Assembly: GCA_973895155.1 (NCBI GenBank)
Contig: OZ316893.1
Span: forward strand, 11,413,660 to 11,477,659
DNA length: 64,000 bases
Direction: 5' to 3'
Source of the DNA: Marsupella aquatica
Lineage: Eukaryota; Plantae; Marchantiophyta
Part shown: positions 1 to 64,000 of the stretch, piece by piece
How positions within the stretch are numbered: the first letter of the stretch is position 1
Layout of the letters: every line of letters starts with the position of its first letter
Notes under the pieces: generated by a model
The model's input: only the letters and a program-made list of their open reading frames with translations
What the model was told of the DNA's origin: nothing
Database searches by the model: none
Translations under genes and position numbers: made by a program

Positions 1-824
1 TCTGGAAACCTTAGCAACAAACGTTATCTCACTGAGACAAATCAGATGTTACTAAAGTTTCATGTTTCGGAAAGTGCAGTTACGGACCTCTGAGTAACAA
101 CGAATCATGTGGTCGCTTGTCTCCAAAGAATTCAATGTTTTCTGAAGCTGTCCCTGGGAGCGTTTCAGAATACCTACATCACACGATATACTCCGAATTA
201 ATTTAATGCTACATATTGAAAAACGTAATCGGACCATTCATCTCCCGAGGAGAAATTCGTCCACAACCATTCTGCTCAGTGCTGGGCTGGATAGGGTATC
301 ACAAGGCAATAAAAGAGTCATGATTGCCTTGATTTTGGGGTCAAGCTGGGACAATTCATAATCTATCTTCACGAATGGCAAACCTGTGACGATACAAAGT
401 CCTGGACTCAAACCTTCGCCACAGGAAGAATCGATTCAAGAGCAGGCCTGTTGAGTTACTGGAGGGGGCGTCCAATGCAAAGGAACTGTACAGGGGAGAA
501 TTGCAGCACAGCTCGTGGGTCCAAAAGAAACAGCCGCGGTAACGCACCTTGTGCATCATACAAAGTCACATGACTGACATTGGCCGAGCTCAACCAGAAG
601 AGCAGCTGAGGAATTCTGCCACCCTTATCCAGCGCTTCTTGGTTCTCGAGCACCACCGCCACAGTGAAAGGCTTGTCCGCGACCATCGCCTTCACTTGAC
701 GATTCTCAGAATCGAACGACGCTATGAAACGCCGGAACCGCGAGAAGAGAGCACCTAGTGCGCAACCGAGGGTGAAGAAAAGGTGCAGGACTCGCCATAG
801 CAACCACTCCATCGCTCCGGTCAT
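1..824 (-). CDS. NUS1: NUS1/LEW1-like (Nogo-B receptor family) cis-prenyltransferase complex subunit, 5' part only; exons 824-548, 173-88, then continues off the window edge
   Basis: Hydrophobic N-terminus, then VAVVLENQEAL...QLLFWLSSANVSHVTLYDAQG|ILKRS, matching the NUS1 'W....G/V..ISLYD..GILK' pattern. A GT donor at 547 and an AG acceptor at 174-175 join the exons in frame. Confidence 0.65.
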
Positions 825-865
825 CACGTGCTCCTCCTCGCCTCTGGAGCTCGTGCAATCAAACC

Positions 866-895
866 AATCAAATCAAATCAAATCAAATCAAATCA
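866..895. repeat. (AAATC)n microsatellite
   Basis: Direct reading of about six AATCA units. Confidence 0.85.
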
Positions 896-1091
896 GTCAA
901 CACGACTCAATGCACACCCCAAGTCCAATTCTCCCATTTCTCTCACAGAGAAAACCAAAAACACTCATATCAATTTCGCATCAAGCTCCTGAGGAAGGAG
1001 AATCGCTTCAAGCCATTGCAACAGAATTGATCGAATGCAGCAGATTGGCAACTCCGAGTTTTTTCAACCTCTCGGAACAGAGCCGCAATTC

Positions 1092-1093
<2 letters not shown>

Positions 1094-1130
<37 letters not shown>
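1094..1130. repeat. (CT)n microsatellite in the likely 5' UTR/promoter of the NUS1-like gene
   Basis: Perfect CT run of about 18 units. Confidence 0.95.
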
Positions 1131-1132
<2 letters not shown>

Positions 1133-1209
1133 GATGGAGAATGATGTGATTGTTTCCATTCGGGTGCCCACAAAACGAAGAGAACTCTCCGTTCAGAAGA
1201 AACGTCGGT

Positions 1210-1292
1210 CGGACCGACGGAGGGACGGACGGAGGGATGGGCAGACGGACGGAGGGACGGGCAGATTGACGGGCGAACGGACGGACGGATGG
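1210..1292. repeat. Degenerate (GACG/GGAC)n low-complexity tract
   Basis: Repeated ggacggaggg/gacggacgg units. Confidence 0.7.
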
Positions 1293-4213
1293 AAGGATCG
1301 AAGGGAGATGCGAAATCGGACCAATCAAATTCGCGGGATGAGTCAATTTTCGTCGACGTACCGTTGTGCTCCGTCGACGGTCAGCGAGAGAGACGTTGAG
1401 GCGTGACGGAGTAACGCAGTCTTGACAGGTTTACTTTTTCCGTTACACTGAAACGGACCTTACGGCCAGGAGCCAGCTGCCATCCAGATTGACGTAGGTA
1501 ACGGATACATACGGCCTCATACGGTATGTAAACGGGGGGCCCCTTCTTCTTTTTTTCGTGAAAGGAGCCCTTTAATTATGCGAAAAGTAATACCCAGAAA
1601 GGGACAAGGCCATAACCCACTCAGGGACGTTGGGTCATGAGGGAAAAAGGAAATAACAGTAACTAAAGTTGACAAAAAACCATGGGGTCTTTCCATTTGC
1701 CTAATATCCTGATATTAATTACATCAAAGGTATAAACGCTACTATTTATTGCATCAAAGGTGTAAAAGCTACTCGTGAGTGCCTACCACCTAGAGTAAGG
1801 CCTCTAGACCTTGATTCTCTGGGTGCAAGTGGAATTGTGGGTGCGAGTGAAATTGGGATTGGGGTATTGTGAGTCTCTGAAAATGACATAGTGGGCTTGA
1901 ATGTACTCGCCTCTACTTATGTACAAGGAATTGACACTCAGACTAGATAGGCTACTTGTCACTCTTTTCATCTAAAACAGCTTTTAAGAACAGCGCCACT
2001 ACAGATGCGAATAACTACAGCTACTGTTTTTAATGTATTTGTTATACTGTCATGGTTTTACAGAGACATAACTAAGGGTTAACCATGGGTCAGACTCCAT
2101 CCTGTGTAAGACACATGTCAGCATGTAGCCTGTCATAGGACTGTTCTAGGAAATCTCAACAACAGCGACCCGGAAACTGTTTAGATGGAAATTTCATGCA
2201 ATCAAAATGTGAGAGATGGAAGTTTGGTTGAAGTTAAAATATGTTTATATAAACACATACTTTATCACTTTTCTAGTTTAATTATTACATTTTTATATTT
2301 TTGCACTACTGGTCAAGCAAACTTATGATGCTTGAAACAATGTGACAGCTACATCTGGTCAGGTTTCACCAATGGATGGTAGTCCATGCCCTTCTACTCT
2401 AACCTCAACACCCTTTCCAACCCTTGAAATTGGTTTGGGTCTTTTTTACTTTGCTCCAGCTCTGTGCCCTCCTGCTTGGCTGGCCAGATGGGTCTCACCA
2501 TCCTCACACCAGCCTAGTTGACCCTTTTCTCTCCGTCATGATCCTTTTTCTACTCCTTGTGCATCATTCACATCCAATTTCACCTGCTCGCTTACTTGCC
2601 TGGGCTTCTTTTGATGTCATGCCCAAGACAGTCTACATGCACTGGGCTCCAGCTTTTGCTGCCATTTGCACAACTTCTACCTTCTCTCCCACACTCTATT
2701 GCACATGCCAAAATTTGCATCTTTCATACCTCAATCACACTTGCACAATGCCAACACCTGACCAGAGATAACCACTAGCCTGAATGCCCAGCCTTTCTCA
2801 CTGGGGGTGACACTCCCACCTGTTGCCTCACCCCAAAACCTTGCCCTCATCCTAAAAGTCACTGTCTAGAGACTCCACAAACTCCAGTTATTAGTCGGAT
2901 GTAATGCACAGAGGCTCGGCCCTAAGCCATGTGCCCTAGAATGTGATTTGTTAGTTAGGTGTAGCTCACAGATGGTGGGCTTGTACTAACTCCTGTGCTA
3001 AGATTAGTATGAAAATACAGACAGCACCGCTGACAATGTTAAATGCCCCACATGTGTCCCTTGATGGAGGCTCTAGGATGGGATGGGGGTAGAAGTTATC
3101 ACAGGTTGAAATTGAAATTTACAGGAACCATCTCATTTGGCTGCTGTACTTAGCCCCCTACAGGTGTCCCGGGCTCCAACTTTCAGTTATTGGACTAAAA
3201 GGTCCCAAGATTAAACTTCATGGGGGTCAGTTATTTCCCCTTTCAGCCTGTCCATAGCCCCATCCCATCCCTTCCCATAATTTCAGATACGAGGTACCTC
3301 AACCGTTGACATGCCTCATCGTTTGAAGCACAGGGCGGCCATCGCCTTGCCATGGACATTGTAAGCATATTCCTTTGATTTCAGACAGGCTTAATAACAC
3401 CCCGATTTCACCTGTGTACTTTCTTAGCCTCATTTCAATTGTTTGCTCATCACTGAAGCAGTACCGTATGTTCTCTGCGATTTGATAAAATGGGATAGAG
3501 CAGACACCTGCTGCTCTCGGTGCCCGTTATAATACCAAATATACATGTCCTCAACCTTTTAGCTGTCGTTGTGTAAACCATCGAATTGCTAGACCATCGA
3601 ATATTGTAAAACGGGTTGACCTGTATAATTAGTTGTAGATATTGAAGTCCACATGCAGAAAAGATCCGAGTACGGTTGAACCCTGTTTCTTCTTCGTTCT
3701 GGTCACGATTGGACAACAACTGACCTTGCATTTACATTAAAATTACAAGCCTCTTGACATTGTTCGGCACTATTTGAAGGTTTTCATTACGACCACATAT
3801 CCTGACAGCTCTACCAAACTTGCAGAAGCAAAGTTCAAGGGCAATTAAGTATTCTAATACTTCTAGTGTCTTTGTAGCTATACAACATGTAGATTTGATA
3901 AAAAGAGCAGACTGTATTCGCTCCACTAGGCCAATGATGGTCAGGACTTCAGATTGTCATTTGAAGCTCCTCTCAAAGCACAGTACCTTTCATAATGTCT
4001 TGCTTGCTAATGCACTTCCCGCTGGCCATAGTCCACAAGTTTCGGACTTTCAAGATGTTTCTCGCCTTCACGTAAGAAAAATTATACTTGGAACTAAACT
4101 TCACACCTCTTTCTTTCCTAGAAAATCGTGCAACCTAAGGACTCACGGGTTGGCATCACAACAGCTACTGTCTGGAGTCATGGCTATTTAAGTGAAAAAG
4201 ACTGTTCACTGTA

Positions 4214-7200
4214 TTATTCATTAATGTGCACAGTTTCAACTGGGCTGTCTATCTCCTCCAAGTTAAATTGACATAAGAGCTTGGATGATTTCACCTCTCC
4301 TTTCCGGGAGCGTAGGGACACCACTCGAATACCTTGGAGTAATTCCTTCACAGGAATGCAATATTGCCCCACGAAATCGTCTGGGTTCATGCGATCATTC
4401 TCCCATACCTCGAACCGCAAAACAGCGATATCTGGAACTGCAACCACACCAAAAACATATCATACCTTCTCCAAACCCTCAAACAAGCAGATTTCTAAAC
4501 GCCAACAACAGAGGCAATGGTAGTCCAGGAGCAGAAATGAACACAAGGGTGGACAAAAATCAGGTTATAGCTGAACTCATTGAAGACCCAGCTGTAGAAA
4601 AGCAAGGCAAAGATCCCTCCAAACTCTCCCCAGTTATGTGTCAGAAAATGGTCGGAATGTAGAGAAACGAATAAGTCAAACGACAATGCAGCACTTCGCA
4701 AGACAATACCAAAACAAAAGTGGAAAGGAGCAGCCACAGCACGTCCGACAAATCTCCGTTGAGTCTAGCCTAAACAGGATTTTCATTGTTTTGAGGAAAG
4801 GTGCGTGTAGTACGTGAACTCTGAAAACGTCCACTCAAAGACTGAAGATATCCCAAAGCTACTCCAAACCAATTCTGACACACTTAACAAACTATCCAAT
4901 TCTAGTCCAATATTTCAATTGGCATCGTCAGCATCTAAAACTTGAGAAACACGATATGCCGTAGACAAGCTAATAAGGAATTAACAAATTTTCTATTTTT
5001 CAAGATTCACGAAGAATCAATTTTGAGCTGATTTGCCCTATTTTATTTTCAATTTGAAACGAGCAATGGTAACGCAGAGAAAAGTGCACACTCCGCTGCT
5101 CTGTAGGTAGGTGTCGGCTCCCTCATAAAGAACTAGGTCTAGTCCCTGAATCTCTCGGTCCATATAAAGCAATTGGCATAACTCAGTGAACTGAGCTCAG
5201 GAATAATCTTTGATTCTCCTCACTGATGATACGTATAAACCACAAATGCTGACTAAATTAGCCTGGCGTTGGAACCACGATTGTGGAACGACTCTTGGAG
5301 GGAATTCTGTTACGCCGCAATAAATTTCAAGGCTGATATACGATTACATGACTGGCTTGCAAACCTGAATCTCCAACAGGGACATTCTTTTAACAAAAGC
5401 TTTCGATCAGCAACGCTCAGAACAGGTTACTTCAGAGTACGAACGTCCTTCAAGCTTTCAAGAACTCCTTCCCATTCCGAAGTCCAAACATACTTCACTC
5501 TTCCTGCTCAGGTTTTTGAGCTGCTTTACAGATAACCTCTACCTCTCAGCGAATGCCCAACAAGTCTCTTAAGGCCTTCAAACAGATGCTTGAGGCAAAC
5601 TTACTACACCCAGTGTCTTATCAATATCTACCGCGAAAAAAAATACAATTTACAGAGAAAACATGTCCAAAATACTTACCGCTCTTCGAATTGATGAACT
5701 GAAACTAAGACATCACTGCCAGCAAATACAATACAAGAAGCCCCTTCCGCCTCATCGAGCAGCTATCTAAGTCTATCGAAGAATTCGATCCCTAAATCTA
5801 GGTAAAGTCGGAAATTCATTGAAACAATAACAAGACAAAATTTTAATCCCGCATTTTTTTCTGAGAAAAGATTCTCAACTGAGTGTCTTGTGGCCTTTTA
5901 CTTTTTGCCTTTCTGCGTCCATTGGGCACCCATTGAATTCTCAACTTCAAGCATTCATTTAGTCATACATAGGGAAATCGTTAAAAACAAGGTGGCTTAA
6001 GCACTAACGTCAAGTTGAACTAGAGAGTTTACCTCGAATGGGAAACTCAAATTCTTCATCCTCCCAGTTGGGCTCCTTGTTTGAATACGCAACTTTAGTT
6101 TTATGCCTAAGCGTATCAGAGGGTATCCCTTTTACAGCAACCTGCAATGCAGTCGACATATCAGTCATCTGCGATCAGATCGGATTGTGCAACTTCAAGC
6201 AACCCAGAAACCTGCTCGTGAGCAAGGTGGGGATGAGCCGCGACATACTAGCAACTCATTAGAATAACTGGTTGCTTCAAGGGTCTTGCAAGCGGATATC
6301 TCGAAGGAAAGCGGGAACAGATAGCATAGCAGAACTGACCCTGACGTAAAAATCTGGCTTCTTCAAGAAATCGAACACCCGGTGCCAATCCGTTCCCATT
6401 AGGACTTTCACCTGTTTCACACAGCCGAAAGAATGAGCTGAAACATTGGCTACATCCGCTTCATCAACGAAGCTTATCATCCACGAACCAAGATGCTACT
6501 TTGCAGGGAGATCAACTGAAGAAGCTGCGATTGTAACAAGTTCACCTAACCGCAAATACAATTGAGAGTCTATCCTAACCTGGAATGAAGTCCATGAGCC
6601 TATTCATTGAAACCTCGTATCCTATTTGTAACAGTTTAACATAGCTACAGCTGAAAATTACAGACTGTGGAAGGCAGACTAACGCCAATGCAAGCTGAAC
6701 TTTACAATGCCCAAGATGGTCCAATGAGATTCCAACCCCCTATAATGCAACCCAGGAAACCTGATATTTGCTGCTGTGGTAATGTGAAATTTTCAGCAAG
6801 GCCGCGGGATCCAGAATTTCACGAAACCAAATATAACACCCGGTGGTGCTTCCTATTATATTCTTTAAATACAGGCTATCAAAACAGTAGTAAAACCACG
6901 CAATGAGAGAGGGAGTACGTAAATACCTTCAGCTTGAGCTTTGGTGGCAAGTTTAAGATCTCCTCGTATTGAAGTGATTTCTCTTGTAAATAAATTTGCG
7001 GTTTTCTCACGAAACCACAGCCACTGTTAGACTGGAAAAAGGCATTATTTAGCCAAGCAGCTCGATCTCGACCTTGGAGATTTAGAGCTGCCATCTGGCA
7101 ACCATGACTCCATGACCACATTGGATCAGCATTCGACGAGTCAAATCTTAGGCCAAACGGGTATACTCGCCCCAAGTTCATCTTCGTGTACCTGCAAGAT

Positions 7201-9293
7201 GCCATCACATTTTTTACACGGTCCCATTCAATCATCTACGTGTCTACAACTCACAACCAAAAGCTAAGCTCCACTGCACTCAAGACTCATCACTGAAAAC
7301 ATGTTCGGTGGTCAGAACCTACTCAATTATGGATCCCGGATGAGTTTTGATGAAGTTCTTCAATTGCGGTTCGCTTATATTGGCCATAATGGCTTTTTCC
7401 CCTGTTAGAAGTGGACCGCCCTTCACTTGTTTTTCCTTCATTTCTGAAGGCTTTTCACAAGAAATGTACAGAAGTTCTTCAAACTCTTGAGCCTTGGTTA
7501 CTTCAGGAGCTGGAGTGGCTTCGTCGTATGCCCTCGCACCTCGCTGCACATGCTTTATGTCAATTTTAAAGCCACCTGGAAGTTTATTTCTGGAATTCGT
7601 GGGACTTAAACTTGGTGATCGATCTCCTCCTCCTATGAGTTCTTCTACGCCTTCTGGGTCTTCGACAACCTGTGCACCAAACAATAAACCTGCTTTTTAG
7701 TTGACGACTTTCCCAATACCCTACTCCGGCTACTGATATCCTCAAGCAAATCACAGCGCAAGTAAAATGTAGAGTCAATCTCGCTTTGCAGCTAATTACC
7801 ATGTCACATTCAAAGATATTGGGAATGAGACAGCAAGACAAACCTGCTGCTCAACCGGTTCACGGAAAGGCTTGTCTGAGATGATGATTTTTCCTTTTAG
7901 TTCCTCGGGGGATAAGAACTCAACCGGGTGTCTTTGCTCAGCAGTTGGGACAAAAAGAATATCCCCAAGAATTCTTTTGAGAATCTGCTCGTTAATCCCG
8001 AAAGCAACAACATTCCGATTATTAGAAAGTCGAAGATGTAATTAACTTGAACAGGTCTATGAAATTGCTGCATTTATCTCATGATCATCAAACAATCGAT
8101 CAAATAGACAGATAAAATCCTTCCAAGGCCGCTCCCACATGTCATTGACGAGAGTCATAAACGACTTTCACCTTGGCTACTTCAACTTGAAGCTCAGGTC
8201 GTAAATGGTTCTCAATAGTGATGATAACTGGGTAGGGCGATGCGGTAAAAGCATGCTCCTTGATGGTCATTATACAGTCTTCAAATTTGACAGGGCTAGT
8301 CAATGTGCTGCCAACAAAACAGTTTTTCCACATGGTGGGAAGTGTATATGATGATCAGGCAAGAATGTCAATTAGGAAAGAATACCTAGGAGCGGTATTT
8401 CAATTAAAGTTTGGGTTCTCAACTGCCCAGACCAACGAGATGATGCATCTCTGCTTTACTAGAACCTCAAAGTACAAACGAGTTGTAGGAGTGTACCCTC
8501 CGTGCAGAACCCTGATCTTGCCATGCTTCTCCCAACAGTCCAATTCAATCACTCGGCATCCAGCCTTCAGAGCTTCTTTGATTGGCGTTGTGCTCGACCT
8601 GGACCAGAGTTGATTCCCGGTCAAGTAGGAGTTGTGGCTCGTGTGGACATAGTATTGCGGTAGTGGTGCAGTCATGTCATCAGTCTGCCTCAAAAGCCAG
8701 TTTGCTTCATTTCACGCTGACTACCTCTTGGTCAGGAAAATTTTGCTGCAAACCAGCGTAGAATTCCTTTCAATTTGGGCTCTAGGAGCCCCTGAGGCGC
8801 ATGATTAGAGAGCAAAGTGAAGTAGTTGCTCAGATTCCACAACTTAACAAGGGAGCTCCGAATCACGTTGACTATCATGCCTCCAAAAGTTATAACTAAT
8901 CAATGTGCACAAAAGCACGGAAAAAGGAATCGCGTTTCTCACCATCTGTTGGGGTTTGACGGGCCCATTCAAAATAGGATTCAAGAGCATCTTCGTGAAG
9001 CCTGCTAGGTCCATCCCAGGGCTCGACTCAGGCTGTTCACCATGATGATGAAGATGGAGATGATGGGACTCCGAATTCTCTTTGCCGTTCATAATCATCG
9101 CCTCGGCCTGAGCATCGGTAATAGATCCATCCCCTTCTCCTTGAAACTTCTCAAAGAAGCTTTTCAAATCTGCAGCGGTCAAATATTCTTTCCCTTGCGC
9201 AGTTTCTCTGAAGACTTCCGCCACGGTCTTCGGGACATTTCTTATCTCATTGTAATGAGCAGCTGTCAACGGTAAGCAATTGAAAACTCCCAT
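4214..9293 (-). CDS. PLC: Phosphoinositide-specific phospholipase C (EF-hand-like, X, Y, C2); exons 9293-8943, 8684-8497, 8307-8172, 7984-7844, 7669-7323, 7191-6927, 6411-6340, 6141-6033, 4437-4214
   Basis: X box: DMTAPLPQYYVHTSHNSYLTGNQL, GCRVIELDCW, VLHGGTLT, SPYPVIITIENH. Y box: RVYPFGLRFDSSN, GCQMAALNLQG. C2: PDFYVRV...EPNWEDEEFEFPIRVPDIAVLRFEVWEND...GIRVVSL. All eight introns are GT-AG and keep the frame. Confidence 0.93.
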
Positions 9294-9835
9294 TTTTCCT
9301 ACACTGTCACACGAAAGCACAGAATTGGATGATTCAGGCGCGAGTACCACCCCAGCAGGCTGGACAGCTCTGAAATTATTGAGAACTCTCAACTACTGGA
9401 AAATCGCCCGAGAAAAAGCGCTGCGCAAGAAAAATGATCCATGTAGACATGCAATTCGAAGAAAGACCAAAGTGTATGGTGCAGGCCTAACAATGAACAA
9501 ACCGCACTCCACAATCGGCACATTCTGAACGTGAAGTCGTAACTCCTGTAATTTGTCGTCAGCTAATAATGTCCAACTCTAACAGCACATTGCAGTCATT
9601 GCTAAACTGACGCTTCGGAGTGTGCACTGCTCTGCAGGTAACTAAACTCTATCCAAGGCAAGCTGCTTCATCGACATCTGCAGAACGACACACTATCGCC
9701 TTTACTCTGAGACACATAGGACTCGCGACTTTCATAGGATCGTCGCCTGACTCTACAGAACACCCAAGCTCTGTGCACATCGAGAAGATAAACGAGGGAG
9801 TATCAAATAAGAAAACAAACGCGGAATTGAAAAAC

Positions 9836-10070
9836 AAAGCCCGAAGCAAAATTGAAGGCAAACAAATGTGAACAGGAGAGAGGAGAGGCTGCAGCAGAGA
9901 GTAACTTTAGCTCACGAACAACGCAAGAGCTTACAAATCCGCTAACAATAGCGGATAAAAAAAATAAAACCCGAAGCAAATTTGAGGCCAACCAACTATG
10001 GAGAGGAGAGAGGAGAGGCTGCGATAGAGAGCACATTTAGCCCACGACCAGAGAGGAGGTTTACAAGTCT
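9836..10070. repeat. Diverged direct duplication of about 130 bp upstream of PLC
   Basis: cccgaagcaaa...ggagagaggagaggctgc...tttagc.cacga occurs at about 9840 and about 9970. Confidence 0.7.
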
Positions 10071-11056
10071 GCAAGAACTACACGAAACTTCGCTACCAAA
10101 ATGCGACTGCCTAACAATCTGTCAGGACAAGACTATTGAGACCAATACCTTCCAAAAACTTCTACCGCGTGATCGGAAGCTGACAGTAGCGAACGACCAA
10201 CCAAAACCCGCGTATTTCCCGGCAAGCAGGAGGTCACCTCTTGGAGACACCCTCCAATAGAGCAGAAGATGAGTAGGTGTCAAGATTTGCGGCAAACAGT
10301 CGCACATGCTCATGCCAATTCTTCTATCGTTATGGAGCTGTACGGTAACTGATCTCAATTACCTAGACATCAGTCCATGATTACCATCAATCAACCAACG
10401 TGGTCAGCGGCATTCCACAATGACCGAAAACACACCTGACTGAGAAATCGATTTCCCGGCGGCAACTAGGCGAGTTGCGAATGGAGCCAATCAGAGATGT
10501 ATGCCGCCACCATGCAGCACTGTCTGGAACTCGCCTTTTCTGCTACAGGCCTTAAGGCTCACAAGAGTCACCAGCGGACTTGAAGAGCTCCGCTGCGCTA
10601 GCTGTCCAGCACCTTCGCTCGGGCCCCGAGCGACGAGAGAGCGCCAGGTCGTCGTCGGTGAAGTGGAACGATCTGTGCGATGATGTAATCAGAAAAAAGA
10701 GAAATCAGACGGCATTCCGCAATCTGCCATCCGCGTCGACTGCTGTAGGCCGTAGGCTCCCTGTTCTACTACAGGCCAGACGGTTCGCAAAAACCAGCTG
10801 AGGATTTCCCCTCCGCTACAATTACCTGTCCAGCGCTTTCGCTGTGGAAAGATATCTACGCAAACGAAATAATGTAATCAGAGAAATGCAGCAAAGCACG
10901 GTCAAACGGCATTGCACAATCAGCAATCCGCATTGACAGTAGTGGTAGGACCCCCGCCACGGCCAGCGCCATCGCTCCAATCCCTAAAGCTCCAAATTCC
11001 TCTGTTGTTTGTTTTCTTGCCATCTACAAATTTTCGGCTGATTCGTGTGTGTAGTC

Positions 11057-11365
11057 CGTTTCTTGCCATCTGCGTGATGAGCAGTCAGATTCATGACGGT
11101 GGTCAGGAGCGAAAGGAGTCAGATTCATGACTGTGGTCAGGAGCCTGTTACCATGTTTCTTGCCGTCTGCGTGACTGGAGTCAGCTTCATGACGGTGGTC
11201 AGGACTGTGCAGTACCACACTACCACGGTGGTCAGGAGTTAGGACTGCCTGGTACTATGTTTCTTGCGATCTGCGTGACGAGGAGTCAGCTTCATGACGG
11301 TGGTCAGGACTGTACAGTACCTGATACCACGTTTCTTGCCATCTGCATGATGATCAGTCTGCGTG
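11057..11365. repeat. Degenerate tandem array of 70-100 bp units
   Basis: tttcttgcc(a/g)tctgcgtga...gagtcagcttcatgacggtggtcagga recurs about four times, with internal sub-repeats. Confidence 0.8.
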
Positions 11366-13201
11366 ATGACGGTCGTCACGACGGTACAGTACCGTAGTGG
11401 TAACTTGGTTCGTCAATGTGAATTTGCAAACAGTTGTCCTTACAAGAGGTTTTCCAGAAAAGGACTTTAACATGACCCCTCTAACGTCTTGCTTTTTTGG
11501 ACCTGAAAAAAACCATTTGAAATTCATCCAAAAAGCCAGGATACAATAGGGGTGGCCCACAAAACGGGGTAGGCAAGGGGGAGTGAGGGGGGGGGGGACC
11601 AAAGGTACGGTAGCTCAACCCCCTGCAAAGTCTTATGGACTTGAAGCACCATAAACATGTATTTCAAAACTTGACCAGGCCAACCGTAGTCAGAGATACA
11701 AAAAAATGCATTAATTAAGGTTGTCACACTTGTTGTGAGGTAGTTTTGCCCAAGGAATCATGCCCCAAGTATGACGTTCTTTTGGAAGTGTGATATATAA
11801 ATAGGGCACCACCACTTGACTTGTGGCGATACAAAGACCTACAAGATATTAATTTTTTATAAGTTTCAATATTTTATAAGATGATGATATGAATTTCTTA
11901 AATTCAAGCTGCCTACTAAGAAAAGTTGTGACTTTTGCAAAAATCCCTGGTAGAGTGTTTTTGGAGGCCCTCGTCACTTTCTCTTCAACGGGACCTCCTG
12001 TTGCAAATAAAGGCAATGACACCATTGCAGCACAAGAACAGGACAAAGAAATTTTGGTTACGGACCCCATGAGAGGTCCCTTCCAAAATTCCTGGCACCA
12101 GATCAAGCGTGCCACATCAACAACAATCGCAACAAACAAGACTCGACGGTTTTGTGAATCAAACTTACAATTTTATTTCGTGTTTGCATCAATTTGGGTG
12201 TAAATTTTGGGACACCATGCCGTAAAAAGAAATGTAAAATTTCATAAATGCAAAGAGCGAGACGGGTAAAATTGTCAATATATAACCATTTTAGTTACGT
12301 ATCCAATTTTAAAAATTAAATTCAAAGATTTGAAAAGTATTTTTCATATAATAAACAATGACTAATAACTAACTTGATAACTTCCTTGTTAACGGGTTAT
12401 TAGCACATGGAGTAAGATTTCTAGCATTTTGCGGTTCAGGCACACTATCATGGTAGAAACTTGAACTCAATGAATTGATACAATTCATTTGATCAGACAT
12501 TGATCTGGTTTCAAATGGACTTGCCAATATTTTACTATTGACTCTCTTGAGAATTTGGTTGCATGTAGCGAAAAGGTCTGATTTTGACAACTGTTTGTTA
12601 TAAATCACGTTGTCAACTTTAGCCTGCAAAGCAAAGTATTCATGTGGCAGTTGTGGCAGTTGAAAAAATGTCAAATTGTTCAGGCAATCGTTGAACCCAC
12701 AATGATTCTGTAAGAAAATCTATCTTACTTGTTCAACACAACATGACTACCAGCTTCCCTCTTCTCAAAACTAGCTTTGCCCTTCTCCATTTGGTAAATA
12801 GTTGCGTCAAGGTCATGAGACTATTACCCTCTAATTCAAAACTAGCCAAAGTCAAATTTCAGTGAAATCTCCAGAATTTCCAATTATTTGAAAGTACATT
12901 GACAAATCTCTTACAAATTAACGGGGCTCAACTACTAGAAAGCTTAGGGTTGTTGTTGAGAAAAGCAGTCTTCTCAATTGATCTTGAGAAAGTAATTTTC
13001 TCAACTCAAAGTGCCCATGGCACTTTAGTCGTCAAATATAGTGTCATCCAATGCCCAAATCAACTAACTAAAAAAAATTGTGCCTTGGGTTTATTAATGT
13101 TCTAAAATTAGCTAAAATATCTCATATATCTTAAGTGTTTTAATGCCTGCTAGCAGAGCATTATGAACCATATTAGCCTCTCAAAACTCAAGCTAAAAGC
13201 C

Positions 13202-13498
13202 TGTTAGGAATTGACTCAAGTTCCCGACTATAGTTAGTTTGGCCTTACTAGGTTTAATTGACCCTTGGTTAATTAAGGATAAGATCCACTTATTTTAGGC
13301 CCACACATCTTAGTCCCCCTTGGGGGTATAGGTTGGAGGGAGAGCATTCTCTCCCTCATTCTTCACATGTTCAATCTCATGAGCTATGGATTCTTTAGGA
13401 GTTTCTCCATGATCGTGGTGTCTTGTTGGTGTAGTGTGAGATTGAGTGCTCTCATGTTCCGCATTGTTGTCTAGTCTGGAGCTGACGGTTTTCCTACA
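13202..13498 (+). repeat. 5' LTR of the copia element
   Basis: TGTTAGGAA...TTCCTACA; differs from the 3' LTR by six substitutions and two 1-bp indels (counted by eye). Confidence 0.95.
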
Positions 13499-13500
13499 AG

Positions 13501-13512
13501 TGGTATTAGAGC
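13501..13512 (+). promoter_or_regulatory. Primer-binding site for tRNA-iMet
   Basis: TGGTATTAGAGC, 2 bp after the LTR; one mismatch from the canonical TGGTATCAGAGC. Confidence 0.85.
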
Positions 13513-14145
13513 TTTGTGTTCGACATTCGGTTGCCTGGACAATGGTGAGAGTATTCTTTGTGTTGAATCATGGTGACGGATCAGATTGTTCTCAATAATT
13601 TGGGTGATCGTGTCACTGGTCGTTGTGCACTGGAGGTTTCGCGTTCAGAATGAGTGACGATTTCCCAATTGAAACTTCACATCAGAAGTGTCGGATGTGT
13701 CTCTAGTTTTCTAAATGTACTATCAGGCGGATAGTCTTGCGTTTCATTGTGCACATCGGCGAGCACTTCAACTCGGTGAAATTTTCATAGCGTTTCATCC
13801 GGCGAGTGCGGAGCAATATCGTTTTATGTTTTGCTGTTTGTAGCCTGATCTCTTTGGCTATGGAGTCTTTGTGCTCGGCTTGATCTCTTACGGGGTCTTG
13901 GGTCGATGTTTTCTTGGAAAAACGTCGATGTTCTTTTTCTCAATATTTTCTTCGTTCACCTCTTGGGTCACGTTGCGCAACAATTTGCGGCGTCGCCGCC
14001 AATTTGTGTAGTGGAGTACGAGTGGAGTACGCAGCCATCAGGCACTATAGCGGTGAGGTGTGGTTGTTACTTAGGGCTAACAGAAAATGACAAGTGAACA
14101 GTGATTTTGTCTTGAAATCACGTCGTGTTTGGCGCTTGTTTTGAG

Positions 14146-14375
14146 TGGTGGTGAGAAGTTTCACCCGCAGAACACTATTCCGTTGCAACTCAGTGGTGGT
14201 GAGACAGTCTCCCACGAAACATTGTTCCGTTGCAGCTCAATGGTGGTGAGAAAGTCTCCCACGGAACACTATTCCATCGCGGTTCGTTGGTGGGAAAAAA
14301 CAGTACCCACGGAACACCGTTCCGCGGCAGCTTTGCGGTGGGAAAAACAGGGACCCACGGAACACCGTTCCACGG
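14146..14375 (+). repeat. Tandem repeats of about 46 bp in the copia 5' leader
   Basis: About five copies of ggtggtgagaaa...cccacggaacac(t/c)(a/g)ttcc. Confidence 0.8.
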
Positions 14376-14583
14376 GTGCTTTGAGGAGGCAAAAATAAAT
14401 AAAAATTCTGGATAACTTTTTCAGGAGCAGTTTTTTGCCAAATTGTTTTCAAATATTGGTAGTGTACCTTGCAGGCTACGCGGTGGTGCATTACAGTTCC
14501 ACTTTTGCCAACTTTCATTTTTTGGTGATTGTGTGTAGAGATATTTTGGTACTTGTGTTTCCTTTGTGTTTGTGTCAACATCA

Positions 14584-17500
14584 ATGACTTCAAGAAAGCT
14601 TGCGGCGCCAAAGTTTGAGGTGGAAAAGTTTGATGGGAAGGTCAGCTTTAGCCTCTGGACTCGGAAGGTGACCAACGTGTTGATCCAGCAGGGTCTTGAG
14701 AAGACCATCACTGAAGTGAAGCCCTCGACTCTTACATGTTAGGATTTACTCTTAGGTCTAGAGTTATGATTGTACCGTAGTTAAGGCTAACCTTAGTTGC
14801 AAACTTGGTTAGGTTAGTCATGCTGTGCACACTCTATAACCAAGCGGTGTTTGCTTGGAGAGAGGGAACTCAGGCTCATTGTTATGGAGTTAGTTGAGAG
14901 ATAGGGAGAGCTTGCGCTGTGGATGCTTGGTATGGCCAGTCGGCCTAGAGTGCAGTAAAGCTCTCGTGTGTTCCCGTGGACGTAGCCTCATGTGGAAGTG
15001 AACCACATATTTCTCTGTGTCGACTATTGTGCGTTGGATGGTTCATGGGCTTGCCGTTGCGATTGTCGTCTTTGCTCTACATTACAGATGAGGAGTGGGA
15101 AGACATGTTGGTGCACGCGTGTAGTACAATTGAGTTGTTCTTGGCAAACAACATTCTCAAGAACGTGTTGGGGATGGATCGCAACGCCAAGAAGATTTGG
15201 GATATGCTTACTCAGCTATACCAAAGTACTTCATTGACTACTCGCATTTACCAATTGGAGTGGCTATTCAGGTTGAAGTTGTAGGATGGTGGAAACATGC
15301 GTGATCATCTTAGTCTCTTTGATGAGATTGTGCACGAGGTGACCATGGCAGGAGATAAGTTGACCGATGAGTACCTTGCAACGCATTTGTTGATGTCGCT
15401 TCCAAAGAGCTTTTCAACATTGGTAATGGTTATCACACATGACAAGCCTACGTTGAAGCTGGATACGGTGAAGGCTACTATTCTTGCATAATAGAGCAAG
15501 CGACATCTATCTTCCCGTGATGATGAGTCTGCTGCCTTAATGGTTAGAGGTAGATCAACTGAGCGTACTACGGATCAATCTAGATCTAGATCTCAGAACA
15601 GATCTAAATCTAAATCCCATAGTAAGAAGGTTCAGTGTTGGCATTGCCATGAGAAGGGCCACACCAAGTGGTCTTGCCCTTCTTTGACCAGGCGGAAGCG
15701 TCCTACTTCTGATGGTGCATCTTCATCTTCAGCTGGCATAGTGATTGCTGATCATGAGGATGGTGCTGAAGTGCTATGTATTGGTGCTATTAATTCTGTA
15801 TGACAATAAATGGATGTTGGATTCGGGTTCCTCTTATCACGTGTGTCCGATGCGATCTTACTTCTCTAGCTACCAACCGTGTATTGGTAGCATGGAAATC
15901 GGTAATGGGGTCCGATGTGAGATCGTTGGCATGGGGACTATCAAATTCTGGATGTTTGATGGTGTTGTGCGAGCATTGACGGAAGTCAAGCACATACCAG
16001 ACATCTCTAAGAACCTGATTTCTCTTGGTGCTTTGGAAGCTGGTGGATATCATTTCACTGCACGTGATGGTGTGCTCTTTGTTATCAAAGGTGAGGTAAC
16101 TTTGATTAAGGCACTACGGCAGAATAATTTGTACATCTTGCAAGGAGATGTGATTGCTCCTAGAGTGGAGCATGTGGATTCTGTGGTGGAACGTTTGGAT
16201 GTAGTGGCATCATCGGTTGCTTCAATTGAAGCACCATCAACATCTGGTCGCACACAGGCCATAGATTTATGGCATGCACGATTGGGGCACTTGAGTGGTA
16301 AAGGATTGGCAGCCTTGGCAAACAAAGATTTGCTGCAAGGCGCACAATCTGGAAAACTTTCTTTCTGTGAAGATTGCATCTACGGCAAGCAGAGGAGAGT
16401 GAGTTTCAGTTCTAGTTCCTACCATTCTCATGAGATTCTTGAGTACGTACATTCAGATGTTTGGGGTCTAGAGCCGGAGCCGTCGTTGGGTGGAGCTAGA
16501 TATTTGGTGATGTTTGTAGATGATTACTCTCGAATGTGTTGGCTGTACTACATGAAGGATAAGTCTCAAGTATTTGAGATCTTCAAGGAGTGGAAAGCCA
16601 TGGTGGAGCTACAAACTAGGAAGGAGTTGAAGTGTGTTTGGTCAGATAACGGTGGCGAGTATAAGTCCAATGAGTTTGACCAATTTGGTCGGGACCTTGG
16701 CCTCAAGCGTCATTACACTGTACCGGAAACCCCGCAGCAGAATGGAGTGGCAGAACGGTTGAACCGGACATTACTGGAGAAAGCACACAGCATGCTATGT
16801 AGGTCCAAGTTGCCCAATAATTTTTGGGCTGAAGCTGTCAACCAAGCTGCATACGTTTACAACCTGTCACCGCACAGTAGTAAGTTGATGCAGACTCCAT
16901 TTGAGTTGTGGTATAAGAGACCTGTTGATTGCTCTAGACTCTGAGTTTTTGGATGTGCTGCCTATGTTCACATTGAGCAGACACACAGGTCTAAGTTGGA
17001 TCCCAAGTCTAAGAAATGTATTTTTCTAGTCTTTAGTCCGGGGCAAAAGGGCTACAAATTGTGGGATCCTATCGATTGCAAGGCAGTTATGAGCAAAAAT
17101 GTTGTTTTTGATGAAGAATGGTTGTCAAGAACCCGGGATGATCAGGAGGAGCAGGTGGAGCTTGATGGTGACATTGAGGAAGCTACTGGTCCCTCTTGTA
17201 GAGGTGTAGTCCCTCAATTGAGGCGATCCACAAGGGCCAATCTTGGCCAACCCCCTGATAGATTTGGTTTTACAGATCCTCGTGTTCAGCACGACGATGA
17301 TCCCGGTGTTATATTGCTCACTAAAGATGGAGACCCCTCTAGCTATGAAGAAGCTATGGCCTCTCCAAAGAAGGATAAGTGGATGGAGGCAATGTTGAAG
17401 GAAATGAATTCTTTGAAGAAGAATTCAACTTGGCGCTTAGTGGACATACCTCGCGGGAAGATACTGTTCCGTGTAGATGGTTGTACAAGAAGAAGCAGGA

Positions 17501-18922
17501 TGGCACTTACAAGGCACGCCTTATGACCAAAGGGTACACCCAGAAGGAGGGCTTGGACTACACAGAGATTTTCTCACCAGTTGTCAAACTCGCTAGTATC
17601 CGTGTTTTACTTGCAATTGTGACATTGTATGATCTTGAGTTAGATCAAATGGATGTAATTACTGCTTTCCTGCATGGATGCTTGATGTGGAGATTTATAT
17701 GGCTCAACCTCCAGGTTTTATTGACAAGAAGACCAGACACTTGGTGTGTCAGCTCTTGTGCTCGTTATACGGATTGAAGCAGAGTCCCAGACAATGGAAT
17801 AAGCATTTTGATTCCTTCATGTTATCACAGGGGTTCACCCGGAGTGAACATGATTGTTGTATTTACATGAAGGAGGTGGAGAATTACTCACACTTCGGTT
17901 ACATTATGCTGGCACTGTACGTGAATGACATGCTGATCCTGGCTAAGAATAAGTCTGATGTTGCCCATCTGAAGGCAATGCTAAGTAAGGAGTTTTCAAT
18001 GAAGGAATTGGGTCAAGCCAAGAAGATTCTAGGGATGAAAATCCATCGTGATAGGGAGCAGAGGCAATTATGGTTGTCTCAGAGGCAGTATATAGAGAAA
18101 GTACTTGCCAAGTATGGGATGGATAATGCAAAACCAGTTGGTACTCCGTTGGTTTACCACTTTAAACTCTCAAAGAATGATTGCCCTTCTAGTGAGAGTG
18201 ATAGACTGGCGATGAAATAGGTTCCCTATGATAGTGTTGTGGGTAGTTTGATGTATGCAATGACATGCACTAGACCTGACATTGCCCACGCCGTTAGCAT
18301 TTTGAGTAGATTTATGGAAAACCCTGGTAAACTTCATTGGGAAGCAGTGAAGTGGGTTTTGCGATATCTGAAAGGTACCTTAGATTGTGGGATTCTATTT
18401 GATGGTAAAGCAAACTCTACATTAGAGTTGGGAGGTTTTGTAGATTCAGATTATGCTGGTAACTTGGATAACAGGAAGTCTACTACAGGCTATGTGTTTA
18501 TGTTGGGTGGAGGTTGTATCAGTTGGAAGTCGACAACTCAATCTTGTGTTACGTTATCTACTACTGAGGCTGAGTACATGGCTGCCTGCGAGCCAACCAA
18601 GGAGCTGATCTGGCTACAAAGATTGGTGAGTGATTTGGGTCTTTTAACTGAAAGACCGGTGCTGCTGTGTGACAGTCAAAGTGCTTTGCATCTAGCTAAG
18701 AACCCTGTGTTCCATGCTAGGACAAAGCACATTGATATTTGTTATCACTTCATCCGTGAGGTGATTGAGATGAAGCAGATGTTTCTGGAGAAGGTGGCTT
18801 CAGAGAAGAATGCGGCAGATATGCTTACCAAAGTTTTACCTACCAGTAGCTTTAGTCATTGTGTGAATATAATTAATGTTAGGGCCAAACTAGCGAACTG
18901 GAGTCAAGGTGGAGATTGTTAG
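14584..18922 (+). pseudogene. Copia gag-pol pseudogene
   Basis: Recognisable motifs: MTSRKLAAPKFEVEKFDGK gag start, CWHCHEKGHTKWSC knuckle, WMLDSGSSYH protease, LWHARLGH...CEDC and HSDVWG...DNGGE...QQNGVAE integrase, RT with YVNDML (YVDD altered), VDSDYAG...TEAEY RNase H. Stops at 15282, 15489, 16942 and 18218; frameshifts near 15790, 17460 and 17680; solo-LTR insertion in gag. Confidence 0.93.
14737..15081 (+). mobile_element. Solo LTR (family B) nested in copia gag
   Basis: TGTTAGG...CTCTACA with TSD TTACA at 14732-14736 and 15082-15086. Removing it restores gag KPSTLT|DEEWEDM. Confidence 0.93.
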
Positions 18923-19213
18923 GAATTGACTCGAGTTCCCGACTATAGTTAGTTTGGCCTTACTAGGGTTAATTGACCCTTGGTTAATTAAGGATAAGAT
19001 CCACTTATTTAGGCCCACACATCTTAGTCCCCCTTGGGGGGTATAGGTTGGAGGGAGAGCATTCTCTCCCTCATTCTTCACATGTTCAATCTCATGGGCT
19101 ATGGATTCTTCAGGAGTTTCTCCATGATCGTGGTGTCTTGTTGGTGTAGTGTGAGATTGAGTGCTCTCATGTTCCGCATTGCTGTCTAGTCTAGAGCTGA
19201 CGGTTTTCCTACA
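18917..19213 (+). repeat. 3' LTR of the copia element, preceded by PPT AAGGTGGAGAT
   Basis: Direct repeat of 13202-13498. Confidence 0.95.
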
Positions 19214-19890
19214 AAGCCCTCATCTTACTGGTCATTATGAAGACTATTGCAAATTATGAAGACTATTGCAAAATCACATTTGGATGAGGTAATTTATCAT
19301 ATATTTTCACTAAAATTTGTAAAACTATCTCAGCATAATAAGGTGTGTTACCAGATCATTTTGGACCATGATAGACTCACACAACTTGATCTAAAGCTAA
19401 TATCATATACATTATTTTTACTCAAACAAGGCCTAAAAAATGTAGCTAGGGGGTCCACTAACTAATTTGTGGTGTTCTTGCATGGAACAAATCCATCAAG
19501 ATTATCAAATTCGTCACCGCTCCTCTCTTGTATTGCTCCACAATGCTACCTCCAGCCCCCTGAGTTCCCTTTAACTCCTCCCGCCTCTTGCTTCAATGCT
19601 TTGCGTTGCGTTGCGTAGTTCCTCTCCTCTCGTTGCTATATGCTACTACACTTCCGCTTTGCCTCACCAGCAAGAAAAGGAGACACACAGAGAAAAAAGG
19701 AGACGGACAAAGAGAGGCTATAAGAGAGTGAGAGGAAGGGAGAGACTCTGCAAGAGAGAGAAGAAATGGAGGAGTAGACTTTAGTTTGCAGGCCTCAAAA
19801 AGCAATCAGTCTATGATTTTGCCACACAGCCCCTGGCTGAATTAGCCTTCAACAATATCAACAGCCACCCACTCAACCTTGCCCCCTTTG

Positions 19891-19986
19891 ACAGCACCAG
19901 CAGCACCTGAACAATCCAAATCACCTGAACAATCCAAATCACCTGAACAATCCAAATCAGCAGCACCAGCAGCACCTGAACAATCC
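19891..19986. repeat. 18-bp tandem repeat (CACCTGAACAATCCAAAT) with CAGCACCAG units
   Basis: Three consecutive copies plus a partial fourth. Confidence 0.85.
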
Positions 19987-20949
19987 TTGTATTTATAAAA
20001 ATTTCACAGTTTCGTATGTGGATGACAAGTTAAACAGGGGAACTATATACAAAAACTGTGGCACTTTTGTAAATACAACAAAAACGATGATAGTATTATA
20101 AATTCAAACATCTTAAGTGGCAGTGTACTAAAAAGTTGTTTAATGAAGACAGTGATGTACAAGAAGACTTTGAACACCTCAAGCATTCGCAGATTGCATT
20201 TACATGACTTCACTGTAATCTTGCAACCCGGCTTGTAAACAAATTGTGGCCTAGTATAGACTAGTACTAGTGAGTCCAATTTCCCTTGCTTCTTACAATA
20301 CTAACATGAGTACAATACTAACATGACCAGGAGTGAACACAATGAAAGGGCACCTAGAAAACTTTCTTGATCTTAAAACTTGCATTGAGTTTGGATATTG
20401 AAAAGTTACATTGCCAACTACTGGGCAGCTATCACTATTCTTCTTGTCTTTGGATTTACCCCGGGTGATTCTAGTACAAACCAACACCAATTGAAGACAA
20501 GTTCAAGTACATTTTAAGGATATTCCAACTAGGTTAAATTATTCTCTATAGGTGTGAAAAACTAGACAGTATTTGGGTAGTTATATAACTAACTTTCCTT
20601 TTTACACTATTACTTCCATTATTGTTAAACACTCTTTTATGTACTAAAAAAGAATTAATTAATTTATAGAAAATAACAAAAGTACCTAAAGCGATTACTT
20701 GTATAAAAAACTATATCTAGTCCTTTGTGTTTTTGTTTTCTTTACGCCTTGTTTTTACAGCATGGCAGCCAAGAATTTCTCCCAAATTGGTGAAACAAGA
20801 AGGCGGCACTTATTTGATCCCCAACAAAGACTAGTCATGTTTGTTGCTTGTCACAATGACATGGAGTGTTGTGGTGCCTGGAATTTTGGAAAGGACCCCT
20901 CAGGGGGTACATAAAGAATACATAGTAGGTTAATCCATCAATAGAAGCT

Positions 20950-21455
20950 AACTCATGGTTACAACATCGGCCTTGGGGAGGGACCACAACAAGTTGGTTC
21001 TAGCCTATTAATTTTTGCTTTACCAGATTTTATGGTCACTCTGGCTTGGTAGGAATGAACACATGTTCTCTGGGAATGGTTTGTGGAAATTTGATTTTCG
21101 TTTCATTCTATCTGAAGTAGCCGACCATGTGACGGCGGTCGGCTCTGCTTGTCACCGGGCAGACACCATCAATTCTCGGCTGCTCAGGGTGAAGGGGACA
21201 GTTAATAAAGAGCGCCTTGTATGGTTGGAGAGGCATGAATCCAATCGAGCAATAGGGTATGACTGATTTTGATGATGGTTAGGTTATTACTCTAAATGAG
21301 GCAATCTGTACACCGTACTAGTATGTGAAGGTTGTGTGGACCAATTTTGTTGGGCTGGTCACTGGACGTGGGGTGTCCTCTCATGCGGGTTTGCACTGTT
21401 GTCACCTTCGGCTGTGCTGTTGGTTCCCCTCCTATTTTTTCTTTATAAAATTTAA
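20950..21455 (+). mobile_element. 5'-truncated L1-type LINE fragment (ORF2 C-terminus plus 3' UTR)
   Basis: ORF 21015-21266 has ILWSLWLGRNEHMF, the W-x-L/IW-x-x-RN-x-x-x-F motif that follows zf-RVT in plant L1 ORF2; T-rich 3' UTR and a short A-rich end near 21450. Confidence 0.55.
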
Positions 21456-21814
21456 ACATTTCAAAGGAACTTGGTCACAACACATCTATTGCTTTTTCCT
21501 TCCTTCAACCAATGAGCAATGCTTATGGATAGTCTGCGACAAGGGGCAGCAGGGGGGAGCTTGTCATGGCAGGGGTATAGTACCCAACTTAAGTCAAATG
21601 CCCTACAGATTCGTAATTGTGCATTTTTCTTTAGGTACCTAGTTCAATCTTGAGCCAAAACTAAAGTACTGTAGGTACATTCTCTGAATAAGTTAATAGA
21701 TTCTTTAGTAAAAGGCGAAAGAATAGTTCGCTTTGTGCTAAGTTAATAGATTCTAAATGAAGCCCTAAAGGTATTATGTTTGAGCAAATGTAAAATTTTG
21801 AGTATGTAAGATAG

Positions 21815-22078
21815 CCGAGGAAGCCCTTGAAAACTTCCAATTGTGATGAGTACTTCATCATACACAGAAGAAATTTGTCTGAGTGTGCTCTCCTATAGGG
21901 CAACAGGAGGCCCCACCAAAAAGAAAGCAAGGGAGGCCTCAAAAACATCCAGTTGTGCTGAGTACTTCATCATACACAGAGGAAAGTTGTCTGAGTGTGC
22001 AGGCACCTCCTATGGGGCAATAGGAGGCCCCACCAAAAAGAAAGCAAGGAAGGCCTCGAAAACTTCCAGTTGTGATGC
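21815..22078. repeat. Tandem repeat of about 115 bp, about 2.3 copies
   Basis: aaaacttccagttgtgatgagtacttcatcatacacaga...ggaggccccaccaaaaagaaagcaagg repeated. Confidence 0.85.
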
Positions 22079-25000
22079 CCATTGTGTTGAATACTTTTGT
22101 CCAAAGTTGTCCTAGTTTGGCCCAACTTGCACCCAAGCCAGAATCTTCAGGAAGAAGAGCACCAAGATGACCTCAAGGCTCTGGGAAGATTCACACCCCG
22201 TCACTCCCCTTGTTGTTGGCCAAAGGAGGGATATGATGTAATCTGAGGGTGATGATTTTGCAAAACTCATAGTTCTTCGGATAGCAAGCTATGTGTTTCT
22301 ACATTTTTGATCTAGGTTCTAGGTGCCGTAAAATAGGTTAGCAAAAGTAGTTGCTTTGGTTGCAATGGTTTTGGCAATGGTTGCAAAATAGGTTAGCAGA
22401 AGTAGTTTGTAGCTTGCAATAATTGCTAGATACAAATCTGGAGGATATATCCATGATGATGAATGTTACATTTGAGGTTTGTGGATAGCTATACTCCCTC
22501 TCAGCCTGCTTATGCAGAGAATTGGAAATGTTGTGGTCTGATATTTTAAATGACCACATTTTGACTCCTTTTTTGTCTCATCTTCTCAAAAATTTTGTCG
22601 GTAGAGGCACAAATGGCCTGAAGTGGAACTAGCTTTCAACCTGAAACTTGACGTATTGGAGAGGTAAACAGCTATGCAGGAGTAGTACATGCAACTTTTT
22701 CATGGAAGTTTGGTCGCACACGCACCACCTCTAGAGCAATCAGACACCTGATCCAGATAGTAATGTTTTTTTGTGGGTCTATGTATAAGGAACTTACTAT
22801 TTATCTGGGAATAATGAGATACATAGACTTGCATTGGTGAACTATCAAATGAAGATGTACTCGTTCTTTCACTGCCATTGACGCTTTTTTGTGACTTGCA
22901 GCTTTAGGACATTATGTCCACTCAGGAGCTTATAACCGACTCATTTGTGGCATTTCTCCAAAATGGCCCGTGGACGCTACGTTGTCCGGCTTTTGTTCCT
23001 TAATTTAACATCTGATTTGTGGTAGGGCAAGAGGTCAATTACATCTCCTAGAATGCCAGTTGTCAATTGTCAGGTTGGCCAAAAGCTTTCCTACATACTG
23101 AATAAACTAAAATGGGGAGTGAAAGTTCTCTTTGCCGTTTCTGTGTTCATGACAGGCTGATTTCCATTACCCCTACAACAGTACCTTCTAGCAACGCGAA
23201 AGGCATTACTCGGGACGTCATTTCTGTATTGTATACTGTTTGTCTAAGAATATATTGTCCCACAGTTGTCATCAAATTGCAGTATTTTGAATGAGGTGAC
23301 TATGAATGCAGTGAGAGATCTCAAACGCACAATAGAAAGGCGTTAACCCTCTTGTCTAGGAGTAGGCCTTTTCAATGTATGGAAATGTCTGGATCCCTTT
23401 TCTGTTCGCTAATTCAATTGGTCAACCTCAACACGCCTGTATGCCAAGAATACATGGGGAAATAAGTCTTTTTCTATTGCTAGCTGGTGATCATCAAGTC
23501 TTGAGTTGAAGTTGGTATTGAATTAGTTGGATTGAGTTCAAAGCAATTCTATGAAGGGATTATTGAAGTTTCAACCCTTGGCTAGTTCTGAGCAATGGGA
23601 ATTGAGTGAGCATTGCTATCATAGTGAATTGAGATGTTCCAAACTTGATGAGAGAGAGGTAGCAGTCCAGCCTAGGTGCCAGGGACCAGACTTTCACAAG
23701 TGACTGACCCTGAGAGGTACCATTGTCAATCAAATGAGTTTTTCTGATAAAATAAGGTGTTGAGATTGAAAGCTTTGAAAGATGCTTGCGATCAGTCCTG
23801 TTTGCAACCAGAAGCATGGAGCTTGCCTGAGAAAGCCCAAACTCAAAGTCATGGGCACCCTTTTTCCATGACCCAATTCATCTTTTATAGCAACTAGCCC
23901 CATGACCTGTTCCTTGAGTGTAAATAGATGAAGAAAAATCTTGCACAATAACATTTATATGCTACTTTGGTTGGTCTTTGCCCCATCCTTTTTTTGTATC
24001 CATCCTCATTTCAGTTGTGCCTTTTTTAGAGTTAATGTCACTTTTGTTCATTCTCATTTAAAATTTTGACCTTACCTCATTATCAGTTTTGTTAGTATTG
24101 GGAGTTTTAGTGTAGAGGCTTCACTCTAGACCTAGGCCCTTAAGAGTAGACTTCAGTTGCCACTTTCATAGTAAGATGAGTGTTGTTCCTTCTCCATATT
24201 TTCCTGTAGCTTTTTGTAGCTTTTTTATGTGCTCCTGTAGCTTTTTGATGTGCAGTTACCAAGAGTAGTTATTGGCTGAACTATATTCAGTTATGTGATG
24301 GGGGCCCCCAAAAAGCTCCCAAGATACTTTTGTCAAAAATACATATGGACTGAAATTCTGGACTTATGATGGCTTACGTAGGCAGTGGAAAGAGATGAGA
24401 TGAGGGGAGCATTTCATGATTTATCTTAAATTTGTTTACTTAATTTTTTTGTTCTTTTTCACTTTGTTCAGCCTAATGTGATCAAACCCCCTTTGGTCAC
24501 TCGTCTGGTAGATTATAGGTGGGCAGTGGGCACTCACTAGCTGCCTATTTTTCAAGGTTTTTAATTTATAGCCAATGTGGAGAATGTTTGCTTCTTTAAG
24601 GGAGGAGATTCTATGAATATTATCTATCATGACTGTCAGATATCCCTAGATTTAAGGAGGACCAAGATTATGGCTAATGGGGTTCATGATTTGGTGGAAG
24701 AGAGACTAATGGTGTTAAAAAAATCTAGCTAATATTAACCAAAAGTGGCGAACATTTTTTGGGGAGGTGTAATTTGGCAAAATTTGGCACTTAAAAAATA
24801 AGCTGGACCAAACCCCCTTTGGTCACGGGCCTGGTAAATTAGGGGGGCTTTACAAGACGGTGGGGGCCATTCAGTCTCTCTCCATCCAGAGCAAAGCTGA
24901 TGGCCATTTCCTTCCACAAAAATTAAAATGCCTGAGCCAAAATGTGTCAGGTTTGGATGTAATCAATGCAATTCCCTGAAAATAAGCGGCCGTTTGCTCC

Positions 25001-25391
25001 AGGTTTTTAGACCACCTCAAGAGGAGGTCTAAGTTTTTGACAAAAAAGCTTGCACATATCAGCAAAACAAGGGACCCACTGATATATAGATGACTAGGTT
25101 GGGTAATGCTTTTGGTTCATTATGCCCCCTTCATGTAAAGTGAAGTGTGGCCAGTTCCCACATATGAATGGCTAGGATTGCATCTCTCTCACTTAGAAAA
25201 AAAAGAATTGCTGCCCCCAAGTTCTTGTAAAGCCACCCTTATAGGTGGGCAGTGGGCACTCACCTCCTGCCTCTGTGCAGCACAAAAAAAGGTTTTGGCT
25301 GGCTTCTGTTGGAAGCAAGGCTACAGAAGTGGGAGTACAGGAGTCTCGTGGGCTCCATCCATGCCTTGCCCTTTGAGGCCCCACCCAACCC

Positions 25392-25441
25392 CTCCACTCG
25401 ACTCCACTCCACTCCACTCCACTCGACTCGACTCGACTCCA
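25392..25441. repeat. (CTCCA/CTCGA)n pentanucleotide repeat upstream of the FYVE-START gene
   Basis: Direct reading. Confidence 0.85.
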
Positions 25442-25783
25442 CCCGAGGCAAATAATAATGGGAGCATGCTGTTGTGCTGCGTCGTCGCCTTGAGAAGCAG
25501 GCAGCAACGCAACTCGGAGCACCGCAGTTATCATCGCTTTGCTCCCTCATGCTCTCCCTCCATCTCACTCTTTCTTTCACACAATTGCGCATCGTCTCCT
25601 ACGAAGCCTTGAATCGTACAGCGTGAAACTCGTTTGGGAGCAGCAATCCTCTGATTCTGATCGGATTTGGCGAGACACCCTCCGGACGAGGCTGTGGAGA
25701 AACCAATTCTATCGCAGAGGCGGTGGTCTCTTGTGCTGGTCCAGGACCGAGTAAGTGGAGCTCGGATCGCATCGAGCGGAGCC

Positions 25784-28751
25784 ATGACCGCGTCGCGACC
25801 TGCATGGCAGGTAAGCAGGCGTGCGAACCCACTATTTCCTTTCCTATGGGCCTTTTTCGTGTCGGCATGAGGAGGATGATCTTCAAGAATGTGTGAATTG
25901 GGGACTGAAGCGTTCAAGAAGAATTTTTGGCCAAGAATGATACACAGTTCCAGAGAATGCGTGCCGTCCGCAAATTCAACAAGAAGTGAGGAGGGCCTGT
26001 ATCACGATCTGGTGCTGCAGAGCATCGTGCTGGAAGCAGAGCATGGCAGAAATTGCAAGGACATGCATGACGGCCTAGAATGTTTCTCGCCAAGAAGCTG
26101 TCGAAAGAAATCCCTTCCTCTTACCTTATAAATGTCTAGAGAACCTTAAGGGAGTGGAAAAGGTCTTGGCCTTGTGGTTTATCCCGTGTCTCGTCTCTTA
26201 ACACATTTGTGAATGAGAATCGGTTGGTTGTGGGTGGGGTTGGAATTGATCATGGCAGTCAAATTCGGAGTCCAAATCGTGCGAGAAGTGCAAGCGACCA
26301 TTTACGCTAGTCGTTCGACGCCATCACTGGTAAGCTAGCTACGTGTACTCCTCACATGCTTGCAATGATGTACAATTTGTGTGTGAATGAACCGTACATC
26401 TGAATTGGGCCAAATCAGGGGACCCCTGCGCATTCTACTGGATTGAAATGTTCCTGGAAGATGTCGAAGTAAAGTCAATTCCCCTCTCTTTCTATTATTC
26501 GAAATGGAGCCGGGATTGGCCAGGATCGGGTCAAAGACGTGGATCTCAATCACATACTGAATTGGCTACTCATAGGGAATGATCTGAGACAGTGGTGAGT
26601 TTGTTACATTCGGATACTTTCTTTGCAATTGTTGCAAGGGATGGTTCGTGGGGACGGTGAGGGAGTAGTTGGATTGGGGTCTTTGATACCTTGGCACGCT
26701 TCTAACGGTGTTCTTCCTGTGATGCAGCCGAGGATGTGGATTATTAGTCTGTGACAAGTGCAGCGAGCACAGAATAGTGCTACCAGCATGTTATGACTAT
26801 GGATCACACAAGCAACGAGTTTGTGACACCTGCTATGTCACAGCAGTCACCCTTGAGTACGAGCGGGGACTGGAACAAGGGAGTGTGGTCGTACCTGATT
26901 ATGACGCAATCCATGCAAAGTTGCTGGAACGAGTTAGATACTACTTGAAGCTCGAGACGGGATGGGGCCCAGAGCATGATTTCAATGGTGTAAAGGTTTC
27001 GACATGCGCAATTGAAGGAAGCTCTGTGCAGTGCATACGGAGTAAGGTGAGTTATTCTGTTCTACATGTTCCCTCGAGACAGATTGGTAGAGTGTATCCA
27101 TGATGAAACTTTCGGACTGCAAGATTGCGAAAGCCACTGTCGTTAACCCTCACTACAACAAGTACACAATAGTCAGTGCAACTGTTTGTGGTTTAGTGCT
27201 ACTATTCGAGGAAAATCTTTCATCTGGACGTATGCATGCCAAAAAACCGTGGCTGCCGTTATCTCCTCAGACATCAATCAAACGTAGTGTTGAGCAAGGA
27301 TTTTTGTGACTTGTAATTTTTCCTTGCAATGGTTGAGGCTGTTTCCTGCTTTGGTTGATCCAGTTGCCTGAAGAATAGGTGGAGACGGTTGGTTTCTTAT
27401 ATTTTGCTATAGATAGCGTTGATAATTTTTGGACTCTGCGTGATGGTATGGTGCAGATTTTGATCAAAGCACCGCTAAAGAAGGTCATGGAGGTTTACAG
27501 TAATATGGATGTCTGGAAACACTGGAATCCATATGTTAACTCTAGATTCATAGAAAAAGTTGACGAATCATCCAAGGTATGTGGGGTCCGTCTAAGAATG
27601 CATGATCTTCTCAGAGATATATCTCAATCCCATTTTTATTCAGTGAATAGAAGGTCCCTTTGGGACATTAGGAGTCGTTAGTGACGGTTGAAGATAGCTA
27701 TATCAGAATCTCAGATGGCTATAAGGGCACCTTCGCCATAATTTTTATTGTCTACACCGTTATCTCTACTTGACGTGAAATTGTGCAGGTCATGTCTGCT
27801 ATTTACGAATTTCCTGTCATAGACAGACGGGACAGTTGCTTCTATACGACAATCATGGATACCACCTATGTTGACCCCTCATCAACCTCGACTGGACTCA
27901 CTGTGGCTGGTATGGATCCTGTCACCTGGATGATGCAGTAAACTGTTTTTTAGATACTGTACTGCTAAGACATGTTGAGAAAAACTTATGCAATATTTTG
28001 ATTCCTCTTTAATTGGTAAAACGTGTCTGGCAGTAGAGCCTCATTTCTGCAGCATTTACTAAGGCTGAACTTCGTCCGGAATACTCCATGACTGAGGTTA
28101 TCTTACTGTTGTTTATTGTGGGTAACCTGGGCTACTTCTGAATGCAGCAATGTCAGTGGAACATCCACTCTGCCCTGTGGTAAGTTTCTACCTTGATTTT
28201 CATATTATCTTTACATCATTTTCAGCTCTTCATATCTAGTATGGATAGGAGTGGTTGTGCACGTGCCGCATCAAAACATCATATGGCATGTTAATTGCTC
28301 TTTCTCGGAGGATAAGTTGAGTTATGGATGACTTGGTCCGAAGAGATCTGAAAGAGTCAGTTACGCACTCTGGGTTTATCAGAAATAGTTTTCTAATCAA
28401 AGAAAATCTACTCTTTCAGATCACTCCATATGTTTCATTGTAGATTACCGTACTACGCAAATCGAGATTTGTGTGGTCGGTTTGGTAGGCTTGTTACTAG
28501 ACTCTGCAGCTTTTGACCAAAAACATTATTGGTTTGGATTTCAGGAAAAAGGAGTAGTGAGGTCAAATATGTTGATGAGCATGAGCCAATTGGAGCCTGT
28601 TGAGGGTGGAATACATACTCATTTTACTTCATATGTACACACTGATCCGAAAGGCCTCTTGCCTCCATTCGTTGTAAATGCATTCTTGACTCGTGGAGCT
28701 GATCACTTACGAGGAATGACAAATTACATTGAGACAAAGTTACAGTCATGA
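25784..28751 (+). CDS. FYVE zinc finger plus START-like lipid-binding domain protein, 298 aa; exons 25784-25810, 26259-26329, 26728-27046, 27457-27576, 27789-27909, 28148-28179, 28545-28751
   Basis: The spliced N-terminus is MTASRPAWQ|SNSESKSCEKCKRPFTLVVRRHHC|RGCGLLVCDKCSEHRIVLP...KQRVCDTCY (FYVE: RRHHCR, RVC, eight Cys). The C-terminus has START features: GW...NGVKV, WKHWNP, DRRDSC, SVEHPLCP..KGVVR, DPKGLLPPFVVN. Exons total 897 nt, all GT-AG, in frame. Confidence 0.88.
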
Positions 28752-30410
28752 TATTAGAATCTAGGACGTAGTGGTTCTCTCTTGGAACCTTGGATAGGCT
28801 ATTTTATCAGCCGCACATTGAAGTTGTAGAATTGTCTGGTCGAACAGGCTAAATTCGTGAGGCGCCTGTTTATTTTTATGGACGATGAGAGGTGCTCTGC
28901 AATACACTTAGCAGCTTGAGCCTGCCCCTGGAACTCTTTTCCTTCCTATGCAGAGCCACATCTGCCTCCAAAGAGCCATCCCCTCATTAGCTTAGTGCTG
29001 AATTCTGTCCATAGGACACTGAGTGGAATTCGGAGTGTAGTAATGTTGGATCCTTTCCGGCCACTTCGTTAGATGCGTCCTCTTGAATTTAGTTCGGTAG
29101 TACGTTAAGCACGATTAATAATTCCACACATGGCATATGCCAATTTTGATAATTTGGACGAATGTCCAAGAAACGAAACTCATTCTTCACAGCCTTTGAG
29201 GATATATTGTCTCTTGAAAATATCTTGGTTTTTACCTACTAGATTCCGAGTTTCTTGAAACCTCTGCTATACTTGTCTTGATCACTTCTGGCTTGTGACT
29301 TTCCTAAAGTTTCCATGTGGGATTAAGAACATTTGCCTTACGCCCGTCAAGTTTCGAGGTCCCTTCTGGCCAGTTGACTGTACACAGTGAATTACAGTTC
29401 TAAGAAATTTGGTTTGTTCCTATAACTGAGTTGACGATATTTGCGGCGGAATAAGTCGAGCTGAGTGCCAGGACTCGAACACAGCAGCTTCTTCATTCCA
29501 CAGCTGAGTGCATGACGAGTGATTGGTGAGCCAGGCGAAAGACCAGGACATCAAATTCTTTTGAAGAACAACGTAGCCAACGTGAACCACTTCGGCATGA
29601 GGCTGTGGGAAAACGTTTGTACTTAATCACTAATCAAACCTCAAAACAAATCGAGAGGATTAGCCTGCCCTTCCACGTTTTCCTGTTCTTACAACGTGGC
29701 TCTTCGAGGATACAGTGCCTACAAAGTGGGACGACGTATGGGGCCGGTGGTTTCTGCATGAATTTCTATGACAGGACACTATCGGCTCGATGAAAAATAA
29801 CGGAGATTGACTTGTCAAAAGTTGCAGCTCTACAGGCTGTCGCAAATCTTCTAAAGAGTCCATGTTTTGTTCCTAAATGAATCACATGAACACATCCGAT
29901 CTATTTAGATACTGTTTATTCCTTCCCCTTGCATCTTTGAGAGGAAACCATTTCAAACTACCTGAGCAGTCTGAAAAAGTAGCTACCATTTCGCAATCGC
30001 CACGGATACAAATTTGCTACCAATTATTGCGGAACTCTATTAATCTCCTTCATAGTTTGCCACATGTTTGGATCTCTCCTTCGCCTGCTTGTAGTGCTCG
30101 ACTCACCGTCGTATCCCTCGTTGGGTGAGCAGCAAGATTTGGAGTATACTAAATTCACGATTTCCAAACCGGGCTTGCTTCTACTGGTCTCGAGGTCATC
30201 GCTCAGTAACAGCGATATAATCGTGCATATTTGTACAGAGTTCTGACACCGTCAAATGACTGAAGCCGCTGAAAACTTCCGAGAAATTGACTCAGTTACC
30301 GAACCCACCATGATCAGAACTCGAACTTGCAGTTTACCAGTGCCTCTGCCATTTTTGCTTTCAAGAAGACAGCTGTTAAATTGAGCTCTGCATCATCGTC
30401 ACCATGATCA

Positions 30411-30922
30411 TCAATCGTGTCCTTGAATGCCCAGCATGGTGTTGAGCTCCTTCAGCCTTTGCCGGCCTTCACTGAGCAAGAACCGAATAGTCTGCGGATC
30501 CTCAACATCTCGATTACGCTCCACTTCTGCTCGAATCGTCTGTTCCAGCTCTTCTGCATCAGTTGGAAGTTTATTTGCAACGGCAACCGTAAGTCCTGAA
30601 CGAATACATGTCTCCTCCCTTCTCAAACTTGGCAATTTCGTTCTACGCCGAAGACACACGGTGTCTTTGTCAAGAAGTACCCAACTCAGCGGCAGAGAAG
30701 AGAGACAAGAGGCGGCCCAGTTTCGTCTAATGTGAAATTCACTTTGGAAGACTACATAGCATGAAGCTTTGGGTTTCAGGGGTAGGGTACACACGCACCT
30801 CGAGCAGACGGAGGGGCACGACGAGCAGAGCGGAATGCAGAGCGCACCAAACGTAGCGCTTGAACACGGAGGAGGAATGCTCGCAGATCCAGAGCCGGTG
30901 CACGAGGTGACCGAGCCGCCAT
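30411..30922 (-). CDS. Mitochondrial LYR-motif (LYRM2-like) protein, 88 aa; exons 30922-30799 and 30553-30411
   Basis: MAARSPRAPALDLRAFLLRVQALRLVRSAFRSARRAPPSARE|ELEQTIRAEVERNRDVEDPQTIRFLLSEGRQRLKELNTML follows the Complex1_LYR pattern, with LVR in place of LYR. Confidence 0.8.
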
Positions 30923-33069
30923 TGACAACTAACTCTGTCTCTCGCTACTTTCTCTTTCCCAGCTCTCTGGATCAACCGGAAGGAACGAAGAAGAAATCGC
31001 AAATCTCCCGTCGTCTCAGTCTTCTGAAATTTTCGGCATAATCATTCTAATCGAGCTTATCGTTCGTGGGACGCGCTAATAAGTGTTCTGTGGGACCTGC
31101 TGCTCATTGTGCCCTGCCTGGCACCGGAGCCCCCCACTCACAGATATAATGAGAGGCGTTTGGAAACTAAAGAAGATCCATCTATCGCAGACATCATCAT
31201 CTGAGTACATTAGCCAACGAGGGGTAGGCAAAGATCCAAGAGGGGACCATTCCCAGGAGGGAGAAGAGAGTCCGAAGGCGCCCAACCATGGATCGAGGAG
31301 ATAACCAACACGCCCGTTCCACAACCCTCCTGTGCATAGAGAGAGAATTGATCTTGGGACCGAGCTCATCCCCTGGCCACTGACAGAAGTCGTTTCGACA
31401 TTCTTACCGCTTCTTTAATCAAAGCCTATGTCTGGTCACCCTGCGAAATACCGACCTCCTGTGCGGTTCAAGCCAATTAGCATGTTTCAAATTGGCCCGA
31501 GGCTTATCCTCTTACGCGGTCAGAATAACTTTTTAAAGACCATGAAACGTTTGGTCATAATCTTGTAGCTGAACATCAATTGCCGAAAGTGATCACGGAC
31601 CTCTCTCCTTGTAACTCTTTGATTGAATGTTTGGGTTTGTTTCTTTGGGTTTGTTTTCTCTTTGTTGGAGGTGCTCAGGTGTGTTTCTCATTATATTAAG
31701 GCATTTTCCCCGGTATATGAAGTTGGGCTTCCACGAGCTCGTTCAAACGAAATGCCACGTTGTTGTTGATTTGCCGATGAGTAAATCACGCTCAGCTTAT
31801 GTACGATTCCTGTTACATCACCATTCCACAAACCCATAAACTCGTGGTGAGAGTCAGCATTATTTCACGGCTTCTTTGAACTCAATGAAATACATGAAAG
31901 TAAGCCAAGTTCTCTTCTGACTTCGAAAGCAGTGATAATGAGCTTCGCCATGACTTTGGATGGTCCACAAGGATCCAGACAGACCACAATTCAAGCAGGT
32001 CACTGAAAGTACAGAGCTTCAGAAGTACGTGAAAGTACGTGAGATCAGTACTGAAAGCATAAGCAGTATGTTCCCTAAAGGCAGCCAACTTCGCTCGACA
32101 AAAACCCTGCCAGGTTGATTCCAGACTCGATGTTACATGTTCGAAAAACTTCATGCTGTACACAGTCACGATTATGTGCTCAGATCAATTCAGATACAAA
32201 GACGTGAATTAATTTCGAAGGTATAGAATTTGTAAAGCTGTGATTGACAGGAATGGAGAGGGCACTTTACTAACTTGCTTCCCACCCACTGACAATATTC
32301 GTACTTTTACTGTTACAAAGCTCAATCTCCTCTCCCCAACAAGGATGGAGACAAGTAATCAAATCAATGCATATAAGACCACTCTAGCAACCTACATGCA
32401 GTAGACGGTCTCCAACCTAACCAGACCCTGCAGTTGGTAATGTAGGCAGAATGAGTGGCCATACCAACTCAAGCCCCATCTTTGGACCCACAATATAACA
32501 CGGGTGGGATGTAATTCCCATTGCTAATAGCCTTCGTGTTGCTGATTGGGGCAGAGACCCGACCACAGCGTAAATGTTTTGGCCGGAAGGACATAATATG
32601 CACCTTCCAAACTAAATGGAAAGAGGACTCGTATACATTTTACAAAGGACAGCGCGAGGCCCAGAGCATCGTCCAGCCAAGTTCCTCCGTCTTCAATGAG
32701 CACCGCCATTTAGTTACAACATCCATATCATTGCAACGCCAATCTCCAACCCATATGATTACGGATTTCGAATCAAAACGAGTTGGACATTACTCGCTGA
32801 ATTGTTCCAGAAGGCCAGTAGCCATGGCCCCTAAAATCGTGAGCTTTTCCTGGATCACAAATGAGTGTCCTTCCAGACATCAAAAGCGCAGTCATCAGGC
32901 TTGCCAGACAATATTTCTCCATGGTGATGGGTCAGCAGTCTTGAATCCCCAAATGCGTCGACGATGACCATTCCGGGAACCAGAGATTCTGGTTCACCCA
33001 ATGGCTCCAATCGGTCATCTGGACCAAATTTCGAGAGGAACGTACAGATTCGGCCTGATTGCGTACCGA

Positions 33070-36000
33070 CTAGTATCCGGGGGGGCGCTGGCCCCTTCCG
33101 GCCCCCCCAATCCTTGTGAAAACCCCGGAGAAGTTGGGAATTTTGTTCAAATGCTTAAGACATTTCTCTGCCAGGGGCTTCGTTGCTGCGTTCCCATTCC
33201 TCAGAGCATCGACCAGACCCGTGTGGACATTTTGATCTGCAGAAATCAATTGTGCCAATTCCGCGTTGCGAAGTATCTTTTCCACCATGAACACTGATTT
33301 TTGTCTCAGTGTAGGAGTTTTATGCTCCTGCATGATGTCGAGAATGGGCTGGATGGCATTGTTTATATGGAGAACCAAGACGCCTTTAGCATGGTGTACA
33401 TTATCCAACAGAACAGTGAAAAGAGCTCCGAGAGCAGCTTCTACCACTTCATAGTTGTAATGGTCTAGCAATGACACCAGGGGCTCCAATGCCCTCGCTT
33501 CTACTAAACAAAAGGTCTCTTTGGAAGAGCACACGCCTCCATGTACAGGGCAAAGCCCAGCTGGTCGAGGTGGAGGCTTAAAACAAGAGAAAAGTTCACG
33601 GAACCTTCCAGCGTCGCCAGCTAGCGGAACTTCTACTGAACACAGTGGTGTGAACGTGGACAAGTTGTCCAGAGCTAAAGCTGATTGACGCTGAACCTCA
33701 TCCAATCTCGTATTTCGCAACAAGGATGTGAAGAAGGTTGTCAAATCATGAAATTTGATCTCGGCAACAACGTCCCTGTCTTCTAACGCGAAGGTGAAAC
33801 GAGCTAAAATGGTCACCAGTCCCTCCTGCAATTGGTTCATGAATCGAGCTTCACCAATCCTCACGTTTCTTTTTTTCACTTCATTAATTCGAGTGACCAA
33901 TATGGGCAGGGCTCGCTCCTCATAAAGACTCCGAGTAAGGTACATATCATCCACCGGTAAATTGGCAATGAGACCGGCAGCAGCAGCTTGTTCTTTTATC
34001 CCTCCATCGGTATCCAACAGTTTGATCAAAGTTCCTAGCTGCCGTGTGGTAATTCTCAATCCATCGGCTAGCTCCTGCCCCATGGGACCAGACAAAATAT
34101 GCAGAAGCCGGATTGCAGGGACCCTGAGCTGATCCTGGGGTGCCTCCAAAAAGTGGATGAGACTGGTGACGGCCCCAGAACTTCTGATGTGGGCTACAAG
34201 ATGGGCCACAGCGTGTTGTGAAGTCGCAAGTCCTACCAAAACCAGCAGGAGCTTGGCCTGTATTATGGGACCTGTATTACTGATCAAGTACAGTAGGTTG
34301 TGCACAGTTTTCTCTGAGACGAGCGTGTTGCCGTCAGCATCAATGGGAACATTCTGCCACTCGCTACTTGTCTCCACCACATTTGCTAAAACTGAGGCGC
34401 ACACTTCTTTCATTTTCACAGACGCTGGTCCCTCCACGAAGAGGTCCTTTACGAGAGGAAGCAAAATGCCTGCTTCTATAAGGAGTTTTCCATTGCTCTC
34501 CAGTGCAGAAAGGTTCTTGAGGGCCCTCAGAGCAACTTCCCGTGTGGGCATCTCTGGATCGTCGAGCATTGACACCAACTTACTGGCTCCTTGTTCTGCT
34601 ACTACGACCTTTCCTTCAGTTGTTAAGGGAATGGTCGCCAGATCATTTGCCATCTCCAGTCGAATCCCATCTGAACCTGAAACCATACCAACAGCAACAT
34701 GTAAATATTAGACGCATAGCCTCGTAACTGACGACCAGACACATAGCCTCGTAACAGACCAGACACTTGGCCTCGTAAGAGACCACGAAGCAAACCTCTA
34801 GGAGCGTCACGCTAGTTAGCTACATCTTCACCATGGATTGTTTCTGACGGAAAAATCTAGATTCAATACGAGTAAGGTGGAACTTGTCCACGTAATTATA
34901 TCAATTATGCATATCAGGCATGGGAAAGTGTCAGCAATGTAACCACTGGGACTACTGCAGTTTATGTGACATCAACCATATTCCTCGTAATGAAACATCT
35001 CCACATGAGACACGTCATTAAGGTAACTCTTACTACTACACAAAACGAATCTGTAGGGACCGTTCTATTACTTCACCTATGCTTTGGGCAGGACAACAGC
35101 TTCAGAACCGAACGAACTCAATTTGGGAAGATCGTCCGGATGAAGTTCACACCATAGACAATCCAGTAAGCCATAAAGTCGAAAACTTTACAAGCTGCTG
35201 GCGATTATTCAGTGTGTACTGGGGGGCACTGAACTCACCGTCTATGAGGCGTCGAAGGAGAGGTTGCAATCGACCATTTTCAGCCAACTGCCGGACATTC
35301 CTATTATTTCGCTCAAGATTTGCTAGTGTTGCTTCAGCTTTTTCGACTGCAATGACATTGTCTGACTTGCTGCTTGTTACTCCCACCAAGTACAGTATCA
35401 TGCCATTGGTTGATCCCATTTCTTCACATATATCTTGGGAATTTGAAAGTTCGTAAAGTAACGACGCAGCTTCCTGTCGTTCGTCGGATGCAGACCTTGC
35501 CAAACATTTCAAAACACTGCGCAGGGCACCTGCTGCTACGATCGCCTCCTGTACGATACACATCCAAGGGTCTAATCTGTTAAAAACCTAGACAACAACC
35601 TTACAAACTAGACATTCGACAAGAATTGAATCTGACCATGAAAGCGCCCAAGTGAAGGCTCCGACCTTCGTAAAATAATAAATTAAGAGAACTTGGTCTT
35701 TGATGCAAGGGGAGCTGTCTTCTTACCCTGCTGTCATTATCATCTTCTGCCAGTGCTCTTAAGAGGCCGAGTGATCGCAATCGGACTTGCGACATGTTTT
35801 TCAAAAGCCCCACGATGAGTGGAATCAGTCCAGCAGTCCTAATCCTGTATTTGTTCAACCTTTTCCTCATGACTAACGCTTGTAGATCCTTGAGGGCATA
35901 GGAGAGATCTTGCTCGGGACAATTCTCGTTGGCCATGAGGTAATAGGCATTATCAATCCGAGCTATCTCATTTCGATTTGTCCACTCATCGATTGTATTC

Positions 36001-37034
36001 CTAAGAGCGATGCTGGGCTTCAAATTGGTGGTCTGTAGCACTTGCCCAGTCATGGGGCAAGTGTTGGGCCTCTTGTCATCCTCACACTGCTTGAACCAGC
36101 GCTCTATGGCACTCCTCTCATACGTTTGACCGTTCTCGAGTGACACCGGATCCACCATCACCTGCTTCGTCAGAGGGCACACGAATGCTTCATACAGAGG
36201 CTCGATCCGAGCGTGTAGACGTTGCTGAGTTTCGGATGATGGACTTGGATGGTCATAAACTTGTACCCAGCTTTCAAAAATATTCCCTATGATGTCAACC
36301 ATGTGAAGATCGTATGAACCCCTTCGATTGTGGTCCCCTGTGTCGTTGTAGCCCCCTCTGTTCCGTGTGTTGTCACTGGTAGGGTCCCCCATGTCTATGC
36401 TAGAGTCCTGCATGTCGTTGCGGAGGAGCTCCATCTGGTCCTTGAGAGCGTTGGGGTTGCGAGGCAAGTCTTTCAGGCCCACGGTGCGGGCAATGTCCAT
36501 AACAATTCCAGTCTGCACTGCAATATCAGTGGGGACGGAATCCGTCTCCTCAAGCGAGCGGTAAATTCTCTCCTCGGTCTCCTGCACCTGGTATTCGGCC
36601 TTCTGCATTTCTTGCGAGAGAGAATCAATCAACTGCTTTGTTTCTGGAAGGTCCTGAACTGCTGAGAGCGGAACTAGGCCTATGGACCGTCCAATGCTAT
36701 GAGTCACGCTCTCAAGCTGTTTCACAACTGATCTACAATGGGTTAGCAAGTAAATGCGACTCTTCCTGGTGCAAATCTTGACCAGCTGGTTGGCATTTTC
36801 CACGTCGTTGGTCAACGAGTCTATGATCTGCAAGAAATTGGGTGAGCTCTCCCGGGCTTTGTTGACCTCAACCACAATGGGCACTAAACGCTTCAGATAC
36901 TCGCCCAGCTGCAGAAAGTTCTCTCTCTCCCAGTGCACTCCGTTGACAGAATTTTCCACGACGGTCAGTTTATCAAGCAGATTATGCCCAAGAGTCACCA
37001 CTCCAGGTAAATCTACGGACTGTACATCAACCAT
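33070..37034 (-). CDS. Plant U-box/ARM-repeat E3 ubiquitin ligase with N-terminal UND region (SAUL1/PUB43/PUB44 class, NOP1-like), 1074 aa; exons 37034-35727, 35548-35239, 34676-33070
   Basis: U-box IEPLYEAFVCPLTKQVMVDPVSLENGQTYERSAIERWF...CPMT...LKPSIALRNTIDEW; ARM repeats; SAUL1-type CPVHGGVCSSKETFCLVEA and AEKCLKHLNKIPNFSGVF C-terminus; in-frame GT-AG junctions. Confidence 0.93.
34708..34785. repeat. Three tandem copies of about 27 bp in U-box gene intron 2
   Basis: agac(a/g)catagcctcgtaac...gacc repeated. Confidence 0.75.
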
Positions 37035-39097
37035 TTTCGAAGAAACTTGAAGAAGAATTTTCCTACATTGTCAGATAGACGTTCAGGGTCAGTGGCAGGC
37101 ATTCATTCAAAGCACCATCTCACATTCATCAAAGAGGTGGAACAGAGTACCATCTACTTGCGGACGTGGACCAGGACCAGGACCAGGACCAGACCAGGGG
37201 AAGACCGTAACAGATGACGCGATGTAATCCGTCTACTCAAAGTCGTTAATCAGCGAGTAAGCTCTCAACTTTTTGAACTCGAACATGTCAACACTAATCA
37301 CAGTAATTTCTGGAGTGCAAGAACAGATAGACTCCTGTAGATAGTATACCAAAATTGTTCAAGTTCAATCAATCCACTCTTCGACGTAGAAGTGGACCAA
37401 CAGACGAGAGAACCTTTTCTCCACAGAAAGCTAATGATAATCTCTTCCCGAAGAAGTTCTACCCATTAAACCTTGGACAGCATTACTTACAATTAACCCG
37501 GTCACTTTCCTCCTCCTGAAGACTCCAGCTCTCTGCTATAGGCTCTATGATCTTACTGTCCCTCGTTCTGTCTCTCTCGAACTGTGTATGCGGGTCAACG
37601 GACGTGCGATTACTTCAAGCGGGTGGAGGAATAATTCGTGAAAGCTTACCAGTTAGCGCTAGAGTACGGAGGCACTGCCCAGAGTTGGAATCTTCTTCCG
37701 GTAAAGGCGCATTATATCTTCCCTGCCTGCTTCACTCCGTCCCTTTCCTTTCCTTTCGTCCCCTCTGCACTAATTCCAAGACTTGCTTGATTTCCTTTGG
37801 ATTGATTTTATCTGATTGCAGCCGGCGAGAGCAGCGGACTCCACGATAAACGAACCGAAAGAATGAAGAAATCTGATCAGCCTTCTCAAAATTGCCCAGA
37901 TGTTGCCAGTCCACCGCGTATAGCAACTCTACTGCTGCTGCTTCTCCTAGTGCCCATTCTCGGACGAAACAAGTGCAAATCCTCTGCGCCAGCGATATCC
38001 TTTCTCAAACTCCCATCGACTCTTGCAACCTGCTCTCCTCCTCCTCCTCTGCGCGCCTCGGCTCTCATCTGCTCTCTGCCCTCTGCCCTCCTTCCTGCGC
38101 AGCTCATGCCACCGTCTAGTCGCCAACCCAAGCACCGTGCATGCGAAGACAGAGACGAACACTACACCTCCCAGAATCGTCTAGAACGGATGACCATACC
38201 CGTCTCTCATCCACACTTCCTCCTCCTACACCGATTCATGAAACGAGGTCGTTGGGCGACCGGGCAAGAGAGAGGAAAGGGCTGGGCTGAGCTCGGCTAG
38301 GCTAGCCAAGGCAAGGCAAGGCAAGGCAAGGCTGACAAACACACAGGGGTGATCGTCTGAAACAGATTCTGAATGACACGATAGGCCAGGGGCCCAGGGC
38401 TGAACCGAGAGTACCTGCGGAGTAACAGGAGAGAACAGGTCAAAGCTGAGAAGGTTGTGGGTAGACTTTTGTGGACAGCCTCTCCTCTTGTCGGTAGCTC
38501 CGCACGAACGTCACCAGAAGCTGACTGAACACCACCATCCCGACAAACCTCTGATTATTAGTGCCGATCAACCTCATCAGACCCAAAGTTGTCGATGGCA
38601 GAGATGAGAGCTCTACTACAGTAGAGATAGTTAGAAATACTGAGAGATTGAGAGATTGAGAGGAGGCGAGCTAAATCAAGGGAGGATGGAGAGACCCACG
38701 AAGTTTTCCACCATTATTGTATTCTCTACTGCCGATTGTACCCATCGCAGATTCCCCCCGTCCCAGTTCCCAACAATGAAAATGAAATGAGGAGCAGGGA
38801 ACCGAACAGCAGAATGAGGGACAATCTTTTCCTATCATCTTCGATACATCGAACTATCGAAGCTCTGAATCAGAGATTTCGCCGCCTGAGATGGGTCGGG
38901 ACTGTTATGTTCCCTCTGTTTTCTGTCTCCTCACCGATTTGCCAGCCAGCTTGACGGCCAGCCAGCTAGGCCACCACGATCCGAGGAGGAGATACGAAAA
39001 TGGCAGCTGGGTCCTGAGCCCTGAGTGACGGTCTGTTTTGATGAAGAAGTCAACTGCTCGCTGCGTCAGATTATTGGCACCGTTTTCTCTGTGGCGA

Positions 39098-40070
39098 AAT
39101 TTTGCCAAATTTTATTCACCTCACTCAAACGTTTTTCGCCGCTTTTAGCTAATAAAAACGGTGTTTGGCCACTCGTGAAAGAATAAGAGGTTTATCAACC
39201 TCAAACAAAGTACAATGAAATTAAAGAAAAAAGTGGTACAAATAAAAAGAGGTCTAAAGTGGCCAAACACCAAACAAGTAAACAACAGAAGGAAATGCAA
39301 ACCTAAAAACTAAAGAAAATGAAAGGGAATAATGTCAAATTCCACCTCACTCAAGAATTTTCCACTCTTTCGGCTGAAAACGTTTTTGGACAATTATTAG
39401 TTCAAATTGGCCAAATTCGACCTCTCCTTAAAAATCTGGCCACTTTTGGCTAGAACTCTTTCAATATTTCCACCTCGCTTTTAAGAATGTGGCCACTTGT
39501 AGCAAAGATTGGCAGGTATTTTATCTTCTCTTGGAGCATCCACGCTCAAAAGGGGGAATATATACAAACTTTTTATAGAAAGGGACCCAACAGAATACAA
39601 AAGAACAAACAAAAGAGGGTCCAAGTGGACAAAACCAAACGTAACAAAAATGAGCAATAGGAAACCAGTAAAAACCAAGAAAGAGTAACTAAAACTAAAC
39701 TCTCAAAACATTTTGGACACTTTTAACTCAAATTTCACTCCACTTTTAAGAATTTGCCACTTTTGGCTAGAGCTGGTCTAATTCTACCTCACTTTAGTAA
39801 CTGTGCCGACTTCTAGCTAAAAATGCCTGCTGGTTAAAATTGGACATGTGTTTTGTCTTCTATTGGACCATCCACTTTTAGATCAAAACGTTTTGGACAC
39901 TTTCAGCTCAAATTCGCCAACTTCCACCACACTAAAAAACTCTGGCCACTTTGAAGTAAACCTCGCCAATTTCCACCTCACTTAAAAAAATGTGGCCACT
40001 TGTAGCTAACAACGTTTAGGATGCCGTTGGGTAAAATTGGACAGGTATTTTGTCTTCTATTGGAGCATCC
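39098..40070. repeat. AT-rich degenerate array of recurring motifs
   Basis: Many copies of aattccacctcactt, (c/g)tggccactt(t/g)t(g/a)gcta and ttttgtcttctattgga.catcc. Confidence 0.7.
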
Positions 40071-41636
40071 CCTACGCTACTGGGTTTGGTTATTGTACCG
40101 AGGTGTTGATCACACTCATTCATTTCAGGTCCAACCCATTCATTGTAATGCTATGGGTTTTGTTGTTGTACTAATGTGTTGACCATACTCACTAAAGAAA
40201 ATGCAAAATTGCAGGCCCAACCCATTCATTGTAAGGCTATGGGTTTCCAGGGACCAAATTTTATGGTTAGTGGATCCGTGTGTCCAATAGATTATACAAT
40301 AGATGACTGGTTCATTGTTGGGTTTTACAAGATGGCAATCGCTCATAGTAAATTGTTGGTCTCTACTGTTTAATTAAATGATCCCTTAAGGGTTGGGCTG
40401 CTTTTCAGTTGGTCCTGATAACTATGTACAGTCAACTAAAGCAAGGACCTTGTCAACCTGGGTATTGAATGTACCGAGCAATTAAAACCCCATACCGTTG
40501 CATATGATTTTTGCCAGTTTCTCGCCAAAGAACCTATAGCCAGAATCCTATTCCTCCTAATCAAAAACTTTTAGCAGTTTCTAGCCAGAGACCCCATGGC
40601 CAGAATCTGATCTTAAATTTAGGGAGATCTAATGGTGATATTAAAACTTAAAAAATAGATAAGGGCTATTCTTTGCATTTTCTCTTCACAACAAGCCAAA
40701 AACCTTAAAAATTAAGCTGATGACTATATGAATTCAGCAGCGATGATTTCTTTTTTATATTTTTTATTGAGTTGAACTGGCAAATGCTCTCAAGGGCGAG
40801 AAAACCCTGGTGAGACCCACCTAATGCTTAAGTCCAAATAATACTACAATTCTCGAAAGTTGTTACATCTGTCCTGATGTTAAAGGAAGAGGGTAATCAC
40901 ATATTCAAAGATCTGGCAAATCCAATTGCAGCTAAAGGCAAAATTTCGCTTTTTCTCCCCTTATTTTCTTTGTATCATTTGCAGGTAGGCGGAGATTTTG
41001 CCCCAATTTTATGGGAGGCATTCACTATTTCAACTCCCTCACAAGAGAATCATTGCTGCTGACTCGTGCTCCCTCTCCCCTAATCTGACTCAGCAAGGAG
41101 TTGACATTTCCAACCTCCTGCCCTGGACTTGAGGGGGGCTTCACAACAAATTAAAGAACTTGGAGGCAGTCAAATTGTTTGAGTGTCTGAGATGCAATTG
41201 TAACCATTCAAATGTAGGAACACATCAAACTTCACTTTCCATGAACTTGGGAGGACAATGTTGCAAAACCATTACACATCCTAGTCACCTGCTAGTGGGC
41301 CCCAAAATGATCCTTTTGGGCTGATGTTGCAATGCTAATTTATCAAATAAGCAGACCAGGTGGTCTAAAGATTGAACAGTTTGTTCCATTTCTGTTCAGG
41401 ATCTTGCAATTATTTTCACCACACTCATCTTGGCTCAGGCATTTTAACTTCAGTGTATGGAATGGACCTTATGGTTGCAATCTGCAAGGACTTTTTGTTG
41501 CCCCTTAACCTTGGCAGCATCCCAACGGAACAAGCAAGACCAAACAAATTGTAAATCCATACCCTCAAATCTAATAGTGGCGGCCCAAATGGAAAAGGGT
41601 CCCATAATCTGCTTTGGCTCTTGTTAAATCATCAGT

Positions 41637-41684
41637 TGTGTGTGTGTGTATGTGTGTGTGTGTGGGGGGGGGGGGGGGGGGGGG
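41637..41684. repeat. (TG)n followed by a run of about 21 G
   Basis: Direct reading. Confidence 0.9.
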
Positions 41685-42499
41685 AGTGGGCGCGGCGGCA
41701 TTCACTCTCGACTCCAAAGCTTGAGGGCTGCGCTCAAATGACAATCAACCAATATTATCTCTAATGTTTTGGTAGACTTGAGGGTGGAGACCATCAGCTG
41801 GGTTGGAGAGAGAGAGAGCCCTGAACACTCACATTCCACTTGTACATACATTGGTGAATCATGGCAACCCCAATGGCAACATGATGAGTCATTTCTGAGT
41901 GCATAGTAAGTTACTCTGATGGGGGCTGTCAGTAGTTCTCCAGGCAAAGTTTGACACCTCCAATATAGTAAGTACCTACTCACTCCAATGGGTAATCTTC
42001 ATGAGTTTTTCAACAGTTTTAACAACTAACCTGAATGCTCCCCAGGTACTCCCTACAATAGTCTAAATATGAAAAACATGTTATCTGAACAATTGCAAGC
42101 TATGTCGTCATGAGAGGTAGACGGAGATAGCAAAATTCACATAGAATATACTCTGCCGACCACACCATGTACCATGCGCTCCCCTTATTTCTTTTTCTTA
42201 TACAAAAAAGGCAACATCAACGTAAGAGTAAAACACCCAAAAGCAGGAAAGGTGACAAAAAGTACATTCCCCTATTTGTATACTGGGCAAAATTCCCCTC
42301 AAAACTACAGTACAGCAGATGACAGTACTGGCCACCGTACGGTAACTATGGTAGTAATGACTACTGCAGTCAGTGGGAGGTTCGAACCGTGAGAATCTGC
42401 TGGTTGCCACCGCTCACGCAATTTGGGAGGGTACGGTCCATTAGCTGACTCCTACAGGATAGATTACCTCCCCCCACTTGCTTCTGGTTAATGAAAAAT

Positions 42500-44118
42500 A
42501 AGCATCAAAATACTTGATGGCCCATCTACAGTAGCTAAAGATATTCCTAACCCTTCAAATATACTTAATGGGCCCCTTGTCCCTTTAACCCTTTCTCAGG
42601 ACCAGTCATATTATTTTTTCTATTCTTTTAATGTAACATGACTGGACTATGTCAGTCTATCAGATATACTATCTAGAAGCAATTTTTAGTGTATTCTTAT
42701 TTAAAATACTTATATAACATATGTGCAAAGTAATTAGCTCCTGTCACTCTCATATTCATTTTAAATCACTCTTGCACAGAAAGTAGGGAGTACTTATTTT
42801 CTTTACTTATTCCCTAACAATTACTAAAAGATTAGATTAGACATGGAGAAATGTTTAAAAGTTTTGATGAGTTTAATGGTTGCCTTCATTCAAGGAATGT
42901 CCTGCATGGGAGGGCTTCTGCCTGGTTGAAAACAAAATACATGTTTCATGTTCATGTTTGTCGTTTTGGAACCACTTTCCAAAGGTCTTGTAGCAAGGTT
43001 AAGGGAGACCACCCTGAGGCTTGTGAGGACCAATCAGATTGCAGAAGGGACCCTGAGGATTGTGGAGATGACAATGGTGGCTATTGTTAGGTATTTATTC
43101 AAGGTCTAGGGTTACAACATGTAACCAAAGTTAGGCTAACCGTAGTTGGAGATGTGGTTAGGTTAACTAGAATGTCCACTATATGTCAAACAATGTTTGC
43201 TTGGATAAGTGAAACTTAGGCTCATTGTTACGGATCCAATCGAGAGATAGAGAGAGTTTGTGCTATGAAAACTTGGTATGGCCGGTCGGTCTAGAGTGCA
43301 ATAAAGCTCTTGTGTGTTCCCGTGGACGTAGCCTCATGTGGAGGTGAATCACATATCTCTCTGTGTCGACTACTTGATCGTTGGATGTGTCATGTGCTTA
43401 CCGTTGCGATCATTGTTTATGCTCAATAGCTATTGCGTAAATTGCCTGAAATACTCTACCTAGGTGCTCACACCTAAATAACAAATATCACACAAATGAC
43501 ACCAAGGAAATGCTCACGTCTAGGATGAATATTTCCAAAAATGTTTTTGGAAAAATAGTATCAAAGAATTGTTTAACTCCCACATGATTTATTTGCAAAA
43601 AACAACTTCTAAAAAATAGCACCCAAAACCATGGTTCACCTTCCTATAGTTCAGGTAAGACTGTGCTTTGAAGGAATACTTTCAGGGTATGAGTAATTTC
43701 AAAAAATGGAGAGAAAATAACTAAGGAGAACAAAAATTAGGTACCTTAAGTACTACTTCCCTTGCATAAGTATTTCAAAACATGAAACAACTGAATATGG
43801 GAGTGAGAAGTGCTAAATAATTCATACATAAATTATATACTAATTTTCAAATAAGAGTACACTGAATTGCTTCTAGACACTACATTTGGTGGACTCACGT
43901 AGATAGTTGTATAGTATGTTCGAATTCAAAAATGGAAAAAATAATATGACAGGTCCTGACAAAGGGTTACAGGGACAAGTGGCTCCATTAAGTATATTTG
44001 AAAAGTTAGGGGCTCCTCAGCAATATCTTTAGCTAGAGGGGCCATTAAGTATATTTGAAAAGTTTGGGGCTCGTGGCGAATATCTTTAGCTAGAGGGCCC
44101 CATCAAATATTTTGCTGG
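42500..44118. mobile_element. Non-autonomous element with long diverged terminal inverted repeats (Mutator-like/foldback)
   Basis: About 42500-42820 is the reverse complement of about 43710-44118; e.g. cttgtccctttaaccctttctcaggaccagtcatattattttttc vs gaaaaaataatatgacaggtcctgacaaagggttacagggacaag, and tctagaagcaatt vs aattgcttctaga. Exact ends and TSD not resolved. Confidence 0.7.
43085..43428 (+). mobile_element. Solo LTR (family B) nested in the TIR element
   Basis: TGTTAGG...CTCAATA (terminal CA mutated); TSD GCTAT at 43080-43084 and 43429-43433; homologous to 14737-15081. Confidence 0.9.
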
Positions 44119-45548
44119 AAAAATACGCAAAATTGCTAGCGAAATACTTTTCCCCGGATCTGATGGGTTCTGATGTCCAGGTAATAATTTAAAAGTTGAT
44201 CGGGTCCCAGCGACCCACTTGCAGCAGGCTAAAGTGGCCCTAACACTGAAATAAAGGGAATGACTACAGTAACTCATTTATTTCTGGGCATGGTCAAATG
44301 GAACTTATTACTTCTTTGTTTGTTGTGACATTTCATTTGAATGAAGACAAGGGAAGTCCTGTACCATTGAGGTTACCTATAAGGGTTCGCTGCTGGCCAT
44401 TAATTATGTGTGACATTTTTAAAAAAAAAATTCCAGCAATTTACAATTACTAAACAGAAAGAAAGAAGCAGGTTCCACGGCTCTTCTCTTTGGTTAGGGT
44501 CTTCATGATGGGTCATTTATTAAAGTCACAGGGACTGATGGCAATGGCATAAGACTAATTTGCAAAAAGTTATGGACTATGAATTTCATATAACTACAGT
44601 AGGGAGTTAAGGTACATCAAAGTGAGTTTTGAGTTGTCCTAGCTTTGAGAGGCCTTAATGTTTTTTAATGGTGAGCACAAAATATATTTGGATGTAAAGG
44701 GTAAACCATGATCAATGGGCTAGGAATCTACATTTGCCTCATCTATCACACATCAGATTATTAGTGCTAACATTCACTCACTTCTATGAGTAGCATATTC
44801 ACCTCGAGCTTCACCATTTAATAGTGGTCTGTAGCTCTTTTGGATTTTAGTGATTATTGGCAGGTTACAGCTGGTTCCTGGTTCCCCTAGGCTATTGGAA
44901 GCAAAAAAAGTTCTGAGTGTCACTAGAGGCAGCTGAACCCCACTTTTTGGGGGTTAGAACCAGGCTTTGTAATCAAAGAAACTTTTGGGGGGTTATGTGT
45001 GTAAAGTCTGCTCAAATCAAAAAGAGTTCTGAGTGAGCACGCGCAATATGACAGCATTTAATGTGAATCCTGTTTTTTTTATAGAAGTAAATTAACATTC
45101 CCTCGCATGGTGAATCAGCTCTAACTTTTCTTTGCGTCGAACAAATAGAGAGACATATGCTTGATGGGCCCTCTGGTGAAACATTTTTTACTTGATGGGC
45201 CCAATGAAACATTTTTTACCCAATAGGCCCCTACAAATTTATTTTTTACCTAATAGTCCCCCTCTTAATGAGCCGTACTCAGTGTTCTTGTGAGGTGCCA
45301 AACTGTGTAGTTAACCACAACGAAATTCTAAATAGGGCGGGGGCAGGTTTAACCATGAAGACATATTGCATTATGTATTCCGAGCTTGATGCCTATTTCT
45401 TAGTGACAGAAACAAGTGCCCAATGGCCAGTGACAAAAAAAGTGCTAGTGGAAATACCAGGATCATAATGACCACACAGTCATGTCCTCCAAATTGATAG
45501 TCGCAGATCGAAAACATCAAGAAAACAGCATGTGAAAGTAAGCCCTAT

Positions 45549-45880
45549 TGTTAAGGATTGCTCTTAGTCTTGTGACTCATAGGTTACGGCACTTAGGCTA
45601 ACCACAGTTAGGATCTTAGCCGAGGTTAGGTTAGTTGTGTGTGACCTTGTATATACCAGGGCTAGTGTAAGCCGCTGGTGTGTGGTGCTTACTCATTGTA
45701 ATAGAGCAACTTGAGGAAGAGGGAGAGGATGTGTGTTCGTCTACTCTTGAAGTAAAGCTTGAGTGTTCATGTGGACGTAGCCTTGGAGAAAAGATGAACC
45801 ACGTAGAGATTGTGTCGACTACGTGTGCATGGAATGAATCATGGTTGTATGGTCGTTGCGAATGACATCTTAGTTCAACA
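45549..45880 (+). mobile_element. Solo LTR (diverged family B variant)
   Basis: TGTTAAGG...TTCAACA; TSD CCTAT at 45544-45548 and 45881-45885; shares the GTGGACGTAGCC...GAACCAC...TGTGTCGACTA core. Confidence 0.88.
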
Positions 45881-46534
45881 CCTATGACTACCCCGTGTTA
45901 TAGTAAAAATTCAAATCCAAAGACATAATCCATATTGTCTTCACTACGCAGTTTGGGTAGCGGCGACCGCAATTTTGCGATTCTTATAACCCCGTTATTT
46001 GACCATTTTGTTCGACTGCGCAAGGTTGGGTGTGGGGTTCAACAGTGCACTTGGTCATTGTATCAAGAAAAAATTGGTTAGATGCAAAAGTGTAAAAGGG
46101 AGCCTATTAGATAAAAAAAAGTTTTGAAAGAACCATCAGGTCAGGTAAGAAAGTTACGCCAGAGATCCCATCTAGCATATACATACACAAATACACCTCG
46201 TACTACAAAGCGAAGTGCATGAGCTCGTTCCTGGAAAGGCTGGAAATGTAGACTGCTGTCACCTCACGCCAAAGATTAGCTGACCGAAATTGGGCCAAGG
46301 TCAATCGCCCTTAGCGTGATCCATAAATCTGTAGCACCGCACATTGCACGAGAAGAAGGTGTGACACTTCGTGATTGTCCCCGCCATGCTCTCAGCCAGC
46401 CAGTCAAGTCAGTTCACCAAATCCTCAAAGAAGACGAGTGATATCGAGCTGACGAACTGTCAACAGTTGCTCACTCACACCATTGAGGAACTACACAGTG
46501 TGCGCGCTCTTACAGCAAACCTTGGACAGTCGGA

Positions 46535-46865
46535 GCAGTTTTCAATGGATGTTCTGCGAAATGTGAATAGACAGAGCACATAAGTGCATAACTATCAGTA
46601 CTGGTGGCAGATTCCTTCAGAGCATTGTGGCTGGGGACACAATTTACTATTTTACTCGGACAGCCGGACCCGTTGTTTAGGAATGTTTCTGCAGCACGTG
46701 AATAGAAAGAGCACACAAGTGTAGAACACAGACTGCCGGGAGTGACAGCAGATTCCTTCACAGCATTGAGGCTGAGGAGACAATTTACTCGGCCGGTCCC
46801 GTCTTTTGAGGATGTTCTGCAAAATGTGAATAGAAAGAGCACACAAGTGCACAACGATCAGCACA
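46535..46865. repeat. Tandem repeat of about 135 bp, about 2.5 copies
   Basis: gatgttctgc.aaatgtgaataga.agagcaca.aagtg and gcagattccttca.agcattg recur. Confidence 0.8.
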
Positions 46866-49141
46866 GTCATCGTTCTGTCTACTATAGTGGAGAAGTGACA
46901 TTCGGCGTATGATTTTTGTTTGGCATAATTGGAAGAGAAATTATGGTGTCGTGGCAGAGATCCCCATGAAGCTCCTTTATTAGCAGAGCAAACAGACGGA
47001 TTCTCCATCATCATGCTCGGGACCAATATTAAACATGGTTGGCTTATGTTTCATTGACCGACTGACCTTAATTTGGGGATATGCTAGATGGAGAATGATA
47101 GAGGGAAGAAGACTTTGGCCTTGTTTGAGTAAAAGAGTAATATTTACGGTGAAATTTATAAGTAAGCAACGTGTTAGTTTCTTGCATGCCAAAAATGCAC
47201 TTTAATTGTTGTTTCCCCAGTTGGCTCTATATGCTTGTCCTGATTTGATTTCTCATTTTGTGGTGACATCTGACTACCAAAATTGAGAGAGTTGTCCGTT
47301 CTGGGAAATTATCTATTATTCTCTTGTTTGGGTAGAAACCTTTAGGGTTTAGGGTTTAAAAACTTCAACCAATTGCCCAATGCATATGGCTCCAAGAGTC
47401 ACTAAAACTGAAAATGAAGCTCCTATGGACCAAGCAGGGAACCCTACAACACATATGAACTGGAACACCTCTTACACCTTCACTCAATGGCACCCTTATT
47501 GTTTCTAAGACATTTCCAGCAGCAAAGTTTGACCTTCAATAATCCCCTCTATATCCAATGGAATCTGTTTCTTGGGGGTTTGTTAGAAACGGCTTGGTAA
47601 GATATTTCCAATGATCCTATTACGATCAATGGGATAATCAGATGCATTGAATTTTGAGAGACCTAAAGAATTCTAAAGTTGACTTCTAAAGCTGAGTGGT
47701 GTGTTTGGAATTTAACTTCCTCCCCATTTCCTGAAACAACCAACATACTTTTCCAGACACCAGTTTTTGGACATCACATTTTGCACTAGGACCCACAATG
47801 TTTACAGTAATTACTCTTGCACGAATCTGATAAACCCTAAGGCAGCCAACGAGGCATTGAACTACTGTAAGGACGTTCAGTTTTGTGCATGCCCTTCTTT
47901 GAAATCTTGATATTTTTACCTTTCAAAGTTTAGATCTATGCCATAAATGATTCCCTACATTTCAATTTTTGCTCTGAAAACAGTGTTTTAACTTTAAAAT
48001 TGGAAGATTATCCCTAAATATGCATGGTAAATTTGTTCCGTTTCATAAAAGCACCTTCAAATCTCAATAATTACTTATTTATTGAACAAACCTGATTGTC
48101 AATAGGGTATGTTAGAGCATCTCCAGCGGTCCTTTAAAATAGTCTTTAATCTCCATGTCATGCCGAGGGACAGTGCCGCTTGTGCACATCGGCATGTCCC
48201 TCGCATGCCCGCTAGGTATGGTTAGGGCTAGTGTACTACTTGAGTTAGTGTCATGTTCTTGTAGCGAGTCTGGGCTGTTCTTGAAGCAAAAGGGGTTTGT
48301 TAGTGTGACGCCTGGACCCGGTCCTACTTAGGGCATGTTTTTCTCTGCCATTCTTCAGTTCTTCTTGAATTGCTGTGAGACAGAGTTTTTCAGAGGCTGC
48401 TCGTCGGTTCCGTACACGGAATTCACACAGTGATTCGTTAGATGCTCCCGGCCGATCTTGGCATCTCGCCGGTTTTCGATTCGATTTCAGTACAATTGTT
48501 TCTCTTACGCCTTTTATTCAAGAAGAACTGTCGAGTTAGCGGTGAAGGGAAGAAAATTGCTCGTGACGATTTCGACAATTTCTGGTGAAGCCATTGCAAT
48601 TTCTTTGACGGACATCGGAGTGACGAGTTAAAAGTTATGGGTTTATTGTGGTGTTATGTGTATACTTAAGTGTATACACATAACAAGGGGGCCCAGGTTT
48701 TTTTTTTCCGGCCGCAACCTTCTTTGTCACCTACATCGGCGACTTGCTGCTGACTGCACAGGCCGTTGCGCCCCCGCTCGCATTTTTATGACACTTTGGG
48801 GGGGCCCCTTTTTCGTTAGTTTTATGGTCGCATTCCCGGCCACGGCTGCCGGCGAGTTTGCCTCGGCCACCTCGCGACTACCTCGCGACTGCATAGGACC
48901 GAGCCCCTATTACATCCTTACGTTTTCGGCCATGCGCCTCCCCTCGGCACTTCTCCCCTTCCCGGGCATTTTCGTTTCATCTCGTTTTCCGATGCACTTG
49001 CCAGCTTCCTGCCATTACAATTAAAACAGGGGAGAAGGAGCGAGAACCAAGGGCACGAGGCCCTATGGAGAATAAAGGAGGAGGGGGAGTTGAAGCGAAA
49101 GCAGGGCACGAGGCCCTAGGCAGCTCTGAAGCATTAAAGAG

Positions 49142-49485
49142 TGTTGAGCATAGACGACATTCGCAACGGCAAGCCCATGAACCATCCAACGCACAATAGT
49201 CGACACAGAGAGATACGTGGTTCACCTCCACATGAGGCTACGTCCACGGGAACACACAAGAGCTTTACTGCACTCTAGGCCGATCGGCCATACCAAGCAT
49301 ACACAGCACAAGCTCTCCCTATCTCTCAACTAGCTCCGTAACAATGAGCCTAAGTTCCACCAGGGTCTGGCATCAGCCCTGGCTATATGCACAACAGCAC
49401 TAGCGCTAACATTAGCTAAGTCCTAACCCGAGTTAGACTAACTGTGGTTAGCTCATGAGTCACAAGACTAGAGCAATATCTAACA
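49142..49485 (-). mobile_element. Solo LTR (family B) inserted antisense in the gypsy leader
   Basis: The minus strand reads TGTTAGA...CTCAACA; TSD AAGAG at 49137-49141 and 49486-49490. Confidence 0.92.
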
Positions 49486-50070
49486 AAGAGGGGGGGGGAG
49501 TACATTCGACTCCCTCTCTCGGAAGTCCTCCTGCAGGGCACGAAGCCCTTAATTCAGCTTTAAAGAGGGGGGGGGAGTACTCGCGACTCCTCTCTCGGGA
49601 GTCACTCGCTGCCAGGGCACAAGGCCCAAAAGGGGGATAGGGGGAGCTCATAGTGGGGCATGAAGCCCTATGCAGGGCCCGAGCCATTAAGTTGTCACCT
49701 CGCCTCAGCCTCGCCTCGCCTCGCCCTGCAGCATAGGGTACCGTGCCTCCCGAGTGTGCGTACACCTGCTTCTTTCCGGCCTCTTTTTCTTCCAGGGAGC
49801 CCGACGATGTATCCACATTGGGCACCGACCGGTGCCCTTTATGTGTATACACAGACCCCTGTCTATACACATAACGGAGGCCCCTTTTGGCCGTTTCCTC
49901 TTGTTTTCTTTCCATTCATTTTCTTGTGAGCATATTTTCGACAGGGCCGGTCTACACATTTCTGCCTCGCAGTGTTGTTTCCTTTGTGGGTTACATTTCA
50001 TAGCCTTGGGGTTGCCACACCTTTTTCTTGTCAGTTTCTTTCCTATTGGCACCCCGGGTGAGCATGCAGC

Positions 50071-52900
50071 ATGTCAGCAGAGGAGCCGAGTCGTAGCAGC
50101 TCATCGCCACCGACACCCCGGTACCACTTACGGAGTGATCCACGACCGTTGGTGCCAATTTCATTGGAGTCTCGGCAATTTCAACGACGTCCACAGACAG
50201 CAGCAGCACCCACACCACGCAATCCTCCTGCTACATTTGGCGGTCGCTTCACCATTACTCCGAAGCCTGCTATCACTTCATTGCCATTTACCCCTTCTGC
50301 ATCAGTGGTTGTTCTAGCTTCACCGACATACAGCATGGATGCTAGCCACTCATCTGGCCGCATTGAGCGCTTCAGCGGGCGGCCAGGCACTGTTTCTTTA
50401 TGTGAGTTCAAATCCACTTTCTACACTGTCGTTTATGAATTGGAGTTGAAGTACGGCAGCAATTTCACAAATGCTTTTGCATTTAAGCAGCTAGCCAGGT
50501 ATGTGCACCACGAGGCTTTGGATGTGTATGAGCAGCATTCTCAACGGCTACTTGCTGTCACACAGTTGCCTAACCCTACCTATGCCAGTGCAATTGCGGC
50601 TGCCTCACAACTGGCATTACAGAATGCCATTGCAGCCCATGCTGCTGCTCCTGCCACTTCCCCTCCTACTCCAGTTCCCACCACTGCACCAGTTACTCCC
50701 ACTGTCTTGGCACAGGCTACATCAGGCATTTCTCCCACCATTGATTCCCCTGCCTTTGCTGATCCAGTGGCTGAGTTTTTCCAGGTTCTTGAATTGGAAT
50801 TCCCAATCAAGAGTGCTGACAAAATCATGCAGTTGGCCACCTTTGTGAGGCAGCGCGATGAAACATTGAAGATGCTGTATCGCCGGCTTCTCAAGCTGAA
50901 GGAAGACACCCAGAGCATCACTGACCTGGAAGCTGCACATCGCTATCTTCGTGCATTGGAGGGCACACCAGCTCTCCACTCGCAAGTGTTGCAGCAAGTA
51001 TTCTCAGAGTTTGGAGACAGCTACACCTTGCTCAATGTCTATGACACTTCTGAGAAACTTGAGTTGGCCCATGCACATTATGAAGCCAGTATTGCGCGTC
51101 CACCGCGATCCAGGTACCAGGTTGCTGCCCCTACACTGGCCACTCCTTCCCGTGTGCCACAGTATGGTTCCAAGACCAAGCCAGTACATGCTGCTTTCAT
51201 GCTGCCATCTTGCAACTACTGTGGTAACCCCAATCACAAGGCTAATGAATGTGATATTGTTGTTGAGGACCTGTCTTGTGATTTTTGCGGAAAAGTGGGC
51301 CACTTGGAGGCAGTTTGTTTTGCCAAATTCCCAGAGAGGAAGCAGCTACGACAGCAGGCCCCTCATCCTGCTCCTGCTTCCACTCCCCCACCAGCTAGGA
51401 GGGCTCCTATTGCCTCAGTTGCTCCTCCTTCCAGTGGCAAAGCACCCGGTGCCAACAAACCGCCCAAGCAGCAACAGAAGCAACCAGCTCAGAAGGAGGC
51501 TCACAACGCACAGGCAACTCAACTCCAGTCTTTGACTCATGAGGTTGAGTCCCTACGTGCCCAACTTGCCAACATCAAAGGCAAGTCAACTGCCTCTGCT
51601 GGTCCTTCTCAACCGGCTGGTCACGTGCAACCCATCCCTGGCCCCGGCACCACTGACAGTTCAGCCCCTCTACCCCGCTCTTTCTATGGCTTGCCATTTG
51701 ATGCTCATATGGGTGAGTGTGTATTGTCCTCTGCTACACAACCTGGCCTTACAGCAGAATTTTCAGATTCATTCTGCCCTTCCTATTTTGCATACCAGCA
51801 GGCCAGTGCTGCCTCCCGTATTGCTCCCACACGCCGCATTGTACAGGCTGATGGTCTTGCTGCTGGTCCTATGACTAGAGCCAGGGGAGCTCGGGCTGTC
51901 ATGCCCCAATCTTTTCAGCCACTCACACTTGCTGAAGAGCGCACCTTGTTGGCGAGGGGGGAGGGAGCTGCAGCTACATCCATTCCACCACCAGGTGCTG
52001 CTGACATTTCACAGGGAGTTGTTTTTCCTGCGCTGCTTGAGCACTTCACCTCCGGTATGGCACAAAGGATTCTTACCACTCCACTTTTCAGTTGCCATGA
52101 TTTACAGCTGGATGCTAGAACTGTCATCAGAGCGCTAGAGGGCTCACTGCATTCTTCATCAGCCCCTGTGACACCGGTTTTGGAGGTCCAATCTCATGTA
52201 AATATTGGACCTTCTTCTTCTCCATTGCATGCTTCCACTGGTTTGGCTATCCTAGTACCGATTTCCAGTGGTAGAGATGACAATATTGCTGCAGATTGTG
52301 TGACGAGAGCTACACTTGATTCTGGTCATGTTGCTCCATCTTTCCTGGCTATGCTGTTGAGTGGGAAGACCGTGGACACTAACTCCCTTCACAAGGTACC
52401 TCATCATTTGCCAAAAGTGGTGCCTAGTGACAGGACTTTAGTTTCCACCACCATTGCCATTGTTGACAACAGGAATTCAGCAGTCAAGTTGGAGGGTCAC
52501 ACTCCTCAGGTGGTCATGCTAGACACAGGTGCTCAACCAGTAATCTTGGGCATTCAGTTTGCCAAGAAGATGGGACTGTTGACTGATCATTTACAGCCAT
52601 CCAAGTGACATATTTGGACTGCTAGTGGCACTGTGGAGGATGTGCTGGGTGAGAGTTCTACTTTACTCACTCTCACTTTTAATGGAGGTACAGATCAGGA
52701 ACTGCATTTCCCAGTCAGATGTTTGGTTACCAATGCCACTACGTATGATGTGCTCATTGGCCAGGAGGCTTTGTTCCCACCAGGTTTTACCATTGACAAC
52801 TGGCATGAGCATGCATACTACAGAGTTGATTGGCATACGGATGGCTCACACTTGGGATACATTCCACTGGATTTGCATGGTGCCCATACCCCTATGGCTC
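50071..52900 (+). pseudogene. Gag (two CCHC knuckles) and aspartic protease of the gypsy element
   Basis: CNYCGNPNHKANEC and CDFCGKVGHLEAVC from 51211; VMLDTGAQPVILG at about 52513; YDVLIG. One in-frame TGA at 52606; the frame continues as HIWTASGTVEDVLGE. Confidence 0.88.
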
Positions 52901-53181
52901 ACCACTGTGTGTTGAAAGCAGTGCACACAACTACCTATGTCAACCACCCATTCCAGGATTGGATTGAGGAGGATGATGATGAGGTGGCTACTGCACATGC
53001 TGCTGCACGTATAGCAGCACTTTCCAGCAACGTGGATCATCAACCAGAGGTGGTACAACGGCTCCAAGCAGCCCATGGACCTTTGGTGGCTGCATTGCAC
53101 AAATTTGAGGACCTTGGGCAGCATCATGGACAACCAATAGCCCCAATCTTGAGCGCACCAGTTACATGGACTCCTCCTTCA

Positions 53182-54470
53182 GATGGCCTTACATTGCTTG
53201 AGCTTTTTGGTGGCATTTCTACAGGCCTGGAAGCTCTCCTACAGTCTGGCATGGTGGTGAAGCAGTACATCTATGTGGATATTGATCCAGGTGCAAGGCA
53301 AGTGGCTGAATCCCATCTGCTGGAATTTTCAGAGCGATTTCCTCAGCAGTTTCCACACAGTGCATGGAAGTCTGCATTTTCTTTCTTTCCTCCAGATATC
53401 CAGCTTGTCTAGCACCGGCACTTAACCCTTCTTGGCTCCCTTGATTTGATCATAGCTGGTTGGGAATGCCAAGGGTTTTCAACTGCTGGTCACGGTGCTG
53501 GACTGCATGATTCTCGTTCTGGCCTTTTCACAGCATTGGTTCAGATTCTCACCTGGGCTCAATCCCTTTATCCTGCTGTTGGTTATATCATTGAGAATAC
53601 TCCATCTCAGTTTGACCAGCGTCCACAGGTCAAAGAGGATTTCAGTGTGGTCCAGCACTACTTGGGACCACCCCTTCTCATTGATGCAGTGCACTATGGT
53701 TCTTATGCACATCGTCTTCGTAACTTTTGGACTAACCTTGCACCACCTTCCTTGCTGGAGATGGCTCTTCACCACACATCCAGGGACACTAACCTTACAG
53801 TGGACCAGATTTTGGATCCTGACAGTTCTTGCCAACCAGTTACACGGCAAGAGCCAGCACCTTGGTATCCAGCTAATACCATTGGACAACCCCGTGCTGC
53901 TTGGCCTACATTTGTGTCCTTTCCAGGTGCACATGCTTTTCAGGGTGATGGTCCTGGGCTGGTTTATCGACATTCTACCGGTACATGGGATGAACCTAGT
54001 CCTGAGGAGAGAGAACGGGCTATGGGCTTCCAACCCGGTACTACAGGTCACACCAAAATCACCAGGCTGGCCAGGAATGCTTTAATCAATCTATTCATTA
54101 AAAGTGAATTATTATTCAATTTGTGAACATTTGGGCAATAGAAAGTGTACATTTGGCTTTCAAAAAGTGTACATTTGGGCAAGAAATAAAAGTGATGGCC
54201 ATCAGACATACCACCATGTTCATCTTTTATAAATGAACTAGGATGAGACTCCTTCTAGTAAAGATCATTTTTTCTCCCTCAAGTTTACAATTGACTATTT
54301 AGGTGTAGAGTATTGTACTATAGTATACCTTTTGGGGTTAAAAAGTGTACATTTAGAGACCAAAAAGTGTACATTTCGAGGCCTAAAAGTGAACAAAATA
54401 AAATACACTTTTAATGAATAGGTGATTTTTACTTGGCAGGGTAATGGATCTCAATGCTCTCACTTGGCTT
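53182..54470 (+). pseudogene. DNMT3-like cytosine-5 DNA methyltransferase domain in frame with gag-protease; one TAG at 53410, MITE at 54085-54428
   Basis: Motif I LLELFGGISTGLEAL, II YIYVDID, III DIQLV, IV DLIIAGWECQGFS (Cys at 53467), VI YIIENT, VIII IDAVHYGSYAHRLRNFWTNL, IX ERERAMGF, and X RLARNAL|LGRVM after MITE removal. Confidence 0.88.
54085..54428. mobile_element. AT-rich MITE with terminal inverted repeats and TTA(/TTTA) TSD, possibly Tourist/Harbinger-type
   Basis: ctattcattaaaagtg near the left end vs cacttttaatgaatag near the right end; internal aaagtgtacattt repeats; TTA at 54082-54084 and 54429-54431. Removing it restores the DNMT frame. Confidence 0.85.
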
Positions 54471-54779
54471 CTGGTCACTTGCATCCTTTTTCAGATGTAC
54501 ATTCCTCCAGCATTAGGAGCTCCAGCCCTACCCCTCCACAGTGCTGCTACATGGCATCCAGACCAGGTGCACTTACCTCTATTCAACACTCACCGCTTCA
54601 GTCCAAGTGTTGGGAGGGAGGAGGTCCCTTGTAATGTGGTTGACATTATTTCTGAGTTTCATGGTGTGGATCAGACCAGAGCAACAGATACAGCAGGCCT
54701 TGGAGAGGCCTCATCACCTTATCAGCAGCATGCTAGCAACTTGGACAGTGGAGAGGCTGGCACTTCTGGCTCTTCAAGC

Positions 54780-57700
54780 ACGAGTACATCCTAGTGTTGC
54801 CAACTACACATTTATCATGGGCAACCACCTGAGTAAAAGACAGAAGGACCAGTTGTTGAATTTGCTCCTCAAGCATGAGAATGTGTTTGCTTTCTCTATG
54901 AAGGACTTGGGTAAGTGCAAGACTATGCAGTTCTCCATTGAGTTGGCTGATGAAACACCTATCTTTAGGCGGAGACACCGTTTGAGTAAGCATGAGTGGC
55001 AGCTGGTGGATGAGAGGTGCCAAGAGCTTTATGAAGCTGGTCTTATTCAGCCATCTACATCAGATTTTGCGGCAGCTACAGTGATGCCAGCAAAGAAGGA
55101 TTCCAGTGGATTGTGGACAGAGAAGCGCATGTGTGGGGACTACAGGCCATTGAACCTGGTCACACCCCAGGACAGGTACCCCATGCCGCGGCCAGAGGAG
55201 CTATTTGACAGCATTGGAGACTCAGACATCTTCACTCTTGTGGATCTAAGGCAAGGCTTCAACCAGATTTTGCTGCTTGCAAAGGATCGCAAGAAAACAA
55301 CTTTCCATGGTAGTAACCAACTATGGGAGTGGTTGGTGATGCATTTGGCTTGAAGAATGCGCCCATATTCTTTCAAAGAGTCATGGACCAGGTTCTGCAA
55401 GGTGCTGAGTTTCTGAAATGCTACATTGATGATGTGTTGGTCCACAGCAAAGGATTTGACCAGCATCTACTTGACCTTGAGGAGCTATTCATGAGGCTTA
55501 AGAAGGTGAACCTAAAGATACACCCCAAGAAGTGTGAATTTGCTATCAGATCAGTAGTATATCTTGGGCATCGCATTCTTCCAAATGGAACCATGGCTCA
55601 TTGGGCCAAGGTGGTATCCATCTTGGAAATGCCCACTCCTACCGATGTTCACACTTTGAGGAGTTTTATTGGGTTGTGCAATTACTACCGGATCTACATC
55701 AAAGATTTCAGTACCATTGCACACCCATTGTATGCTTTGTTGAAAAAGAATGTGACTTGGACATGGAGTATAGATGCTGAGGCAGCATTTGCCACTTTGA
55801 AGGAGAAGCTCTCAGAATACCCGGTGCTGAGAAGACCTGATTTCAACAAGGTCTTTGTGCTACACACAGATTGGAGTGCCCTTGGGATTGGTGCCATTCT
55901 GGGCCAGCATGATGAGGAAGGTAAAGAGTACGTCATTGCCTATGCATCCAGGAGCAACAATCAGGCAGAGAGTCATTATTCTTCTTATGAGGGTGAATGC
56001 CTTGCTGTTGTGTGGGCTGTCATACATTACAGGCCCTACCTCTATGGGACCAGGTTTGTTCTCTACACCGACCACCAGCCCTTGAAGTGGTTGAAGACCA
56101 ACGACGAGCTTACTGGCAAGCTTGCTCGTTGGGCACTCATACTCCAGGAGTATGATTTTGAGGTAATTCATAGGCCTGGTGTGACACATCAAAATGCTGA
56201 CACTATGTCCCGCAGCCCTTTGATTGCCTCTGATGATCCCTCAGATGCACGGCAGGATTTTGACCAGGTTTCCATCCTGCCTACATTTCATGCATCTACC
56301 TATCTTGCTTTGCTACCATGCTACATTGTTGACCAACCTGTGGTGGACATATGGGAGGACAGCGACACTCTGAGATTTCTGCAGGATGGGGAGTACCCCA
56401 CCCATGTTACTGCTGCCCAGAGAGACCGAATTCAGCAAAGGTCCAAGCGCTACTTGTGGAAGGGAGATCATCTTGTGCGTTGCTTGCCAGACAGGGAAGT
56501 GGTGGTTCCACCCATTCATGAGAGGGTTGGCCTTATCCGTAAGGTACATTCTGAGCTTGGTCATTTTGGTGTTAAGAGGACTTATAGCCTCTTGGTCCCC
56601 CATTATCATTGGAGAGGCATGCATGGCCAGGTTCGAGATGTTATTGCCCGGTGTGAGCAGTGTGATAGGGTAAGGACTTCTTTCACATCTTGGCAACCCA
56701 CACTTCATCCACTCCCTATTCAGGGCATGTTTTATCGTTGGTCATGTGATTTGGGTGGAGAATTACCCCTCACATCTCGGGGTAATCTCTACATCATGAT
56801 CATGATAGAGCATTTCTCCAAGTGGATAGAACTTGTGGCATTGCCGGATAAGACCTCCCGTAGCACCAGCCAGGCATTCTTGCAACAAGTTCTCAGCCGC
56901 TTTGGAGCTTGTGCAGAATGTCTCACTGACCAGGGCTCAGAGTTTAGAGGAGAGTTCCAGGAGCTGCTTGATCAAGCTCTCATTGATCATCGCCGGACAT
57001 CACGAGATCACCCACAGGCAGATGGCTTGGCAGAGCGCATGGTTCAGACATGCAAGAAGGGCCTTCGGAAGATCTGCCTCACCAAAAACAAGGAGGATTG
57101 GGACCTGGCCTTACCCTACATTGCCATGGGGTATAGGATGTCCAGACATGCATCACTGTCTAACTTTTCTCCCTACTTCTTGTTGTTTGGTCGTCACCCA
57201 GTTCCACCTTCTGCTATTGCTTCTCACATGCTTCAGGTGGTGGACTTGGATTCAGCTGTGACTTGGTCTGATGTGATCTCTGAGAGGGCTGCCCTACTCA
57301 GGAGGGTTATGCCCATGGCCATGGAGAATTTGGCCATTGCACAGCACAGGGACACACTGCGTTATGCACACACACGAGGGGGCACTTTTCAGCCCAAGGT
57401 CAGGAAGTTTGAAGTGGGAGATTTTGTGTACTTGCAGCGGCAAGCTAACGACACCCTGGACACCTCTACCAGTCGCACTATTCTCAGGGTCAAAGCTATT
57501 CGACCGTCTGGAGTGCTAGAGTTACAAGGGGCAGATGGGCGCACAATTGCTGACAATGCCAAGAATTGCGCCCCTTGTCATCTGCCTAACCTGGATCCCA
57601 CCATTGTGACTTCTACTTGGATTCCACCTATGGACTACCCTTGCAAAGTGTGTTTGCGAATTGATGATGCTGACCAGATGCTGCTGTGTGACAATTGCAA

Positions 57701-57794
57701 TGGAGGGTACCATCTTTTCTGCCTTCGGCCTGAACTTACCCAGGTGCCAGAAGGGTTATGGTTTTGCCCTTCCTGTGCTCCACGTGCTATCTGA
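54780..57794 (+). pseudogene. Gypsy RT, RNase H, integrase and C-terminal PHD finger
   Basis: RMCGDYRPLN, DLRQGFNQI, (MP)FGLKNAP with a 1-nt deletion near 55342, YIDD at 55422; RNase H LHTDWS...EGECLAV...YTDHQPL; integrase HSELGH...CEQC, WSCDL...TDQGSEF...GLAER; Cys4-His-Cys3 PHD at 57642-57777. Confidence 0.92.
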
Positions 57795-58392
57795 CTTTTC
57801 TTCAGCCCTCCTTTTGGCTGTGGTCTGGGGGGGGGGGGATACAAAGGTTTACACCTCCACTACGTACATACCACCTCAGTTGCTTTTTCTTGGCACCTGT
57901 GAATGTGATTGGACTTTTTCTATGCATGTTGGTTGCTAGCAGCTTGCACATATGCATTGCCGATGACTTGTATGTTTTCGATACACTATGGCTACGATAC
58001 TATATGTCACGACATCCACATTTTGGGGTTTCCTGTCAGAGTTTAGCAGCCTGCCCCTTGGCCCTTGGAGCCAGTGCTGGGGAGTACTACACTTTGTCAC
58101 CTGAAGCGGCTTGTCCTCTGCTATATTCTTCATGCTAACGGATAGTGATATTTGATGCATCCATTCATTTATCAAGGTCAAAAGATAACCTCAAGGCTAA
58201 TCAATGCAAATTAGCCCATGAGGTTAGGGTGCTGCCCACCTATGCCTGACCTAAGTATTGGCATAAATCATAGTTGCACAGTTTCCGACATCAGCCACAC
58301 CCTGGGTGAGTGGTGGGAGCACAGTAGTGAGGTAAGCCAGGTCTTGGGCTAGAATTCTGTTTGTGGTAGGGGATACCTTTTACACACATGAC

Positions 58393-59115
58393 ACCCAAAA
58401 GTGGGGTTCATTTGCACCTTGTTACACGTCAAAAAATATTCAGCGCGAATGACAATATCTCCCTGCCCGTGACCATCCCCATTGGCTGCCCGCGAAAGAA
58501 TGTGGACGTGAATTTTTCTAAGTGTCAAAGTTGATGAATGAACCCCACTTTTGGGTAGGGTTTGTTACAAAAGAGAACTGTGCCAAGCAGGATTTGAACC
58601 CCTGCCCTGTTGGGCCCAAGTCTGCTCGACTACCACTCAGGCAGCGTCTACTGCACAGCTGGTAAGGCTCTTTTAATTGTAATTACATTTGTTCTAGTGT
58701 CGGGCAATGGCCGCGGGCTGCGGGGAGCCATATCACAAGTCGTACGGATTTTGACATTAATATGCATCGATATTGTCAATCGTTGTAAATAAAAAAACTG
58801 GAGAGAGCCGGCGCTAGGTACAGGAGGCTCATAATGAGTCTAATCCCATCAAAAAATAGGATTTCATTCGCAGCTTGTTACACTCAGAAAACACACTTCA
58901 AAAAAATTGGAGAGAGTGGGCAGCTCACCCAAAAATGGGGTTCGGGAGGCTCATAATAAGCCCCATCCCACCCCAAAATGGGATTCATTTGCAGCTTGTT
59001 ACACTAAGAAAACACACTTCAAAAAATTGGAGAGAACAGGCAGTTATGTATGGGAGGCTCATAATGATCCCCATCCCACCCCAAAATGGGGTTCATTTGC
59101 AGCTTGCTACACTCA
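58393..59115. repeat. Repeat cluster: inverted CCCAAAAGTGGGGTTCATT motif plus tandem units of about 115 bp
   Basis: The motif at about 58394 is inverted at about 58537-58556; gggaggctcataat...cccaaaatggg(g/a)ttcatttgcagcttg occurs three times between 58820 and 59110. Confidence 0.75.
58579..58646 (-). other. tRNA-derived fragment or SINE head with Pol III A and B boxes
   Basis: Minus strand: TGCCTGAGTGGTAG (A-box-like) about 30 nt upstream of GCAGGGGTTCAAATCCTGC (B box in a T-arm-like stem). No full cloverleaf. Confidence 0.4.
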
Positions 59116-59506
59116 AGAATAATTCAGAGCTTGTTACAATTGGAAAAAATCAGAGAGAGCCAGATGAGGATAGAGGGCAGTGGCCCTGCCAGTAATCACA
59201 CATCAAAATGTGTTAATGTATGACCTGCACTCATTTATGTAGTACACCATATATGTCATATTTTGATTTGATGTGCACTTACCAAGACCAGGGCAGCAGG
59301 TTTGGGCTACTAACATTTGGGCAACCACCATTTGGAAGGCTCACTATGAGCCTCCAGGTTGCCTTTCCTCCTGACTCCCTTCTGGGTACAAACTACACCT
59401 TGGTACCACATGGTGAGATAAACTATGATGAATAACGTGATTCCAGGACTGACTTGCTCTGCCTCCAATTATGGTCGGTACTTGCAGAAAGTCCACAAAG
59501 GAAATA

Positions 59507-59865
59507 GGGACCGTGTGAGGTGCTGTCGTTACCATAGTCTAATACCAGTCTTTCACCTCCTAGAGTACAGTACCACAATCCTGTAATTCCGGAAATGTGT
59601 GGACGTGATAAAGTATCACACCCAAGTTAGTACCCAAACGTGATAGACGACGGAAGGATTTGTTTCAAGGGACTCGGACAATTAGATTTAGATGGGTGAT
59701 GCAATGTCAGTCCTGAGTTGCCGTGTCTCCAATTTATGGGGCCGTGTGAGGTGGTCTCGTTAAGTGTGACACCAGTTCTTCATGTCATGGAGTACAGTAC
59801 CACAATACTGTCTTGAGAAGGATGTGTGGAAGTGATGAAGTGTTGCACCCAAATGTGACAGACCG
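59507..59865. repeat. Diverged direct duplication of about 230 bp
   Basis: ccgtgtgaggtg...gagtacagtaccacaat...atgtgtgga.gtgat.aagt...cacccaa occurs twice. Confidence 0.75.
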
Positions 59866-62341
59866 TAGAACAGCAATCAAAGATTTTGTTTCAAAAGACT
59901 TCTATCACACCAAACAGTCCCAGAAATGACACCGAGAATGGAGATCTCGTACCAAAGACTCTCATCCAAAACTGGGCATCCGGCCAGTAACTTTGGTGAG
60001 ATCATACTGTTGCCGCAGGTCATGAGCAATTCCATCTCTAAGAGCTCAGAAATTCTTAGGGGAAGGAAATTCGAATTACATTGCAGGAGCTAGGGAAGTG
60101 CTCAACTGAGAGTCTTCTACAGTTCTACCTGTCTGGGTTTGTTGGTGAGGACAAATTCTGAGTGTAATGCAAAAGCGGAGACATACTGTCGGGCTACAGT
60201 TGAGGAATCTGAGGCTATTGATGTGTACATCGGCCACCATTCACCTGGTAAAGAAATTGAAGACGCTTGGAATGTTCTACAGTACAGTGTGCCCAAGCCG
60301 TGAGATGTCCTGGAGAATTTTATTAATCTCATATTCCTAGCATTAAAGAGACGACGGTACAGCACGAGTGAAGCGGAAAGTTAAAGATTCACAAGTTGGT
60401 GATGAAATGAGCTGCCAAATGGACAAAAAACGTGGAAGACTGGAACCGACATGTACCGTAAGGACATGACGTTTGCCATAAATTCACCAGTACTCCCTCT
60501 TTAAACTAAGTTTCTCTTATGGCCCATTCTTTCAGGGAGCTCTTCGGAGACGAGGCTTGGGTGAAGGACATGAATCGGCTCCATAAAATAGAACATGCAA
60601 AATGCACTGTACTCGAAAACATACCGCAACTGATTGCGGCCAGAATGTAAAGATTTCAGGAGACAAGGTCCCCATGATTACCGGGCATCATACATCGTGT
60701 GCTCTGGAAGATTGGTACATGATGCTGGTTGTTGCTGTACCAAGTACTCTTAGGAGGAGGCTTCCCTATTTCTCCAAATATAAAATCTTGACCTCGACTG
60801 CAGAGTACAGAAGGTCACGTGGCGTACAGCTCAATGTGAACATCTTCGGGACGGTACTAGCTACAGCTACCACGCAGTAATTTACACGACCACAAAACCA
60901 CTCCAGCCCCCAGCATATTCGTCTAAAAATTGTTCAAACCCGTGAACATACGGACGGTAGAACAACCAGTCCGAGAAGATGTGAGAAATGGCCCTGGTCA
61001 CTGCAAGAGTGGAACGAGACAGAACAATCGCATGGTCATGGCAAGATTTCGACTATTCTCCAGAACCAGGAACAGTGAACTTACATGACCACAAAACCAC
61101 TCCAACCCCTATTATATGCGTCTAGATAACAAAATCAACTGTCCGCACCCATGAACAGATGGACGATTGACCAAATCGGAACCAAATAGGAACCAAGGGG
61201 AATAGAATGCCAGGGCCACGTGCCCCGGAAATGATCGACACTTGCATTTTTGCTTGGACTCTTTGCCGGTACAGTACGCCAGACGAGAGGAACAACCACT
61301 TCGTTCAAATCTCCCATATTCACTTTCCCCTTCAATCGGTGGTTTCTAAAATAAGCCCAAAAACATCACAGTGCACGAAGATACCCGGATACGTACTAAA
61401 ACTTCTCTAAGACAATGAAAGGGCCGAGTTGCTTCCAACGATCTCTAGAACAACGAAGAGATATGACAAGAGGGTCGTAAGGTGCAGAAAAAACAAACAG
61501 GAAAACCTATCGTGCGTATTTATCCTCGAATTAATTGCAATGCAAACAGGACCGAGATTGGTAGATTTGAAACGAGATCGTTTGTAACCATGACAAAAGA
61601 AAGTCATTAAAGAAAGTGAGTCAACCGTCTGCCGAGAACGAAAGGATAACGTTTTGGAAAACCTCAGTTTCCAAGGGGTCACATGAAAGAACAGGTCAAG
61701 ATCTTTAGCTACAGCAGCTGGAGTATATGAACAGGATAGGGACGGACAGACGACAATTTTAATATGGTAAACCAATACTTGAACGCCTGCTGTAAGCGAA
61801 AGCGATGAGCAGACTGCAGACACGACTTGACCTCTAGAAAACGGTGGCCCAAATTTCGTCCAGCCTTGATGAAAGTCCACGTTTCCTTAGCTTTCAAGAA
61901 GTATGACCGGGTACGGCAGAAGGAACTCTCTAAAGTCTTTTTGAGAGCCTAGCCGCATAATCAGTTGAACTAATGAATTGGGGTTTAAGCCCAGCACCAC
62001 CATACCAGTGTGGCTACCACTACAAGAACGCAAACATTCTGTACAGAGGAAGACTGAAACATCGAGAAGTCCAACTTTGCGAAAACTAGGGAAGCCAACG
62101 AAGGCATGGTTGAAATATATCACGGGGACTCAATGAAAAGTACTCAATCATCTACAAAGGGAAATATATTGGTGGCCAGGGACAAAATATCCCAACATAA
62201 CTCTCCAGGCAAAATTGATTGATTGATCTTGAAATGCAGATGAAACTCAATGAACCTCACACCCTGTTAGAAGGTCCATTCCAATCACTCATTGACATAT
62301 TCTCGTTGCCACCATAGGTTCCGGAAATATACTTCACAAGG

Positions 62342-63964
62342 TCACTGTTTGTTTGAAGTAGCCTGCTTAAATAACTCAGCTGCTTTGGTTTGAGCTGATT
62401 TCAAAATTGGTTTAGATGCCTCCACAACCTTTGCTGCCAAGGGTTTGGACGCATCCCAAGCCTTGACAGCGTACGGCTTTGCTGCCTCTGCGAATTCCGA
62501 GGCCTTTTGCCCCGCCTGAGTACAATACACAAACCTCGAATCAGTAGAGCAAAAATAATGGGCATATAATGCTCATCGGAAACATCATTAGGTTTTCTTT
62601 TGTATAATAACAAGCCCTGAACTGCTTCAAAGACCAGCAAAATCATTACTTTACTGAAATCATCTACGAAGCTTATTTAGAAACTGATCTATAAAAAACT
62701 TGGCGGATAGAATATGAAGATCCACGCCACCTACCTGGACGGCCACAGGCTTAGCTTTCGCCCATGAATCCTCGACAAATGGGGTTGCCTTTGACACATA
62801 TCCATCAGCAGTCTGCACATTACCATCAAGTTCACATGTTAGGTTTGATCTCCGGCAGGAATTCACAAAATCTTACAGTGCATATGCAAACGAAAATTTA
62901 TTAGATTCGCACCTTCTCTATGCCTACACAATAAAGGAACTCGGGACAAATTACAAACATCAAACCGTACCCTTTGGACCTCCTCCCACTTGCTGTCTGG
63001 TGTGGTTATAAAAACATAGCCACCACCAACAGTTGCTACAAGTAGGAGGAATTGGGTCAGGAAAAGTGGAAGAAACCCATGTGTCTTCTGTTTCTCGGCT
63101 GCCACAACCTGGTTTACCTCCACATGTCAGCAGATCTACGGGACCATCAAACTTTGAGATTGGAGTCAATCAGGTGACTCTTCCCATTTTCTACAAGCAA
63201 GCCTATCTTCTGGGACCGTATTGGGCCGCTGTAGCTAAACGAGAATTCTTAAATGACAATTCCTCAGCTATGTAAGACATTCTGCTGAGAACAGAAATCA
63301 TGTAGTTGGACAACTTCAAAGACACGGAAAAACTACTCGCTCCTGTTCAAAACAAATGCCAGAAAAGATGATGTCTGAAGTACCGGTGCAACGACTTCTT
63401 TCGGGGTGCTTTGAACTGAAGTCAGCTTGGTTACTGGTGGTGCGGGTGTTGGTTCTGGTGTTTTAGCAACTGGAGGAGGCGCCTGCACATTTGACCTGTA
63501 TATTATGAAACTGTAGCATTGGCCTGGATAAACAGGCCAGCTGAAGCTGTGAAAGAGCCAAAACTACAGAGGAACTCACAACTTTAAATTTCCATGAAGA
63601 GAACTTAGAAATTCCGAACAGGATAGCGATTAACAGAGTCATCTTTCTTGATGTTAAAAACCTAACGCGTAGTCCAATTATTACGTCACAAACTTCTGGA
63701 ATTTCATTTTAGAGAATACTGCATTTGGGTAGATGGGATAGAGCCTCATTAAGACAACAATTCAAACTGTTCTTCATGTTCAGCTTGGCAAAAGTTGGCC
63801 CTTTTCAGAAAATAGTATACAAGTTAACTCACAGGAGGTGCCGGAGGTGTATATACTGGCGCAGGAGAGAAAAATGGAGATGAATAGGTGGACGCTCCTG
63901 CATCACTCTTCTGTTCGTCTGCTTGAACTGTAGGGGCTTTCTTCTCCCTGGCTGCTCTCCTCTC
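62342..63964 (-). CDS. 3' part of a gene of unknown function (Pro-rich linker, one transmembrane helix, amphipathic repeat tail); exons 63964-63833, 63482-63384, 63108-62980, 62812-62735, 62515-62342
   Basis: Five phase-0 GT-AG exons translate openly: ERRAAREKKAP...APP|APPPVAKTPEP...VVAP|VVAAEKQKTHGFLPLFLTQFLLLVATVGGGYVFITTPDSKWEE|TADGYVSKATPFVEDSWAKAKPVAVQ|AGQKASEF...SNKQ*. Confidence 0.8.
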
Positions 63965-64000
63965 CTGCAAAACCCACAAAAACCAGAGAAATTACGTACC

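What the first reader, a model, noticed from the sequence alone, without database searches (positions are those of the whole stretch)
50071..57794. Ty3/gypsy retrotransposon whose polyprotein contains a DNMT3-like DNA methyltransferase between protease and RT
Seen: gag, protease and a C5-methyltransferase domain with motifs I-IV, VI, VIII, IX and X in canonical order lie in one reading frame. That frame is broken only by two point stops (52606 TGA, 53410 TAG) and a MITE, and is followed by RT-RNase H-integrase. Established knowledge: the segments resemble the DNMT3 family. As recalled from animal DNMT3A: LFGGISTG vs LFDGIATG, IDAVHYGSYAHRLRNFWTNL vs IDAKEVSAAHRARYFWGNL, TRLARNALLGR vs SRLARQRLLGR. 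DNMT-carrying retrotransposons are known from dinoflagellates and a charophyte alga (Klebsormidium), but are not a standard part of land-plant LTR lineages. Inference: this is a land-plant lineage that encodes its own methylation writer, presumably released by the element's protease and packaged with the cDNA, and may self-methylate new copies or remodel methylation at target sites.
Basis: partly seen in the sequence, partly recalled or inferred. Interest (0 to 1): 0.95.

Follow-up and report, generated by a model that had tools for sequence, protein, structure and literature searches.

The report
Land-plant retrotransposon carrying its own methyltransferase
This is a broken copy of an abundant land-plant jumping gene whose protein includes a DNMT3-like DNA methyltransferase kept under selection, likely used to methylate its own new DNA copies, and whose split end repeats likely arise because it primes its own copying and its integrase opens the copy at an internal palindrome.

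Summary
Confirmed and extended. 48156-58014 is one Ty3/gypsy-type insertion (TG...CA, 4-bp target duplication) encoding Gag-protease-DNMT-RT-RNase H-integrase-PHD. Two stops, a MITE and two frameshifts are private to this copy. The DNMT is DNMT3-like by profile (E 7e-23) and fold (Z 29), and is under purifying selection (dN/dS about 0.09, like gag). Close relatives occur in Calypogeia, Sphagnum and 80 metagenome loci; 254 clusters score E<1e-30, many with the DNMT between RNase H and integrase instead. Family copies read A-coding-B-A-B, as in Klebsormidium KnitGypsy-Dnmt3. A 15-nt self-priming duplex with two compensatory changes ends A, a G-run starts B, and B|A is a palindrome. So the reverse-transcribed LTR is likely B-A, joined end to end and reopened at the palindrome by integrase (inferred). 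Self-methylation is plausible (strong CpG, not CHG, depletion here) but unshown; the Klebsormidium domain was inactive in yeast. New variant of a known kind; I found no land-plant report in print, and one review says land plants lack such elements. This scan noted the same family twice before on other DNA.

The parts
48152..48155 (+). left copy of the 4-bp target-site duplication (TCCA)
   Evidence: sequence
48156..48517 (+). terminal repeat A (starts TG); only copy in this insertion
   Evidence: joints 58014>48156 and 48517>57845 in runs X1-X3; homologous arrangement in L003, L009, L010, L029, L058
48356..48370 (+). predicted transcript 5' end and self-primer
   Evidence: 15-nt perfect complement of 48516-48530; shuffles reach at most 10; relatives have a TATA box about 25-30 nt upstream of the same site
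48516..48530 (+). self-priming primer-binding site at the right edge of A
49142..49485 (.). solo LTR-like insertion of another family in the 5' leader (TG...CA, 5-bp duplication); not part of the element
   Evidence: three more copies in the window; joint 49133>49490 in X1, X2
50071..51400 (+). Gag with two zinc knuckles (51211-51252, 51277-51318)
   Evidence: Pfam zf-CCHC below cut-off; atlas look-alikes Retrotrans_gag 0.92; dN/dS 0.10
52477..52878 (+). aspartic protease, broken by TGA at 52606-52608
53170..54506 (+). DNMT3-like C5 methyltransferase, broken by TAG at 53410-53412 and by the MITE between motifs IX and X
54085..54431 (.). 347-bp MITE with about 21-nt inverted ends (boundary ambiguous by 4 nt)
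   Evidence: joint 54080>54428 in 4 of 4 runs
54802..56213 (+). reverse transcriptase (YIDD at 55422) and RNase H; frame breaks near 54788 and 55341
56352..57626 (+). integrase (HHCC, DDE core, C-terminal part)
57627..57794 (+). PHD finger and stop codon
   Evidence: Pfam PHD E 1.4e-11; PDB matches
57827..57838 (+). G-run polypurine tract directly before B
   Evidence: same position in relatives
57839..58014 (+). terminal repeat B (ends CA); only copy in this insertion
58015..58018 (+). right copy of the target-site duplication (TCCA)

Best explanation
This is a dead, short-form copy of a multi-copy land-plant Ty3/gypsy family whose single Gag-Pol polyprotein carries a DNMT3-like methyltransferase under purifying selection, which likely methylates CG sites in the element's own new DNA, and whose split repeats likely come from a self-primed B-A repeat that is joined end to end and reopened by integrase at an internal palindrome. 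Shown: domain order, one frame in relatives, selection, DNMT3 fold, 4-bp duplications, A-coding-B-A-B ends, the self-complementary primer site, the G-run before B, the palindromic B|A junction. Inferred cycle: RNA starts inside A1; its first 12-15 nt pair with the site at the end of A1 and prime minus-strand DNA (as in Tf1); plus strand starts at the G-run; ordinary strand transfers then give B-A-coding-B-A. The two free ends (A end, B start) are joined, integrase cuts the left GACA-GC-TGTC palindrome, drops the two middle bases and inserts A-coding-B-A-B. Copies with one repeat unit (this window), from a one-repeat circle, from use of both palindromes, or from later B-B recombination, would be dead ends. 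The DNMT travels in the particle as part of the polyprotein (established for Ty3-type Pol domains, untested here) and the PHD likely steers insertion by reading histone H3 tails.
For: One frame: P0473 spans knuckle-protease-DNMT-RT and P0492 spans DNMT-RT-RH-IN-PHD. Selection: window vs 80 loci, DNMT dN 0.24, dS about 2.5, dN/dS 0.094 (62 unsaturated pairs), vs gag 0.10, protease 0.09, RT 0.04; catalytic Cys in 78 of 80, motif VI Glu in 73 of 80. Family: profile ranks DNMT3A (7e-23) over DRM (3e-12) and M.HhaI (1e-9); model of the unbroken L003 domain pLDDT 92, Z 29.4, rmsd 2.5 over 271 residues to DNMT3A vs Z 25 for bacterial enzymes. CpG across codon boundaries 26 seen vs 158 expected (0.16) in the element, 0.38 in the neighbouring Copia, 0.73 in host exons; CHG not depleted (o/e 1.17). 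Related dinoflagellate retro-DNMT3s methylate CG de novo in yeast (PMC5890265). Ends: 11 of 20 distinct right ends long, 8 short, 1 ambiguous. Self-primer: perfect 15 nt in the window and in 9 of 19 scorable relatives, two compensatory changes between the families. B|A junction is GC or its C-to-T decay products in 15 of 15. A|B joint is altered in 5 of 16, always at the exact end of A, including a resected B (L034) and an inversion (L044), as expected of a joint made anew. A1/A2 and B1/B2 share subfamily indels within a copy. Retroviral integrases can cut a palindromic LTR-LTR junction (PMC1905944 abstract).
Against: No activity shown; the Klebsormidium domain gave no methylation in yeast (called inconclusive, PMC5890265). 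Motif IV is E-C, not P-C, in this clade (75 of 80 loci). In the relatives' loci junction CpG o/e (median 0.37, 60 segments) equals that of 2 DNMT-less gypsy segments (0.35), though NCG codons are rarer (0.05 vs 0.13-0.19); only one control element lies in the window. Copies decay at CG and CHG alike (0.21 vs 0.21-0.28), so host methylation acts on them anyway. The model does not explain why the mirror product (A-B-A-coding-B) is absent: 0 of 20 distinct left ends are preceded by B. The window's A lacks a clear TATA box. 8 of 19 relatives keep 10 or fewer paired bases. Short forms could partly be assembly collapses; no long read spans this one. No RNA holder was available.
Confidence: 0.62

Rival explanations
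1. Same element, but the DNMT domain does something other than methylate the cDNA at CG: it binds or shields nucleic acid, methylates RNA or non-CG sites, marks the insertion site, or serves the host.
For: E-C instead of P-C in motif IV; no activity of the Klebsormidium domain in yeast; CpG control in relatives is flat; the PHD finger could bring the enzyme to chromatin.
Against: Cys, Glu-Asn, both motif VIII arginines and the SAM motif are kept across 254 distant clusters' sample; whole DNMT3 fold predicted; strong CG-only depletion in the window.
Confidence: 0.25
2. The ends are copied in a PAT/DIRS-like way: the transcript carries B-A-B, the A|B joint is inherited, and the internal junction only templates two ordinary linear ends; no end-joining or junction cleavage occurs.
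For: Same repeat order as PAT-like DIRS; explains at once why no mirror form is seen (0 of 20); 11 of 16 A|B joints are exact.
Against: A ends exactly at a self-priming site and B starts exactly after the G-run, which makes B-A the unit a standard LTR cycle would copy; aberrant joints fall exactly at the A end; no fixed B1/B2 or A1/A2 differences.
Confidence: 0.2
3. A one-off capture of a host DNMT3 piece or a nested insertion, now decaying.
For: This copy and all 80 loci are degenerate.
Against: Same position and spacing in all loci that cover it, dN/dS 0.09 at saturated dS, open frames through the domain, depth over the DNMT equal to gag and RT, relatives in algae.
Confidence: 0.01

Closest known systems
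KnitGypsy-Dnmt3 of Klebsormidium nitens (de Mendoza et al. 2018, PMC5890265; read: abstract, results, discussion, part of methods, passages of the review file; figures not seen)
   Same: Ty3/gypsy domains, intronless unpermuted DNMT3-like domain in the polyprotein, purifying selection, DIRS-like repeat order.
   Different: Here in a land plant at very high abundance; self-priming and the permuted-repeat reading are not in the text I read; its domain order (Fig. 4c) could not be seen; Klebsormidium RTs form their own clade, not clearly sister to this one.
SymbioDIRS-Dnmt3 and SymbioLINE-Dnmt (same paper); EpiLTRs (bioRxiv 10.64898/2026.05.21.726589, passages)
   Same: Retroelements with their own C5 methyltransferase; SymbioDIRS also has split repeats and shown CG activity.
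   Different: Tyrosine recombinase or LINE backbones; EpiLTR DNMTs are sister to DNMT4 and come with a DAM domain and chromodomain.
Tf1/Sushi and plant Tcn1 self-priming chromoviruses (PMC6317226, PMC4600332, passages)
   Same: Primer-binding site complementary to the RNA 5' end instead of a tRNA.
   Different: Those have two ordinary LTRs and a chromodomain; this has split repeats, a PHD finger and a DNMT.
PAT-like DIRS elements (PMC7192593, passages)
   Same: A1-coding-B1-A2-B2 order.
   Different: No tyrosine recombinase; DDE integrase, protease, TG...CA ends and 4-bp target duplication.
Chlamydomonas Gypsy-7a_cRei and REM1 (PMC9940879, one section; REM1 paper not held)
   Same: Ty3/gypsy with a PHD finger.
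   Different: PHD listed before integrase, ordinary LTRs, no DNMT reported; the RT-RH-PHD-IN proteins form a separate clade.
Host DNMT3 of non-flowering plants (PpDNMT3b; PMC6453930, passages)
   Same: Unpermuted DNMT3-type domain; de novo CG and CHH activity shown for the host enzyme.
   Different: Host genes carry DUF3444 and introns; no host DNMT3 was in my trees, so the donor is untested.

Membership tests
Ty3/gypsy | Order gag-protease-RT-RNase H-integrase | tested here: met
Ty3/gypsy | RT-RH-IN closest to Ty3 among solved structures | tested here: met
   Ty3 Gag-Pol E 1.7e-63
Ty3/gypsy | TG...CA ends with 4-6 bp target duplication | tested here: met
   window TCCA; exact in L003, L010, L034, L058, L076, L061; one mismatch L029; none L009
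canonical LTR retrotransposon | Two flanking direct LTRs | tested here: not met
   no pair in the window; A-coding-B-A-B in relatives
canonical LTR retrotransposon | Primer site after the 5' repeat and polypurine tract before the 3' repeat | tested here: met
   self-priming site after A, G-run before B
DNMT3-type C5 methyltransferase | Motifs I-X in unpermuted order with catalytic Cys, Glu, Arg-x-Arg | tested here: met
DNMT3-type C5 methyltransferase | Pro-Cys in motif IV | tested here: not met
   Glu-Cys in the window and 75 of 80 loci; Pro-Cys in 42 and Glu-Cys in 59 of 136 further representatives
DNMT3-type C5 methyltransferase | Closest by profile and fold to DNMT3 | tested here: met
DNMT3-type C5 methyltransferase | Branches with host DNMT3 in a tree | not tested
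   no host DNMT3 sequence was fetched; one search holds retro-DNMTs only
DNMT3-type C5 methyltransferase | Methylates cytosine in DNA | not testable with these tools
   needs an assay
KnitGypsy-Dnmt3 | DNMT3 in a Gypsy polyprotein with DIRS-like repeats | tested here: met
KnitGypsy-Dnmt3 | Same DNMT position and direct kinship | tested here: inconclusive
   proteins next to Klebsormidium RTs share contig lengths with Gag-PR-DNMT proteins (P0110/P0068, P0112/P0468), an indirect hint; sister relation 0.80, unresolved
DIRS/PAT | Tyrosine recombinase, no integrase or target duplication | tested here: not met
   DDE integrase and 4-bp duplication
chromovirus (Tcn1, Chlamyvir) | Chromodomain after integrase; placement among REXdb clades | tested here: inconclusive
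   no chromodomain hit, PHD instead; REXdb references were not on hand

The most novel reading that the evidence does not exclude
A large, unclassified green-lineage clade of integrase retrotransposons that integrates a circularly permuted genome: it self-primes, joins its cDNA ends, lets integrase open an internal palindrome, and ships its own DNMT3 plus an H3-reading PHD so that new copies arrive pre-methylated. It survives at very high copy number in bryophytes, and the DNMT sits in two different slots of the polyprotein in streptophyte-rich and chlorophyte-containing branches.
Probability: 0.4. Interest if true: 0.88.

Novelty: new variant of a known kind. Interest (0 to 1): 0.68.

Why it matters
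Published work knows Gypsy-DNMT3 elements from one alga, and a 2019 review states that methylase-coding transposons are absent from land plants (PMC6338049, passage, worded 'land plants, such as tracheophytes'). An abundant bryophyte family makes the open question, what a retrotransposon does with its own methyltransferase, testable in plants with genetics and methylomes. LTR finders need two LTRs, so this clade is probably missed in repeat libraries. If the end model holds, it is a natural case of integration from a rejoined, junction-cleaved cDNA, so far seen mainly as a side activity of retroviral integrases.

Tried and rejected
No whole genome is held, so copy number and intact copies in this genome were not counted; summed contig depth over the element is far above the flanks but is no copy number. 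No RNA holder listed. No tRNA gene in the window. Viral contigs: no confirmed relative with A1; only short 24-49% matches to the N-terminal motifs in 24 loci with A2, so no viral donor was found; GTDB genomes were not scanned. I expected a gradient or fixed differences between A1/A2 and B1/B2; none was found beyond CpG-type sites. L069 and L070 fell into the 'other gypsy' bin but are family copies and were dropped, leaving 2 controls. The RT tree used 72 of 113 rows and is midpoint-drawn; one or two DNMT captures cannot be told apart. The host gene search gives a non-seed land plant (best named hit Physcomitrium 52%, ferns 50-52%, flowering plants 45-49%) but not the group. Scan look-ups by sequence and by place found nothing. 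Literature searches found no land-plant report; the library lacks most subscription papers, Repbase and theses, and the figures and supplementary figures of PMC5890265 could not be seen.

Full report
Observation. One frame runs from ATG 50071 through Gag, two zinc knuckles and a protease into a C5-methyltransferase, with point stops at 52606 and 53410. Motifs I, IV, VI, VIII and IX lie before a 347-bp MITE and motif X right after it, in the same frame once the insertion is discounted. Contigs of four public runs show that other copies differ at these breaks, and depth over the DNMT matches gag and RT, so the breaks are private and the domain is a regular part of the family.

The domain. Pfam DNA_methylase passes its cut-off. 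The window domain read with X hits DNMT3A best (E 1e-5). A 39-sequence profile ranks DNMT3A 7e-23, DNMT3B 2e-19, DRM 3e-12, M.HhaI 1e-9. A model of the unbroken domain in L003 has pLDDT 92 and matches DNMT3A at Z 29.4, rmsd 2.5 over 271 residues, bacterial enzymes at Z 25. Against 80 metagenome loci the DNMT has dN/dS 0.094 at dS about 2.5 (62 unsaturated pairs), like gag (0.10) and protease (0.09), above RT (0.04). The catalytic Cys is kept in 78 of 80. Motif IV reads Glu-Cys in this clade and in many distant ones, a family trait of unknown effect.

Range. The DNMT piece found 93 proteins among 1101 candidates, with named hits in Calypogeia, Sphagnum, Closterium and Monoraphidium; the RT-integrase piece added Klebsormidium, Riccia, Tetraselmis and Haematococcus, not all with a DNMT in the same frame. 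254 clusters at 50% identity score E<1e-30. Two main layouts exist: protease-DNMT-RT (window) and RT-RH-DNMT-IN. The window's RT groups with a Calypogeia protein and three unnamed ones (SH-aLRT 100); the second layout is one side of a branch (97); kinship with the Klebsormidium rows is unresolved (72 of 113 rows). P0473 and P0492 together show one open frame from the knuckles to the PHD. All 80 loci (the best 80 of 443) are degenerate. The neighbouring host gene points to a non-seed land plant.

Ends. There is no LTR pair, yet the insertion has TG and CA ends at 48156 and 58014 with a TCCA duplication. Joints in runs X1-X3 link the right end to the left start and the end of A to the start of B. 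Five loci show A-coding-B-A-B directly. Among 20 distinct right ends 11 are long, 8 short like the window, 1 ambiguous; L061 is a solo A-B; none of 20 distinct left ends is preceded by B. De Mendoza et al. note the same DIRS-like repeat order for KnitGypsy-Dnmt3.

How the ends are likely made. I predicted and then found a primer site: 15 nt at the edge of A pair perfectly with a site inside A, in the window and in 9 of 19 scorable relatives (7 distinct insertions; 2 more keep 11-13 nt, 8 keep 10 or fewer, 3 of 22 not scorable), with two compensatory changes and, in relatives, a TATA box upstream; 300 shuffles reach at most 10. This is Tf1-type self-priming. B starts right after a G-run. The stretch from polypurine tract to primer site, which a standard cycle copies to both ends, is therefore B-A. 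The B|A junction is the palindrome GACA-GC-TGTC or its C-to-T decay forms in 15 of 15 loci. The A|B joint is exact in 11 of 16 and altered in 5, each time at the end of A. The simplest reading, all inferred: cDNA B-A-coding-B-A, ends joined, left palindrome opened by integrase. HIV-1 integrase cuts such junctions in vitro (abstract). The missing mirror form is unexplained, and a PAT-like route remains a rival.

What the DNMT does. Not shown. In the window, CpG across codon boundaries is 0.16 of expectation, against 0.38 in the Copia neighbour and 0.73 in host exons, while CHG is not depleted; that fits long exposure to CG-only methylation in the active lineage. Against it, the same measure does not separate family segments from 2 DNMT-less gypsy segments in the relatives' loci, inserted copies decay at CG and CHG alike, and the Klebsormidium domain was inactive in yeast while two dinoflagellate ones methylated CG. 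The PHD resembles those of WSTF, KDM5, BAZ2, ATXR5 and CHD4; that several of these read unmodified H3 tails is recalled, not tested.

Novelty. The kind is known (PMC5890265; a 2026 preprint speaks of streptophyte Gypsy-DNMT3). A review says land plants lack such transposons, and REXdb's paper has no mention of PHD or methyltransferase. Eight searches showed no land-plant report and no account of the end mechanism, within an open-access library. Two earlier notes of this scan describe the same family on other DNA; I saw them, and they are not independent support. Verdict: real, new variant of a known kind, interest 0.68.

Noticed in passing
window 13202-19214: Ty1/copia element with an LTR pair 97-98% alike and a 5-bp duplication; used as the CpG control.
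   Followed up: partly
window 49142-49485, 14865-15081, 43209-43426, 45548-45881: Solo-LTR-like repeat with very high contig depth; one copy sits in the element's leader and one inside the Copia element.
   Followed up: partly
window 33070-37070 (-): Host U-box/ARM gene (PUB43/44-like); best named match Physcomitrium 52%.
   Followed up: partly
P0025, P0210, P0094 and many others: Second layout RT-RH-DNMT-IN-PHD, with named members in Haematococcus and Monoraphidium; one side of a branch in the RT tree (SH-aLRT 97) and nearly so in the DNMT tree; 31 of 136 new representatives show it whole. Not found in the papers I read.
   Followed up: partly
P0015, P0033/P0098, P0068/P0110: Third layout in which a Gag-protease-DNMT frame ends and RT starts in a separate frame, which would give more DNMT than RT.
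   Followed up: partly
P0153 (Calypogeia): A second Calypogeia RT falls in another clade than the window's, so liverworts may hold two lineages (or the assembly holds algal DNA).
   Followed up: no
L044:8616-16309: Copy with an internal inversion whose breakpoints lie at the exact end of A2 and 15 nt into B; fits free cDNA ends there.
   Followed up: yes
B right end, window 57990-58014 and relatives: The CA terminus is a cluster of short CpG-rich repeats, while the coding region is CpG-poor; methylation there could bias which palindrome integrase uses (speculation).
   Followed up: no
window 11051-11393, 39112-40073, 58367-59130: Degenerate tandem repeat arrays.
   Followed up: no

Follow-up and report, generated by a model that had tools for sequence, protein, structure and literature searches.

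The window, a stretch of 64,000 nucleotides from the liverwort Marsupella aquatica, contains a decayed Gypsy retrotransposon at 48156-58014 that is bordered by a 4-bp target duplication. The left copy of this duplication (TCCA) occupies 48152..48155, and the same letters stand at 58015-58018 after the right end. Between split end repeats the domains follow the order gag, protease, DNMT3-like methyltransferase, reverse transcriptase (RT), RNase H, integrase and PHD finger, which includes the protease-RT-RNase H-DDE integrase order of Gypsy elements. All features described here lie on the forward strand except the duplication, a nested LTR-like piece and a MITE-like insertion, to which no strand was assigned. 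The gag and the start of the aspartic protease (50335..52608, with a putative start codon) contain two CCHC-type knuckles, with Pfam matches to zf-CCHC and protease that stay below cut-off; the frame meets a premature stop at 52606, where the relative P0279 reads through. The DNMT3-like C5 cytosine methyltransferase (53182..54080) matches PF00145 with 27.5 bits (cut-off 22) and carries a premature stop at 53410. RT and RNase H (54856..56186) are accompanied by frame breaks near 54790 and 55341. The integrase (56511..57299) has an HHCC zinc finger and a D-D(35)-E core (D478, D538 and E573 of P0001), all residues of which are intact, and a model of the whole integrase found its best matches in foamy-virus and Ty3 integrases. 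It is followed by a C-terminal beta-barrel of five predicted strands (57384..57599), putatively SH3-like in its strand pattern, which ends in a C-x-P-C-H motif, and by the PHD finger (57642..57776).

Two further pieces of DNA interrupt the copy. A nested LTR-like piece from another repeat family (49134..49489) has inverted matches to 14865-15081 and 43209-43372; other copies are without it, and the joint 49133->49490 was recovered in 2/4 runs. The final methyltransferase motif is split by a MITE-like insertion of 347 nt with inverted ends (54081..54427, arms 54091-54110 / 54402-54421) and resumes after 54428; the joint 54080->54428 appeared in 4/4 runs, and the insertion belongs to this copy only. 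The window copy is dead: it carries two stops and two frame breaks, is interrupted by an insertion and lacks a second A repeat. No RNA record was among the data sets listed for it. The three antisense frames scanned inside the element gave no Pfam match and thus no sign of an additional gene of the REM1 type, and the window contains no tRNA gene. The CpG ratio was 0.26-0.28 in the element and 0.59-0.69 in two exons of the host. Across 22 related loci, however, the flanking DNA (0.23) had an even lower ratio than the element (0.37), and CpG depletion was therefore dropped as evidence on the methyltransferase or on targeting.

An earlier note on this DNA had proposed that a PHD finger stands at the integrase C terminus in the place of a chromodomain, and this was borne out. 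The frame 55317-57794 covers the last part of RT, RNase H and the integrase and closes with a complete Cys4-His-Cys3 finger as its final domain, with the first Cys codon at 57642, the last Cys ending at 57776 and the stop five residues later. The eight ligands are joined by a Trp two positions before the seventh Cys, within a P-x-G-x-W motif. A profile match, the lack of which had been named beforehand as a possible refutation, was obtained with PF00628 over 47/47 profile positions (44.7 bits, E 1.4e-11, cut-off 24). No chromodomain was among the 11 Pfam families matched by the frame at E<=0.1, nor was one matched in the 24 + 3 relatives scanned. The C4HC3 pattern with its Trp turns up a single time when the window is read in all six frames, and in 0/100 base shuffles, which together with the Pfam match excludes a chance pattern or mis-framed motif. 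A nested fragment of a host gene is excluded because the finger shares its reading frame with the integrase and has the same position in relatives, and a copy-specific capture is excluded by contig depth, which is the same over the PHD bin as over the integrase. Positions 57642-57776 are thus confirmed as a genuine PHD finger attached to the integrase C terminus.

An AlphaFold model of the last 140 residues (mean pLDDT 83.2) places the finger behind a barrel of five strands. The modelled finger has the cross-braced two-zinc fold and superimposes on the PHD of the ATXR5 PHD-H3 complex with 0.9 A over 47 columns, and on the BAZ2A PHD-unmodified H3K4 complex with 1.1-1.6 A. Acidic residues had been said to surround the second Cys pair. 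The run DDAD is indeed present, but it forms the loop ahead of that pair, and one Asp follows immediately after the third Cys.

No paired LTRs were found in the window copy, which has the short form A1-genes-B1. Repeat A1 (48156..48517) makes up the left end and begins with TG, and repeat B1 (57839..58014) makes up the right end and ends in CA, with a drop in contig depth and unrelated flanks past 58014. In contigs of other copies 58014 is joined back to 48156, and 48517 leads on to 57839 or 57845. Accordingly, repeat A recurs after B in those copies, and loose ends before 57839 corresponded to the end of A in 3/4 runs. Related loci were the best 80 of 531 confirmed, or 73 once seven duplicated pairs were reduced; among 65 non-redundant loci with enough DNA, 32 had the form A1-genes-B1-A2-B2 and 31 the form A1-genes-B1, while in two no end form was found. 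Both end forms are bordered by 4-bp duplications, which were exact in 11/18 loci with both ends called, agreed in 3/4 letters in four and did not match in three.

Repeat B begins directly after a polypurine tract with a run of 12 G (57827..57838), a G run that also precedes B1 in related loci, and repeat A stops directly before a stretch whose complement lies within A itself. The 5' arm of this predicted pair (48356..48370), a likely transcript start, comprises 15 nt that are fully complementary to the 3' arm (48516..48530) at the position of a primer-binding site. The pair is located at the same place in related loci, with two compensatory changes between these and the window, and from its geometry it looks like self-priming. 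Given this geometry and the position of the polypurine tract, we infer that the repeat of reverse transcription would be B+A and that the integrase would cut it in its middle. Insertion from one- and two-repeat circles would explain both end forms. Such insertion also predicts left ends of the form A-B-A, which occurred in 0/15 loci with a left end; a rival origin of the short form is deletion between B1 and B2 after insertion.

Relatives of the element were collected with the integrase tail (134 proteins) and with the methyltransferase only (93 proteins). A precomputed PHD match was present in 111 of the 120 relatives listed, a figure biased by a query that itself contained the PHD. Retention was therefore judged from the methyltransferase query, which yielded 42 chains holding both methyltransferase and integrase, 38 of them extending at least 170 residues past the integrase core. 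A finger is present in 34/38 of these chains, so the possibility that it is absent from other copies, likewise named as a refutation, did not materialize. Three of the remaining chains form one PHD-less subfamily and one has a degenerate finger, and the PHD is consequently the rule in the family, yet not indispensable. Conversely, where the loci had enough upstream DNA the methyltransferase was found in 38/41, the other three also being without the RT start and hence deleted or truncated. The suggested check on co-occurrence of the two domains across members was thus passed from both sides.

The finger follows the integrase core by 110-158 residues in 143/143 chains with both, and by 118-123 residues in 109/143. 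PHD and integrase distances are correlated (Mantel rho 0.31, with 0/999 permutations as high) and the nearest neighbour agrees in 85/122, which shows co-inheritance only, since kin share ancestry. Among related loci, omega of shared variants was 0.32 for the PHD (12 synonymous, 16 non-synonymous) and 0.23-0.52 for the other domains, compared with 0.60-0.80 for singletons, so that private variants are nearer to neutral; the counts are small and the loci include the seven duplicated pairs. Synonymous sites between the window and the loci were saturated, which made that dN/dS unusable. All eight ligands were kept in 33/76 fully read fingers, as expected for decayed copies. Named relatives came from Calypogeia, Marchantia, Sphagnum, Coleochaete, Closterium, Volvox, Hariotina and Monoraphidium, and the family, which is large and old, thus spans liverworts, Sphagnum, charophytes and chlorophytes. 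The nearest named protein among the matches listed is from Calypogeia fissa, at 85% over the searched region and 89% over the integrase.

To survey the residues of the histone-binding pocket, 141 complete fingers were drawn from 213 proteins. The window finger possesses an Ala1 pocket (Leu, Pro, Gly, Trp) and an Asp placed to bind Arg2. Across the survey the Asp after the third Cys is present in 132/141, and of the P-x-G-x-W motif the Pro is kept in 131/141, the Gly in 121/141 and the Trp in 137/141. The position two before the His, which we take to be that of the aromatic cage, is Gly in the window and in 124/141 members and Trp in 0/141, in agreement with the earlier statement that no cage is present. 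The lack of a cage is reported as a rule for readers of unmethylated H3K4 (10.1101/715474, PMC4291147). The conserved Asp, Pro, Gly and Trp of the family are equivalent to D312, P331, G333 and W335 of KDM5A PHD1, described as binding H3 Arg2 and Ala1 (10.1101/715474). The residues at the Lys4 patch are less uniform. The equivalents of KDM5A Glu305 and Asp306 are Ala and Asp in the window finger, Glu305 being a K4-binding residue in KDM5A, and at least one of the two patch positions is acidic in 74/141 members.

The 60 best of 86 solved PHD relatives comprise WSTF, KDM5/Lid PHD1, BAZ2A/B, ATXR5, CHD4, DPF/MOZ, UHRF, PHF21A, AIRE and the like, and ING, BPTF and TAF3 are not among these 60. The rice protein EHD3, a close structural relative, was solved with H3K4me1. 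For BAZ2A/B, K4me0 and K4me1 are reported to be bound equally and K4me3 about 6-11 times more weakly (PMC4291147), and KDM5A PHD1 is described as binding every methyl state to some degree (10.1101/715474). When the finger was modelled, in an uncontrolled prediction, together with an H3-like tail of 30 residues taken from an IMG/VR contig, the scores were 0.27 and 0.26 against a mark of 0.34; this speaks in neither direction, and such a prediction is blind to methylation. Because the Ala1 and Arg2 pockets are kept and the cage Trp is missing from all members, the finger is likely a reader of un- or mono-methylated H3K4, and a K4me3 reader is very unlikely. As the match to Glu305 is Ala and an acid is conserved in only about half of the members, the Lys4 read-out may be loose.

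What was observed is the PHD itself, joined to the integrase and kept across the family, with the Ala1 and Arg2 residues and without the cage Trp; from this we infer a role in targeting. With a probability of roughly 0.6, the PHD of working copies binds the free N terminus of H3 at un- or mono-methylated Lys4 and tethers the integration complex away from gene starts marked by H3K4me3. In such a mechanism the protease would release the integrase with the PHD still attached, the PHD would bind H3, trimethylation of Lys4 would weaken this binding, and insertion sites would be biased thereby, as by chromodomains in chromoviruses. [quoted passage not shown] In Marchantia, H3K4me3 is reported to go along with repressed genes (PMC10952607), and this blurs the benefit of avoiding the mark.

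The variable Lys4 patch also fits a finger that serves as a general nucleosome tether, gripping Ala1 and Arg2 of H3 with little regard to Lys4 methylation and making integration more efficient without choice of site. The near invariance of the Ala1 and Arg2 pocket residues next to variable Lys4-pocket acids is what such a tether would be expected to show. On the other hand, solved relatives of this sub-class are mostly reported to lose affinity on Lys4 trimethylation, and the cage Trp is uniformly missing, for which reasons an indiscriminate tether was judged rather unlikely beside a reader that is sensitive to Lys4 trimethylation.

In animal DNMT3, an ADD domain directly precedes the catalytic domain in one mature protein. 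The earlier note had seen in the element a parallel to this arrangement, and the presence of a DNMT3-like enzyme beside the PHD was upheld: the 29 best of 40 structure matches are DNMT3A/B/C with the motifs in order, the catalytic Cys and Glu-Asn are invariant in 81/81 relatives, and the domain is intronless and unrearranged. In close relatives it lies inside the polyprotein frame, with DNMT-RT-RH-IN-PHD on the single chain of P0274 and gag-PR-DNMT-RT on that of P0279. Its position varies, however, from before RT (window type) to between RNase H and integrase (Volvox and Hariotina type), and these two types separate on the RT tree and on the integrase tree (92/97, unrooted). The algal order RNase H, DNMT, integrase, PHD was found in 22/54 chains spanning RNase H to PHD. 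Fifteen proteins stop after gag-protease-DNMT, and in some subfamilies the methyltransferase ends that separate protein.

These arrangements bear on the possibility that the PHD guides or activates the methyltransferase on H3K4me0 chromatin. The nearly constant co-occurrence of the two domains would suit such a partnership, as would the algal order, which makes an uncleaved DNMT-integrase-PHD protein conceivable there. Yet about 1050 residues (RT, RNase H and integrase) separate the domains in the window type and about 520 in the algal type, the methyltransferase resides on a separate protein in the 15 short chains, and it moved between lineages while the PHD stayed put. Moreover, the finger is an ordinary C4HC3 PHD and not an ADD domain, and it lies beyond the integrase, unlike the adjacent animal module. 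With the PHD fixed behind the integrase and the methyltransferase 500-1050 residues off at a shifting position, the parallel is weak and such a partnership unlikely; the PHD probably does not activate the enzyme in the way that the ADD domain activates DNMT3A. The methyltransferase would more likely be a separate module of the same particle and methylate cDNA before insertion, a role proposed for retrotransposon DNMTs (PMC5890265). In yeast the K. nitens domain is reported to have shown no activity, an outcome from which its authors draw no firm conclusion. Least likely is a job apart from histones, as a folding or oligomer contact in the integrase or in binding a host protein with an H3-like N terminus: the C-x-P-C-H motif upstream (107/141 chains) hints at a structure shared with the barrel and some PHD fingers bind non-histone peptides (UHRF1-Stella structure entries), but surface conservation coincides with the H3 groove, and barrel and finger are packed without confidence in the model (pTM 0.55).

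A wider proposal can be put forward only tentatively, and it is doubtful in its full extent. The elements would carry a kit of reader and writer in a lineage that extends across green plants, in which the methyltransferase pre-methylates the cDNA and the integrase PHD brings it to H3K4me0 chromatin, joined in the algal branch by a Tudor-like domain. The algal DNMT-integrase-PHD would remain one uncleaved protein. A palindromic CA-NN-TG junction within the long repeat would be the place where the integrase cuts, and insertion would accordingly proceed from circular or internally cut cDNA and not from processed LTR ends.

The window element fits KnitGypsy-Dnmt3 of Klebsormidium nitens by its description and by kinship at the level of the integrase. 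KnitGypsy-Dnmt3 was described by de Mendoza et al. 2018 (PMC5890265) as having Gypsy domains with DIRS-like repeats, and shares with the present family an intronless, unrearranged DNMT3-like domain in a Gypsy polyprotein, the DIRS-like end repeats and purifying selection. On the integrase tree, the K. nitens integrase-PHD proteins P0008, P0031 and P0044 group on the same side as the window element (92/97), but no named K. nitens DNMT protein was among the search matches. KnitGypsy-Dnmt3 was published for one alga, whereas relatives were found here in liverworts, Sphagnum, charophytes and chlorophytes. A PHD is not mentioned in the text and readable supplements of PMC5890265, though its Fig. 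4c or supplementary figures might show one.

Chromodomains are the textbook case of retrotransposons reading histones to choose a landing site, and REM1 of Chlamydomonas reinhardtii is reportedly a Gypsy element with a PHD finger. Chromoviruses likewise have a histone reader at the integrase C terminus, and self-priming, which the window element also appears to use, is predicted for their Tcn1 clade (REXdb, Neumann et al. 2019, PMC6317226), but the reader there is a chromodomain, a feature that the window element lacks; the accessible text of PMC6317226 mentions neither 'PHD' nor 'methyltransferase'. Gypsy-7a_cRei of C. reinhardtii has a Gypsy polyprotein that includes a PHD, for which a role in limiting harmful insertions was proposed (10.1101/2022.06.16.496473; PMC9940879). 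Compared by description only, it differs in its ordinary paired LTRs, in the absence of a DNMT among the domains listed and in a PHD listed before the integrase, which may be a separate gain. EpiLTRs also combine a cytosine methyltransferase and a histone reader in one LTR retrotransposon, but are described as having a chromodomain and an adenine methyltransferase, with a DNMT that is placed as sister to DNMT4, and their authors set them apart from streptophyte Gypsy-DNMT3 (10.64898/2026.05.21.726589). The PHDs of BAZ2A/BAZ2B, WSTF, KDM5 (PHD1) and ATXR5 share with the window finger the fold, loop lengths, Arg2-binding Asp, P-x-G-x-W pocket and absence of a cage, as far as they are described (PMC4291147, 10.1101/715474); they belong to host chromatin proteins, and their Lys4-contacting acid is not conserved in the window finger. 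PHD fingers in retrotransposons have been called widespread (PMC6673714), and fusions of PHD and transposon domains were common in a genome survey (10.1101/2021.11.30.470311). No report of a PHD in Gypsy-DNMT3, or of Gypsy-DNMT3 in bryophytes or chlorophytes, was found in the literature searched, and subscription papers, Repbase, the Craig 2021 thesis or figure images may hold one. That search also found no test of a retroelement PHD and no paper naming the six Marchantia gene ids.

As a decayed member of a described kind, the window copy adds little by itself. Its significance lies in belonging to an old family whose integrase is tipped by a PHD and which keeps a catalytically intact-looking DNMT3. 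The many bryophyte copies, including those of Marchantia polymorpha, for which maps of histone marks exist, make two questions testable with existing data: whether integration is directed by a PHD, and which purpose DNMTs serve in retrotransposons.

The end repeats of the PHD-DNMT3 Gypsy element (48156-58014) and of its related loci (L001-L080) are split into two parts, A and B, and the full form (A1-genes-B1-A2-B2) and the short form (A1-genes-B1) are about equally frequent. Across this set, the element ends made by the integrase fall within the predicted long repeat, the B1/A2 junction is palindromic with a 2-nt spacer, and the joint between A2 and B2 varies slightly in length. A left end of the arrangement A-B-A was found in none of 15 loci, an absence that a simple two-repeat-circle model leaves unexplained. 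In place of a tRNA primer site, a self-priming pair is predicted at 48356-48370 and 48516-48530, and its position is the same in related loci, with two compensatory changes. Among the 16 loci in which the pair was examined, its exact match is 10-15 nt long in ten and at most 8 nt long in the other six.

The leader of the element also contains a nested piece (49134-49489) of a very abundant LTR-like repeat, of which two further pieces lie at 14841-15081 and 43187-43372. Elsewhere in the window, a Copia-type element with a broken pol occupies 13202-19214, its paired LTRs being 5715 nt apart and 97-98% alike. A host plant U-box/armadillo gene is located on the minus strand (33070-37070), with weak MCAfunc and RPW8-like matches in its N-terminal part.

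Between the barrel and the PHD finger of the element, a Cys-x-Pro-Cys-His motif (C-A-P-C-H, region 57561-57581) was observed. The proline and the second cysteine are its near-invariant residues, and the motif is a possible additional metal site. In algal-type members of the family (e.g. P0071, P0288, P0049, and P0157), the PHD finger is followed by a Tudor-like domain, in most cases at a distance of 30-47 residues. An iterated profile of this domain matched 76 of 98 long-tail proteins versus none of 53 short-tail proteins; Pfam Tudor gave a single weak match under the cut-off. Three members have lost the PHD finger but retained the Tudor-like domain. Separately, a histone H3-like N terminus is encoded by 38 IMG/VR contigs (L081-L118), many of which carry giant-virus bin labels, and several of the encoded proteins diverge in sequence beyond the tail.

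In Closterium, the protein P0256 combines a DNMT-like piece of the family with Copia-type domains in one chain, perhaps because nested elements were joined in a single gene model. In Marchantia polymorpha, at least a dozen gene models (P0030, P0236, P0238, P0239, P0241-P0244, and P0249-P0252) are fragments of this retrotransposon family, and some are labeled as DNA methyltransferase or PHD protein. Such pieces could falsely raise counts of host chromatin genes.
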